From Macrostomum lignano (Eukaryota): a stretch of DNA of 64,000 bases. The DNA lies in contig NIVC01000181.1 in the NCBI GenBank assembly GCA_002269645.1, positions 213,693 to 277,692 of the forward strand, given 5' to 3'. Within the stretch, counting starts at the first letter, position 1; each line of letters starts with the position of its first letter. The notes beneath the pieces are model-generated. The model did no database searches. It worked only from the letters and a program-made list of their open reading frames with translations, and was not told where the DNA came from. This document shows, piece after piece, positions 1 through 64,000 of the stretch. The position numbers were made by a program, and so were the translations under genes.

Positions 1-2024
1 GTGCCTCACTCACTAATCACTGAAGTGCCTCACTCACTAATCAATGAAGTGCCTCACTCACTAATCACTGAAGTGCCTCACTCACTAATCACTGAAGTGC
101 CTCACTCACTAATCACTGAGTGCCTCACTCACTAATCACTGAAGTGCCTCACTCACTAATCACTGAAGTGCCTCACTCACTAATCACTGAAGTGCCTCAC
201 TCACTAATCACTGAAGTGCCTCACTCACTAATCACTGATGTGCCTCACACACTAATCACTGAAGTGCCTCACTCACTAATCACTGATGTGCCTCACTCAC
301 TAATCACTGATGTGTGCCTCACTCACTAATCACTGATGTGCCTCAATCACTAATCACTGATGTGCCTCACTCACTAATCACTGATGTGCCTCACTCACTA
401 ATCACTGAAGTGTCTCACACACTAATCACTGAAGTGCCTCACTCACTAATCACTGAAGTGTCTCACACACTAATCACTGATGTGCCTCACTCACTAATCA
501 CTGAAGTGCCTCACTCACTAATCACTGATGCCTCACTCACTAATCACTGAAGTGTCTCACTCACTAATCACTGAAGTGCCTCACACACTAATCACTGAAG
601 TGCCTCACTCACTAATCACTGAAGTGCCTCACTCACTAATCACTGAAGTGCCTCACTCACTAATCACTGATGTGCCTCACTCACTAATCACTGAAGTGCT
701 CACTCACTAATCACTGAAGTGCCTCACTCACTAATCACTGAAGTGCCTCACTCACTAATCACTGAAGTGCCTCACTCACTAATCACTGAAGTGCCTCACT
801 CACTAATCACTGAAGTGCCTCACACACTAATCACTGAAGTGCCTCACTCACTAATCACTGAAGTGCCTCACTCACTAATCACTGAAGTGCCTCACTCACT
901 AATCACTGAAGTGCCTCACACACTAATCACTGAAGTGCCTCACTCACTAATCACTGATGTGCCTCACTCACTAATCACTGATGTGCCTCACACACTAATC
1001 ACTGAAGTGCTCACTCACTAATCACTGAAGTGCCTCACTCACTAATCACTGATGTGCCTCACACACTAAATCACTGATGTGCCTCACTCACTAATCACTG
1101 ATGTGCCTCACACACTAATCACTGAAGTGCCTCACTCACTAATCACTGATGTGCCTCACTCACTAATCACTGAAGTGCCTCACTCACTAATCACTGAAGT
1201 GCCTCACTCACTAATCACTGAAGTGCCTCACTCACTAATCACTGAAGTGCCTCACACACTAATCACTGAAGTGCCTCACTCACTAATCACTGAAGTGCCT
1301 CACTCACTAATCACTGAAGTGCCTCACTCACTAATCACTGAAGTGCCTCACACACTAATCACTGAAGTGCCTCACTCACTAATCACTGATGTGCCTCACT
1401 CACTAATCACTGATGTGCCTCACACACTAATCACTGAAGTGCCTCACTCACTAATCACTGAAGTGCCTCACTCACTAATCACTGATGTGCCTCACACACT
1501 AATCACTGATGTGCCTCACTCACTAATCACTGATGTGCCTCACACACTAATCACTGAAGTGCCTCACTCACTAATCACTGATGTGCCTCACACACTAATC
1601 ACTGAAGTGCCTCACTCACTAATCACTGATGTGCCTCACTCACTAATCACTGAAGTGCCTCACACACTAATCACTGAAGTGCCTCACTCACTAATCACTG
1701 ATGTGCCTCACTCACTAATCACTGATGTGCCTCACACACTAATCACTGAAGTGCCTCACTCACTAATCACTGAAGTGCCTCACTCACTAATCACTGATGT
1801 GCCTCACACACTAATCACTGATGTGCCTCACTCACTAATCACTGATGTGCCTCACACACTAATCACTGAAGTGCCTCACTCACTAATCACTGAAGTGCCT
1901 CACTCACTAATCACTGAAGTGCCTCACTAATCACTGATGTGCCTCACTCACTAATCACTGAAGTGCCTCACTCACTAATCACTGAAGTGCCTCACTCACT
2001 AATCACTGAAGTGCCTTCACTAAT
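1..2024. repeat. 24-bp minisatellite (GTGCCTCACTCACTAATCACTGAA), in ZPR1 intron 2
   Basis: Continuous 24-bp unit; explains the spurious VPHSLITE ORFs at 120-1930. Confidence 0.97.
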
Positions 2025-2529
2025 CACTAATGTTGCTAACAATAAATAAAATACAAATTACAGATTTTATCACCTATCAGCCACTTACCCTGTTGAAAAT
2101 ACAGAAGAAGCATAACCAAGTCTGCTGTTGAGATGTTTTTCTTCAAAAAAATCAATGAATAAAAAACGAAAGGGACAGAGAGACAGGAGAAAGAGAAGGA
2201 GAGACTGAATATCTATATAGGCATAGGGGGCCAGCGCACCCACCCCCAACCTGCCCCCCCCCCCAAAACCCCCACCTCCCCAAACCCTACTGCGTACAAA
2301 AACTTGCGTAGACAAAAATCGATAACTAAATTAAACTATAGACGGAAAGACGGGGAGAGCAAAGGGCGATAATTGTAGGGGCAATCTTCAGTGGTATATT
2401 GCGCAATTTTATGAGCTATTGTCGTCTTTTTCTAGCCCAGTCTTTTCTAGGAATGACACTGTTTGAAAGTGATTTTAAACATCGAAACATATCATATGAA
2501 ATATTTGATAGATAATGAATCCTGTTTCC

Positions 2530-3211
2530 TGGCAACTCTATACTAATAAGTGGCATCTCAGATGTGAAAATGGCAACTCTATTCTGATTAGTGGCATCTC
2601 AGATATGAAAATGGCAACTCTATTCTGATTAGTGGCATCTCAGTTGTGAAAATGGCAACTCTATTCTGATTAGTGGCATCTCAGATGTGAAAATGGCAAC
2701 TCTATTCTGATTAGTGGCATCTCCGATATGAAAATGGAAACTCTATTCTGATTAGTGGCATCTCAGATATGAAAATGGCAACTCTATTCTGATTAGTGGC
2801 ATCTCAGTTGTGAAAATGGCAACTCTATTCTGATTAGTGGCATCTCAGATGTGAAAATGGCAACTCTATTCTGATTAGTGGCATCTCAGATGTGAAAATG
2901 GCAACTCTATTCTGATTAGTGGCATCTCAGATATGAAAATGGAAACTCTATTCTGATTAGTGGCATCTCAGATATGAAAATGGAAACTCTATTCTGATTA
3001 GTGGCATCTCAGATATGAAAATGGCAACTCTATTCTGATTAGTGGCATCTCAGATATGAAAATGGCAACTCTATTCTGATTAGTGGCATCTCAGATATGA
3101 AAATGGCAACTCTATTCTGATTAGTGGCATCTCAGATATGAAAATGGAAACTCTATTCTGATTAGTGGCATCTCAGATATGAAAATGGCAACTCTATTCT
3201 GATTAGTGGCA
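2530..3211. repeat. 41-bp minisatellite in ZPR1 intron 2
   Basis: Unit TGGCAACTCTATTCTGATTAGTGGCATCTCAGATATGAAAA; successive starts at 2571 and 2612. Confidence 0.95.
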
Positions 3212-3265
3212 CGTCAGGGTTAACACACAAGCTTAAATATAATACATACTACTGAGTTTACTCAC

Positions 3266-4532
3266 CTGAAAATTCAACACTTCGCCGTATCGATCAAACT
3301 CCTCACTAGCGGAGCCGGTCGCCGCAGCCGCACCGTCAGCGTCGCCATTAGCAACGACACTGGAAGCGTTGCCATTGGTTCCGGCCTCGGCATCGGCGGG
3401 CGTAATGCCGAGAGCTTCGTCTTCTTCACGGGTGCGCTGGAAGCGTCGGACGGTCAGGCAGGGATCGGCGGCCGGGGCGGACGGGTTTTCTAAGAAACTG
3501 TTGCCGCTGGGATCGCGCAGGACAAGAGTGAAGCTGGGGCTGGCCGTGCGGGAGAAAGGATAAGTAAGTAGATATACAGGCAGGTAGATGTGTGAACAGA
3601 CAGGATAATTGTTTACAGACAGCTAGTAGATGAGTGAACAGATAGTCAGATGCCTGAGCAGACGGTCAGATGTGTGAACAGACGGTCAGATGTGTGAACA
3701 GAAAGGTAGATTGTGAACAGACAGGTAGATTGTGAACAGATGTGACAGGTATATTGTGAACAGACAGGTAGATTGTGAACAGACAGGTAGATTGTGAACA
3801 GACAGGTAGATTGTGAACAGACGGTCAGATGTGTGAACAGAAAGGTAGATTGTGAACAGATGTGACAGGTAGATTGTGAACAGACAGTTAGATGTGTGAA
3901 CAGACAGGTAGATTGTGAACAGACGGTCAGACGTGTGAACAGACAGGTAGATTGTGAACAGACGGTCAGATGTGTAAACAGACAGGTAGATTGTGAACAG
4001 ACAGCTCCCAGACTCACTTCTCAGCCTCGATCATGCCCTGCATTTTGTTAATAAAAGCTGCCAGCCGATCAACTCCGTCGGGACCCGCAGAGGTGGCCGC
4101 GGAGGCCAGGGCGGAGCGCAGGTTGTCCAGCACGTCAGTCAATGCGCCCTCCACCGTGCTGACCGAGGCCTCACTGCCGGGAAAAACCGAATCGAGCTCG
4201 GGCAGGCGAATCTCCGAGCCGGGCGCCCGGACCAGTTTCCGATTGAGATCGCTCGGCTTGCTGACTCGGAGCTTGAACTCGACTCCGTAGTCTTGGATTC
4301 GTTCCGCGTGGTCGGTGCTGCGGCTCTGGTGGCCGCAGTCGGGACAGTCAAAGCTGGATACGACGACCTCTTTGAAATAGGGAATGCGAGTGAGCAGCAG
4401 CTTGGTGACGCCCTGGCTGTGGCAGTTCATGCATAGCGACTGCATCTCCGTCACCTGCAGTTCGTCTGGGTCCAGGCCGGGAAACAGCGGCTGCTGCGCC
4501 TGGGCATCGGCGCGCTCGGCGAGGTCGCTCAT
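3266..4532 (-). CDS. ZPR1: Zinc finger protein ZPR1, 5' part (exons 4018-4532 and 3266-3539; rest lies left of the window)
   Basis: SLCMNC...TKLLLTRIPYFKEVVVSSFDCPDCGH C4 finger, then FTLVLRDPSGNSFLENP. Donors GTGAGT at 4017 and 3265; acceptor at 3540; phases join (AA+C). The second zinc-finger module was not found in the window. Confidence 0.93.
3590..4004. repeat. About 19-20-bp minisatellite filling ZPR1 intron 1
   Basis: Units GACAGGTAGATTGTGAACA and GACGGTCAGATGTGTGAACA. Confidence 0.9.
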
Positions 4533-4589
4533 GATGGCTCAGCGCTGAAATTAGCGGTGGTACTCGGTGACGGACAGGCAAGTAGGCAG

Positions 4590-4605
4590 AAAGACAGACA
4601 CAGAA

Positions 4606-4660
<55 letters not shown>

Positions 4661-4777
4661 AAGACAGACAGACAGAGAGATAGACACTATGACAGACAGA
4701 CAGACAGACAGACAAAAAGACAGACAGACAGACAGAGAGATAGACACTATGACAGACAGACAGACAGACAGACAGAA

Positions 4778-4824
<47 letters not shown>
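4590..4824. repeat. (AGAC)n microsatellite with AGACACTATGA interruptions
   Basis: Read directly from sequence. Confidence 0.95.
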
Positions 4825-5591
4825 GGCAGAAACGACAAAACAGACACCCAGAAACTAACACCAGCAACGTCAAAGTCAGCAAAGTATATTATATAATAAA
4901 ATCAATGGCTCATCGGTCCCGTTGTCATGACAACAAGGTGAGAACGGGCCAGCGCTTCATATTGTATAAAAGCATATTTTCGCAATTCAATCGTGTGTTG
5001 TCAGCGCGAGCGGTTTAATTTCCAAAAAGCAAAAAACACAAAACAGCAAATTTTGCAGAGCAGACAGCTGGCGCGTATCCAGCGATAGCGAGCAAAATTC
5101 GAAATTTATCTTCAAGCCTCGGCGGCAAAAGTACATGCACAGTCATAAATAAAAGTACAGTAAGATTGACAAAAATTGCGAAATTTAGGTAAACCTAAAA
5201 TGACATAATAAAAGACTTAAATTAACAAAAACATGCCATCCAAACTGATAGGCAATAAAAGCGTCAATGTTACAAACTAAACGCAAGCTAGCACAATAAA
5301 TGATTATAGATAATATAAATATAGCACACGAATTCATGCAATAAACTGATATTTTTTCATACAAAACAAAAAACTAAAAGACAGTGTTGCAAAATTGCGG
5401 GTCAGACTATAGAAAATCATTCAGCTGGCATCGATTTCGTTCAAGATGCAGAGTCGGATTTCGAACCAGTTGAGCTAATTGCGATCTGAAACCAATTTTA
5501 AACGGTGCATTGATTGAGTTTGAGCTTGAATCCTGCATTACATTATTGTCTTCATAATCAGATTAATTTAGTAACGCGACTTTTCGACTTC

Positions 5592-6805
5592 CCACACTGA
5601 TCCCATCCCACTCTGATCCCATCCCACACTGATGCCATCCCACACTGATCCTATCCCACACTGATACCATCCCACACTGATGCCATCCCACTCTGATCCC
5701 ATCCCACACTGATGCCATCCCACTCTGATCCCATCCCACACTGATGCCATCCCACTCTGATGCCATCCCACACTGATGCCATCCCACACTGATCCCATCC
5801 CACACTGATACCATCCCACACGGATGCCATCCCACTCTGATCCCATCCCACACTGATCCCATCCCACACTGATCCCATCCCGCACTGATCCCATCCCACA
5901 CTGATCCCATCCCATTCTGATCCCATCCCACTCTGATCCCATCCCACACTGATGCCATCCCACACTGATGCCATCCCACACTGATCCTATCCCACACTGA
6001 TACCATCCCACACTGATGCCATCCCACTCTGATCCCATCCCACACTGATCCCATCCCACACTGATACCATCCCACACGGATGCCATCCCACTCTGATCCC
6101 ATCCCACACTGATGCCATCCCACTCTGATCCCATCCCACTCTGATCCCATCCCACTCTGATCCCATCCCACACTGATCCCATCCTACTCTGATCCCATCC
6201 CACACTGATCCCATCCCACTCTGATCCCACCCCACACTGATCCCATCTCACACTGATCCCATCTCACACTGATCCCATCCCACACTGGTCCCATCCCATA
6301 CTGATCCCATGCCATACTGATCCCATCCCACACTGATCCTATCCCACACTGATCCTATCCCACACTGATCCCATCCCACACTGATCCCATCCCACACTGA
6401 TCCCATCTTACACTGATCCCATCCCACACTGATCCCATCCCACACTGATCCCATCCCACACTGATCCTATCCCACTCTGATCCTTTCCCACTCTGATCCC
6501 ATCTCACACTGATCCCATCCCACACTGATCCCATCTTACACTGATCCCATCCCACACTGATCCCATCCCACACTGATCCCATCCCACACTGATCCTATCT
6601 CACACTGGTCCCATCCCATACTGATCCCATCCCATACTGATCCTATCCCACACTGATCCCATCCCACACTGATCCTATCCCACACTGATCCCATCCCACA
6701 CTGATCCCATCCCACACTGATCCTATCTCACACTGGTCTCATCCCATACTGATCCCATCCCATACTGATCCTATCCCACACTGATCCCATCCCTCACTGA
6801 TCCCA
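5592..6805. repeat. 16-bp minisatellite (GATCCCATCCCACACT)
   Basis: Read directly; source of the spurious GWDQCGMGS ORFs. Confidence 0.95.
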
Positions 6806-6884
6806 TGCCACACTCGGACACCAGACTCACCGTGACATTAAAAGACTCCATTATTCTCCAGCATCAAAGCATCAGCATCAGACA

Positions 6885-7547
6885 TCAGGAGTTGCCGCCC
6901 TCAGCAGGAGGAGTGGCAGTAGCAGCGGCGGCGGCGGTCTTCCTAACGGAGTGCACTTCCTCGCTGATGGCCTCTAAAGCGGCCATGGTTTCCTGGTAAA
7001 CCCGCTTGCAGATGCGCCGCTTCTCTTCTAGCGTGTCCACCCGGGCCTTCTGCTCTTCTAGCAGGCGGCGCTGCCGCTCGCAAGCGTCGAAATACGGCTT
7101 GGCCCGACGGGCCACCGAGGCGCGCACCGATCGTTCAAGTCGGGCCGCGGCGGCTTCGAGCTCGTGGCATCGTCTAGCCAGGCGCTGATGCTCGGCCGAG
7201 GATGTTGGCGAGGCTTGGCGCAGAAATCTAGCCGCGGCGGCTCGCGCCTCCAACTGGGTCAGCTGGCAACGCCGCCTGGCTTCGTAGGCCGGCCGGGCCG
7301 CTTCGATACAGCTTGGACCGGCCGCTACACGGGCCGCCGTCATGGCCTCCAGGCCGGCCGATTGGCGGCGCCGGAACTCGGCGCGGGCCTCGGTCAGGTC
7401 GGTCTCGGCCGAGTTCAGCTGCTGGGCGGACAAGTTCAACCGTTCGAGCTCGGCGGACACGCGAGAGGATAATGAAGAAACAGACGGGGTCGGCGAGTGC
7501 AGCGAAGGCGACGGCAGAGCAGGGGATGTCGGAGCGGAGGCTGGCAT
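6885..7547 (-). CDS. SH3BP5: SH3 domain-binding protein 5 family (SH3BP5/SH3BP5L-like), single exon, 220 aa
   Basis: ELERLNLSAQQLNSAETDLTEARAEFR, ARPAYEARR, AKPYFD and MAALEAISEEVH match the SH3BP5 coiled-coil pattern as I recall it. Confidence 0.85.
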   Translation of the reverse strand: MPASAPTSPALPSPSLHSPTPSVSSLSSRVSAELERLNLSAQQLNSAETDLTEARAEFRRRQSAGLEAMTAARVAAGPSCIEAARPAYEARRRCQLTQLEARAAAARFLRQASPTSSAEHQRLARRCHELEAAAARLERSVRASVARRAKPYFDACERQRRLLEEQKARVDTLEEKRRICKRVYQETMAALEAISEEVHSVRKTAAAAATATPPAEGGNS

Positions 7548-7723
7548 GGCGTCTGTCTGGTCTGCTCAGGCCTCGTGGGCTCGCTGTGTCTCCTCTGGTA
7601 TGGCTTATTGATGCTGCAATGTTGCATAGTGAAACTGAGATTCCAACTCCCGCCCTGTGCAACAAATATAGCTTGAAATCTCTGTCCTAAATGAAGACTT
7701 GCCCGATTTAAATGGGGATTTTT

Positions 7724-8555
7724 CCGAAATCTCAACCCTATCAAATGCAGACTGTCCGAAATCTCAACCCTATCAAATGCAGACTGTCCGAAATCTCAAC
7801 CCTATCAAATGCAGACTGTCCGAAATCTCAACCCTATCAAATGCAGACTGTCCGAAATCTCAACCCTATCAAATGCAGACTGTCCGAAATCTCAACCCTA
7901 TCAAATGCAGACTGTCCGAAATCTCAACCCTATCAAATGCAGACTGTCCGAAATCTCAACCCTATCAAATGCAGACTGTCCGAAATCTCAACCCTATCAA
8001 ATGCAGACTGTCCGAAATCTCAACCCTATCAAATGCAGACTGTCCGAAATCTCAACCCTATCAAATGCAGACTGTCCGAAATCTCAACCCTATCAAATGC
8101 AGACTGTCCGAAATCTCAACCCTATCAAATGCAGACTGTCCGAAATCTCAACCCTATCAAATGCAGACTGTCCGAAATCTCAACCCTATCAAATGCAGAC
8201 TGTCCGAAATCTCAACCCTATCAAATGCAGACTGTCCGAAATCTCAACCCTATCAAATGCAGACTGTCCGAAATCTCAACCCTATCAAATGCAGACTGTC
8301 CGAAATCTCAACCCTATCAAATGCAGACTGTCCGAAATCTCAACCCTATCAAATGCAGACTGTCCGAAATCTCAACCCTATCAAATGCAGACTGTCCGAA
8401 ATCTCAACCCTATCAAATGCAGACTGTCCGAAATCTCAACCCTATCAATGCAGACTGTCCGAAATCTCAACCCTATCAAAGTGCAGACTGTCTGAAATCT
8501 CACCCCTATGGATAGACCGTCTGAAATCTCAACCCTATAAAGTGCAGACTGTTTG
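7724..8555. repeat. 32-bp minisatellite, nearly perfect
   Basis: Unit CCGAAATCTCAACCCTATCAAATGCAGACTGT; starts at 7724 and 7756; degenerates after about 8450. Confidence 0.97.
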
Positions 8556-9243
8556 AAATCTCACCGCTTTTGATAGACTGTCCGAGCGCCGAAATCTCGC
8601 CCCTACGACTGAGACAGACTGTCCGAAAGGAAAGTTTTACCCCTATGGGATAGAGGCTGTCTGGACTCTTAAACCTCTCAAATGAGAAAATCAATGAGAA
8701 ACCTAACTCAAACATGGCTAGGTTAGCAACAATGTTATAACAGTCTTTCTTAAAAAAAGTTAGTCCTTCTTTATCAAATAGAATTAAGAGCTAAAAAGTC
8801 TTTAGTTTAAACTATAATGCAACAATAAATAGTTGTTTCATATAATCTATATGAAGAGCGCCGTGTTGCAGAAGAGCCAGACAAACAGAAAATTAATGTG
8901 CTAATGCCAGGTAGTTAAATAAAACTTGGCAAAGTAAAGTTAAACAGGATAATAATATTACTATAGTAGGATTAACATTTTCGTTGCTTATAGTAAAATA
9001 ATTATAAAGAAAAATCTAGCTTCTTTCGCATACTACTAACGAAAACTAACAAAAAAACAGTAGTAAAGATCATAATAGAGATCTAGAGCTGTGTTAGCAA
9101 ACTAACTGTAAAGTGCATACTTTTATATACTACTAATTTAAGCCAGTACTAAGAGTAGTGTTAACTTGCTATCTCATAAAATTAAATATCCTAAATTTCT
9201 TTTGAATCCAGTACTTTCAGTAATAATTATAAATTCTAATAAA

Positions 9244-11539
9244 TCAAGGCTCGAAGCAGAACGCCAAGCCCAGCTGGTGGCCACCGCCGCCAAGATTTTT
9301 ACAATCCAAATTGCTGCTCATTGTCACGCGGAAGCCGTCGCGCACCTGGAAACTGTAGGACGAGCCCAACAGGCTGCGATTGTTTAGGCGCAGTTTAAAA
9401 GCGCTACCATCGTTTAATCGGTACTTGGCCGCTACGCCCAGATCCGCGGCGTGGCTGGAGCCTGAGTAGCACAGCTTCAGGCCCGCCTCCAGGCCACGAG
9501 ACAGGCGGTGATAAGCTGAAGCGCAATAGTTGCTGCTGTTCTCAACTCCAGCGTACAGGGACAGGTCCTTCACCTGCGTGTAGGTGTGGTTTGAGCAGCA
9601 ATTGACTTTCTATTCTAATTTGTTTCTATTTTTATTAGGGATGTCTCTGTACTTCAGGAACGAGTTGGTAGCTTCAGATGCATCTCTGTACTTCAGGGAG
9701 AGGTTGGATGATAGCTTCAGATGCATCTCTGTACTTCAGGGAGAGGTTGGATGATAGCTTCAGATGCATCTCTGTACTTCAGGGAGAGGTTGGATGATAG
9801 CTTCAGATGCATCTCTGTACTTCAGGGATGGGTTGGTAGCTTCAGATGCATCTCTGTACTTCAGGGATGGGTTGGATGATAGCTTCAGATGCATCTCTGT
9901 ACTTCAGGGATGGGTTGGTAGCTTCAGATGCATCTCTGTACTTCAGGGATGGGTTGGTAGCTTCAGATGCATCTCTGTACTTCAGGGAGAGGTTGGATGA
10001 TAGCTTCAGTTGCATCTCTGTACTTCAGGGAGAGGTTGGATGATAGCTTCAGATGCATCTCTGTACTTCAGGGATGGGTTGGTAGCTTCAGATGCATCTC
10101 TGTACTTCAGGGATGGGTTGGATGATAGCTTCAGATGCATCTCTGTACTTCAGGGATGGGTTGGATGATAGCTTCAGATGCATCTCTGTACTTCAGGGAT
10201 GGGTTGGATGATAGCTTCAGATGCATCTCTGTACTTCAGGGATGGGTTGGATGATAGCTTCAGATGCATCTCTGTACTTCAGGGATGGGTTGGATGATAG
10301 CTTCAGATGCATCTCTGTACTTCAGGGATGGGTTGGATGATAGCTTCAGATGCATCTCTGTACTTCAGGGATGGGTTGGTAGCTTCAGATGCATCTCTGT
10401 ACTTCATGGATAGGTTGGATGATAGCTTCAGATGCATCTCTGTACTTCATGGATAGGTTGGATGATAGCTTCAGATGCATCTCTGTACTTCATGGATAGG
10501 TTGGATGATAGCTTCAGATGCATCTCTGTACTTCAGGGATGGGTTGGATGATAGCTTCAGATGCATCTCTGTACTTCAGGGATGGGTTGGATGATAGCTT
10601 CAGATGCATCTCTGTACTTCAGGGATGGGTTGGTAGCTTCAGTCTTCAGATGCATCTCTGTACTTCATGGATAGGTTGGATGATAGCTTCAGATGCATCT
10701 CTGTACTTCATGGATAGGTTGGATGATAGCTTCAGATGCATCTCTGTACTTCAGGGATGGGTTGGATGATAGCTTCAGATGCATCTCTGTACTTCAGGGA
10801 TGGGTTGGATGATAGCTTCAGATGCATCTCTGTACTTCAGGGATGGGTTGGTAGCTTCAGATGCATCTCTGTACTTCATGGATAGGTTGGATGATAGCTT
10901 CAGATGCATCCCTGAGGTATTTCAGGGAGAGAAATTACTAGTAATATTCAGAGGGGTTGGACACCCAGAGAATCAGTATTCAAGGAGGGTTCGGCAGCTT
11001 CAGGAGATGACTCAGACCTGAAAAGCCGCACCGTAGCTAAGTTTGGTCAGTTTCTGTCTTTCAGTATCGAATCCAACGCTGGCACCGGCGAAGAAGTTCT
11101 GATAGCCGAACACAGCGCTAGACAGTACGGTGGGAAAATTAGTCTTAAACTCCAAATCCAGCGCAGTGTTCACATTGGCCCGTTTAAATCCTGTTTTAAC
11201 TTTGGCGCTACGTTTCCCTGTGTTGGGCTCAAAATTAATCTCGAATGAATTCTTTAGACCCTTAGCTAAGCGGTCTTCGATGGCAACCTCCGCTGTAATG
11301 GCATTACTGGTTTTCCATTTATTAGTCAGGGTGATGCCGTAGTCTCTAAACGATCGCTTAACTTCAACATCCGCAGCCGCCCGGCCAGTTTCCATATCGT
11401 GCGAGCCGCTAGACTTGAATTCGGAGTCCAACAGCTGGGCTTTGGTTTTTAGCTCGGCTTTGACTGAGCCAAAATTGAAGTCTTTATTGTAGAGATCGTT
11501 GGCATCTTTGCTGAGATCGCTGAAGCTTGGAGGAGCCAT
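9244..11539 (-). CDS. VDAC: Voltage-dependent anion channel (mitochondrial porin), 2 exons (11018-11539, 9244-9573), 283 aa
   Basis: MAPPSFSDLSKDANDLYNKDF, KWKTSNAI, KGLKNSF, FEPNTGKRSAKVKTG, KLRLNNRSLLG, GGHQLGLAFCFE. Phase-0 GT-AG intron 9574-11017; length typical of VDAC. Confidence 0.96.
9640..10912. repeat. 43/39-bp minisatellite in the VDAC intron
   Basis: Unit GCTTCAGATGCATCTCTGTACTTCAGGGATGGGTTGG(ATGATA or TA). Confidence 0.95.
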
Positions 11540-12689
11540 CTCAAGGCTTTAAAGTGCAAGGCTTGCTGATAGAGAGAAAGGAGTAAATGCTTTCTTTAAC
11601 ACGTCACTGGCTGCAATGGTTGGCAATAATCGATAAATAATGCAATGACAATCTGACTGACACTCTGCACAAGATAATCTCTAAATTACAATAGAAAATG
11701 TCATCAATAATGCCTGTACCCTGTGTATGCTTGGTCATGTTCAATGGATTAATAATTTTTGCTGGGATCCTGGGATTTTTGGCTTATGAGAGTAAGATTG
11801 GGATTTGTATTTAATGTATAAGTATATAGAAAAGTGAGATAGGATCCTAATTGTTTCTGTGGTCTAGATCCCTATGCATCTCCACAATATACTAAAATAT
11901 ATTCAACTAATCCAGCTGGCAAAAATCATGGTAGACTGGCTAGACCAAGGGTAAATTGTAAAATTGATTTTTTTCTTGACAGTTTTTTCTTTTTGTTTGA
12001 TTATGGCTATGAATTGAAGATGTTTTACTTTGTTATCTCATTTGCTTGAATAAAAGACACCTTTGAAAAGTGGTCAAGGAATAAAAAATTTACAAAAAAT
12101 GTTTACCTAAATATCTACACTTTTGTATATGTTTTCCCAATATGGCACTATTGATCAATTTTGTAAAAAGTTTGTTTTAAAAACTTTCAAAATATTTTTA
12201 TCTTACTAATTTCTATGACAAAGATTTTTTTGGCTTCTTATATATAATACAACAAAAATAGCTAAAACATTTGCAAAAATACCTGCAAAAGTTAGGCCTA
12301 GTCTTAGGCCTTAAATATATAAGGGGACTGTAGCTATAATATAGCTATAAAAACTTAAAAATATAGGTTTTGAGAAAAACATATAAATATGGCTATGGCC
12401 ATTTAATACTTAAAAGACTTGAGATTTAAAAGCAAGCAACAATGATGTTTGATGGCACATATATTATAGTTGGGATGACAATTGCTTAAGTTAAGATAAA
12501 GTTAAAAAAAGAAACCATTTAGCATTTGCCACCATCAAAGAAGGCTAGACTACAAATAATTTAGGGCCTTTTGCTACCCAATCTTTTTGGGAACCAAATG
12601 ATAAGCTGATCTACTGATCACATTATTCTCAAAAAATATATTGATAAACATTGGAGATTTCATTATTTTTGTTACTTTAAGATTACTAG

Positions 12690-13010
12690 AAAAAAGGGAA
12701 GAAGAAAAATAAGTGAAAAGGGGAGAAAAAAGGGAGAATGAAAAGGCAAAGAAAGAAAAGAGCAAAGAGAATGGAGAAGAGGAAGAAAGAAAAAAGATAA
12801 AATAAGAGAAGAAAAATGAAAAAGAAAGATAAGAGAGAAGAAGGGAAAAGGGAAAAGGGAAAAGAAAAAGGAAAAAAGACTAAGATAGAAAAGAGAAAAA
12901 GGATAGAATAAAGAGAAAAGGAAAAAGTGGAAAAAGTGGAAAATAGAAAATAAGAAAAAAAAGAAAAAGGAAAGAAAATAATAGAAAAGAGAAAAAAATA
13001 GAAATAAATT
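12690..13010. repeat. Polypurine (A/G) low-complexity tract
   Basis: Almost only A and G on + for about 320 bp; gives spurious F/L/S-rich minus-strand ORFs. Confidence 0.85.
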
Positions 13011-13506
13011 GATAAGCATTGAATGCCATAGGCCTAGATGTATTCTACACTAACAACAAAATACTATTCCTAGCTATATTTTTACAATTATAATAGTTCC
13101 CAATAAAGGTCCTAATAGGCATATTCAATCTATAATATACAAGGCCTAAGTATTGCTAGCTGGTAGCACTTTGCTAGGCTCTCCTATTATTATAGCAAAA
13201 AATGTTTAAGGAAGTATTACTAACTAAAAAAATTATTGGCTATAAATATTGGTCACAGATAGGTCTAAGACTATAAGAAAAAATATAAAATATGGTTATC
13301 GATACAAAAATAAATAAATTTTGTTATTGATAAAATTCTATTGTTTTTTCTATAGGCCTAACCATTAATAAAGCCCTAGGCCTATGCTATGGTTATAAAA
13401 GGTATAATTATAAAAAATTCTCTATAAAATAAAAAGTAGGCCTATTTTTTTCTTTTCATATTTTTATTTTTTATGTAAGCCCAATAGCTTGAGTTCTAGC
13501 ACTTAA

Positions 13507-13684
13507 GCACCAGAACCCATTTTCTAATGGCTAGGCCTATGGTGGCAGTCTTCTGTAGGCCTAAGCAGTTATCTACTAATGAAGTTCATATCATTATCTA
13601 CTAATGAAGTTCATATCATTATCTACTAATGAAGTTCATGATCCATAGCCATAGGGCCTAGCCATTAGAAAATGGTTTTGGTGT
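13507..13684. repeat. About 35-bp inverted repeat around a 25-bp triplicated core (foldback/MITE-like)
   Basis: GCACCAGAACCCATTTTCTAATGGCTAGGCCTATGG (13507-13542) pairs with CCATAGGGCCTAGCCATTAGAAAATGGTTTTGGTGT (13649-13684). The core has about 3 copies of ATCTACTAATGAAGTTCATATCATT. Confidence 0.7.
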
Positions 13685-15907
13685 TGGAACTCTAGCCTAG
13701 CCATTGCCCCTAATTTAATTGCTTGGCAAAGAGTATCTTACAAAAAATGTTTTTTTTTTATTTGCTAGGGCCTACCCCTTTTGTTTTGTTGCATGCATAT
13801 TTGTAGGTCACAGGAACAACACATCACTGGCTGAAGACTCTTAGTCTTAGGCTAGTCCTTAATCCTTAATTGGGCTAGCCGCTAGTTAGCTTTTATTTAA
13901 GTTCAACCTACACTAGGCCTACACTAGTGGGGCACAAATTTAGATTAGGACTAACAAATTTAGATTTGGTACAGGATACAATTACAAATACAATTACGAT
14001 AAATGGATTAGGCCCTGATACTATACTATTATTAGCTTAGGGTCTGTTATGTAATACAAATAGTATGGAAGTCTATAATGAAGTGCGCCACGCCACACCA
14101 CGGTACCTCCATTATGGCATGGGTCCTCTTACCTCCTCTTTCTTTCTCTTACCGGCTCATTAAAAATGGACAAAAAAGCTAGGAAAATATAAGTATATAA
14201 ACTTGTAGGAATACTACCTTACTAGTCCTGCTAGCTAGTGCTGGGCGCTGGCCCATAAATTATCAAATCAAACATGTCGAAGACGTTCAAGGTGTTGGCA
14301 TAGAGGCTTTTCATATTACCAATTCCAGAATCAGAATCGGTTCGGATCTTCCAAGAAAAACAGCAGTATAACTATTTAATTCTGTTGAATGTTTGACTGC
14401 CTTAACAACCTCACTTACCACAATTTTTCAATTTCTTCTTGGCGATTTTCATTCAATAATAAAAACTTTATAGCAAGTATCTCCCTCTAGTTATGGAGAC
14501 AAAAATTTATACCTCACAAATTGGTTCTGGTTCTGGAACCAGAACAAGCGAAAAGGCCCATACTATTATTTCCTATAGTATCGCAATGTACAATTGCATC
14601 ACTTTTCCTGCTCGTCGTTATCAACTCAAAGCTTTTATTCCCATTTTGCTTGATGTACGGTTACTTAAAAATTTTTTGACTTTAACAGTATGTGCTTTTA
14701 TTTTGGTATTATTAGGTAACTCAGAAGCATAAGCTTTGTTTTTTCTCGTTAAACTACGAACAAAATTAAATGACCTGTTTTCATAGAAATGCACTTATCA
14801 GCTAGCTGCTAGCCATTGCCACACCATCATGCATGGGTCTGTGTGTTGTTCTATATATGGCGGCGTAGAAGCAAAATACAAGGGCAGTAAAAAATCCCCC
14901 CTTCAGGGAGGACATGTCCCCTGGTATCCCAGAAAGGGGGGAGGAATTTTTTAACTGTGTGTTTCTCCATTTTCTCCATGGTGGGAATCCTGGCTACGCG
15001 CCTGCTATATACAATACTGCCAGTACTGGTAACCTAGTCTTAAGCAGCTTAAGCCTAATATTTGAAAAAAACAGAAAATTTCCATAACAATGACCAGCTT
15101 TAAATTTAAAATCAAGGACTATTTGTGCGCGTGGTGGAGGGGTGCCTTCGTACACAATCATACGAGTATGATTGACACCATACTTTCCTAGCCTAGCTGA
15201 TAGTGAGTTCTGCCTATATGTATAAATGCAAATCAATATACTAAAACAAGATCAAGGGTCAGTTCGTTTGTTTTTCTCTTTATATATAGCTCGACCTTAC
15301 ATTATATTGTGACTTTATTTTATATTTTTAATACAATCAATATTGTCCAAGTCTAGAATAAATTCCAAGCCAGTCTGAGCTCAGTGAAGCAAAATCCCAA
15401 TTCTCGTATTCCAATACATTGCCAAAATATTCTTTTAACAAAAAAACTTGAACATCTAGTATATTTTTCAAATAAGTACTTTGCTTTGTATTATAAATAT
15501 TAAAAACACTTTTTGTGGGTTTATAATGCCTTTCAGCAGCTAACTCATTGGCTATAATCAAATAATGAGTAATTATTCTATTCTATTCTTTTAAAAAATT
15601 ATTTCTTCTCTTACCCTTTTTATAATTTTAAAAACATTCCTATATAGTAATACCTTGAATAGCCTAGATTTATCTACTGTTTGTTCTTATTAACTTGCCC
15701 TAAAAGCATCATTTTAGCTTTGAAAATTTCATGTATAGTGTTTTCTTAGTGTCTTTGTTAAAATCTATACTTATATATAATCTTTAATTTATAACTGTAT
15801 CTTGAAAACTATCCAAGCCAAAAAATCAAAGCCTCTTCTTTACCCTTGTCATTTCCATAGCCAACAAGCTGTTCCATTCTCTTCTGCAAAGCAGTTGAAG
15901 CCAGGAA

Positions 15908-18687
15908 ATGAGCAGCTTCGATTCGGCCAGTGGCCTAGTCATATTTAATGTTGGTGGGCGGCGGCACCAGGTGTTCTTGCAGACTCTCGCGCCCTGGCCT
16001 GAGAGCCTCCTGTGCCGTCTGGCCCGCGGCCAGCTGCGCAGCATTGCTGACTCTGATGGCGCCGTGTGCATCGACCGGGATCCCGACACCTTCGGCTTGG
16101 TGCTCAACTTTCTGCGCTATCGACGCTCACCTCTGGACATTGAATCTGTTGGATCGGCCAAATTTCATCTGCTGCTAGAAGACAGCGACTTCTATTGCCT
16201 GCCTGAACTGCGAAACTGCCTGCTGCAGCTAAGAGAAACTGCCGAATCTGCTGAGACTGCAAAAGCTTCATCAACTGAGGCAAATATCAGCTTGGAGTCC
16301 TGTGCAGATGAGCAGAGTGAGTGCTCTGTGGTTCGGGCTGACCGATTGTCACTAAGCCACATGCGAGGGATTTCCCAAGGTCATTTGTTAGATAAACTAA
16401 GCCACATGTGAGGGATTTCCCAAGGTCATTTGTTAGATAAACTAAGCCACATGCGAGGGATCTCCCAAGGTCATTTGTTAGATAAACTACGAGTAATTAA
16501 GCCACGTGAGGGATTTCGCAATGTCATTTGTTAGATAAACTAAGCCACATGTGAGGGAGTTCCCAAGGTCATTTGTTAGATAAACTAAGCCACATGTGAG
16601 GGATTTCCCAAAGTCATTTGTTAGATAAACTAAGCCACATGCGAGGGATTTCCCAAGGTCGTTTTTTAGATAAACTAAGCCACATGTGAGGGAGTTCCCA
16701 AGGTCATTTGTTAGATAAACTAAGCCACATGTGAGGGATTTCCCAAGGTCATTTGTTAGATAAACTAAGCCACATGTGAGGGATTTCCCAAGGTCATTTG
16801 TTAGATAAACTAAGCCACATGCGAGGGATTTCCCAAGGTCGTTTTTTAGATAAACTAAGCCACATGTGAGGGAGTTCCCAAGGTCATTTGTTAGATAAAC
16901 TAAGCCACATGTGAGGGATTTCCCAAGGTCATTTGTTAGATAAACTAAGCCACATGTGAGGGAGTTCCCAAGGTCATTTGTTAGATAAACTAAGCCACAT
17001 GCGAGGGATTTCCCAAGGTCGTTTTTTTAGATAAACTTAGCCACATGTGAGGGATTTCCCAAGGTCATTTGTTAGATAAACTAAGCCACATGTGAGGGAG
17101 TTCCCAAGGTCATTTTTTAGATAAACTAAGCCACATGCGAGGGATTTCCCAAGGTCATTTGTTAGATAAACTAAGCCACATGCGAGGGATTTCCCAAGGT
17201 CATTTGTTAGATAAACTAAGCCACATGCGAGGGATTTCCCAAGGTCATTTTTTAGATAAACTAAGCCACATGCGAGGGATTTCCCAAGGTCATTTGTTAG
17301 ATAAACTAAGCCACATGTGAGGGAGTTCCCAAGGTCATTTTTTAGATAAACTAAGCCACATGCGAGGGATTTCCCAAGGTCATTTGTTAGATAAACTAAG
17401 CCACATGTGAGGGATTAAAAAGAGTTAGGCAGACAGCTCGGCACGAAGACAGTCAGCCAGCCTTCAATCGAGCAATCCTCCCAACTCCCCACCTCCGCAG
17501 GCTCGTCTGACGCCGCCAATCCAGCAGGCTCGCTGATAACGCTGGACGTAGGCGGCACCCGCTACTCAACCTCCTTGTCTACCCTGACCCGCTACCCCGA
17601 CTCCATGCTTGGCGCCATGTTCTCCGATCGATTTCGATTGAATAATCCGGCCGCAATCGATCGCGACGGCAATCTGTTTCGTCACGTGTTGAACTTTCTT
17701 AGAAACGGCCGCCTCAGCCTGCCGGACGGATTTGCCGAGGGCGAGGCGCTGCTAGTCGAGGCGGAATTCTATCAGATCCAGCCGCTGGTGCAGCAGCTCC
17801 GCGATTGGCTGGGTGGCTACGCGGCCAGCCGGGCCAAAGGCGTCTATTTGGAAGTGAGTGGAACCGGACAAAATTTGTGGAAATTCATTTGTGGTGCAAT
17901 CCATTATATTTGACTTGATTATCATGAGGAACTTTAGGAATCACCCGGCCGTTTTTTACTGGCAGCACACGGACTGCTCCGTCACGTGACCGCTCTCAGC
18001 CAATTAGAGTTGCTCCTAGTTGTAGGCAATTTTGTCACGTGACCGCTCTCGGCCAATTAGAAATGGGCCTGTTTCTGTTTGTGGGCTAATGTTGTCTGTC
18101 ACGTGACCGCTCTCGGCCAATTAGAAGTGGGTCTGGATGTGGTCTAATGTCACGTGACCGCCTTGGGCTAATTAGAAATAGGCCTGGGTGTGCGCTAAGG
18201 TGTTCACATGACTGCAGCGGTGTACCAAATTAAGAACAATCGTGAATAACCGGCAGTGCCACCTCCGCGCCTGCAGGTGAAGGACAATGTAGTCTGCTTT
18301 CGCGGCTTTCACATCACCACCAGCCTGACCGGGCCGCTGGCCTATCTGAAATCCGTGCCCCCATTTGACACCGAACTCGCCCGCCTCACCCAGCCAGCGC
18401 CGATGCTCAGCCAGTTCTGCGCCCCGCTGCCATTCTACACCGCCTGGGTGAAGGGCAGCATGGAGGAGGTGTACCTGAACTCAGATGCCAGCAAGAGCCG
18501 GCTTGAATGGGCCTCGCTGCTGCGTGCTACTGGCTGGCGACTCTGCAGCACATCCAGCTGCTGCAGTTCCAGCTCTGATCAGACTTTTATTGTTGTTGAT
18601 AAATGGTTTTTACCGTCTGAGCAGCTCTATAACAGCATATTTCTGCAGGGCGGCGACGGGGCTGGGCAGCAGCAGTCTATGGGCTAA
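15908..18687 (+). CDS. KCTD-family protein with two T1-type BTB/POZ domains; exons 15908-16316, 17501-17853, 18277-18687; about 390 aa
   Basis: BTB1: VIFNVGG...IDRDPDTFGLVLNFLR...DFYCL. BTB2: LITLDVGGTRYSTSLSTLTRYPDSMLGAMFS...IDRDGNLFRHVLNFLRNG...EAEFYQIQPL. GTGAGT donors at 16317 and 17854; CAG acceptors; phases join (1, 0). Confidence 0.88.
16351..17415. repeat. 45-bp minisatellite in KCTD intron 1
   Basis: Unit TAAGCCACATGTGAGGGATTTCCCAAGGTCATTTGTTAGATAAAC. Confidence 0.96.
17981..18230. promoter_or_regulatory. Array of GTCACGTGAC (E-box/CLEAR-like) plus CCAAT composite motifs in KCTD intron 2
   Basis: Exact GTCACGTGAC at 17981, 18034, 18098 and 18149, with a degenerate copy near 18203. 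Each exact copy is followed by CGCTCTC(A/G)GCCAATTAG or a variant. Function not shown. Confidence 0.5.
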
Positions 18688-18971
18688 CCCTAGGCAGGCT
18701 GAGTGCCAGTGCCCACCCTCAATGCACAGGGTGTGTACACGTCTGACGATGAGAAAGTCAGGGCCGCTGTACACCCCCGTGTGCGTGATCAGGAGTCAGC
18801 AGAATGAGCATGACTGCTTGTAATATTTACCAGTATTAACCGTTAAAGATTGCAATTCTACAGAGTTATCTATCGAAAAATCACGAAAAACTTTATCAAG
18901 GTCATCTGTTAGTTATAGTATTATCTAGCAAAAGACTCCTTAAATTTGCTCGTTTGAGAGACTAGTTACTT

Positions 18972-19230
18972 GTGAGGAGTTTCCCAAGGTCATTTGTTAG
19001 ATAAACATAGCCACATGGGAGGGATTTCCCAAGGTCATTTGTTAGATAAACATAGCCACATGTGAGGGATTTCCCAAGGTCATTTGTTAGATAAACATAG
19101 CCACATGTGAGGGATTTCCCAAGGTCGTTTGTTAGATAAACATAGCTACAGGTGAGAGATTTCCCAAGGTCGTTTGTTAGATAAACATAGCCACATGTGA
19201 GAGATTTCCCAAGGTCATTTGTTAGATATA
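18972..19230. repeat. Second cluster of the 45-bp KCTD minisatellite, 3' of the gene
   Basis: Same core GATTTCCCAAGGTCATTTGTTAGATAAAC, with ATAGCC in place of TAAGCC. Confidence 0.92.
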
Positions 19231-20009
19231 CTACTAAGCGCTTAATGATGGATTCCTCAAGGCCACCCGTTTGAAGGATAACTCTTACTGTTAAACCCTA
19301 AAACGAACATTTATTAAGAAAATTTCCCTCTGAAGTAAAATTTCTCAAGGTCATCCAAGACATGCGTTTTATTCTGATGACAAAAAAATAAAGACATTCC
19401 ATATGCTCCAGAATAAGTTTTGTAAGTATCCTTTTGCGATTTTGAAATATTTTTGTTAATGCTTTTGATGCTTTTGAAAAAATCTCACCTTTTCAACTTT
19501 TGCTTATTTGCTCTAGGTAATTCTCCTCTATTCTGCTTACTCACAGTAGTGCAATATGCAATTCAAAGGTCTTGGAATTTAAGCAAGACTATTTAGTATT
19601 TTTGTAAATACAGTTACTAAAATAAAACTGTGATGAATCCTGAACTACAACACAGCATTCACAGCAACAAAGCTGGTTGATAATGGAATTTATGCATTAA
19701 CTATAAATCTTGTTCACACGGTATCATAAGCGAGTTTAATTTTATTAGTGTATCAGAGTTCATCTACTGATAAGTAGAAAGTGTAGAGTGTGGCGCGAAA
19801 AGCTTGCATGGCGGGCAAAGAAATGACGCCACGCAAGAGCGCAGAGTAGAAGTAGGAGTTCTGTGCAGACTTGGGAGTTAAGCCTTGGGCGGACCAGCCG
19901 CCCGAGTTCGATTCCCTTTCAGCTAGCTGATGACAAACTGGCTTTAAGTTTAAAATATTTGTTTAGGATAAATGTACGTTTAAAGCTTGTGGGTTTCGAG
20001 ATTGTTAAA

Positions 20010-20435
20010 TTACTAGTTTGTGGAATTTCAGAGCTTGTTGGATTACTAGTTTATGAATTTCAGAGCTTATTGAATTACTAGTTTGTGGAATTTCAGAGCT
20101 TGTTGAGTTACTAGTTTGTGGTATTTCAGAGCTTGTTGAATTACTAGTTTGTGGAATTTCAGAGCTTGTTGAATTACTAGTTTGTGGAATTTCAGAGCTT
20201 GTTGAGTTCTAGGAGCTTGTGGAATTTTAGAGCTTGTGGAGTTACTACCTAAGGTAGTTTGTGGAAATTCAGAGCTTGTTGATTTCTAGGGCTTGTTGAA
20301 TTACTTGTTTGTGGAATTTCAGGGCTGGACTTTAAGAGGTTGTGGAATTTCAGGGCTGGACTTTAAGAGGTTGTGGAATTTCAGGGCTGGACTTTTAGAG
20401 GTTGTGGAATTTCACAGCTTGTAGAATTTCAGAGC
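20010..20435. repeat. About 33-bp degenerate minisatellite
   Basis: Unit TAGTTTGTGGAATTTCAGAGCTTGTTGAATTAC. Confidence 0.85.
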
Positions 20436-20568
20436 TTATAAACTTGTATTTTATGAGTTCTATGATATTTGATGATCGAGGACATGAAAGTTACCTCACT
20501 GTCTACCTAATTCATCAGGACTTCCCGTTCTAAATCAATCATTAACGCATTAACACAAAAAGCGACCG

Positions 20569-20717
20569 TTAATTTTGATTTCCCTCTGTAGCGCCGTTGC
20601 CATAGCCTTCCAGTCCGTTCCTGGCCAGGTAGTCTCGCAGCCACAGGGCCAGGTACTCAATTGGATCGCGGGGCCGGCGCAGGGCCACCTCGGCTACGCC
20701 CAGAGACAGGGCCTTGG
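20569..20717 (-). CDS. Terminal exon of the cyclase encoding a Dpy-30-like motif (absent from the ORF track)
   Basis: Translates (A)[54 protein letters not shown] acceptor at 20718 matches the phase-1 GTGAGT donor at 21425. Confidence 0.8.
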
Positions 20718-23700
20718 CTGCAGTGGGGAGTGAGGTTGTTGCAGCTTTTACTATAGAAATAGTCTATCTGCGATAGTCAATGAGTAGGATGAACTTTTCA
20801 AGTTTACTACTGTGCTCTCGATGTCTTTATCTCCGTCTCAAACTGTCTATCTCATTTTTACTAGCTAAGCTGCCCCTTCTCCTTCGCTAATCTAGCCTCA
20901 CTCCTTCTCACTCTTCCCCTCTCCCTCTCACTCTTCCTCAGTTCCTCTCACTCTTCTCCTCTCCCTCTCACTCTTCCTCAGTTCCTCTCACTCTTCCTCA
21001 GTTCCTCTCACTCTTCCTCAGTTCCTCTCACTCTTCCTCAGTTCCTCTCACTCTTCCTCAGTTCCTCTCACTCTTCCTCAGTTCCTCTCACTCTTCCTCA
21101 GTTCCTCTCACTCTTCCCCTCTCCCTCTCACTCTTCCTCAGTTCCTCTCACTCTTCCCCTCTCCCTCTCACTCTTCCTCAGTTCCTCTCACTCTTCCTCA
21201 GTTCCTCTCACTCTTCCTCAGTTCCTCTCACTCTTCCTCAGTTCCTCTCACTCTTCACTCTCTCACCCTTCCCCTTTCCAATTCACCCTCCCCCTCTCCA
21301 TCTCACCCTTGCGGTCTCTTTACTCGTCTCCAACTGCATACGAGTATTGAGCCCTCCCTTGCGTTCTCTATAAGATTCAGTAGAATAAGGAAGCTGAGCT
21401 TTATCAAACAACGTTTCCCACTCACCCACGGCTCTGAGCTCCCACGGGAAGCTGCGGTAGCGCATGTCCACGGCTGCGGCGGCGGCCTGAGGCGGCGCTT
21501 CCGGCTGCACAAGCAGCGGTCTGGCCGCTTCCGCTCGGCGCAGTCGGCGCGGAAAACTGCGCGACATCAACAGCAAAGAAGAGGACGGTGTCGTTGCCGA
21601 TGATGGAGGCTGAGGAGGCGGCGGCAGCGTCGATGGAAGATGAAACTTCACTTGCTTTGCACCACCACTTGCCGCAGCCTCTTCTGCCACAGCTGCTTCG
21701 GCTTCATCAGCAAATTCGGGGTTCTGCTCATCGCTGCAGATGCTTTTGATCTCCGTCAGGGTGCCGCTGCTGCCGCCTCCGATGCCACCGCCTTCGGACT
21801 GGCACCGGCTGACGTCCTCGGCTGACGAGGACGACGAATCGTCTAGGACTCCTGGAATGGAAATCGACACGGAGGAGGCCCTGCCGCCGACGTCGCCAGT
21901 CTGAAAGCTCCTGCTCCGGCGATGTCGGCGGCACAGTCGGCGAGGTCCCCGGATGTCGCTGACCGGCGGCCGCAGCAGGTGGCGGCACCGGCTGCCCGTT
22001 CGGCCACTGCAGCTGAGCGTGGCCGCCTCCGCGTCCGAGTCGCTGTCCGAATCGCCCGCGGCGGCCACCTCTCGGCGAATTCGCTGCAGAGTCTGACTGG
22101 CCGAGGCCGTGGTCGTGTTGTCCGTGTTCTCGTCCGAGCTCTCGTCCAGCTTGTTGCGGTCGATATCCAGCCACTCCGTCAGCTGCTGGTACTCCAGGTT
22201 CGACTGAAGGTGGAGTGCGCGTTCGTCCTTGGCGTCACTCAGCTAATCCATCCGTCACTCAGCTAATCCATCTGTCACTCAGCTAATCCATCTGTCACTC
22301 AGTTAATCTATCTGTCACTCAGCTAATCCATCTGTCACTCAGTTAATCTATCTGTCACTCAGCTAATCCATCTGTCACTCAGTTAATTCCTTTATAGACA
22401 GTCGTGCTCACCTTGCCGGACCTGCCCAGCAGGTAATAGGTAACCATACGACCCTTGCCCTTCACGTGTACCGGCTCCCTCTGTTCAACCTCGTACGGGA
22501 AGTCGTCGATGCAGCGTTGGAAGCTGGCGCTGATGTGCACGGAGTCCGGCCGGCCGCAGGTCATCATTCTGGAGGCCACGTTGACCGTGTCGCCGAACAG
22601 GCAGTAACGGGGCGTCATCAGGCCGACCACGCCAGCCACAATGCTGCCGGAGTGACAGCCCACCTGAATGCGCAGCGGCTCGACCGCGGCCGTATCGGCC
22701 GCTCCGGTCGGCGAGGAGTCGCCGGACGGCCGAACAATCCGGTGCGCCTCGGCCAGCATGTCCAGAGCCATCTCGGCGATGTGCGCCGCGTGGTAAGGCG
22801 TGGCCCGCGGCGCGCCCGACATCAGCATGTACGAGTCACCGATGGTTTCCACCTGTTGAGTTTGCGATGGGGATGCAATGATGCGGTCCAGTTTTCATCG
22901 TTCGGAGACACAATGATGCGGTCCAGTTTTCTTCATTTGGACACACAATGATGCGGTCCAGTTTGCATCATTCGGAGACACAATGATGCGGTCCAGTTTT
23001 CATCGTTCGGAGACACAATGATGCTGTCCAGTTTGCATCATTTTGACACACAATGATGCGGTCCAGTTTTCTTCATTTGGACACACAATGATGCGGTCCA
23101 GTTTGCATCATTCGGAGACACAATGATGCGGTCCAGTTTTCATAATTCAGAGACACAATGATGCGGTCCAGTTTTCTTAATTCAGAGACACAATGATGCG
23201 GTCCAGTTTTCATAATTCGGTGACACAATGATGCGGTCCAGTTTTCGTCATTCGGAGACACAATGATGCGGTCCAGTTTTCATAATTCAGAGACACAATG
23301 ATGCGGTCCAGTTTTCGTCATTCGGAGACACAATGATGCTGTCCAGTTTGCATCATTTTGACACACAATGATGCGGTCCAGTTTTCGTCATTCGGATACT
23401 AAATTAAGAAGTCTTACCTTGTACACCTGGTGCTTCTCGAGTCGCATGTCGAACCTGGTGTACATGGTGTTGAGCAGATTGACAATGTCGGTCACAGATA
23501 GCTGGCGGCAGATCTCCTGGAAGTCGACCACTTTGCTGAAGCAGATGCTCACGCTTTCGTGGGTCTGAGGAGAATGATTTATTTTAAGTTTAGCTTGAAT
23601 AATGGATTAGGTGGTGATTGTAGCAGATTTTATGAAGATTTTCAGGGATCAAATCTTGGTGGGAGAATCTCAAAGGATCAAGTCTCAATGGGAGAATATC

Positions 23701-26700
23701 AGAGGATCAAGTCTCAATGGGAGAATCTCAGAGGATCAAGTCTCAATGGGAGAATCTCAGAGGATCAAGTCTCAATGGGAGAATCCCAGAGGATCAAGTC
23801 TCAATGGGAGAATATCAGAGGATCAAGTCTCGGTAAGAGAATCTCAGAGGATCAAGTCTCAATAGGAGAATCCCAGAGGATCAAGTCTCAATGGGAGAAT
23901 ATCAGAGGATCAAGTCTCAATGGGAGAATCTCAGAGGATCAAGTCTCAATGGGAGAATCCCAAAGGATCAAGTCTCAATGGGAGAATCTCAGAGGATCAA
24001 GTCTCAATGGGAGAATCTCAGAGGATCAAGTCTCAATGGGAGAATATCAGAGTATCAAGTCTCAATGGGAGAATCTCAAAGGATCAAGTCTCAATGGGAG
24101 AATCTCAGAGGATCAAGTCTCAATGGGAGAATCTCAGAGGATCAAGTCTCAATGGGAGAATCTCAGAGGATCAAGTCTCAATGGGAGAATCCCAAAGGAT
24201 CAAGTCTCAATGGGAGAATATCAGAGTATCAAGTCTCAATGGGAGAATCTCAAAGGATCAAGTCTCAATGGGAGAATCTCAGAGGATCAAGTCTCAATGG
24301 GAGAATCTCAGAGGATCAAGTCTCAATGGGAGAATCTCAAAGGATCAAGTCTCGGTGGGAGAACCTACATATGCCTAGTGCCACAGAGTACTGAAGTCTG
24401 AGGAGATCTGAACTTTTCATTGCAAAGGCAATTAATCTACCTGTCAGATCAACATCATAAAAATGTGGCGGTGTCTTTTTGTCTGTGACATTCTCGTGCC
24501 TGCCGTAATTAGAGCGTCACATTCTGTGAAGTTAGATAAATAATTTTATCAGACTTTTAAGATTCAGGTATGAGAAGGCATTTAATTGAGACAGATCGGA
24601 TAGAACCAAAGATTTGCATGTCATCGTCTTCAAGGCTCTGCAGGTGCAATTATCGCAAAATTTTTGACCGCGCAGGGACATCAGGGCGGTGACCATGGCC
24701 CTCTCGGGTCATGGCTGTTTTGCCAGGCATCGCCACCTCCAGGGAAAATCCTCAGTGAGGCATCCCCTTTCTGCCTCTCCGGTGTCGAGAATGCGGAGCA
24801 CTTTATCTGTGAATGCCCCGCCTTTACTCAGGACAGGCTCTCCTACCTCGGCACCAACCCGGACCTCTCCGACGTTTTCAGGCCCCAGAATCTCTGCCAG
24901 CTCGTCCGCTACCTAAGGGCTACCGGGCGAGCGACAGTCCACCTCCTGGACTCTCCAGAGGGGGACCGCGCTGCGGACACCGGCACCACCGGAACTCCCT
25001 GCGCGACACCGCAGCTACCCGTGGTCGCCAGGGGTTAGCGAAATGGGCGGCAACGCCTCCTGGCTGCATCCGGAAGCACGGAGCCCCCTGCAGCTGAGTC
25101 AAGTAAGTCAAGCCCGCAACCCCCCCCCCCTACGAGTGCTGATTTAACGTGAGTGGAACTTTGAGGTCCGTGTGGTTTCGAAGACTGGAGCTTTGAGCAG
25201 GCTGCGCAATGCACCTTAATCGTAGTCATGGGATCGAGTCCTTTACGCAGTTTCCTGGCCACGGACTTCGGCAGGCATTCAAATAGAAGGCTGTCCGCCC
25301 GCTTCCTCTCTCGGTCCAGCTTCCGCATGCTCAGCTCCATCTGACGGGTCTGCTCTTGTTGCTGGAGACAGGAATTCGGGAATTCAAATTTAATAAATCA
25401 TCCATAACTAAACCACAGACACTTGAATAGCTGGATGGGCCACTCAGCACATCTGCGTGTAAACTACTTTCAGTTCAGTAGTCAGTTAAACAGAAGCATT
25501 TTATTGTATTTTTAAATGGCTCAATTTATTGGCTCTTACTCCAGCTTAAACTATCTAACTGCGCCTTTCCATACTACCCCCGCCGCCTCGTCCCAATTTT
25601 TATTGCCTTTCTCGGACTCCCAGCCTGAAGCTTCAGCTATGTACATTTCAGTGGACTGGCTAATGTACATTATTTCTGAACCAATTAGCGAGCTGTTTAC
25701 GTCTGCAAGCTTGGCTTCTAAACTTATCAGAGTAATTTCAGCTGCCTTGATTTTTATAAAATAAGCTTATGTATTCTTCTGTGCTACTGAACTGAAAGTA
25801 GAAAGCTGTTTTACTGTAAGTATATATGCCTGAGTGGCCCATCTAGTTATTCTAGTATCTGTGACCTCAACCAACGCCCAATCCATTTTTATTCACCTGT
25901 CTCAGCAGCTCAAACAGTTCCTCAGATTGCTGATCCCCTGCCAGAGTCAAATCCCGGCTGCAATCGTGAAGACTCAAGTCGTTCAGGTAGATGTTTTTCA
26001 GGGCCATTTCGTGCGTGTTCTTCACCCTGAAAATTAAACAGAAAATTTGCGAGTACAAACAGGACTCAACACTAGGCTTCCTCAACTCGTTTTGGAGGCT
26101 CTTAAGATTTTATAATCTGAATTCTACCACTGGAATCTCAAACCTACGACTGGAATCTCAAACCTACGACTGGAATCTCAAACCTACGACTGGAATCTCA
26201 AACCTACGACTGGAATCTCAAACCTACGACTGGAATCTCAAACCTACGACTGGAATCTCAAACCTACGACTGGAATCTCAAACCTACGACTGGAATCTCA
26301 AACCTACGACTGGAATCTCAAACCTACGACTGGAATCTCAAACCTACGACTGGAATCTCAAACCTACGACTGGAATCTCAAACCTACGACTGGAATCTCA
26401 AACCTACGACTGGAATCTCAAACCTACGACTGGAATCTCAAACCTACGACTGGAATTTCAAACCTACGACTGGAAGCTCAATCAAACTACTGGAATCTAT
26501 ATCTTACGACTGGAATCTTAATCCTACGATTGGAATCTATATCTTACGACTGGAATCTTAATCCTACGATTGGAATCTTAATCCTACGACTGGAATCTCA
26601 ACCCTACGACTGGAATCTCAATACTACTACTGGAATCTCAATCGTACAACTGGAATCTCAACCCTACGACTGGAATCTCAATACTACTACTGGAGTCTCA

Positions 26701-29700
26701 ATCGTACAACTGGAATCTCAATCCTACGACTGGAATCTTAATCCTACGACTGAAATCTCAATCCTACGACAGGAATCTGAATCCTACGACTGGAATCTCA
26801 ATCCGAAATCCAACAAAGTCAGCATAAAAGTACACTATCAGCCAACCTAGGCGAGCAGATGTAAAGCAGCCGGTCCCAAGTCGGCATGTAGATCATCTGG
26901 CCCTTGAACCGCACAAGCTTTGAGTCGTCGGAGCGGCTCAAGCTCGTGTCCTCGGACTTGTCGCCGGTTTGTCCCCTGTCCGGCGGGGCGCACTGAGCTT
27001 TCCCGCCGGCCGAAACTGTTCGATTGTAGGCGGCAATTTCGAATATGTTGTGCCGGTGCTTGAGGAACTGCGATTGGTAGGCAATTGAGGGGCTGCTTTT
27101 ATTGGCTGAAGCTGTGTACATGTAATGCTGAAATATCGATTAGAAATAAGTCTGCCTAAGCCGCTTCAAGTGTAGAGTGTTCTACCTCCCGTAAGAAGAC
27201 ATAAAAGTGTTAATGTACTACTCACACATTTTATTTAGTAGTAAATTGAAGAGCATGAATAAAGGTATGCTTTGAACTATAAGTATATTCGGACTAACCA
27301 ATAGGAAGAGAGAGACCTCGAGCATGCTAATTTTAGAAATCACCCAATCACGTGCGACCAACAACTGTCAATTCAAACCCCACCTTCAAGTCATCATTTG
27401 GTTTGCACTCGGGTTGCACCCGGATGAACCAATCAAAGTCTACCAGCTACGGTAACCAATCATGCGCTTTTACAGTAGACTAGTTGCGCAACTTTCTACC
27501 CTGTCATGCTTGACAGCCACCGAATCGTGACCCTTTGACATTTGCGAAGACAGTGATGTACGACCTCGAGAGAGGTCTGAACGCCTATAAATACAAGTGG
27601 TCCGGAACGGACCCGGAGCCACAAAATCTCCAAGAGAGAGAAGCTCCGAAGAGGAAGCTCTAGTGAAGCCTTCCTGAAGAAACTCGCGTCGTGGACGAGT
27701 TCTTGCGGTAAGCCTTACTCATTTGCGCCCGTTGGTTGAGACGTCTCGCTCAAGTCTATTGAGACTTGAGTTTATTTGAGTCTGCTGAGACTCTTGAGTC
27801 TGTTTAGACTCCACTGGTTGCAGTCTCCAGAAGGACTGCCCCTGATAGATCTTAGAAGACTATCAGTGGTTTCCGGAGCCATACCTAGAGTGCATAGAGG
27901 CACTACTAGAAGGAGTAGGCTTATATTAAACCGCAGTTTGGCGCAGGGATCCCCATTGTTAATTTGGAAGCTTCCGATTGGTCCGAACTACAGATACCGG
28001 CCGGCAAGAAGTCAAGAGGACAAAGGAGATAACGGACCAGATCAACTGTTACCAGGCGCCTAAACTTCCTGAAGGACAGGAAAGTTACTGATCGCGATAC
28101 TACGGACGAGGATTATTACGAGAGCTCTCATTTAAGGACTCAAAGGTAATTGAATACCTTCATTTGATTACTGGGTTGCCTAGCTACAGAGCTAGAAGTG
28201 ATTGTTCCTTGATTACAGTTGAGGACTGGTAATAAGGAACACATCAATTGGTGATCTCGCCCTCTCGGCACTACTCAAACTTTTGAGCAATAGCCTGGCC
28301 AAGCTATTGTAAAGTGACGAAAGAGCGACTTCATTAATTTTGCGCGCACGTGTTAAAGGTAACACTTTTCGACACTTTTCGATTTTTGTACGATTTGAAA
28401 CTCGAGTAAAAGTTTAGATATACAGGCTTGAGTACCTGTCAATTTTGAGTAACGTTTGAGCACGCGTGTTAAATTTTTGTTTTTAACGAGCTCGAGCAAG
28501 AGTAAACCTTAAACAAAACCGAAAACAACGTCCGGTACACTGAAAACAAACCGAAAAATAATCAATACACACTAAAACAAAACCGAAATTAAAAACACTT
28601 GACGAAAGCTAAAACAAACCGAAATTTGATAAAACGTGACAAGGCACGTCACGAAGACAAGAAAGGCCTTTGAAAAAAGCAAGAAGCAGCTGCACTTCAA
28701 GCACTTTAAAGATACACTTTGCGGGACGCCGCATAAGTGCGAAAATCAGCCAGCGAATAAGAGGTCAGAAAAGCAGCCAAAAGCCGAATTCCGCTCAAGG
28801 TCAGACATAACAAATTGAGGTGTCAAAAGCGCCGCGAGACAATCAGTTACAACCGAAGTTTATTTCGAAAGAAACACCACACTGGAAGATCCATTACAAA
28901 TCGACCCAGACCTAGAGCTACCGTTCTATCCCATCAACAACATGGCGCGGCGCAATCCAACGGTGCACAGAGATATCAAAGAGACAGTTGGCACCTTTTC
29001 TATGGAAAAAGACTTTAACACCTTTGTTGATCATTTTGACCTGGTATGTAGGGAATACAACCTACAAAATCCAGAAAAAGCGCAACTGTTGCCACCACTC
29101 CTCCAAGGCACTGCACGAGAGATTTATGGTAAACTAGATGCGGCAACACAGCAAAACTACCCAGCATTAATCATTCAACTGCGCGCGCATTTCAACCGCT
29201 GTGGCACAAACAGATCAGTGCTACTGCACAAGTTGCATAACAGAAGGATGCAGCCAACCGAATCCTTCCTGACCTTTGTGGACGACATCCGTCAGATAAT
29301 TAAGGCACTGCATCAGCCAACACTGCCAGCTGCAGACCAACCACCTCTGGGTGCGGCAGAATTAGCCGCTAGAGAGCGACAGCGATTGATGGATCGCGAA
29401 CAAAATCTGATTCTGCACGTAATAAACAATGCACAGCCGTCACTCCGAGATAGACTTCTACGCGAAAACATTGAAACCGAGGAAGACCTTTTACGGTGCG
29501 GAATGCAGTGGGAAGCAAGCGCTCCACTAATGACAACCGGCAACACAGAAGTGCAGAAACTGACACAGCAACTAAACAAACTGATGCAACATCAAACAGC
29601 CGTTATCGCCGAACAAAAAAGACGAAATGAACGAGCCCAAGCCAGATGCTATTACTGTGGACGAGAAGGACACTACCAAATACATTGTCCTCATCGGTCA

Positions 29701-32700
29701 ACAAGAAATGACATGCAGCGACAGCCATTCAACAGAAGGAAGCCGCAAAAACCATGGCAACAACATCAAAATTGGCAGCAGCAAAACACGAAACGCTTCG
29801 GAAACAATGGCTACAGACCGCGAAACACCAGATACATGCCCAAGCAACCAACGCAAGCGATGCAACGATATGCAAACGCCATCACGTACACACCGGAAAG
29901 CGAACAGCAAGAGCAGCAAGTCTTCACGATAGACGACTTAGAAATGGACTTCACTATCAATGAAATCGACTGGCTCGATGTGGAGAGCAGCGAAAAGACA
30001 AAAAACATCAGCATGGTCGAAATGAAAGAAACTAACATTGACAGCGAAGAAGAAAAGACAGAAGTGAGCACAGAAAAAACATTGTCAAGCGACATCAGTG
30101 AAAGAAAAGAAGAAACAAACAAAGCAACGACAAAGAACTGGCAACGAAGGATGACAACGAAAGAAGCAACGACGGAAATGCGGAGATGGAAGAAGAACAG
30201 CAAGAAGAAAGCAGCGATCACGATTATGAGATGCACAATGACGCTGATGACAACCGAGCCGCCGACAAAGAACATGAAGACGGAAGGCACAAAGGAATGG
30301 AAGAAAGAAATCTAAGCTCCGACAGCGATCAATGCTACGAGATCCGCTATAAACGAAATGGTGAAGCCTACATCCAAACGGTCGACTACAAGGCCGAAGT
30401 GAGGTACCGCAGACAATGGAGTGACACAACTACAACATCGGAAGAAAGCAAGGAAGAAAATGATGAAGACGACAAGCAGCGGAACGAATCGGATGCCTTG
30501 CGCTCGGAAACGCCAATGGAACAAGAGGAAGAATACGATGCGGACGCAGAAGATAACGAATGGCAGCCGCAGCCAATGCCAGCAAAGACAACGGCAACGT
30601 TCAGAAAATGGCGATTCTGGATATTCTGGATCATCATAATACTACTGACGGCAGTAGTCACCAAAGCAACAGCAATGGAGAAACCAATGATATGTCCAAC
30701 GGATGCGCATATCCAACCGATGATCTACAAGATACCAACCGACATCAAATGCAGCTACTTCAAGACAAATCAGACGAAGCCAAAGAAGATCACAATTGAT
30801 CTCTACAAAGCTAACATCAAGAAGCATCGACAACTCGGAATAGTGTGCTTTAGAGACAAGCACCTAGTGGAAAAAGTTTGGCGAGGACAATGGAACAGAA
30901 TTCGATTTTGGCAACACGAACTACATGTGTCGCACGCTGAATGTCTACAATGGAACCAAACACTGTTCTCAAAGGATGGTCAGCTAGAACCGGATGAGAA
31001 AGTGGGGGAGGCACAACTTTACCGAACGAAGAACTCAGCAAACGGACGATATGTACACTTTTCGGAAGCATGGACTAACTACATGACACGAAACAGTTAC
31101 CTAATCAGGAATGTTCCGTTCTACTACAATCCGTACGAGAAAATGGAATCACTGCAACTGCAACTAAGTGAATGCCGATACAGCGAAGGATGGTGCCCAA
31201 CGCCGATATTGCGAAATGCAGAACTCTACAGCCTACCGCTGAGTCCAACGTATCATCCAGACTATCGATGGCAGATAGTGCACAGAGCGATCCACACTAC
31301 GAAGAGCCATCAAAGTCACGACAATATTTCTTCGCTTGGAAGGTTGAGACGGAAATCGACTGTCAACTACAAAAGTACCACACAGTGGAAGGAGGCCTAC
31401 TGTCAAACACGTTTTTGGCAAAGTCAGGAGACTTGGCACTGACGTTTCAAAAGAAACCAGTCGAGCAAAAACTGAAATGCAAGGATACAGACAAGACACT
31501 ATTCATCTCGGAACAAGAGATACCAGTCTACGTAAAAGATGACGACAAACAAACCTTTCTGGCGATCATCAACGGAACGTATCAACAGCAGGAACAACAG
31601 AACAGACGACGACGTGACATCGAACGTCCCAAACTGGTGTCAAACCGACTACTGTCAGCAAAGATAACGGCTTTGGATCACAATCTACACAACCAGTTAA
31701 ACCACTTGCATCGAACACTGGTCCAGCTAACTTGCAAAATGCACGCAATCAACTTAAATTATGCCAGACAAAACTACTATGTCAACCCTACGATGACTTT
31801 TCGTAAAATCACCGGAATGACGAACGTTTTGGCAGTTCCAATATACGAGCATCTGTTGATATACAAGTGCACGCCGATACAGCACTTTAACATCTTGCCG
31901 TCGAACACGTCAACAACCTGCTACGACAAGCCAAGGATTGAAGCGTTCTACGAAGGAAAACGAATTCAAGGATTCTTGGACACGGTACACAACATCATCG
32001 TTGGCACCGCAATACCGAGACCTTGCACCACGGCAGCAAACTACTATCAACTGGACAATGCACTACACGTCATCAAAACAACTGGAACGACAGCAAACAT
32101 CACAGAACCGGAAGTAATCGTCGACGAAAACTACGACATGGAGGATTTGAAAATCCGATTCAACAGAACGAAGTATACGCCATTCGCCGATATCCAACTT
32201 GACGAGATAACACCAGGATGGACGATCAACGACTTCTTGCAAGCGTTCATCACCCAACGCAAGATGATTCACCAGCTGTTCACAAGAAAGGACAAAGGAA
32301 CCGGGACAGGAAGATTTCCCGTCCTTGTTTCAATGGACAGCGCCATCAAATCATTTTGGACAAACAGCTTCTGGGAGCTGCTCAATGGAAGAGGCAGTCT
32401 CTATCAAGGATTCATCTTCTACGGTGCTTGCATTGTGTGGATTGTCACGGCAATCTTCATCATTTCGTCGATCGTACGGTGCTTCAGTCAAACTTGTCCA
32501 AAAGCTAAGAAGACAGTTAATGCCATAATGCAAAGAACGACAACGGAAGGCGACAACAGTTTAGAACTAACAGAAACTGCACATCGTGAGGTTCAAGGGC
32601 AACCGACACTAGCAACGCGGCTATATCCATCGATTCCGACAACACCAACGGCACCAAGAATACAACCACCTAACTATCAAGCAGAACAGCAAGACCCAAA

Positions 32701-35700
32701 ATGGCCAGAGAACTACGTATGTACTCTACACGCCGAAATTGGCAAAGCCATGGCTCAAGTGGTAATCAACAATCTACCATGTCGAGCGCTACTCGACTCC
32801 GGCAGCTCCATCACAGTTATATCAAAACAACTGTGCAACAAGCTACGACTTGCTCTACGGCCAGCAACAATCGCAGTTGCAGGAGCAGGAGGACATTCGC
32901 TAAACATTCTGGGAAAAGCCGACATTGATTTAAGAATCGCTAATAAACATTTGACAGTTCCAACGTACGTCATCGACAGACTCCCAAACCAGGACGTTAT
33001 TGTTGGCATCGACACGTTCAAGCAGCTTCGACTACCATTGACCTTCGACTTCAATAAGCAAACGTTCAAGATCGACTCGGTAGAACAACCATTGATCAAC
33101 CAGATCCGAGTACTACCAAAAGTAACATTGCAACAAGATGTCATCATCCAACCGGAGAGCGCCTGCTGGATAAAGGCAAAGGCAACTAACGCAACGGAGG
33201 AAGCAATGATATTCGACCCAAACAGAAGAGTCACGGCTAAACACCAAATTATGATGCCTACGGCACTAGTACTGGTTGCAAAAGATAAACAGCTGCCAGT
33301 ACAAATATTCAACCCGAACACAGAAACGGTTCATCTACGACAAGGAATGTGCATCGGTCATCTCAACACCCAAGCATCGGTTATGCTGATTGAGCAAGCG
33401 ACTCCACGACTAACAGAGGAAGAATTTCAAAAGAAGATCAATTTGGATGACAGCCCGATTACGGAACAGCAAAAGAGGAAAGTTCGACAGCTGTTGTGGA
33501 AGTACAACGACGCTTTCTGCCACCATGACTACGACATCGGACGAGCCAAGGACATCAAACAGGAAATCAAACTTCTGCCGCACACGGAACCAATTCAGTG
33601 CAAACCGTACCCGATCGCCAAGCATCTGCAACAGCACTTCGATGAGATTATCGACAAAATGCTGAAACACGGCATCATCAGCAAAGCCATTTCAGCATAC
33701 TCATCACCATGTCTCTTGGTACAAAAGAAGGAGACTAACGAAAGACGACTCGTATGTGACTTCAGACTGCTGAACAAGTACATACCGACGGATCAGCAAA
33801 GCCTACCGAAGATCTCCGAACTACTAGCAAAGCTCAACACGGCAAAATTGTTCACAGTGTTCGACCTACGTCATGGATTTTGGCAAATTGAAATCGAGAA
33901 AGAGTCACGACAGTACACGGCTTTCAAAACCTACAATGGACAAGTATACGAGTACAATCGATCGCCGATGGGACTCAGCAACAGCCCAGCAACGATGAGC
34001 CGACTAACAGCATACATGCTTGCAGGATGCACGAACCTGTTGCACTATGTTGACGACATCTTGGCCTACGGAGAAGACTTCGAACGACTCTATGAAGCGA
34101 CGGAGAAGGCCCTCGCGCTTATCAACGACAAGGTCTTAAGCTACAACCAACTAAATGCAAATTCTTCCGAGACAACGTGCGTTACCTGGGACATCAGGTG
34201 ACAGCCAAAGGAATTTCACCGGACCCAGACAACGTGGATAAAGTGAAAAAGTTTCCTACGCCAACTAGCAAAACGAAGGTCCAATCATTTCTTGGACTTG
34301 CGCAATACTTCCGAAAGTTCTTACCCAACTTCGCGAAGACAGCAAAGCCGCTGTACGACCTGCTCAAGTTCGACAAATGGAAGCAGGAGAATTGGACACA
34401 AAAGCAACAAGAAAGTTTTGACGAAATCAAACGACAGCTGACATCAGACGCACTGCTACAGCATCCGGACTTCGACAAACCCTTCATCATCGAGACAGAC
34501 GCCTCAGGAACGGGACTCGGAGCAGTCCTACTACAGGAAACTGAAGACAAAAAGGAACGACCTATAGCCTACGTCAGTCGAGCACTTAAACCGAATGAGA
34601 CAAAATGGTCAGCTACGGAACGAGAACTACTAGGAGTTCTGTTCGCCCTACGACAGTTTCACTACTACATCTATGGATCTCCATTACAGACGATAGTACG
34701 CACAGATCATGCACCGCTGACCTACGTCGTAACTACAAAAGGACAAACAAACAACCGACTCATCAGGATGACACTCAAGATCCAGGACTACAACTACAAG
34801 CTCGTCTACAAACCAGGAATTACTAACAAGGCCGCGGACGCCCTGTCAAGAGCCTACGAAGTCAACGCCATTCATCCAATTCCTAACATCAAGGAGTTGA
34901 TGGATGAAACCGTGAACGACTACTTCTACCAAGCAGTTAAAAACAACGACAAGGACATCAAGCTCAGCCCCGTGGAACGAAAATTCCTGCGCAAGCAGCG
35001 ACAGCATTTAACAATCAACAAGTCACGACTCTACTGGATGAGTGACAACAAACCTAAAATCTACATGCCATATTCGTTTAGGCAGGCAATTCTCAACGAG
35101 CTGCACGACAACCCACTCGCTGGACACCTGTCGGCAGCCAAAACCATTGCAAGAGTGGAGCAATACTACTTTTGGCCAAGCATGCATGGCGACATCAAGC
35201 AGTATTGCAACAACTGCCACTCATGCGCAGCATCAAAGACAGGACGACGACAAAAACCACAGCTACAATCGATACCAAAGTCAACAACTATGGACTGTCT
35301 CAGCATCGACATCACCGGACCGCTGCCACCGAGCTGTCTCCATGGCATAGCCTACACCTACATCCTAACAGCCTTGGACATTTTCTCAAAGTTTGCTATT
35401 GCCATACCAATACCGGACATCACAGCTCAGACAGTGGCAATGGGTTTCTTCAACGACATCATCTGCAAGTACGGTACGCCAAAGAACCTCACATCGGACA
35501 ATGGATCGCAGTTTACGTCTCAACTCTTTCAGCAAGTGGTGAAGATCCTCAACATCACGCAGATCTACACATCGACCTACAATCCGAAGGCGAACATGGT
35601 TGAAAGGTTTCACCGCAACCTACACGAGATGATTACACACTTCGCGCATCAACAACCGGACGACTGGATCATCTATCTGCAAGCAGTAACAATGGCCTAC

Positions 35701-38700
35701 AACAGCGCTATTCATCGATCAACGGACAATACGCCATTCTTTCTAATGTTTGGGCGAGACTTCCAGCCGCCAAACCTATTGGCACAGCAACTACTACCAT
35801 CGCAATATGTGGAAGTCCCGACGTCCATTCAAAAGTTCGTCACGCAACTACACCTCGCATGGAAAGTAGCCAAGCACAACATCGACAATCAGGTGGCTCT
35901 AACCACCGGCACCGACACGAGATCGACAACTCTGACAGCCGGCGACATCGTCTACCTGCACTATCCGCCGCAACAGACGCACAAACACGCACAGAAGTAC
36001 AAAGGACCATATCGAGTGGTCCAACTAACGTCACCGACAACGGCACGCCTGGCCAATGTGCAAGATCCTCATCAGCACCAATTCTACGTGCACATTCATC
36101 GACTAAAGAAGATCAACACTGACACGACAACGTTTTTACCGTCACTAGACAACGCTGATCGCACGCGTTCGGCGAACCGCCACATCGCAACAAAACACGA
36201 GGAGACACAAACATCAACCGAGAACCAGCAACATGGCTACAATCTGCGACCTCGTTAAGTTGCGAAAACAACCCGTGTAGAGACCGGGTCAGAATAGCTC
36301 TACAGCTTCGCAAGCTTGTCGTAAGAGGCGACTAATCTGAGCGACTTCAAACTTCAAGCGACGACGACAATGGGCAACGCACTGTCCAAACAGGCGCCCC
36401 AACTACAGCAACTCTATGAATGCCCAATATGTTTAACTGATGACTTGGCTGTCAAGCCACCAATTATTTGTGAAAACAGACATCGCATATGCGGACAATA
36501 TTTAAGCGACTCACATTATATTCAGCTCTGGCAGAATTGCCCGATAGGTAGAAGTAGTTTGCGGCAGTGCGCCTATTGTTAGTCTTGGCGCACATGTCAA
36601 TACTGTAACCAAAAACATTTTATTTGCATGCGTATACTTACCTTTAAATAACTTTTATAACCAACGCTCTTAACTACCCATTACTAAATACCTGTAACAC
36701 TTGTGACAAATGATTATTATAAAGACATGCTTGAACTTTTTATGCGTTTCAATCCTCTATTTAAAACTCGGGACGAGTTTTTTGTAAACATGGGAGATTT
36801 TGTAGAGTGTTCTACCTCCCGTAAGAAGACATAAAAGTGTTAATGTACTACTCACACATTTTATTTAGTAGTAAATTGAAGAGCATGAATAAAGGTATGC
36901 TTTGAACTATAAGTATATTCGGACTAACCAATAGGAAGAGAGAGACCTCGAGCATGCTAATTTTAGAAATCACCCAATCACGTGCGACCAACAACTGTCA
37001 ATTCAAACCCCACCTTCAAGTCATCATTTGGTTTGCACTCGGGTTGCACCCGGATGAACCAATCAAAGTCTACCAGCTACGGTAACCAATCATGCGCTTT
37101 TACAGTAGACTAGTTGCGCAACTTTCTACCCTGTCATGCTTGACAGCCACCGAATCGTGACCCTTTGACATTTGCGAAGACAGTGATGTACGACCTCGAG
37201 AGAGGTCTGAACGCCTATAAATACAAGTGGTCCGGAACGGACCCGGAGCCACAAAATCTCCAAGAGAGAGAAGCTCCGAAGAGGAAGCTCTAGTGAAGCC
37301 TTCCTGAAGAAACTCGCGTCGTGGACGAGTTCTTGCGGTAAGCCTTACTCATTTGCGCCCGTTGGTTGAGACGTCTCGCTCAAGTCTATTGAGACTTGAG
37401 TTTATTTGAGTCTGCTGAGACTCTTGAGTCTGTTTAGACTCCACTGGTTGCAGTCTCCAGAAGGACTGCCCCTGATAGATCTTAGAAGACTATCAGTGGT
37501 TTCCGGAGCCATACCTAGAGTGCATAGAGGCACTACTAGAAGGAGTAGGCTTATATTAAACCGCAGTTTGGCGCAGGGATCCCCATTGTTAATTTGGAAG
37601 CTTCCGATTGGTCCGAACTACAGATACCGGCCGGCAAGAAGTCAAGAGGACAAAGGAGATAACGGACCAGATCAACTGTTACCAGGCGCCTAAACTTCCT
37701 GAAGGACAGGAAAGTTACTGATCGCGATACTACGGACGAGGATTATTACGAGAGCTCTCATTTAAGGACTCAAAGGTAATTGAATACCTTCATTTGATTA
37801 CTGGGTTGCCTAGCTACAGAGCTAGAAGTGATTGTTCCTTGATTACAGTTGAGGACTGGTAATAAGGAACACATCACAAGGTGAGGCAGCCAGATGTCTC
37901 ACTTTCAGATGTGAGACTGGGTGAGATTCCAGATGTGAGATTGGGCGAGATTTCAGATGTGAGATTGGGTAAGATTCCAGATGTGAGATTGGGTGAGATT
38001 TCAGATGTGAGATTGGGTAAGATTCCAGATGTGAGATTGGGTGAGATTTCAGATGTGAGACTGGGTGAGATTTCAGATGTGAGACTGGGTGAGATTCCAG
38101 ATGTGAGACTGGGTGAGATTCCAGATGTGAGACTGGTTGAGATTTCAGAGATGAGACTGAGTGAGATTCCAGATGTGAGACTGGGTGAGATTCCAGATGT
38201 GAGACTGGGTGAGATTCCAGATGTGAGACTGGGTGAGATTCCAGATGTGAGACTGGTTGAGATTTCAGAGATGAGACTGGGTGAGATTCAGATGTGAGAT
38301 AAACTCAGATATGAGACTTCAGACTCAGCCAGCCTGTCTCACCTCATCCCAGCAGCAGTCGATGAAGGGCCTGATCAACATGAAGTTGATGCCAAAGTGG
38401 ACCCCGTCAGCAGCCTCGCCAAGGATGTTGGCAAACCCGCTGCCAGCAGCGCTGACTGTCAAGCTCCTGTCCAAGGCCAGGTAGTAAGGGAACAGGGTGA
38501 TGAAGTCCCTGTAGGGCACAACGTAAGAATCGGGATCGATGATTCGATAAGCGGTGCTGTGCTCGCCCGAGTAGGCCACGTTATCGAATCTGAGCTCGTA
38601 CACGTACAGGCTGTAGGCGCCCTGCTGGCTACTGTCGACGAGGCCGATGTCCAGCTCCAGCTGGTAGAGAACTCTGGCTATGGTGTACAGCTGGCCCCGG

Positions 38701-39869
38701 GCGTAGTGCTGGAAGCCGGGCCGGCGAGTCTTGTACAGAATCCGCATGCCTGGAATGGTGTCGGGGGCGTCAAGGCGGCTTGCAGCACCTTCGGGTGTAC
38801 AGCGGGTCCTCTGACTTTCTAATCGTCAGGCATGTCCCCCCCCCCAGATGAGACCATTGACAACTGGAGTAGCAGTGGCCTTGAGGAATTTCAGATGGTC
38901 AGATAAGTATTGTAGTATTGTCACGGCTTCATTATAAGACTTCTAGGTGAGACTAATAGGCACCAGGTGAGACAAAGAGAAGCGCCAGGTGAGACACCGT
39001 GAGACGCAAGGTGACACACAGAGAGACGCCAGGTGAGATGCAGAGAGACGCCAGGTGAGACACAGAGAGAGAACAGGTGAGACACAAATAAGCGCCAGTT
39101 GAGACACAGAGAGAGAACAGGTGAGACACAGAGAGAGAACAGGTGAGACACAGAGAGAGAACAGGTGAGACACAGAGAGAGAACAGGTGAGACACAGAGA
39201 GAGAACAGGTGAGACACAGAGAGAGAACAGGTGAGACACAGAGAGAGAACAGGTGAGACACAGAGAGAGAACAGGTGAGACACAGAGAGAGAACAGGTGA
39301 GACACAGAGAGAGAACAGGTGAGACACAAATAAGCGCCAGGTGAGACACAGAGAGAGAACAGGTGAGACACAAATAAGCGCCAGGTGAGACACAGAGAGA
39401 GAACAGGTGAGACACAAATAAGCGCCAGGTGAGACACAGAGAGGCGCCAGTCGAGTTTAGAAGGCTACAAGCCACCCCGCTCCGCACCGGTGGGACTCTC
39501 GTCGGCCACAATGAAGGTGGGCGGTCGGATTCGCGGATATGAAAAGCGCAGGTGCTCGTGCAGATTGTCAATGCCGTGGTAGAAGTCCCTGAGGTGGCGG
39601 CCCATGACCCGCAGCACTTTATCGTAGCCGTACTTGGCCAGGTAGCCGACAAAGAAGCAGCCGTTCTCAAATGTCAGCTGATCGACTGTCAGGCCAGTGA
39701 GGCTGGATGCGGCCTCAAAAAGCTGCATCAGCAGATGCTCATTGTAGCCGCGTCGAGTCTCGAATGTGGGATGCCGACACTCGGCTAGTTCACGAATTTT
39801 CGCCCAAGCCTGAGCACCGTAGGTGTGCTCAAGATAGTGCTGGACTCCTTCAAGTAGGATGCCGTACAT
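20569..39869 (-). CDS. Atypical soluble guanylate cyclase (H-NOX, PAS, coiled coil, cyclase) with C-terminal Dpy-30 motif; 9 exons
   Basis: Exons 39488-39869, 38343-38749, 26847-27067, 25897-26026, 25215-25361, 23418-23564, 22412-22852, 21426-22203 (acceptor could be 22242) and 20569-20717. All junctions are GT-AG and in phase. Motifs: [115 protein letters not shown]. Confidence 0.93.
20896..21265. repeat. 20-bp pyrimidine-rich minisatellite in cyclase intron 8
   Basis: Unit CTCACTCTTCCTCAGTTCCT. Confidence 0.95.
22234..22387. repeat. 20-bp minisatellite in cyclase intron 7
   Basis: Unit GTCACTCAGCTAATCCATCT, about 7 copies. Confidence 0.9.
22876..23397. repeat. 35-bp minisatellite in cyclase intron 6
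   Basis: Unit CAATGATGCGGTCCAGTTTTCATCGTTCGGAGACA; starts at 22876 and 22911. Confidence 0.94.
23645..24363. repeat. 29-bp minisatellite in cyclase intron 5
   Basis: Unit GGGAGAATCTCAGAGGATCAAGTCTCAAT. Confidence 0.95.
24660..25112 (+). mobile_element. 5'-truncated, frameshifted 3' end of a non-LTR retrotransposon (LINE ORF2 C-terminal Cys/His motif)
   Basis: [16 protein letters not shown] in one frame continues as [23 protein letters not shown] in another. This fits the GHG...C-x-C...E-x-x-x-H...CP tail of I/R1/LOA-type ORF2. Boundaries approximate. Confidence 0.62.
25414..25863. mobile_element. MITE-like non-autonomous DNA transposon, copy 1 (34-bp imperfect TIRs starting CACAG)
   Basis: Left end CACAGACACTTGAATAGCTGGATGGGCCACTCAG; right end reverse-complements to CACAGATACTAGAATAACTAGATGGGCCACTCAG. 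A similar copy lies at 49821-50269. Confidence 0.85.
26128..26803. repeat. 20-bp minisatellite in cyclase intron 3
   Basis: Unit GACTGGAATCTCAAACCTAC. Confidence 0.96.
27171..28246 (+). repeat. 5' LTR
   Basis: Starts TGTAGAG and ends ACATCA. TATAAATA at 27586. No difference from the 3' LTR seen in spot checks. Confidence 0.96.
28248..28262 (+). promoter_or_regulatory. Putative primer-binding site
   Basis: TGGTGATCTCGCC starts 2 nt after the 5' LTR. It loosely resembles the tRNA-Trp complement TGGTGACCCCGAC; primer identity is uncertain. Confidence 0.5.
28942..30315 (+). CDS. gag: Gag (capsid-like region plus CCHC zinc knuckle); true frame probably shifts near 30100-30140
   Basis: [18 protein letters not shown]...[14 protein letters not shown] and [14 protein letters not shown] at 29647-29688. 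Confidence 0.9.
   Translation: MARRNPTVHRDIKETVGTFSMEKDFNTFVDHFDLVCREYNLQNPEKAQLLPPLLQGTAREIYGKLDAATQQNYPALIIQLRAHFNRCGTNRSVLLHKLHNRRMQPTESFLTFVDDIRQIIKALHQPTLPAADQPPLGAAELAARERQRLMDREQNLILHVINNAQPSLRDRLLRENIETEEDLLRCGMQWEASAPLMTTGNTEVQKLTQQLNKLMQHQTAVIAEQKRRNERAQARCYYCGREGHYQIHCPHRSTRNDMQRQPFNRRKPQKPWQQHQNWQQQNTKRFGNNGYRPRNTRYMPKQPTQAMQRYANAITYTPESEQQEQQVFTIDDLEMDFTINEIDWLDVESSEKTKNISMVEMKETNIDSEEEKTEVSTEKTLSSDISERKEETNKATTKNWQRRMTTKEATTEMRRWKKNSKKKAAITIMRCTMTLMTTEPPTKNMKTEGTKEWKKEI
30186..31442 (+). CDS. env: Acidic linker, internal signal/TM segment and N-terminal half of env-like ectodomain
   Basis: [22 protein letters not shown] followed by Cys-rich MICPT...[11 protein letters not shown] and [10 protein letters not shown]; NQT sequon. 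Confidence 0.72.
   Translation: MEEEQQEESSDHDYEMHNDADDNRAADKEHEDGRHKGMEERNLSSDSDQCYEIRYKRNGEAYIQTVDYKAEVRYRRQWSDTTTTSEESKEENDEDDKQRNESDALRSETPMEQEEEYDADAEDNEWQPQPMPAKTTATFRKWRFWIFWIIIILLTAVVTKATAMEKPMICPTDAHIQPMIYKIPTDIKCSYFKTNQTKPKKITIDLYKANIKKHRQLGIVCFRDKHLVEKVWRGQWNRIRFWQHELHVSHAECLQWNQTLFSKDGQLEPDEKVGEAQLYRTKNSANGRYVHFSEAWTNYMTRNSYLIRNVPFYYNPYEKMESLQLQLSECRYSEGWCPTPILRNAELYSLPLSPTYHPDYRWQIVHRAIHTTKSHQSHDNISSLGRLRRKSTVNYKSTTQWKEAYCQTRFWQSQETWH
31172..34201 (+). CDS. pol: C-terminal env half (furin site, gB-like region, TM) fused in frame to aspartic protease and reverse transcriptase
   Basis: NRRRRD at 31604-31615; [25 protein letters not shown] at about 32408-32476; LLDSGSS at 32795; [11 protein letters not shown]; DLRHGFWQI; YVDD at 34046-34057. 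Confidence 0.92.
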   Translation: MPIQRRMVPNADIAKCRTLQPTAESNVSSRLSMADSAQSDPHYEEPSKSRQYFFAWKVETEIDCQLQKYHTVEGGLLSNTFLAKSGDLALTFQKKPVEQKLKCKDTDKTLFISEQEIPVYVKDDDKQTFLAIINGTYQQQEQQNRRRRDIERPKLVSNRLLSAKITALDHNLHNQLNHLHRTLVQLTCKMHAINLNYARQNYYVNPTMTFRKITGMTNVLAVPIYEHLLIYKCTPIQHFNILPSNTSTTCYDKPRIEAFYEGKRIQGFLDTVHNIIVGTAIPRPCTTAANYYQLDNALHVIKTTGTTANITEPEVIVDENYDMEDLKIRFNRTKYTPFADIQLDEITPGWTINDFLQAFITQRKMIHQLFTRKDKGTGTGRFPVLVSMDSAIKSFWTNSFWELLNGRGSLYQGFIFYGACIVWIVTAIFIISSIVRCFSQTCPKAKKTVNAIMQRTTTEGDNSLELTETAHREVQGQPTLATRLYPSIPTTPTAPRIQPPNYQAEQQDPKWPENYVCTLHAEIGKAMAQVVINNLPCRALLDSGSSITVISKQLCNKLRLALRPATIAVAGAGGHSLNILGKADIDLRIANKHLTVPTYVIDRLPNQDVIVGIDTFKQLRLPLTFDFNKQTFKIDSVEQPLINQIRVLPKVTLQQDVIIQPESACWIKAKATNATEEAMIFDPNRRVTAKHQIMMPTALVLVAKDKQLPVQIFNPNTETVHLRQGMCIGHLNTQASVMLIEQATPRLTEEEFQKKINLDDSPITEQQKRKVRQLLWKYNDAFCHHDYDIGRAKDIKQEIKLLPHTEPIQCKPYPIAKHLQQHFDEIIDKMLKHGIISKAISAYSSPCLLVQKKETNERRLVCDFRLLNKYIPTDQQSLPKISELLAKLNTAKLFTVFDLRHGFWQIEIEKESRQYTAFKTYNGQVYEYNRSPMGLSNSPATMSRLTAYMLAGCTNLLHYVDDILAYGEDFERLYEATEKALALINDKVLSYNQLNANSSETTCVTWDIR
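34177..36258 (+). CDS. pol: RT C-terminus, RNase H and integrase (HHCC, D,D35E, GPY/F)
   Basis: [46 protein letters not shown]...[32 protein letters not shown]. No chromodomain seen. Confidence 0.95.
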   Translation: MRYLGHQVTAKGISPDPDNVDKVKKFPTPTSKTKVQSFLGLAQYFRKFLPNFAKTAKPLYDLLKFDKWKQENWTQKQQESFDEIKRQLTSDALLQHPDFDKPFIIETDASGTGLGAVLLQETEDKKERPIAYVSRALKPNETKWSATERELLGVLFALRQFHYYIYGSPLQTIVRTDHAPLTYVVTTKGQTNNRLIRMTLKIQDYNYKLVYKPGITNKAADALSRAYEVNAIHPIPNIKELMDETVNDYFYQAVKNNDKDIKLSPVERKFLRKQRQHLTINKSRLYWMSDNKPKIYMPYSFRQAILNELHDNPLAGHLSAAKTIARVEQYYFWPSMHGDIKQYCNNCHSCAASKTGRRQKPQLQSIPKSTTMDCLSIDITGPLPPSCLHGIAYTYILTALDIFSKFAIAIPIPDITAQTVAMGFFNDIICKYGTPKNLTSDNGSQFTSQLFQQVVKILNITQIYTSTYNPKANMVERFHRNLHEMITHFAHQQPDDWIIYLQAVTMAYNSAIHRSTDNTPFFLMFGRDFQPPNLLAQQLLPSQYVEVPTSIQKFVTQLHLAWKVAKHNIDNQVALTTGTDTRSTTLTAGDIVYLHYPPQQTHKHAQKYKGPYRVVQLTSPTTARLANVQDPHQHQFYVHIHRLKKINTDTTTFLPSLDNADRTRSANRHIATKHEETQTSTENQQHGYNLRPR
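36370..36582 (+). CDS. Small accessory ORF inside the retroelement: N-myristoylation motif plus degenerate Siah-like RING finger, 70 aa
   Basis: MGNALS...ECPIC...[11 protein letters not shown]...CPIGR. Two expected Cys codons are each one base from TGT (TAT, GGT). Confidence 0.5.
   Translation: MGNALSKQAPQLQQLYECPICLTDDLAVKPPIICENRHRICGQYLSDSHYIQLWQNCPIGRSSLRQCAYC
36801..37876 (+). repeat. 3' LTR
   Basis: Copy of the 5' LTR at a constant offset of 9630; followed by the CAAG TSD. Confidence 0.96.
37900..38320. repeat. 24-bp minisatellite in cyclase intron 2
   Basis: Unit GAGATTCCAGATGTGAGACTGGGT. Confidence 0.93.
38945..39447. repeat. 22-bp minisatellite in cyclase intron 1
   Basis: Unit CAGGTGAGACACAGAGAGAGAA. 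Confidence 0.94.
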
Positions 39870-40072
39870 TGCCTTTGCGATCTCGGCAGCTTCTGCGAAG
39901 TTTGAACCAGTTGGGAAACTGCCGGCTTTTATGCTTGCGGGCGGTCTGCTTCTGCGATTGGCCTCACTGTCTTGGGGCCAATTAGGCGAAAGAGAATTAT
40001 TCAGCCACCGGCCATAAACTTGCTGCACAGGATCCGGATAAGGGTAATCGCTTCTAATGCAATTTCCCATCT

Positions 40073-40192
40073 GCGAGAGCTCACTGCCCAGTTGCTGACC
40101 CCATAGCGAGAGCTCACTGCCCAGTTGCTGACCCCATAGCGAGAGCTCACTGCCCAGTTGCTGACCCCATAGCGAGAGCTCACTGCCCAGCA
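40073..40192. repeat. 33-bp tandem repeat, about 3.5 copies
   Basis: Unit GAGAGCTCACTGCCCAGTTGCTGACCCCATAGC. Confidence 0.9.
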
Positions 40193-40833
40193 ACTACTCT
40201 TGAATCATGAGCTCCGGTTCACCCTGCTCTGAGCTACCGTAGAAACTAATCAGCTGGGAGAAATTGTGTTGAGGTTCTCTCGGCAGAGCTCAATTAACTT
40301 TGACATTGAATATACAGGGATTTCTAGTAAATACTGGGCAGCGGCGGATATTGACTTCTTGGCTTGCTGTTCGGCCTTGCGCAAAAGACAGGCCCGGACG
40401 CAGACAGGAAAGGACATCGGCGAAAAGGAGATGGCCAGGCAAGCAGAAAAAATCCAATTAGCAGCCCCAGATCTGCTAGCAAATCAACTCGTTTTCCTGT
40501 TTATCTGTGACAGTTTTTTTTTAAAAAGCATTTCAGTTACTTTCAGTTACTTCCGTTTTAAAAAACCATTTTCAACCGTTTTTTGCTTGAGCTACTGTTA
40601 GTAGTGTAAAATCTAATGTAACAAACCGTCGAAAAACATGCCGCATTTAAAGTTCACTATTTTGGGACTAAGAACGCTATATTTTCGATAAGAAGAAGCC
40701 ATTAGTTAAACAGTCAAGATGAAATCAGTTAATAACGAAAGGTTGCATAACGAGCAACTGAAGTATTTGTCGTATTTCTAAGAAAGCCGACTGCAGCGTC
40801 CTTCTGCTTCAGCTGGCCGTGAATTGCAGGGAA

Positions 40834-42168
40834 TCAGAACAGGAGCGGCACAATCTTGTACGGCACCAGTTTGCAGTACTCGGACCAGTACTTCCCGTAC
40901 TTGTCCCGGCATTTCTTATCGTCGCGGAAGCTTCGATGGAACAGCAGTACGCTGAGGAACGCGAAGTACATGTAGGGGATGATGTGGCAGCCAGTTCCGC
41001 ACACAGCTGACCAGCACAGGGTCAGGCTGAGCTCCGGGATGTAGTGGAAATGCCGGGACACCGCCCAGAATCCGCTTGCAAGCAGTACAGACTGGCGCTC
41101 CTGGCCATTGTCCAGGCTGTACTTGGCTCTGATCACCCGCGCCGGCCGGCCCCAGATGTTCAGCTGACCGTCCGCGGCTCTGGCCGCCTGCTTTTGCCAA
41201 TCGCTCCAGTAGTTGACGGCCAGGCTGGCCAGACCGAAGCCCAGCAGGGCGGCTGTCCACGCGGGTCCCACCGGCTCCGGCTGGCGCACCATGAACAGAC
41301 TCACCAGGGTGTAGAAACTCGGCACGAAGCACAGACAGCCCCAGCAGATGTAGAATCCGGCTCTGTCGGTGATGATGTCGATTGTTCGATAATAGCCAGC
41401 CTCCCACCAGAAGAACTTGGTGAGGTAGAGCAGCTGCAGCGCTGCGGTGACCGCCATGCCGTCAACTACTCGACCGTGCAACTCGTAGCTTTTCAAGGCG
41501 AACACAGCGACAGCCAGGGCCCAGACTGTCAGACCGAAGCGGCAGTTGGTGAACACCTTGATGTCGATGCCGCATATTCTGGGGTAGAGCTCGGTGCCCC
41601 AGTAATAGTCGAACAGGTAGTTGCCGCTCCGACCGTGATCAGTCGATGTCGGCGCCAGGACGCCTTTGACGCACAGGAGCAAGCAGAAGGCCAAGCTCAG
41701 CAGAATCATGGAGGCCAGAAAGTCGCCGTAATAATCATAAATCACCGTCGGAGTCAGGCCGCGCTGCTTCAGATAGACCGTGCCAGCTAGGAACGTTGCC
41801 ATGGTGATGAGGTAGCACGCGAATCCGTTGTCTTTGTACTCGGGCACGTGACCTGTGGGCGTCTCGGTGCCGTAGCAGGTCCTACCCGGCACCAGCAGCA
41901 TCAGCAGCACCTGGAAGGCGCAGAAGGCGAGAATGGCAGCGTAGACAGCCGGGTTGGCGACGCTCACCGCCGCCCAGACCAGCGCGGGTCCACCCCGATT
42001 GGTCAGACGATCTGCCAGTTCGGTCAGGCTGCCCTGACAGTGGACTGAAGCGTACCACAGGTACATCACCGACTGCGGAACCAGCAGAATGAGCAGCAGC
42101 GGTATGACTGTTCGGTTGATAAATTGCACCAAAGGTCCTTCCGCTTGTTTCAACTGTTTGGTTGCCAT
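40834..42168 (-). CDS. DHCR7: 7-dehydrocholesterol reductase (ERG4/ERG24 sterol reductase family), intronless, 444 aa
   Basis: YYWGTELYPRI, DIKVFTNCRFG, WEAGYYRTIDIITDRAGFYICWGCLCFVPSFY, SGFWAVSRHFHYIPE, RDDKKCRDKYGKYWSEYCKLVPY; several TM segments. Confidence 0.95.
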   Translation of the reverse strand: MATKQLKQAEGPLVQFINRTVIPLLLILLVPQSVMYLWYASVHCQGSLTELADRLTNRGGPALVWAAVSVANPAVYAAILAFCAFQVLLMLLVPGRTCYGTETPTGHVPEYKDNGFACYLITMATFLAGTVYLKQRGLTPTVIYDYYGDFLASMILLSLAFCLLLCVKGVLAPTSTDHGRSGNYLFDYYWGTELYPRICGIDIKVFTNCRFGLTVWALAVAVFALKSYELHGRVVDGMAVTAALQLLYLTKFFWWEAGYYRTIDIITDRAGFYICWGCLCFVPSFYTLVSLFMVRQPEPVGPAWTAALLGFGLASLAVNYWSDWQKQAARAADGQLNIWGRPARVIRAKYSLDNGQERQSVLLASGFWAVSRHFHYIPELSLTLCWSAVCGTGCHIIPYMYFAFLSVLLFHRSFRDDKKCRDKYGKYWSEYCKLVPYKIVPLLF

Positions 42169-42435
42169 GGTAACTACTTGGTCTGGGGTCGCCTTTAGCC
42201 AGTAAGTTGAAAATCGGAAGCTTTACTTATAATAGTTGATTTATATGCAAATGTATAGTTTAAAACGCCCCTCAACCCGTCTGCCTCCAACTGTGCATAC
42301 AGCTTTGAGTACAGAGCTCTGGAATCGATCATACTTCTTATGCTCTGCCTCGTTTCGGTCATGGGCGCTCCACCCTACCCCCTCCGAACCACTCCCTCCT
42401 GCTGTGCTCACACGAGACGGTGGCGTGATTTCGAG

Positions 42436-42437
<2 letters not shown>

Positions 42438-42496
<59 letters not shown>
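42438..42496. repeat. (CA)n microsatellite
   Basis: About 29 CA units. Confidence 0.97.
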
Positions 42497-42500
<4 letters not shown>

Positions 42501-43024
42501 TGCAACTGTGTCTGTGCGCTTCACCCTTTCCCTGCTATTTCTGCCTTATGTTTACTTGCTTTTGCCCTCCGAGGGCAGTGTACAACGACAATAACAGGGG
42601 GGGGGGGTATTTAGTCTAAGTATGTATAGTTTATGTGCAGCATGTCCCTGCCAGAGATCTTATATTCCGATGCAAAGGTTAATTGCTGATCTCCAGTTGA
42701 AAGTAACGTGCGCACTGGCAAGTGATTCACAAGAGGAAGGGAGGACTCAAGTACAGGCATGCGAGTGCAGCCGTGGCTTCGGCTAGCTGGCTAAATTCTT
42801 TTCTCGTCTAGTTCCCCTCTCCCCCCTAAGGGGACGGCTTTGGGAGTTTCCTTTCCACTGGCTAAGCCAAACTGTCATTGGGAACAAACTCTTCGTTTTC
42901 CTGCTCGGCTGATGAGCTTTCTTTTAACCTCTGCACAATGTGGCATGGCAACCAGTCAGTAATAATGCCATTATCGATCTGTACGCTGTGAGATCAAGGA
43001 GACGGGCCATTAGATCAGATGGAG

Positions 43025-43245
43025 TGATCAGATAGAGAGAGAGTGTGTGTGATCAGATAGAGAGTGATCAGATAGAGAGTGATCAGATAGAGAGTGATCA
43101 GATAGAGAGTGATCAGATAGAGAGTGATCAGATAGAGAGTGATCAGATAGAGAGTGATCAGATAGAGAGTGATCAGATAGAGAGTGATCAGATAGAGAGT
43201 GATCAGATAGAGAGTGATCAGATAGAGAGTGATCAGATAGAGAGA
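43025..43245. repeat. 15-bp minisatellite (GATCAGATAGAGAGT) followed by a (GA)-rich tract
   Basis: Read directly from sequence. Confidence 0.95.
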
Positions 43246-43799
43246 TTTTGAGAGGGAGAAAGAGAGAGAGAGAGAGGGGAAGAGAGAGAGAGAGAGAAGA
43301 GAGGTCACGGCGTGTTAAATTATTTAATTGAAAGTAGACTACCGGTTTCAAGCCTCTGGGCTCTTCGTCAGGTCTCTTGTAAGTAAAATTTTCTCTATCA
43401 CAATACAAGCGCATTTATTCTACTACTTCAGAAAATTTCTAAAGCAAAGCTGTATAATTTAAAGGACACACCTGGAACTTTCTTATTTGTAGTTGTGCAG
43501 GTGAGAAAGGTGCTTATCAAATATTAAGTTGTCGGAGCAAATGTGAGTCCACAGAATTTCACAAAATACAATCTGTTAGGTTCATATTGGTGCTTTTCGT
43601 GTTCTTATCAACCGCGGGTGCTTCCCTTGAGTCTAAGTGCAAAGTCTAACTTCATGTCGTTTGCAAAAGTTCGGAGGCTCTCCGAAGCAAAATCTGATTA
43701 GTAAGGATAAAAATGCCTAAAATAAGGATAAACTATTTTAGGATTTTTGTTTTGACTAGAAAGTATATTTGAGTTATTGGTGTTACCATTTTCGAGCAG

Positions 43800-44203
43800 A
43801 TGTCACCGTTTTCAGCAGGTATCACCATTGTCTAACGGGTATCACCATTGTCTAACAGGTATCACCATTGTCTAACAGGTATCACCATTGTCTAACAGGT
43901 ATCACCATTGTCTAACAGGCGTCACCACTGTCTAACAGGTATCGCCACTGTCTAACAGGTATCACCATTGTCTAACAGGTATCGCCACTGTCTAACAGGT
44001 ATCACCATTGTCTAACAGGTATCACCATTGTCTAACGGGTATCACCATTGTCTAACAGGTATCACCATTGTCTAACAGGCGTCACCACTGTCTAACAGGT
44101 ATCGCCACTGTCTAACAGGTATCACCATTGTCTAACAGGTATCGCCACTGTCTAACAGGTATCACTACTGTCTAACAGGTATCACCATTGTCTAACAGGT
44201 GTC
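43800..44203. repeat. 20-bp minisatellite
   Basis: Unit TATCACCATTGTCTAACAGG. Confidence 0.95.
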
Positions 44204-44904
44204 ATCTAAAATTTTATTTTACATTCGCATCTACCTACTGATATCACTCATCAGTAGTATAGCTACGAGCGTAGTTCAATGGTTAATTTCTATCATTTGA
44301 GAAAAGAACTCAAATCCAAGAAGATGCTTAATAAGAAAGCTTTTAGTAGCTTAGAAGTTTAGAATAGAAAGTGAATTCTGTTTGATTCTGTCTACAAAAA
44401 ATATCGATTTATAAGGCAATCTGCAACTCGGAGACAACAGCGCTCATTGAGATCATTTCTAAGAGAAAAAAAGTGAATAAAAGTTGATTTACTACGCTTA
44501 AATGCTACTCAAAGGTAAGCATTATAAGTAGCATGGTAAGCCTGTTGGCATAGAAAACTGCTGCATTTAAAAAGAATAATCTGATATAAAACTGTTCATA
44601 AAAAAGGTCACTGTGCACACAGCAAGACGGTTTTCAAAGCTTATTGGCGTTGAAGCAATCTTCTCATATTGATCAATGAATGATGCTCAGGGGACAGGGG
44701 CACAGGAGGGGCATGCCCCACCCCACAGCTGATTCTCTCGCGCTAAAGAACCCAGGTTCGATTCCACACGAGGACTGCGGATCATTTTGGCCCCATGCTC
44801 GAAGACAATGAAACGAAATTAGACATCAATCGCCTGCATTCCTTCTACCCTTCCAACAAGAAATTGTTAATCTTAATTGCGGTCCTTTTTTGTTGAGCAC
44901 TCAA

Positions 44905-47900
44905 TCAGTTTTTCGCCTCGGTGTCCTCGGTCTCAGCAACAGACACGCTGCGACTCAGGCCCAGCAAGCTGGTCCTTCCAGAAGTCGCACTGCTGGCCCT
45001 CGAACTCCTTGAGCATTTGCCGGACCATTCAGTAGGATGCTCGGACTGGAACACCAGCCTGACTGGCCTGCTGTGCTGTTCCATCACCGTCAGCAGCTCG
45101 TCTGCGAGCTCCCTGTCCGTGTCGTGCTCGCTGTACAGGCACACTATGCTCAAGTGGAGCTGCTCAAGCATTAGCGATATTCTCTCCAGATTGTTGGCGA
45201 CCCGACCTGGGATATTGTGGATCAGGTAAGCTTTGAGCTGCTTTCAGTCAAATGGAGTTTGTGCTTTGAGGTGGATGGAGTGAGTGCTTTGAGGTGGATG
45301 GAGTGAGTGCTTTGAGGTGGATGGAGTGTGTGCTTTGAGGTGGATGGAGTGAGTGCTTGAGGTGGATGGAGTGAGTGCTTGAGGTTGATGGAGTGAGTGC
45401 TTGAGGTGGATGGAGTGTGTGCTTTGAGGTGGATGGAGTGTGTGCTTTGAGGTGGATGGAGTGTGTGCTTTGAGGTGGATGGAGTGAGTGCTTGAGGTGG
45501 ATGGAGTGTGTGCTTTGAGGTGGATGGAGTGTGTGCTTTGAGGTGGATGGAGTGAGTGCTTTGAGGTGGATGGAGTGTGTGCTTTGAGGTGGATGGAGTG
45601 AGTGCTTGAGGTGGATGGAGTGTGTGCTTTGAGGTGGATGGAGTGAGTGCTTTGAGGTGGATGGAGTGAGTGCTTTGAGGTGGATGGAGTAAGTGCTTTG
45701 AGGTGGATGGAGTGAGTGCTTTGAGGTGGATGGAGTAAGTGCTTTGAGGTGGACTGTTGATAAAAGAATGTGTGCTTTGAGGTAGATTGTCACAATGTCA
45801 CAGTTAGTGATCACAGTTAGGTTATGAGCCTTACTCTCAGTTTTGTGCACATAATCTTCGAACAGGTTGAGCCTGGGATCCGGCACCAGACGGTGCAGAA
45901 GGCGGCGCAGCCAGCTGCCAGTCACGGCCAGCAGGGTGCTCCCCAGCTCCGCCTCGCCGTCCTCTTCAACAGTCGCCGCTCGATGCGCCCCCTGCCGGGC
46001 CTCTCGACGCTCTCGGAGCAGCACGGCCAGGAACAGGCAGGCCAGCAGGAAGCCGCTCACGATGGTCGCCGCCAGCACAAGGGCCGTCGCCATGGACAGA
46101 GGCCCGCCGGAGAACCAGCTTGCCCATCGTGAGCGGACTTTTAGGGTTTGGGGTTTGATTTGAAAATTGACTATCGTAGCATTCTTACTATTTCGATCTC
46201 GGATTTGACACCGGCTCCCGGCCTTTCCGACACCCACCTCACGCCCTGGCTATCCAGGCCTTTCCGAAACCCACCTCACACCCTGGCTATCCAGGCCTTT
46301 CCGAAACCCACCTCACACCCTGGCTATCCAGGCCTTTCCGAAACCCACCTCACACCCTAGCTATTCAGGCCTTTCCGAAACCCACCTCACGCCCTGGCTA
46401 TTCAGGCCTTTCCGACACCCAAATCGCGCCCTGGCTATCCAGGCCTTTCCGAAACCCACCTCACGCCCTGGCTATCCAGGCCTTTCCGAAACCCACCTCA
46501 CGCCCTGGCTATCCAGGCCTTTCAGACACAAACCCTAGCACTCGATCTCTATGCCTACAACAGTAAAGTACATACACGAGCCGTATAAGGGTAAATGATA
46601 GAGAAAGAAGTAAAAATTGCAGTCCCGAACAAAATAACTCACGCGATGAAGCCGCTAGTAGCGACATCAATAGCGAGCAAAAACTCGGCACATGCGGCGC
46701 TTCCCTGGCAGCCCCCAGAGCATCGGCCAGCAGCGACATTGTGCCAGCCGCAGATAGCAGCAAGACGGCAGCCGCTACGCCTTTTAGGCTGCTGGATGAT
46801 CGACGTAGAGAGATTGCTGATAGGACAGAGGGCTGGACAAACTGGACCAAGCGTATGCAGAACAGTAGGATGAGGATGGAGAGGAGGCTAGTAAATGTCT
46901 GAAAACAACACAACGGAGAAGATAGTAGCATTACGGTAAAGGGCATACAGCTTCTTTGTAGATGTAAATTTATCTTTAAGTATAAGTTTAAAGACAAATA
47001 AGACAAAGTCTAAATAACTCGGAAAAATTTTTATCTTTCCTACCCTTCGCGACACCCACCTCACGTCTTATCTTTCCTACCCTTCGCGACACCCACCTCA
47101 CGTCTTATCTTTCCTACCCCTCGCGACACCCACCTCACGCCTTATCTTTACTACCCCTCGCGACACCCACCTCACGCCTTACTTTCCTACCCCTCGCGAC
47201 ACCCACCTCACGCTTTATCTTTCCTTCCCCTCGCGACACCCACCTCACGCCTTATCTTTACTACCCCTCGCGACACCCAACTCACGCCTTACTTTCCTAA
47301 CCCTCGCACCCTCGCGACACCCACCTCACGCTTTATCTTTCCTTCCCCTCGCGACACCCACCTCACGCCTTATCTTTCCTACCCCTCACAACACCCACCT
47401 CACGCCTTACTTTCCAACCCCTCGCGACACCCACCTCACGCCTTATCTTTACTACCCCGCGACACTCACCTCATGCCTTGTCTTTCCTACCCTATTGCCA
47501 ACCAACTTCATTGATTATTTCTCTCAAGACAAACATCAAAGCATTCAAACCTCGGCCGATTCCACCGCCCTCAGCATCGTCGGAAACGCATGGTCAACGT
47601 CGTCAACAACCACAGATGAGGGCCTCAGCATCAGCCATCTGGCAGCTTCGGTGTTGAAGGCGCACCGCAGCGGCAGCACCAGAAAAGCGGCCGCGGCCGT
47701 GCCCAGCAGAACGCACGGCGTCAAGGCTCGCCAAAAACGGTCAGCACCGGACCGCAGCGCCAGTACAAGCAGCAGACCGGCGTGGAAGCATGCCGTGACC
47801 AGGGCTACTAACTCCGCCGTCAGAGCCAGGGCGTCTCCCACTGGCCAGCGATCGTAGTCGCGCACGGTTGCCACCCGGATGTAGAGCTCGGAGACGCCGG

Positions 47901-49309
47901 CACCAATGGTGGGCAGCTCTAGTAGAGCTTGGCACACTGCCAGCAGCCGATGGCCCGGCTGGTACAGCGAGAACTCCACGGCCACTGCCCGGGTGCGCCG
48001 ATTGAAGGCCCAGTCGGAGCGGGCTAGCTGATCGATGGTTTCCATGGCAACGGTGACGTTCGAGTCCAGGTAGCGAGGCCGGCCCAGACAGTGAAGGAAC
48101 GGACTCTGACGGGCTGGTATTAAATAGCCGCAGCCGATCTGTGGAATTTCGTGCATTATGCGCTGCATCACTACGAGATGTACTATTAAAGTGCATCGGT
48201 AGTTCATAAAACTGTTATAGCATTTTTACACTTTATTTGCCACTGCGATGTTTCTTCGCAACTGCGAACTGCCTTTTTACACCCTGTGTGAGCGCTCAGT
48301 AGGCAGCGGAATGAACCTGACTGCTTGCCTCTTTGTTGGCTGTGGGTTGACTGTCGCCTTGGACTTGCGTCAGTCAACTGCCGCACAAAGACTCTAGCTC
48401 AGAAGCTATATGAGGCAAACAAAGACTCCAGCTCAGAAGCTATATGCAGCAAACAAAGACTCCAGCTCAGAGCTATATGTGGCAAACAAAGACTGCAGCT
48501 CAGAAACAAAGACTGCAGCTAAGAAGCTACATATAGCAAATAGACTGCAGATCAAAAGCAGCAAACGTACAGCAAACAAAGACTCCAGCTCAGAAGCTGG
48601 CAAACAAAGACTCCAGCTCAGAAGCTATATGTAGCAAACAAAGACTGCAGCTCAGAAGATACATATAGCAAACAGACTGTAGCTAAGAAGCTGCATGTAG
48701 CAAACAAAGACTCACGGAAACTGCGCCATCCGCTGCACCCGTAGCTGCCGGGTCCGCATCATCGACCAGACAGTCGGGGGAACCGCTGCCACCAACGACG
48801 CTCGCAACCGTCTTCGGGCAGGCGACCGACGCGCCTCGAAGTCGTCGCAGACGCGGCGGCGCAGTTGACGGCCAGACAAGCGCGGCGTCGTGCGAGTAGA
48901 CAAAGACCGACCCGCCCGCTGATGGCTTCAGCAGGCCGGCCGTGCCGTAGAGGCCGGGCAGCAGGGCCAGCCGGCACCAGCGCCAGAACGCAACCGCGTC
49001 GCGGGCGGAGCTCAACGGCTGCGTGGCGTTCGACGGCACCTGGCGGCCGAGGCCACCGCCGTCGAACAGGACGCTGCGAAGGTGCCGATGGAGTCGCCAG
49101 TTTGATCCGCCACCTCCGCCGGAGCAACTGCCGACTGAAGCGGCGGCGGCCAGAGCCAGCAGGCCGAGCTGGAGGCAGACGGCCGAGGCGTGGGCAAGAC
49201 GGCGCCGTCGGCTTTCGGATGGCCGCGTCTGGGACAGCAGGCGCCACGGCAGCCAGTCGGGCAGGCGGCGGCCGCCGCTGTTTTGGCCGGTTGGCGTCTG
49301 GGTTGCCAT
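44905..49309 (-). CDS. Divergent polycystin (TRPP/PKD2-like) channel; about 5 exons: 48716-49309, 47551-48138 or 48162, about 46534-46898, 45835 to about 46130, 44905 to about 45230
   Basis: AFWRWCRLALLPGLYG, PPRLRRLR...C and DWAFNRRTRAVAVEFSLYQPGHRLLAVCQALLELPTIG resemble the polycystin TOP domain; hydrophobic TM segments follow. The exon 3/4 junction is unresolved. Confidence 0.72.
45262..45752. repeat. 23/22-bp minisatellite (intronic)
   Basis: Unit TTGAGGTGGATGGAGTGAGTGCT. Confidence 0.94.
46224..46525. repeat. 37-bp minisatellite (intronic)
   Basis: Unit CCACCTCACGCCCTGGCTATCCAGGCCTTTCCGAAAC. Confidence 0.92.
47031..47493. repeat. About 37-bp minisatellite (intronic)
   Basis: Unit CTTATCTTTCCTACCCCTCGCGACACCCACCTCACGC. 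Confidence 0.92.
48380..48712. repeat. Degenerate repeat of about 34 bp (intronic)
   Basis: Recurrent GCAAACAAAGACT(C/G)CAGCTCAGAAGCT. Confidence 0.8.
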
Positions 49310-49820
49310 GGTAACTGCGGGCAGGGGAGTGATGTATCGAGCAAATACTACATGAGTACATCCAGACTGAACAAAGACTACGTATTAGTACATCCAGACT
49401 GACCAAAGACTGTAGATTAGTGCATCCAGACTGAACAAAGACAACACATTAAAACCATCCAGACTGAACAAAGACTGAACAAATAGTACATCCAGACTGA
49501 AAAAGACAGACATTGGTCTAAAAAGTTCGCCAAAAGGGTGTTAGTTTGTTGGGGGACGGTTTGGCGCAGCCAGCTCACCCCTGAGCAGGCACACGCTCAC
49601 ACAGGGTGTACAGCAGCCCTGACTTTCTAATCGTGAGACATGTACACTCTCTGTGCCTTAGGCGTTAGCTCTTATCGATGAGAATTTCAGGAGAATCTCC
49701 AACCCCCTAATTAATGTGTGCAAGCCCGGAATCAAACCCAAGTTTACTTCGGCGCGAGAATCAGACGCGATTGGCCCGCGCTGCCGCCAAATGGTGTAGA
49801 AATTAATGGCTAGATTATCC

Positions 49821-50269
49821 CACAGACACTTGAATAGCTGGATGGGCCACTCAGCATATTTGTGTGTAAACTACTTTCAGTTCAGTAGTAAGTTAAACTG
49901 AAGCATTTTATTGTATTTTTAAATGGCTCAATTTATTGGCTCTTACTCCAGCTTAAACCATCCAACTGCGCCTTTCCACACTACCCCCGCCGCCTCGTCC
50001 CAATTTTTATTGCCTTTCTCGGACTCCCAGCCTGAAGCTGCAGCTTTGTACATTTCAGTGGACTGGCTAATGTACATTATTGCTGAACCAATTAGCAAGT
50101 TGTTTACGCCTACAAGCCTGGGCTTCTAAACTTATCAAAGTCATTTCAGATTGCCTTTATTTTTATAAAATAGCTTATGTATTCTTCTTTGCTACTGAAC
50201 TGAAAGTAGAAAGCTGTTTTACTAAGTATATGTGCCTGAGTGGCCCATCTAGTTATTTTAGTATCTGTG
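49821..50269. mobile_element. MITE-like element, copy 2
   Basis: Colinear with 25414-25863 with scattered substitutions; same CACAG...CTGTG termini. Confidence 0.85.
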
Positions 50270-51004
50270 GACTATACTTAGATTTTTAAAATTCTATCTG
50301 CTTTCAATTAGAAGTGCGCATGGACTACGAACGTAGCTGCATGGTCTGGTTCCAATATTTTTTATGGAATCGCGTCAGCGTTTCGTCATGGTCTCGGCTG
50401 CAGAAACAGCCGCAGTCAGGCTTGGTGAAACACTCATTACCAGTAGATACGATTCTCCGTTGCACGCCCTGATGCATGAGAGAGTGGCGCAAAAGAAAAG
50501 GGCTGCTGGTTTCTGCTTCTGCTGTTGCTGTTTTTGCTGCAGTCGCTTCTGAGACAGAGCAAGACAGAATTAAAGATGAGGAGAAACTCCGCTTTTACAG
50601 TTGGGCTTGGCCAACTCTCTCTCTCTCTCTTTCAGTCTTTCTTTTACTGGGCTTCTTCTGTCTTTTTTGTCCCGTCCCGCTGTCTGCTTCTGGCGCGGAA
50701 GCAGCTTGATAGAAATAGTCTCAGACTCAGTCTCAACTCACTCATCCATTCCTAGGCAAAATACCTGTCGATTGAATTGCTATTTTTAGATTGTTGAGCC
50801 AACTGAAGCTCAAGCTGCTGTCTTTTACTAAAATACTTTCTTCTTGGGTGTAAAATAGGTTTACACCAACTTATGCTGGCATGGAAGTCTTAATTTAATT
50901 TTTTTTATTTAAAAATAAATTTTTAGTCAGTATATTTCATTGATTTCATTTTAGATTTCATACAGCATTACTAGATTCAAATTTTTACCTAGTTGGCACA
51001 TTAA

Positions 51005-51478
51005 TTACCTAATCAGTAGACTCATTACCTAATCAGCAAATTCATTACCTAATCAGCAGATTCACTACCTAATCAGTAGATTTACTACCTAATCGGTAGA
51101 TTTATTACCTAATCAGTAGATTCACTACCTAATCGGTAGATTTATTACCTAATCAGTAGATTCACTACCTAATCAGTAGACTCATTACCTAATCAGCAGA
51201 TTCATTACCTAATCAGCAGATTCACTACCTAACCGGTAGATTTATTACCTAATCAGCAGATTCATTACCTAATCAGTAGATTCACTACCTAATCGGTAGA
51301 TTTATTACCTAATCAGTAGATTCACTACCTAATCAGCAGATTCACTACCTAATCAGCAGATTCACTACCTAATCAGCAGATTCACTACCTAATCAGCAGA
51401 TTCACTACCTAATCAGCAGATTGACTACCTAATCAGCAGATTCACTACCTAATCGGTAGATTCACTACCTAATCAGTC
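51005..51478. repeat. 20-bp minisatellite
   Basis: Unit ATTCACTACCTAATCAGCAG. Confidence 0.95.
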
Positions 51479-52009
51479 GGTTCAAAATCCTCTGATCAAA
51501 TCTGCGCTTTTATACTATTCCAAACTCATCGCAGACGGAGGCTTGGAGCTGCAATGCACTCATACAGGAAAAATAAGCATAAACACTATAATCCCATCCA
51601 CTCATCTAGCCAGGCATGAACAGACTCTCAAGGGATTTCTGTCTCAGTGATATCTCTGTGTTACACCCTTAAATCATTAGCATACATGCAGTTATAGAGT
51701 CTCATAAAATATGAGTTGTAACCAGCTAGCTTTCTTTTTCGTTACAAGTAGTCAATTTTTGTAATTTATTTTCTATAGTGCATGCGCTCTCAGTAACTCT
51801 GATTTAGAACTGCAAACAGTTGAATTCGAACGGGAAGTCAGGGGGGGGGCAAAGACGTTGAAAGGGTTTTAAACAGATGTCAGAGAGGGCGCCAAAATAA
51901 GCGTGATAGGGCGCCTAAATAGGCATCAGAGAAGCGCCAATAATAGTGTCAGAAAAAACGCCAAAAAAGCGAGAAAAGGGCGCCAAAAAGGTGTTCAATA
52001 GGGCGCCAG

Positions 52010-52388
52010 AATAAGTGTGTCAGATTGGGCGCCATAAAGGTGTGTCAGATAGGGCGCCAGAGTAGGTATGTCAGATAGGGCGCCAGAATAGGTGTGTCAG
52101 ATAGGGCGCCAGAATAGGTGCGTCAGATAGGGCGCCAGAATAGGTGCGTCAGATAGGGCGCCAGAATAGGTGTGTCAGATAGGGCGCCAGAGTAGGTATA
52201 TCAGATAGGGCGCCAGAATAGGTGTGTCAGATAGGGCGCCAGAATAGGTGTGTCAGATAGGGCGCCAGAATAGGTGTGTCAGATAGGGCGCCAGAATAGG
52301 TGTGTCAGATAGGGCGCCAGAATAGGTGTGTCAGATAGGGCGCCAGAATAGGTGTGTCAGATAGGGCGCCAGAATAGGTGTGTCAGAT
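52010..52388. repeat. 26-bp minisatellite
   Basis: Unit GTGTCAGATAGGGCGCCAGAATAGGT; degenerate precursors from about 51885. Confidence 0.93.
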
Positions 52389-53124
52389 CTATAGCCGCAG
52401 GGGCTATAGATGTACTCACCATGCAATACCGGATATGCTGAATGCCAGTGGTAATCAGTTTTGAATTTTATCCGAATCTCCTTGCCCCGAGTCTGAGGCC
52501 AGAAAAAACTGCTTATAGAGTTAGTGCATGTGTTTATAGCTACGGAAAGTTCCCAGGTAAGCGCCAGAGTGAAGAACTCACACCCCCCAACAAGCCTATT
52601 ACTAGCCAGCAGTAAGAAGCGGCAAGAGTGGATAGAACCCATGCAAGCCCCACCCTCCATCTGCAGTTGCTCAGCCCGCGCGTTGCCATTGTAAACAATT
52701 TGGCCTAAACGATGCCCGCGCCTGCTACCAGGCGGGATGACTCTGGGGAGAAGCAGATGCCTTAGCTATGATGCTCAGCTGAAAAATCCTCAACTTCCTA
52801 GGAAGCTGCCCCGGGGATGCCGCTGCAGCAGGGACTTAATTTATTCAGTAGAGCCTGCAGAAGTAGTATAAGGCCGGAGCCTGCGCTAACCACTACTTCC
52901 CTCCTCCATCTTTCCAGGAGTATCTCTTGAGTAGCTTTCATTTTTGTTGATGGGATTTGGATTTTTCCCGCAGCCCTTTGTTCCAGTCTAGTCAAAAGTA
53001 TGCGATTTTGTTCTCAAGAATTTTTTTCGCCACAAACCCGCTGAGCCTCCTAGTAACCCCCTGCCCCTCGCGGCGCTGTCACAGTTAGTTGCCATGACAA
53101 CCGATGTAGCTATTAACTCACATT

Positions 53125-54416
53125 AGGTGACTCTCTTACCGTTGTCAAGAGACTCTCTCGCCAATGTCACTCATTTTAGTGACTCTCTCACCAATGTCAC
53201 TCACTTTAGTGACTCTCTCGCCGATGTCACTCATTTTAGTGACTCCCTCGCCTATGTCACTCACTTTAGTGACTCTCTCGCCGATGTCACTCATTTTAGT
53301 GACTCTCTCACCAATGTCACTCATTTTAGTGACTCTCCCACCAATTTCACTCATTCCAGTGACTCCCCGCGAATGTCACTGACTTTAGTGACTCTCACGC
53401 CAATGTCACTCACTTTAGTGACTCTCCCGCCAAGGTCACTCACACTCGTGACTCTCCCACCAAGTTCACTCATTTAAGTGACTCTCCCACTACTGTCACT
53501 CATTTAGTGACTCACCACCAATGTCACTCATTTAGTGACTCTCCCACTACTGTCACTCATTTAGTGACTCACCCACCAATGTCACTCATTTAGTGACTCT
53601 CCCACCAATGTCACTCATTTAGTGACTCTCCCACTAATGTCACTCATTTAGTGACTCTCCCACCAAGTTCACTCACTTTAGTGACTCTCCCACCAAGTTC
53701 ACTCACTTTAGTGACTCACCCGCCAAGGTCACTCATTTTAGTGACTCTCCCACCAAGTTCACTCACTTTAGTGACTCTCCCACCAAGTTCACTCACTTTA
53801 GCGACTCTCCCACCAATGTCACTCATTTTAGCGACTCTCCCACCAAGTTCACTCACTTTAGTGACTCTCCCACCAATGTCACTCATTTAGTGACTCTCCC
53901 ACTAATGTCACTCATTTAGTGACTCTCCCACCAAGTTCACTCACTTTAGTGACTCTCCCACCAAGTTCACTCACTTTAGTGACTCTCCCACCAAGTTCAC
54001 TCACTTTAGCGACTCTCCCACCAATGTCACTCATTTAGCGACTCTCCCACCAAGTTCACTCACTTTAGTGACTCTCCCACCAAGTTCACTCACTTTAGTG
54101 ACTCTCCCACCAAGTTCACTCACTTTAGCGACTCTCCCACCAATGTCACTCATTTAGCGACTCTCCCACCAAGTTCACTCACTTTAGTGACTCTCCCACC
54201 AAGTTCACTCACTTTAGTGACTCTCCCACCAAGTTCACTCACTTTAGCGACTCTCCCACCAATGTCACTCATTTTAGCGACTCTCCCACCAAGTTCACTC
54301 ACTTTAGTGACTCTCCCACCAATGTCACTCATTTAGTGACTCTCCCACTAATGTCACTCATTTAGTGACTCTCCCACCAATGTCACTCATTTAGTGACTC
54401 TCTCGCGGAGTTCATT
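53125..54416. repeat. 30/29-bp minisatellite
   Basis: Unit GTGACTCTCCCACCAAGTTCACTCACTTTA. Confidence 0.95.
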
Positions 54417-55133
54417 CATTTTAGTGAACAAATAAAAACAAACACGATTAACACACAAAGTTAAGAGCAAGCAATTATAAGCCAATGCATCTGACTATGC
54501 GAAACACAGACAAGAGACGGGACCAAGCAAGAGGATGTCATGGAGTACGACGGACTTTAAACACTTCCATGTAAACTGCTCAACTTTGATTAATTAACCA
54601 AACTAATCAGGGAATGATAAGTTCGCCTGAATGAAGACTTACGAGTACTTACCTAGAATACTAAATTAATTGTCGCATGGGGACTGCTCAAATCCCACCA
54701 TAAACCGACAACCAACCAGAGGTCTGCGTTCTCTTACTGCCAACACATTTATTATAAGTGTATATTTTTTAGTTAACGACACTGTCTTAAATACAAAAGC
54801 CAATTAAATAAGCAAAACGGCGGAGCAGAAAGCAAATATTTGATAGCAGACACGGGACAATAAAGGGCATGGGAAACGATAGGCAAAAGGCTGGCTACAA
54901 AATCGCATTGTTTGGCGTCGACGACTTTGCAAGCGCTGTCCCACTGGGTGGAAACTCGAATTAATTAGGATTGTTCGCTTATATAGTGAATACAGAGTAT
55001 AAACACACGCAGTTGGTAACTGAGGCTTTTATTGATAAGCAGAACTGAATCAAGTTTAGCTGCAGGACAGACAGCTGGTTACTGAAGATTAGGAGAAAAA
55101 GGCATGCACAGGCTCCGATACTTCGGCATGGGG

Positions 55134-55157
55134 TCAGACAGACAGACAGGCACAGAC

Positions 55158-55188
<31 letters not shown>

Positions 55189-55219
55189 CTAAGACAGACA
55201 GAGACACTATGAAAGAGAC

Positions 55220-55250
<31 letters not shown>

Positions 55251-55318
55251 CTAAGACAGACAGAGACACTATGAAAGAGACACAGACAGACAGACAGACA
55301 GACAGACAGAGACACTAT

Positions 55319-55352
<34 letters not shown>

Positions 55353-55360
55353 GACACTAT

Positions 55361-55418
<58 letters not shown>

Positions 55419-55426
55419 GACACTAT

Positions 55427-55512
<86 letters not shown>
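55134..55512. repeat. (AGAC)n microsatellite with AGACACTATGA interruptions
   Basis: Read directly; same interruption as 4590-4824. Confidence 0.95.
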
Positions 55513-56251
55513 ACGGACACATGAGATGCAGAATCACAATCGATACAGTAAAAGCTTGGTCGAACAATTACCCAATAAAAATAATTAAGCTCCGCAGGGG
55601 GCGCACAGATTTGATGCAAGCAAGGAAATTAATATAAAAGTTCTACACTTGAATAAATCAACAACAGTGAGAAATTAAAACTACTGTGCTGTTTATTGCT
55701 ACAGACAGGCAATAAAGATATAGTATCAAATAATTAAAGAATTTAATTCAACATCGAGTGCACTATTGCCACAGTTGAGTGCAGCTTATCAGTTATACTG
55801 TGAATTCTATTGATATACTATTAATAGTAAGCAATTGGTGCGCATTGTTATAAAGGAAATTTCGATAATTATTTTAATTGAAATAAATTGCCTAACCCAC
55901 AGCCGTTTAACCTCAATAGTTTCATAGTCCAATTAATTAGTTAATTGTGCCAAAGCACGAAATTCCAGCAAGTCCACCATTCTTAGAAGGGCTCAGGCAA
56001 GGAGTTAAATGAGTTTTTTAAAAACTTTAAATAAGTTTAAAAAAATAATATTTGTTGTTCAGAATGAATTCGGTGTACAAAAATGTTTAACTAACAGACG
56101 CAGAGTGAAATACATCACTGGGTGAAGTTGACGGGAGTGCAAAGATCAGAACTGGGCCTAAGCTGTGCTCAGTTGAAACCGGAACTAATCGTCCTTTTTT
56201 AATTAAGGCTTTGAAGTTGAAATCACAGGTAAGGGTAAGGAGTTGAGGGAA

Positions 56252-56710
56252 GACGGTGTACATTGGAGTAAGGGGTTAACGGGAGTGTACATTAGGGTAA
56301 GGGGTTGAGGGGATTGTACATTAGGGTAGGGGGTTGAGGGGAGTGTACATTAGGGTAAGGGGTTGAGGGGAGTGTACATTAGGGTAAGGGGTTGAGGAGA
56401 GTGTACATTAGGGTAAGGAGTTGAGGGGAATGTACATTAGGGTAAGGGGTTGAGGGGAGTGTACATTAGGGTAAGGGGTTGAGGGGGTGTACATTAGGGT
56501 AAGGGGTTGAGGAGAGTGTACATTAGGGTAAGGGTTTGAGGGGAGTGTACAATGAGGTAAGGGGTTAAGGGGAGTGTACATTAGGGTAAGGGGTTGAGGA
56601 GAGTGTACATTAGGGTAAATGTTTGAGGGGAGTGTACATTAGGGTAAGGGTTTGAGGGGAGTATACATCAGGCGGGGAAGGGGGTTGAGGGCCGAGAGTG
56701 TACATTAGGA
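56252..56710. repeat. 29-bp G-rich minisatellite containing TTAGGG
   Basis: Unit CATTAGGGTAAGGGGTTGAGGGGAGTGTA. Confidence 0.94.
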
Positions 56711-57239
56711 CACCAAACGCAGGCGGAGCCTAAATTAAAAGTGACAATAAGTTTTCTGCTTATAACACAATTATATATCCACAAGTTACTGACCATAATG
56801 TGATAACTAAATTAATGTAAGCAAGTAAAATGTAGTAAAAATATATAATTCTTAAATAGCAAAGCATTGCATAGAAGCTGGCACGCGCTGAAAGCGACAC
56901 AAAAAAGAAAAATTCGAGACAGAGAGAAAAAAATTGGCGAAGCCGACTGTGTAATTATTTTATATAATATATTATAATTTTGACGTACATGGAGATGCGA
57001 AAAAGCTGTAGCTAGAGCTTCGGCTGGAGTAAAACAATAAAATATTATAAAAGTTTAACTAACAGCGAACACGATTAGTTAGAAATCGACACAAAAAACA
57101 ACAAAAAAAACCATTTTGAACAAAAGAAAGCCTCAGAAATAGACCATACCTATAGTGAATTTATATATTCTATATTAGTGGCATAATGCCAAACAGTTTA
57201 GTCCAAAAAGCTACTTGCCACTCCAGGTGAAACTATTAT

Positions 57240-57625
57240 TGCAGTCTATGACCTAAAGTGGGTAGTTTCTGCAGCAGTCTATGGCTTAAACTGCGTAGTA
57301 GTTTCTGTAGTAGTCAATGGCCTGAAGTGGGTAGTAGTCTCTGCAGCAGTCTATGGCTTAAAGTGGGTAGTTTCTGTAGTAGTCTATGGCCTAAAGTGGG
57401 TAGTGGTTTCTGTAGTAGTCAATGGCCTAAAGTGGGTAGTAGTTTCTGCAGCATTCTTTGGCCTAAAGTGGTTAGTTTCTGCAGCAGTCTATGGCCTAAA
57501 GTGGGTAGTGGTTTCTGTAGTAGTCTATGGCCTAAAGTGGGTAGTGGTCTCTGCAGCAGTCTATGGCCTAAAGTGGGTAGTGGTCTCTGCAGCAGTCTAT
57601 GGCCTAAAGTGGGTATTAGTTTCAG
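57240..57625. repeat. 36/33-bp degenerate minisatellite
   Basis: Unit GGCCTAAAGTGGGTAGTGGTTTCTGCAGCAGTCTAT. Confidence 0.9.
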
Positions 57626-57876
57626 TAGCAGTAGACCGGTTAACATCAGGTTACCACATTTAATTTGCCAACATTTGTCAAGTTTTTTACTTACGCATTA
57701 TTATTTATTCTCAGCTAACCAAAGCGGACACAACTATACAGACACAACATGCAATTAAAAAGCTGAATGCCCAGAAGCAGAGTAATCACAGGGACAGCAG
57801 AACCAAAGCGAAAAAAACACGAATTTCAGACAAGAAATTACATATAGTAGCTACTTATATTCTCGAACAGGATCGC

Positions 57877-60800
57877 TCAGACGATTTCGTACAGTTCAAC
57901 GGGACCATTTTTCTCTGAGTCCGTTGGCGCTGGCGCCGTCGGCGAAGGATTCGAGGTAGCTGCTGCTGAAATGGCGTCCGCTAATTCGCCAGGTTGGCTA
58001 GCGGGAGCGACTGTGGAAGCCACGGCTGGCGTTGGTGCAGCCGAGGCAATTTCAGCTTCAAGCAGCTGCATGTAGGCCCGGTAGCGGACCAGCTCGTGCT
58101 GCAGGAAGGCCACGTGTCGTTGCCGCTCCGCGCCGCCGACAGGGCAGACAACGGGAGAGGCGGCGGCGGTGGCGGGGGTCGCCGTCGGCTGCGCTGCTGG
58201 GGAGGTGTCCGAGGGGGCATCGCCGGAAGAGGCGCCAAGAGATTGCAGTTCGCTTTTGACAGAGGCGACCTGCAGCCGGAGGCAGAAAATTATAAAAAAT
58301 GGACTCATCAAGAGACTAGCTCGCAAGCAGAGACACCTGATGGACTAACAACTCTTTGATGACCTCACTTTGACACTGCGAAACTTAAAATGAGTCCTGG
58401 TGAATCTCATACCAACCTCATGAATATAATACCGACCTCATGAATCTCACGCTGACCTCATGAATCTCATACCGACTTCATGAATCTCACGCTGACCACA
58501 TGAATCTCATACCGACTTCATGAATCTCACGCTGACCTCATGAATCTCATACCGACTTCATGAATCTCACGCTGACCACATGAATCTCATATCGACTTCA
58601 TGAATCTCACGCTGACCTCATGAATCTCATACCGACCTCATGAATCTCACGCTGACCTCATGAATCTCATACCGACTTCATGAATCTCACGCTGACCTCA
58701 TGAATCTCATACCGACTTCATGAATCTCACGCTGACCTCATGAATCTCATACCGACCTCATGAATCTCACGCTGACCTCATGAATCTCATACCGACCTCA
58801 TGAATCTCACGCTGACCTCATGAATCTCATACTGACTTCATGAATCTCATACCGACCTCATGAATCTCACGCTGACCTCATGAATCTCATACCGACCTCA
58901 TGAATCTCACGCTGACCTCATGAATCTCATACCGACTTCATGAATCTCACGCTGACCTAATGAATCTCATACCGACTTCATGAATCTCATACCGACCTCA
59001 TGAATCTCACGCTGACCTCATGAATCTCATACCGACTTCATGAATCTCACGCTGACCTCATGAATCTCATACCGACTTCATGAATCTCACGCTGACCTCA
59101 TGAATCTTATACCGACTTCATGAATCTCACGCTGACCTCATGAATCTCATACCGACTTCATGAATCTCACGCTGACCTCATGAATCTCATACCGACTTCA
59201 TGAATCTCACGCTGACCTCATGAATCTCATACCGACCTCGAAGATCTCATAACGACCTCGAAGATCTCATACCGACCTCATGAATCTCACGCTGACCTCA
59301 TAGATCTCATACTGGCATCAGAGTGACTCCATCGCTCACCTGTTCCCTAAACCGGACCAGCTGTTCAGCAATAGGCAAATTGGACGGGCCAGAAGGCAGC
59401 AACGGGCGGGCGAAGGCGCAGGCTGGCTGGCTGCCAACCGGAGCCGGCAGCGCCTGTGCGGACAGCCAAGCGGCTGCCCGATTGACGGCTTCAACCCAGG
59501 CGTCGGCGTCCGCCTGCGACGCGGCTTGAAGTAACAATTCGGCGCCGCTGGCTAATCTTAGGCGCCAGACGTGGCGCCGTTTAGTATACTCGGGCGCCGG
59601 GCCGGCCAAGGAATGATGGACGCGCAGCTCGGCGTCTGGCGAAGCGGCGGCAACGGCAGCAACTGAGTCGTCCTTGTGCATGGCCAGGCTGAGGTCTTTG
59701 AGCACGCAGTACACGCGGCGCCAGGACCGACGGCCTTTGCGCGTCCGACGCCCGCCAGAGTCGAGGATCTGTTTGAGTGGAGATGCAGGAATTCATCTAT
59801 CAATCACCTCTCCCCAGTAAAGGCTATAGGGGGACATGTAAATGCTTTATTCTCTCCCCACTTTGTGGTGACCCGTTGTGGAAATCAATAATTTTGCTTT
59901 AGGGCGCTAAAATGGGTGTCTGTTGCGCTAAAATGAGTGCCTGTGGCGCTAAAATGAGTGCCTGCGGCGCTAAAATGAGTGCCTGCGGCGCTAAAATGAG
60001 TGCCTGCGGCGCTAAAATGAGTGCCTGTGGCGCTAAAATGAGTGTCTGTGGCGCTAAAATGAGTGTCTGTGGCGCTAAAATGAGTGCCTCTGGCGCTAAA
60101 ATGAGTGCCTGTGGCGCTAAAATGAGTGCCTGTGGCGCTAAAATGAGTGTCTGTGGCGCTAAAATGAGTGCCTGCGGCGCTAAAAGGAGTGCCTGCGGCG
60201 CTAAAATGAGTGCCTGCGGCGCTAAAATGAGTGCCTGCGGCGCTAAAATGAGTGCCTGCGGCGCTCAAATGAGTGCCTACGGCGCTAAAATGAGTGCCTG
60301 TTGCGCTAAAATGAGTGCCTGTTGCGCTAAAATGAGTGCCTGTGGCGCTAAAATGAGTGTCTGTGGCGCTAAAATGAGTGTCTGTTGCGCTAAAATGAGT
60401 GCCTGTGGCGCTCAAATGAGTCTCTGCGGCGCTAAAATGAGTGCCTGTGACGCTAAAATGAGTGCCTGTTGCGCTAAAATGAGTGCCTGTGGCGCTAAAA
60501 TGAGTGCCTACAGTGCCAAAATAAGTGCCTTGCGGTGCCAAAATGAGTGCCTGTGGCGCAAAAATGAGTGCCTGCGGTGCCAAAATAAGTGCCTGCGGTG
60601 CCAAAATGAGTGCCTGTGGCGCAAAAATGAGTGCCTGCGGCGCCAAAAATAAGTGCCTGTGGCGCTAAAATGAGTTGCCTGTAGTGTCAAAATGAGTGTC
60701 TGCAGCGCCAAAAATAAGTGCCTGTGGCGCTGAAATAAGTGCCTGCGGCGCTAAAATGAGTGCGTGCGGCGCTAAAATGAGCGCTGACAACATTAAATCT

Positions 60801-62064
60801 CAAAATAATGTAAATAAACTTAGTACTAAATAGATGACGAGGCATTCCGCCTTAAAAATACAGTTATAGCTACTCATGGCGTTTACCTAAAGTTACGTTA
60901 ATTTTTGTTTGCTTCTTTCATAGGTAAGGACTCTAGCTGTTCCCGCCTGACTCAGCGCTTACACCTATAACTTGGCAACAATACAGAAATCCAACTCACG
61001 TGCTTCCTAACCAAGAAGCCCTTTCGAAATTCGATGCCGGGACCGTTGCTGCCGCCGCCGCCGCCGTTGCCATCGCCGGTCGCCAAGCCCGGATTGCTGA
61101 GCCCGGCCGTGTCGCCAGCAGCGCCTGCCGAGCCTGATTGGCCGTCGCTGACACCGGGTTGGCCTGGCGGCGCACAGGTGGTCGACTTGACAGTCGCAGC
61201 AGCTGCAGCAGCCGCCGATCCGGCCGCTGCATCAGCGGAATCGATGGGTCCCAAACCGGCTGGCTGGAGGATAGGCTGAGACTTAATAGCCTGATAGAGC
61301 GACTTCAGCACCTCCCTGGGATAATTCTGGCCTTCGTTTAAATTAGCCAAATTGTCAATAAACTGCTGGCTAGTCATTCTCTGGCCAATAGCTCCGTGTA
61401 GGTCTTTGTTCAGCAGCAGCAGGGCGCAGGCTAGGGTGTGACAAGAGTCGGCAGTGGGATAGCTATCGGGATTGCAGCGCAGGTAGGACTTGGCAAAGTG
61501 CAGCAATACCCGCTCCTGATCGGCCGTTTCGCCTTGCAGACAAAATCTGCTAAGAAATTTCCTCAACGCTGTGTCCAAAGTGTCGTCGCTAAAGTCGAAC
61601 AGAGCGGCGTACTCTTCGCCAACCAGAGTGTTGAAATCGTTTTTACGGGACAGGTGCTTCGCTACGTCAGTGTGCCGGAAGCCCTCTAGCAGAAACAGAC
61701 GCTTAGCCAGACGCCTGGCCGCTTCTCTGTCTGCCGCTTTTGGCGGCTGATGATAAATACTCTCGGCTAGGGACTCGGAGTCCGAGCTGCTGTCCTCCTG
61801 ACCGTCTGGCGGAGTGCGCGGATCTTCCGGCTCCAGCTCGTTGCCGCTGCCGCTGCCGCCATTGCAGTCAACAATGGACGGCTGTCTTGAAACGGACACC
61901 AACTGATCTTCATCCTCAGACTCTTCGTTATCAACAGGATCCGGGCCAGTTACAATTATGTCGGGCTTGGAGGCTTCATCCATGAAGGCCAGGCCGTTGC
62001 CGTCTGCATTCAACAGCTCCTCGATGGTGGCAGCATTGGCGGATGATTGCTCAGCTTGAGTCAT
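57877..62064 (-). CDS. PSD: PH and Sec7 domain-containing ARF6 GEF (PSD/EFA6 family); exons 61000-62064, 59340-59768, 57877-58269; about 628 aa
   Basis: AARRLAKRLFLLEGF, FCLQGETADQERVL (Sec7 catalytic Glu), ALLLLNKDLHG. PH domain GFLVRKH|ILDSGGRRTRKGRRSWRRVYCVLK...LLLQA...W. C-terminal FLQHELVRYRAY. Both introns are phase 0. Confidence 0.93.
58405..59310. repeat. 20-bp minisatellite with alternating A/B variants (40-bp higher-order repeat)
   Basis: TCATGAATCTCATACCGACT alternates with TCATGAATCTCACGCTGACC. Confidence 0.95.
59903..60785. repeat. 21-bp minisatellite in PSD intron 1
   Basis: Unit GCGCTAAAATGAGTGCCTGTG. Confidence 0.95.
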
Positions 62065-64000
62065 GATGGGAAAGAGAGATTAGGGCTTTATTATTGAATT
62101 TTAATAATTAGATTTTTTTTTTGGTCGGCAACTGGCCCAAGAACCTGCCAGTGCAAGATTGCGGCAAGCCTTGGCTGCGCAATGCTGCAGGAATTGCAAA
62201 TTTGAATTGCTTTCTTAATATGCTAATAAGAGCCTGGGATAATGTGTCAGTGTTGGAACTCGCCATCTCATAAGCTCACAATCTCAAAACTATGCATCCT
62301 GGTTTGTTTACATGCAAGGTCACATTTGTTTGTAGCTTGTGCACAAAATTAGCTTTTGAGGTTGTTGTGCAATTCACAGTCATGAAATCTGGCCCTTAAA
62401 ACAGAGTGTACATGCCTAATGATAGGAAAGTCAGAGCTGCAGTACACTATGGTTGCGTGTGTTCAGGAGTCAGGAATGGATACAACTGTCCCACTATATA
62501 TTGTGTGCTTTAAAAACAATTTTTTAAAACTGATTGCCTAAATCTGGCTGAACAAAAAAGTTAAATTTCAGATTCTGATTCTCCTAGACTAGAATGTAAA
62601 TTCTTTAAATTGATTGGCTAGATGACAGCTTCAAAATAAAAAAAATTATGCTATATTTATTACACTAATTAAAATCATAAAATAGATACTAATCCCTAGG
62701 GCCTGATCAATTCATTGCAGCATGGCAACACTACTGACCTATAGAACTAAGGAATCTGCTATCTAGAAGTGCCCTCTTTAGACTGTGCCTTCATATACCA
62801 TATATATATGAATATTTATATCCTATGAAGCAGATTGTCAAAAAAATTATCTATAACAAAGACAGTGTATTTTATAAATATAATAAAAGCTGAAACTTAA
62901 GCCTTTAGTAGCAATATTATATAATAGCTTCAATGGACTATACAACTATTGTGAAAACAATGAAGGCCTTTATCACTATGCTTTGCTTTGGTAATTGGCA
63001 TTAGGGACAGATTTAGGGAGGGAGGGAAAATGGCTATCTCCCTATTTCCCCAATAGCTTGATAAGGCATATTTGCACCCCCTAAAAGCCAAAGTTTGTGT
63101 CCTTTAAACTTGCTTTTTTGCCCTTTTACACATACATGTTTTGCACCCCTAAGCTTGATTTTTTGCCCTTTACATGTATGCCAATCATATATTTGTTACA
63201 TTATGACAACTTGCTATTATACAAATAACTATGCTACTTATTTGTTATTCTTTGTTAACCTATTACTTATTTAGTGATTTTAACAATAACATTAATTTAC
63301 TGACTGATTAATGACTTTATAGATTCAGCTGCCTTGAAATGTCCTTTGGGTATTTACTTCTATCCAATGCTTTAATCATAAGCCAATAATAGTATTTGTT
63401 TAATAGCCTATAGTCTACAATTCTAGGGCTAATCTTGCTCCTTCATAATCATAGTACCTATTAATAAAGCTATATCATGGACCAAATAAAATGCTACTGC
63501 TACTAGCCTTGCTACTATAGACAAGAGCTCATTACAGATTATAGCAAATGTATAATGTATATTAGATTTTTAAATTAAATATATATAATCCCAAATGGCT
63601 GCAAAAGCTATATTAAATATATTGGGTGTTGCAAAAAAACTTGACACTTTGTCTTTAGACTTTTATTTTAAAAATATTGCATGACCTTTTTAGCATAAAT
63701 TCTTGTGTCATCTTAACATGCATAAACTTGAGAATCAGTGGCAAATAGTGCAAGTGCTAAAAATTTACACATTTGACCATAGCCCACAAAAAAATAGAAG
63801 CCAGAAGGCACAATGTCAGCTCTGCTCAATGCAGGCATATCAATGATAGACATTGCTTATTCAATTGGCATGAATTGGTTGGCTGAGAACATGTCATTCT
63901 GGGACAATCCTTCTAGCCACCATAGTCATTGGATTTAAACCCATTGGACTTTGCCATCTGGGTGCATATAGAGTCCAAGGCTTGCACTATTTGCCACCCC

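Follow-up and report, generated by a model that had tools for sequence, protein, structure and literature searches.

A Macrostomum lignano Ty3/Gypsy family with a gB-like class III Env between Gag and Pol and a predicted two-pass polyprotein

The window analysed in this report, a 64,000-nucleotide stretch of the Macrostomum lignano genome (contig NIVC01000181.1), carries on its forward strand a Ty3/Gypsy LTR element that spans positions 27171-37876 and encodes an envelope glycoprotein between Gag and protease. The earlier note on this DNA had placed the element at 28942..36258, which falls short of its full extent, and had described a signal segment, a Cys-rich ectodomain, an RRRR site, a TM helix and a protease DSG between Gag and RT, all of which we find where it had put them. 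The features, all on the forward strand, are the following.

27167..27170 (+), left target-site duplication of 4 bp, repeated at 37877-37880
27171..28246 (+), 5' LTR of 1076 bp with TG...CA ends, matching the 3' LTR exactly
27707..27992 (+), probable GT..AG intron in the LTR leader
28249..28260 (+), tRNA primer-binding site (PBS), a 12-mer found in 19/20 copies and the same as in Mlig_errantivirus_2
28942..29688 (+), Gag, comprising the capsid region and a CCHC knuckle (29647-29688; zf-CCHC E 0.05, weak)
29689..30602 (+), variable polar/acidic linker from Gag to signal, dN/dS about 0.4-0.5, with a frameshift near 30120 in the window copy
30603..30674 (+), predicted internal signal segment, made up of a basic n-region and a hydrophobic core and ending in A-T-A
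30675..32407 (+), Env ectodomain, class III (gB / chuvirus G type), with a frameshift near 31285 in the window copy
31604..31615 (+), furin-type site RRRR
32408..32476 (+), predicted Env transmembrane (TM) helix, peak 32408-32464
32621..32677 (+), late-domain-like motif cluster in the TM-to-protease linker: YPSI (32624), PTAP (32645), PPNY (32666)
32756..33013 (+), aspartic protease (PR), DSG at 32795, PF13650 E 1e-10
33722..34791 (+), reverse transcriptase (RT; YVDD 34046) and RNase H (RH), with a frameshift near 34125 in the window copy
35068..36258 (+), integrase (IN) with H2C2 zinc domain, rve core and C-terminal portion, ending at the stop codon
36373..36582 (+), truncated remnant of the first double-RING accessory gene
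36801..37876 (+), 3' LTR

Two TG...CA LTRs, a target duplication and a tRNA PBS place the element in the Metaviridae (Ty3/Gypsy), as does Pol, whose order is PR-RT-RH-IN as in that family and which is nearer to Ty3 (Ty3-G Gag-Pol, E 1.7e-60, residues 11-673) than to retroviruses, the best non-Ty3 match being a foamy integrase (E 4e-23). Neither a Pao-type protease nor Pao-type integrase-associated domains were found in the coding region, which argues against the Belpaoviridae. The closest named proteins are from M. lignano itself (94-98% identity), and the element is a young copy of a M. lignano GAG-ENV-POL Ty3/Gypsy family. Both Gag and the RT-RH and IN regions show dN/dS of 0.01-0.05. Word-index homologue searches gave few matches (1 and 3).

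The first important finding is that this family encodes Gag, Env and Pol in a single open frame. In the window copy the coding region is split into four overlapping pieces (28819-30315, 30102-31442, 31172-34201 and 34096-36258), with three frameshifts near 30120, 31285 and 34125. The earlier claim that protease and RT follow in the frame of Env holds in this copy only from the C-terminal half of Env, through the TM helix and protease, to just past YVDD; the whole frame is found only in other copies. The genome holds 94 rows of family matches, 12 of them in open frames of 2370-2538 codons with the order Gag-Env-PR-RT-RH-IN. These 12, which are all the rows with at least 2370 codons and provide the several near-identical intact copies typical of gB-type GAG-ENV-POL elements, are also the 12 of 20 fetched copies in which one frame runs from CCHC to integrase, in a selection biased to long frames. 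As open frames, the family polyproteins are about 2440-2500 residues long. The gag|env junction is open in 17/20 copies and env|PR in 18/20. The order, which the earlier note had proposed checking in other copies, is conserved: subfamilies down to 56-59% identity retain it, and the other gag-env-pol elements that the note had proposed looking for exist, namely P0012 (2852 aa), which represents another family of M. lignano, together with P0034, P0035, P0036, P0037 and P0021, all with the same single-chain order.

Programmed frameshifting was considered for each break of the window copy and rejected because the frame is open there in most copies: 17/20 at the gag/env site, the placeable broken copies (L012 and L016) breaking elsewhere, and 18/20 and 20/20 at the other two. 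Assembly error explains the three breaks somewhat better than the view that they are real: at the first and the third, contigs of 4/4 runs disagree with the window, two listed contigs have a gap across the second, and the LTRs show no difference.

The identity of Env is another significant finding. Its ectodomain holds 12 Cys and six sequons; ten of the Cys are invariant and two nearly so in 12 aligned relatives, and the furin-type R-x-K/R-R is kept in 6/6 open copies compared. With dN/dS of 0.06-0.13 (six pairs with a dS value), Env is under purifying selection. Its profile matches herpesvirus gB chains (E 6e-13), and a predicted model of the C-terminal half, of moderate quality (pLDDT 66, pTM 0.36), contains the long central helix and beta crown seen in gB and resembles it in comparisons of structure (Foldseek E 9e-7; VIA Z 8.8, rmsd 4.0 over 147 residues); among the best eight rows for this model, six are gB and two are thogotovirus glycoproteins. 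By sequence and by modelled fold, Env is a class III fusogen of the herpesvirus gB / chuvirus G type. ESM Atlas scores for Env and for the accessory gene behind pol (0.88 and 0.91) serve as leads only.

Hydropathy and charge give a predicted topology. A hydrophobic segment at 30621-30677 (Kyte-Doolittle 19-aa mean 2.19) follows a basic RKWR stretch and has its A-T-A end at 30674, the TM helix reaches a mean of 2.43, and the four coding pieces contain no further 19-aa Kyte-Doolittle window above 1.6. Exactly two membrane segments are thus predicted, both flanked by basic residues on the side expected to face the cytosol, and Gag and Pol are therefore predicted to be cytosolic and the ectodomain lumenal. 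The return of Pol to the cytosol, on which the earlier note had staked its reading, is thus what these properties predict.

Between the TM helix and the protease lies a linker that is constrained (dN/dS 0.12-0.21, four pairs) and contains YPSI, PTAP and PPNY, which we take to be late-domain-like. PT/SAP occurs in this linker in 5/6 Macrostomum sequences, at a shuffle rate of 1.5-4% each, and is absent from 4/4 usable distant relatives, PPxY being present in 1/4; five relatives were left out of this comparison, P0016, P0033, P0034 and P0035 on account of the anchor and P0045 on account of linker placement. Short and recognised post hoc, these motifs come from about three independent lineages; they would probably have an ESCRT-recruiting role in budding as part of the Env tail.

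Behind pol, the family has two double-RING accessory genes. For the remnant in the window, a word-index search returned no homologue. A Gly-2 start plus RING is a trait of arenavirus Z, and a likeness of the remnant to that protein was considered and dropped: arenavirus Z appears as just one of numerous RING matches (Z 4.9), and 3/5 full-length first-gene sequences lack the Gly-2 start. For the accessory protein's helical C-domain, fold comparison gave nothing clear (best Z 5.5-5.7) and Foldseek no match in pdb or viral at E 0.001, which does not establish a new fold.

We propose a model, inferred in part, that we consider likely as a whole: one polyprotein with a two-pass topology, uptake of Pol apart from Gag, budding with Env, and fusion. 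Gag would be made in the cytosol before the internal signal directs the chain to the ER, in whose lumen the gB-type ectodomain would fold and be glycosylated; the TM helix would bring the chain back to the cytosol for PR-RT-RH-IN. Signal peptidase would cut after A-T-A and furin at RRRR, and the element's protease would free capsid, nucleocapsid and enzymes. Such a signal cut would part Gag from everything downstream, and Pol could therefore not be packaged as a Gag-Pol fusion; most likely its way into the particle would be a tether to the Env tail or binding to the RNA. The particle would bud through the Env-bearing membrane, probably with the ESCRT-recruiting motifs of the Env tail, and Env would fuse it into another cell, plausibly from soma to germline by analogy with Drosophila gypsy. 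We found no control step for the 1:1:1 output of Gag, Env and Pol, a ratio that is odd for particle assembly. A bolder version, which we put forward tentatively and at less than even confidence, is an assembly logic undescribed for retroelements, in which Pol is delivered as the cytosolic tail of Env, late domains sit on the Env-Pol arm instead of Gag so that budding occurs only with Env and Pol, and two double-RING ubiquitin ligases trim the surplus enzymes of the 1:1:1 output or disarm host defence.

Other explanations have to be weighed against this model. If the single frame were only genomic, and splicing or recoding yielded separate Gag, Gag-Pol and Env, assembly would be that of an ordinary gypsy with Pol entering via Gag. 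The GT..AG joint in the LTR leader, seen in 2/2 runs guessed to be RNA and 0/2 others (no run that holds the stretch is recorded as RNA, and the evidence for expression rests on guessed run types throughout), implies that element RNA can be spliced, and the accessory genes require a subgenomic RNA or an internal start. However, no env-skipping GT..AG joint appears among the 15 of 20 joints listed for four runs (contigs only, a weak test), both Env borders are open in most copies and the TM-PR linker is constrained, which makes this explanation improbable. As for the 30600-32500 segment itself, it is barely credible that it arose as a one-off insertion or by capture of a host gene, as the earlier note had allowed, or else as an assembly chimera: three frameshifts do suggest that the local assembly may be imperfect, but the family has its 94 rows in the genome, the Env-bearing stretch is present in 20 public runs, the order is kept at 56-59% identity, and both the sequence and the modelled fold resemble those of class III fusogens of viruses.

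A more serious competitor, which we nevertheless hold to be rather unlikely, accepts the polyprotein as modelled but has Env act within the cell or from cell to cell, by ER or vesicle budding or by fusion of neighbours, with no free infectious particle. The internal signal would initially tie Gag to the ER membrane, and the discussion of PMC13524379 gives the transmission mechanism of gB-type elements as unknown; against this, conservation of the furin-type site implies that Env travels through the late secretory pathway, and only the last step of our model would be altered.

The implied novelty of the env placement has not survived, as the GAG-ENV-POL order is already published, M. lignano included. 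Chary and Hayashi (eLife 2026, PMC13524379) report such elements in nematodes, bryozoans and flatworms, list Platyhelminthes_Rhabditophora_Mlig_errantivirus_2 for M. lignano, describe gB ectodomains flanked by two transmembrane domains, and cite Sacco et al. 2022 (J Gen Virol, PMID 35550022) for ENV before POL in a nematode Metaviridae element. Their gB-type elements have order, env class, host species and multi-copy state in common with the window family, which is most likely Mlig_errantivirus_2 itself, as matched by species, PBS and LTR offset (9727 vs 9630 in the window copy and 9529-9890 in 12 copies, including 9721 and 9729) and not by alignment. The main text of PMC13524379 makes no mention of polyprotein, in-frame, frameshift, RING, late domain or ESCRT, and in the literature consulted we found no earlier description of budding-type motifs (PTAP, PPxY, YPxI) between TM and protease or of two double-RING genes behind pol. 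Gene order thus adds little, having already been reported from three phyla and probably for the same family. What gives the family its value is mechanism: cleavage between Gag and Pol by signal peptidase would break the usual rule of Gag-Pol packaging, and the budding-type motifs of the Env tail, together with the two double-RING genes, are concrete handles. RNAi is available in M. lignano, which is kept as a laboratory flatworm, and the copies are young and selected, so that endogenous products can be studied directly.

Comparison with known systems highlights important similarities and differences. Drosophila gypsy/ZAM errantiviruses likewise combine a Ty3/Gypsy core with an env thought to carry particles between cells, but their env is F-type (class I) in a separate 3' ORF, whereas here it is class III and internal; under a strict definition, which asks for an F-type env in an ORF of its own downstream of integrase, the window element is no errantivirus. 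Bel/Pao elements with a chuvirus/gB-like glycoprotein (Anakin, Tas and P0024) share the fusogen class, and in P0024 this glycoprotein is also fused into one polyprotein, but their Env follows integrase and they have a Pao protease and DUF5641, both absent from the window element. The NERVs (nematode non-canonical endogenous retroviruses; Sacco et al. 2022) reportedly have one continuous gag-env-pro-pol ORF, as does the window family, and extra small or helicase ORFs; their hosts, by definition, are nematodes, whereas that of the window family is M. lignano. In flavivirus, alphavirus and foamy virus, whose genomes are unrelated and which offer an analogy only, capsid is followed by an internal signal and a lumenal glycoprotein. 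The earlier comparison with flavi- and alphaviruses therefore stands for predicted topology but not for the fusogen, which is class II or class I in these three viruses and class III (gB-like) here. Foamy viruses, for their part, package Pol without a Gag fusion.

The element, a Ty3/Gypsy LTR element with Env between Gag and protease, is real, under selection and recently mobile. It is complete, with identical LTRs and a flanking target duplication of 4 bp. The features named in the earlier note are all there, among them a CCHC knuckle and an Env ectodomain with 12 cysteines and 6 sequons. These and other parts of the element lie in the window as follows:

27171-28246, 5' LTR (1076 bp, TG...CA)
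28249-28260, PBS
A-T-A end at 30674, basic then hydrophobic segment
31604, RRRR
from 32408, TM helix
32795, DSG
34046, YVDD
36801-37876, 3' LTR (1076 bp, TG...CA)

The C-terminal part of Pol has Ty3 Gag-Pol as its best solved relative (E 1.7e-60). The coding region of this copy lies in four overlapping pieces, with breaks near 30120, 31285 and 34125, which are either assembly errors or private mutations. At the first and third of these breaks, contigs from four public runs depart from the window sequence, and a gap spans the second in two of the contigs listed. The host is identified by named M. lignano proteins that are 94-98% identical to the element; these possibly come from the window's own genome and were left out of the count of independent copies.

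The host gene around the element is of the H-NOX (soluble guanylate cyclase) type. The element is intronic and antisense to it, with the next exon about 100 bp away, and the HNOBA profile is split around it (positions 4-65 upstream, 62-138 downstream). The host introns at 20000-26900 and 37880-44300 hold many minisatellite arrays, whose periods are 15-35 bp. The stretches of the host gene concerned are:

26822-27139, minus strand
38325-38825, minus strand
39465-40193, minus strand

The Gag-Env-Pol order is a property of the family. Searched against the genome of the window, the Env-linker piece gives at least 94 rows of matches (fragments are counted separately), and open frames of 2370-2538 codons surround 12 of them. 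We fetched these 12 copies and eight others, a sample biased to intact copies. In all 12 long-frame copies, CCHC, Env, furin site, PR, RT and IN share a single frame, so the order claimed in the earlier note is conserved elsewhere in the genome. The breaks in the window are not programmed, because the junctions are open in most of the 20 copies:

gag/env, open in 17/20
Env-half/Env-half, open in 18/20
env/PR, open in 18/20
RT/RH, open in 20/20
RH/IN, open in 13/20

LTR pairs, visible in 12 of the 20, are 98.6-100% alike over 110-402 bp, and the family has therefore moved recently. Between copies L011, L013, L018 and L025, dS depends strongly on the region (for L011/L018, 0.04 in the Env C-half vs 0.65 in the N-half), pointing to recombination among subfamilies. 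Several copies also cluster within tens of kb on three contigs of this genome (C87, C1130 and C2121), perhaps as nested arrays or as loci resembling piRNA clusters. Over the LTR (27171-28454), contigs are several-fold to tenfold deeper than over the internal region; this suggests many solo LTRs or related families, and the depth does not give a copy number. A GT..AG joint within the LTR (27707-27992), seen only in two runs guessed to be RNA, may represent a spliced leader or solo-LTR transcripts, and a joint from LTR end to mid-env (28246 to 31436), found in three of four runs, probably marks internally deleted, non-autonomous copies.

The same arrangement occurs beyond this family. A profile-free search returned 28 related proteins, 12 of which were scanned with Pfam and by motif, and a full Gag-Env-PR-RT-RH-IN chain was found in two of them:

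P0012, second M. lignano family, 2852 aa, Gag-Env-PR-RT-RH-IN in one chain
P0034, Gag-Env-PR-RT-RH-IN in one chain
P0021, P0035, P0036 and P0037, Gag-Env-PR
P0016 (nematode) and P0033, Env-PR
P0024, Bel/Pao element, env last

P0012, a single ORF at 28-35% identity, has two furin-like sites in its Env, separated by a long mucin-like insert rich in Thr and Pro.

A profile built from 17 Env sequences matches herpesvirus gB chains (E 6e-13), gB accounting for 14 of the 15 matches listed. The Env C-half of the window, unbroken over 369 residues, was modelled (pLDDT 66, pTM 0.36) as a helix of 47 residues that leads into a beta domain. This model matches gB in Foldseek (best E 9e-7, with TM-scores of only about 0.37) and in VIA-align (Z 8.8, rmsd 4.0 over 147 residues), where six of the best eight rows are gB and the other two are glycoproteins of thogotoviruses. 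On the strength of these matches, Env is a predicted class III fusogen, the model covering its C-half as a single chain; where a captured host gene had been considered, profile and model alike lead to viral gB. Judged by its sequence, Env is being maintained as a working part: pairwise dN/dS in the ectodomain is 0.06-0.13 (dS could be calculated for six of the seven pairs), with 0.01-0.05 in RT-RH and IN and 0.4-0.5 in the Gag-signal linker.

Each of six open copies has exactly two hydrophobic segments. The first is preceded by four K/R residues in P0009 and five in P0012; around the second, basic residues lie mostly on the C-side in P0009 (three) and are balanced in P0012, and the charge pattern around both is less clear in distant relatives. 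These features fit the two-pass topology proposed in the earlier note, in which Gag and Pol would be cytosolic and the ectodomain lumenal. As the motifs imply, signal peptidase, furin and the element's protease would cut the polyprotein. The signal cut would leave Pol joined to Env and separate from Gag, so that Pol would enter particles via the Env tether or RNA.

The TM-protease linker contains YPSI, PTAP and PPNY within 19 residues (32621-32677), which we take to fit the ALIX, TSG101 and Nedd4 late-domain patterns. Linker identity between subfamilies is only about 40%, and the motifs are present nonetheless. Among six Macrostomum linkers, representing about three independent lineages, PT/SAP occurs in five (shuffle rate 1.5-4%), a loose YP pattern in all six (8-12%) and PPxY in two (2-7%), the motifs having been noticed post hoc. 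The small number of lineages and the post hoc notice count against a late-domain reading, as does the absence of PT/SAP from all four usable distant relatives; PPxY occurs in one of these four.

Behind pol, eight of the 20 copies carry two ORFs, each some 200-220 residues long (in copy L020 one is shortened); the region is deleted or truncated in the other 12. The two ORFs are paralogous: both encode a pair of Cys/His-rich units and, behind these, a helical C-domain. Pfam gives sub-threshold RING matches (best Sina_RING, E 2e-6). In the confident model of the second protein (pLDDT 90), residues 1-65 and residues 53-108 match RING domains, and the C-domain has no clear structural match in the fold comparison. 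In closer pairs dN is well below dS (0.18/1.5, 0.09/0.35 and 0.30/1.4). The window copy retains only a degenerate first RING; a small ORF there (36373-36582) is matched by 106 rows genome-wide. Our guess from the model is that these proteins might be ubiquitin ligases.

The architecture is already described and the family probably already listed, and our literature search found no publication on GAG-ENV-POL order or M. lignano env elements beyond those named here. Sacco et al. 2022 reportedly had a continuous gag-env-pro-pol frame. Chary and Hayashi (eLife 2026; PMC13524379) credit the flipped order to that study, find only gB-type env, arranged GAG-ENV-POL, in elements of Nematoda, Bryozoa and Platyhelminthes, regard these elements as not monophyletic, note that some gB ectodomains are flanked by two TM domains, and state that entry of gB-type elements is not understood. 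According to Rodriguez et al. 2017 (PMC5408684), LTR elements of invertebrates commonly have additional 3' ORFs; the whole word RING is absent from the passages searched there. Judged, on a weak basis, inside the available eLife text only, late domains and RING genes in such elements seem unreported, and the value of this element rests on the predicted Env-tethered Pol, the candidate tail motifs and the putative RING pair. Supplementary file 1 of PMC13524379 contains nine flatworm elements, only one of them in M. lignano (16 copies). That element has the same 12-nt PBS as here, present in 19 of 20 fetched copies, and an LTR offset of 9727, compared with 9529-9890 in those copies. Applied to its row, the method of that paper gives about 8180 nt between the LTR end and the stop codon of pol. 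This distance fits the family of the window element (8012 in the window, about 8190-8210 in the longer subfamily) and cannot accommodate the second family, whose frame measures 8556 nt. By PBS and geometry, rather than by comparison with the listed sequence, the family of the window element is very likely the listed M. lignano family.

What the first reader, a model, noticed from the sequence alone, without database searches (positions are those of the whole stretch)
30100..34140. Three -1 breaks that probably hide a single polyprotein of about 2440 aa
Seen: the four ORFs step through frames 1, 3, 2, 1, each a -1 shift. At 34127-34134 the text GAC AA GGT lacks one A. Restoring it gives [24 protein letters not shown], a canonical RT segment, so that break is a homopolymer deletion. 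The break near 31196-31201 could be repaired the same way (tentative). The first lies in an A-rich stretch at about 30102-30140 with no canonical slippery heptamer that I could see. Inference: assembly indels or fresh mutations in a gene that reads through from 28942 to 36258; the first break could instead be a programmed frameshift.
Basis: partly seen in the sequence, partly recalled or inferred. Interest (0 to 1): 0.7.

Follow-up and report, generated by a model that had tools for sequence, protein, structure and literature searches.

The report
Assembly errors split an envelope retrotransposon
The three breaks are most likely sequencing errors in one young copy of an already described flatworm retrotransposon that makes its capsid, a herpesvirus-like envelope protein and its enzymes from one long gene.

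Summary
The four ORFs are real and are pieces of one gene. They lie in a 10.7-kb Ty3/gypsy LTR element (27171-37876; identical 1076-bp LTRs, 4-bp target duplication), ordered Gag, Env, protease, RT, RNase H, integrase. Env folds like herpesvirus gB (Foldseek E 4.5e-22).

No programmed frameshift is supported. Breaks 1 and 2 occur in 0 of 39 copies. Close copies carry 158 frame-changing indels against 57 private substitutions, a long-read error signature. Short-read contigs from 4 of 4 runs differ in length at all three sites. Break 3 is shared with two copies and may be real.

Named homologs point to the flatworm Macrostomum lignano. GAG-ENV-POL gB-type elements are published (Chary and Hayashi, eLife 2026), and a sister subfamily matches their Mlig_errantivirus_2 in LTR length, element length and primer site. 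Verdict: known element, mostly artefactual breaks.

The parts
27167..27170 (+). 5' copy of the 4-bp target-site duplication
   Evidence: same 4-mer flanks both LTRs; 9 of 10 other LTR pairs also show a 4-bp duplication
27171..28246 (+). 5' LTR, 1076 bp, TG...CA ends
   Evidence: 100% identical to the 3' LTR, no gaps
28249..28260 (+). tRNA primer-binding site, 2 nt after the LTR
   Evidence: same 12-mer and offset as listed for Mlig_errantivirus_2
28942..29870 (+). Gag, with one CCHC zinc knuckle starting at 29647
   Evidence: motif position; only weak Pfam hits (zf-CCHC E 0.022, DUF1759 E 0.002); dN/dS 0.04-0.05
29870..30605 (+). Acidic low-complexity linker between Gag and Env (30% D+E); variable between subfamilies but stays in frame
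   Evidence: dN/dS 0.30-0.38; 54-57% amino-acid identity between subfamilies
30110..30135 (+). Break 1 (frame-changing indel, private to this copy)
   Evidence: spanning word in 0 of 39 copies; length difference in 4 of 4 short-read runs
30606..30674 (+). Internal signal-peptide-like hydrophobic segment
   Evidence: hydropathy peak 2.19; cleavage is inferred
30675..32407 (+). Env ectodomain, class III gB-like fold (578 aa, 12 Cys in uninterrupted copies); polybasic furin-like site at 31604
   Evidence: AlphaFold pLDDT 78 on a natural uninterrupted copy; Foldseek to HSV-1 gB E 4.5e-22; PF24664 E about 1e-5, below cut-off; dN/dS 0.05-0.12
31280..31295 (+). Break 2 (frame-changing indel, private to this copy)
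   Evidence: 0 of 39 copies share it; short-read contigs match the window with 0-1 other letters over 307-319 nt apart from one gap, in 4 of 4 runs
32399..32498 (+). Env transmembrane anchor, followed in frame by a tail of about 85 aa
   Evidence: hydropathy peak 2.43
32756..33013 (+). Aspartic protease
   Evidence: PF13650 E 1.1e-10
33401..34390 (+). Reverse transcriptase (YVDD at 34046), interrupted by break 3
   Evidence: PF00078 E 2.8e-19; best solved relatives include the Ty3-G Gag-Pol chain 7q5b, E 7e-27
34115..34135 (+). Break 3 (frame-changing indel; same frame state in 2 other copies)
   Evidence: at 34121 all laid contig depth carries a length difference in 4 of 4 runs
34393..34791 (+). 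RNase H
   Evidence: PF17919 E 2.4e-37, PF17917 E 8.9e-35
35068..36258 (+). Integrase (H2C2, core, GPY motif at about 36004) and stop codon
   Evidence: PF17921 E 1.2e-20, PF00665 E 1.7e-14; motif position
36370..36582 (+). Small 70-aa Cys/His-rich, RING-like ORF after integrase
   Evidence: weak hits only (TRAF6 RING E 0.036); same start and stop in 15 of 31 copies
36801..37876 (+). 3' LTR
37877..37880 (+). 3' copy of the target-site duplication

Best explanation
The window holds a very recently inserted copy of a Ty3/gypsy 'errantivirus' family whose Gag, Env and Pol come from one reading frame of about 2439 codons (shown in other copies). All or most of this copy's three breaks are consensus errors of a long-read assembly inside a multi-copy repeat (inferred), not a regulatory device. 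How the family likely works: one polyprotein is made. Gag stays in the cytosol, the internal signal sequence threads the gB-like Env ectodomain into the ER, and the Env anchor returns the chain to the cytosol, where protease, RT, RNase H and integrase follow. Signal peptidase, a furin-like protease and the element's own protease would separate the parts. Domain order, hydrophobic segments, fold and purifying selection are shown; topology, cleavages, particle formation and cell-to-cell spread are inferred.
For: Single frame: 4 of 39 copies are stop-free over 2480-2538 codons, a fifth over 2370. Read-through in 28 of 38, 32 of 39 and 31 of 37 covering copies. 10 distant homologs, plus 1 same-family record, among 55 hits carry CCHC, Env and a protease motif in one chain. 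A second family in this genome has open frames of 2859-2866 codons in 4 of its 7 full-length matches. Error signature: the 23 close copies carry 161 indels away from the window's breaks, 148 of them 1 nt and 158 frame-changing, against 57 private substitutions. 113 of 129 indel positions occur in one copy only. The rate per run rises from 0.0007 at single bases to 0.009 in runs of four. Without the two worst copies, both reaching contig ends, it is still 93 indels to 43 substitutions. The window has 0 private substitutions and identical LTRs, yet three indels. Short-read contigs show a length difference at all three sites in 4 of 4 runs from 4 studies, and no other indel rows. Env is under purifying selection (dN/dS 0.05-0.12) and folds like gB.
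Against: No raw or locus-specific reads of this insertion were seen; the contigs pool all copies and drop rare variants. Break 3 has the same frame state in 2 other copies, one identical to the window over the surrounding 975 nt; the trio is only mildly closer than random (9% and 22% of trios are as close). Breaks 2 and 3 are not in long homopolymer runs. In 10 LTR pairs indels do not outnumber substitutions (10 versus 14). Two of 7 recurrent indels cluster by haplotype at p of 0.05 or less, so some lesions may be inherited. The sequencing technology of the assembly was not established here.
Confidence: 0.76

Rival explanations
1. The family is a single ORF, but this copy is really defective: the indels arose during reverse transcription or after insertion, and break 3 was inherited from a damaged parent copy mobilised in trans.
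For: Break 3 state is shared with two copies, one at 0 local substitutions. 7 indel positions recur in three or more copies. Defective copies can be mobilised in trans (general knowledge).
Against: Indels exceed private substitutions about 2 to 3 fold, whereas spontaneous mutation gives far more substitutions (recalled). The window has no private substitution and identical LTRs. At 34121 no laid short-read contig carries the window's length in any of 4 runs. Indel load is highest in two copies at contig ends.
Confidence: 0.2
2. Break 1 is a programmed -1 ribosomal frameshift that sets the ratio of Gag to Env-Pol.
For: It lies between Gag and the next domain, where such signals usually sit (general knowledge). 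The region is A-rich.
Against: 0 of 39 copies share the spanning word and 28 of 38 read through in one frame with no stop. The 5 close copies with the same net frame state have their own indel elsewhere. No slippery heptamer in the overlap, no stimulatory structure.
Confidence: 0.02
3. The four ORFs are expressed separately through their own starts or splicing.
For: Annotated proteins from this family start at internal Met codons or are partial.
Against: The breaks fall inside Env and inside RT and are not shared by the copies. Longer records cross sites 2 and 3 in one chain. No joints were listed in the four laid runs (contigs only).
Confidence: 0.02

Closest known systems
Platyhelminthes_Rhabditophora_Mlig_errantivirus_2 (Chary and Hayashi, eLife 2026, PMC13524379, Supplementary file 1)
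   Same: Same host species by named homologs. gB-type Env. Same 12-nt primer site 2 nt after the LTR. A sister subfamily in this genome has 855-866-bp LTRs and 10,562-10,619-bp length against the listed 863 and 10,591. The paper gives GAG-ENV-POL order for flatworm elements.
   Different: The window copy belongs to a subfamily with 1076-bp LTRs (about 78-80% identical over the shared LTR part; 87-92% over env-pol). The published element's sequence was not compared directly. The main text has no occurrence of 'single ORF', 'fused', 'frameshift' or 'splic'.
Non-canonical nematode endogenous retroviruses (Sacco et al. 2022, J Gen Virol, PMID 35550022)
   Same: Env placed before Pol (as cited). 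I recall that the abstract describes a continuous gag-env-pro-pol ORF and a nyamivirus-like Env; the top viral-library fold hit here is a nyavirus glycoprotein.
   Different: Different phylum. The paper is not held, so everything beyond its title and the citing sentences is recalled.
Drosophila gypsy/ZAM errantiviruses
   Same: Ty3/gypsy Pol order and an envelope gene.
   Different: They have gag-pol-env order and F-type Env; separate ORFs, a frameshift and spliced env mRNA are recalled. Here Env is gB-like and sits in the middle of one ORF.
Herpesvirus gB and nyamivirus/chuvirus glycoproteins (class III fusion proteins)
   Same: Fold of the ectodomain: Foldseek probability 1.0, E 4.5e-22 to HSV-1 gB and 7.8e-25 to a nyavirus glycoprotein.
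   Different: Only 10-14% identity, TM-score about 0.4 with high rmsd for a monomer model; fusion activity untested.

Membership tests
Ty3/gypsy LTR retrotransposon (Metaviridae) | Two LTRs with TG...CA ends, target-site duplication, primer-binding site | tested here: met
Ty3/gypsy LTR retrotransposon (Metaviridae) | Pol order protease, RT, RNase H, integrase | tested here: met
Ty3/gypsy LTR retrotransposon (Metaviridae) | RT groups with Ty3/gypsy in a phylogeny or profile classification | tested here: inconclusive
   Ty3-G RT is among the two best solved relatives; no tree or GyDB profile test was run
GAG-ENV-POL, HSV/gB-type errantiviruses | Env lies between Gag and Pol | tested here: met
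GAG-ENV-POL, HSV/gB-type errantiviruses | Ectodomain between a signal peptide (or TM) and a TM segment, with a gB-like class III fold | tested here: met
   hydropathy; model and Foldseek; no dedicated signal-peptide predictor was run
GAG-ENV-POL, HSV/gB-type errantiviruses | Lineage-specific cysteine-bridge configuration; trimer | not tested
   5 nearly invariant cysteines seen in the alignment; configuration not assigned, trimer not modelled
GAG-ENV-POL, HSV/gB-type errantiviruses | Several near-identical copies (recent expansion) | tested here: met
   23 copies at 96-99%; LTR pairs differ by 0-6 substitutions
Mlig_errantivirus_2 family | Same primer site, LTR length and element length | tested here: met
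   primer site in the window; lengths in the sister subfamily
Mlig_errantivirus_2 family | Direct sequence identity to the published element | not tested
   its sequence was not fetched
Infectious errantivirus | Enveloped particles that enter other cells | not testable with these tools
   no tool addresses it
Programmed -1 ribosomal frameshift | Slippery heptamer in the overlap, downstream structure, shifted state conserved among copies | tested here: not met

The most novel reading that the evidence does not exclude
These flatworm elements are currently spreading retroviruses that use a flavivirus-like strategy: a single membrane-threaded polyprotein forces Gag, a class III fusogen and Pol to be made 1:1:1, tethers Gag and Pol to opposite ends of Env, and so couples packaging to budding without frameshift or splicing. 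Identical LTRs, strong purifying selection on Env and mosaic Env haplotypes would then reflect ongoing particle-mediated spread in a tractable stem-cell model animal, giving a first test of infectivity for a non-insect errantivirus.
Probability: 0.25. Interest if true: 0.6.

Novelty: already known. Interest (0 to 1): 0.22.

Why it matters
The breaks matter only as a warning: in this assembly 35 of 39 copies look broken, probably largely through indel errors, so counts of intact copies and gene models for the family are unreliable. The element is of moderate interest. Its arrangement is published, but a single frame for Gag, Env and Pol raises an open question of how enough Gag is made and how the chain crosses the membrane. 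Very young copies in a laboratory flatworm make that question approachable by reads, ribosome profiling and proteomics.

Tried and rejected
Programmed frameshift at break 1: rejected.
My recalled lead that C. elegans Cer1 has Env between Gag and Pol: wrong; passages of PMC10309623 place its extra ORF after pol.
Source paper for the GenBank 'retrovirus-related polyprotein' records: PMC4604429 has none of the terms LTR, gypsy, polyprotein or GenBank; source not found.
Heat-shock element in the LTR (prompted by PMC12801592): no canonical motif.
Sacco et al. 2022: not held; searches found no other paper describing it except the eLife citation.
Expression: no RNA holder on record; run X14 is only guessed to be RNA, and no joints were listed; no conclusion on transcription or splicing.
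Word-index protein searches each found one relative; the full HMMER scan was needed.
Atlas feature search: top hit 0.90 to a Monjiviricetes fusion cluster with low recognition score, a lead only.
Earlier findings of this scan: none.
The small ORF after integrase: only weak RING hits.
PMC10714607 passages were irrelevant.
Full report
OBSERVATION. They lie inside a complete LTR element at 27171-37876: two 1076-bp LTRs identical without gaps, TG...CA ends, a primer-binding site 2 nt after the 5' LTR and a 4-bp target duplication. Pfam gives protease, RT, RNase H and integrase in Ty3/gypsy order. Between Gag (CCHC at 29647) and the protease lie an acidic linker, a hydrophobic segment (30606-30681), an ectodomain with a polybasic site (31604) and a second hydrophobic segment (32399-32498).

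OTHER COPIES. A search of the own genome scored 40 of 86 candidates, and I fetched the coding region of all 39 scored places other than the window. Four have one stop-free frame of 2480, 2480, 2535 and 2538 codons, and a fifth has 2370. From the Gag Met the four give 2439, 2439, 2498 and 2495 aa. Across wide intervals around the three sites, 28 of 38, 32 of 39 and 31 of 37 covering copies read through in frame without a stop. Copies with the window's net frame state at sites 1 and 2 have their own indels elsewhere, and the words spanning those two breaks occur in 0 of 39 copies, while control words 90 nt away occur in 6-22. Database proteins of the family cross site 3 (7 of 10 records) and site 2 (1 of 10) in one chain. 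The family is therefore a single ORF.

WHERE THE BREAKS ARE. They map near 30,120, 31,290 and 34,120. Break 1 has no slippery heptamer in the overlap and no structure behind it.

ERROR OR MUTATION. In the 23 close copies there are 161 indels away from the window's breaks: 148 are 1 nt, 158 change frame, and in 135 the copy is the shorter. The same copies have 57 private substitutions. 113 of 129 indel positions are singletons. Two copies that reach contig ends carry 47 and 18 indels; without them the ratio is 93 to 43. The window itself has no private substitution. Natural mutation gives mostly substitutions (recalled), so this looks like uncorrected long-read consensus error in a repeat (inference; the technology was not established). 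Of 24 runs listed I laid 4, one from each of 4 studies. All 4 show a length difference at each site and no other indel row. At site 2 a contig matches the window with 0-1 other letters over 307-319 nt apart from one gap in each run. At 34121 all laid depth carries the difference.

AGAINST THE ERROR READING. Contigs pool copies and drop rare variants. Break 3 is shared with two copies, one locally identical to the window, though the trio is not clearly closer than chance (9% and 22%). Ten LTR pairs differ by 14 substitutions and 10 indels. Two of 7 recurrent indels cluster by haplotype. I put 0.76 on mostly errors and 0.2 on real lesions.

THE MIDDLE DOMAIN. A natural uninterrupted ectodomain (578 aa, 12 Cys) found 55 relatives among 1.84 billion representatives. 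An alignment of 43 sequences gave a model with pLDDT 78 and pTM 0.63. Foldseek matches it to herpesvirus gB (E 4.5e-22, probability 1.0, TM about 0.43) and to nyamivirus, chuvirus and related glycoproteins (best E 7.8e-25). Between subfamilies dN/dS is 0.05-0.12 in the ectodomain, 0.03-0.06 in Gag and Pol, and 0.30-0.38 in the linker (three pairwise comparisons to one copy, not independent). Of the 55 relatives, 20 have a CCHC upstream of Env, 16 a protease motif downstream, and 11 both in one chain, one of them from this family (motif patterns, with Pfam support for several; some may be spliced gene models). A second family in the same genome has open frames of 2859-2866 codons in 4 of 7 full-length matches.

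MECHANISM. Shown: one frame, domain order, two hydrophobic segments, gB-like fold, selection, recent insertion. Inferred: Gag cytosolic, Env luminal, Pol cytosolic again; release by signal peptidase, a furin-like protease and the element's protease; equal amounts of the three parts unless an unseen RNA form makes extra Gag. Particle formation and infectivity are untested.

WHAT IS KNOWN. Named homologs at 94-98% identity are from Macrostomum lignano. Chary and Hayashi (PMC13524379; I read the abstract, part 1 of 2 of section 5, section 14, passages, and the Platyhelminthes rows of Supplementary file 1) report GAG-ENV-POL elements with gB-type Env in nematodes, bryozoans and flatworms, and list Mlig_errantivirus_2 (16 copies, 863-bp LTR, 10,591 bp). 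Its primer site equals the window's. Five of 8 divergent copies I measured have 855-866-bp LTRs and 10,562-10,619-bp length; two have about 1075-bp LTRs and one was cut off. The window is thus very likely a sister subfamily of that element. Figures and sequences of the paper were not seen and may state the single-frame layout. 'gag-env-pol' returned only that paper and 'gag-env-pro-pol' none. Sacco et al. 2022 was seen only as a reference; its continuous ORF is recalled. Ustyantsev et al. (PMC12801592; parts 1-2 of 6 and passages) catalogue this species' LTR families, with no whole-word 'env' or 'envelope' in the main text; its supplements were not read. PMC10309623, PMC10714607 and PMC4604429 were seen as passages only.

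VERDICT. Interest 0.22.

Noticed in passing
window about 31100: The copy is a mosaic of two Env haplotypes: upstream of about 31100 it matches one group of copies, downstream another (50 minority alleles, 49 of them between 31113 and 31396). Template-switch recombination or an assembly chimera.
   Followed up: partly
window 36370-36582: 70-aa RING-like ORF between the integrase stop and the 3' LTR; same start and stop in 15 of 31 copies; weak TRAF6/SIAH RING hits.
   Followed up: partly
window about 31436: In runs X1 and X2 a contig joins the LTR 3' end directly to this point inside Env (table 7): probably a nested self-insertion or a deleted derivative.
   Followed up: no
own genome: A second gag-env-pol family (about 2855 aa, 30% Env identity) is present with near-identical copies, 4 of 7 open; further copies of the window's family not in my set of 39 also show frames of 2500 codons or more.
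   Followed up: partly
L080/L081 and L082-L085: One LTR pair has non-matching flanks and the most differences, and shares its 3' flank with two other loci that have identical flanks: redundant haplotypes or a misjoin.
   Followed up: no
window 29950-30300: The acidic linker diverges sharply between subfamilies (nucleotide alignment lost, 54-57% amino-acid identity) yet stays in frame.
   Followed up: partly
window 1-27000 and 37880-64000: The flanks are packed with different minisatellite arrays, units of 8-45 nt; many listed ORFs there are probably repeat artefacts.
   Followed up: no
protein P0055: A BEL/Pao-type polyprotein (Peptidase_A17, DUF5641) carries a weakly related Env near its C-terminus.
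   Followed up: no
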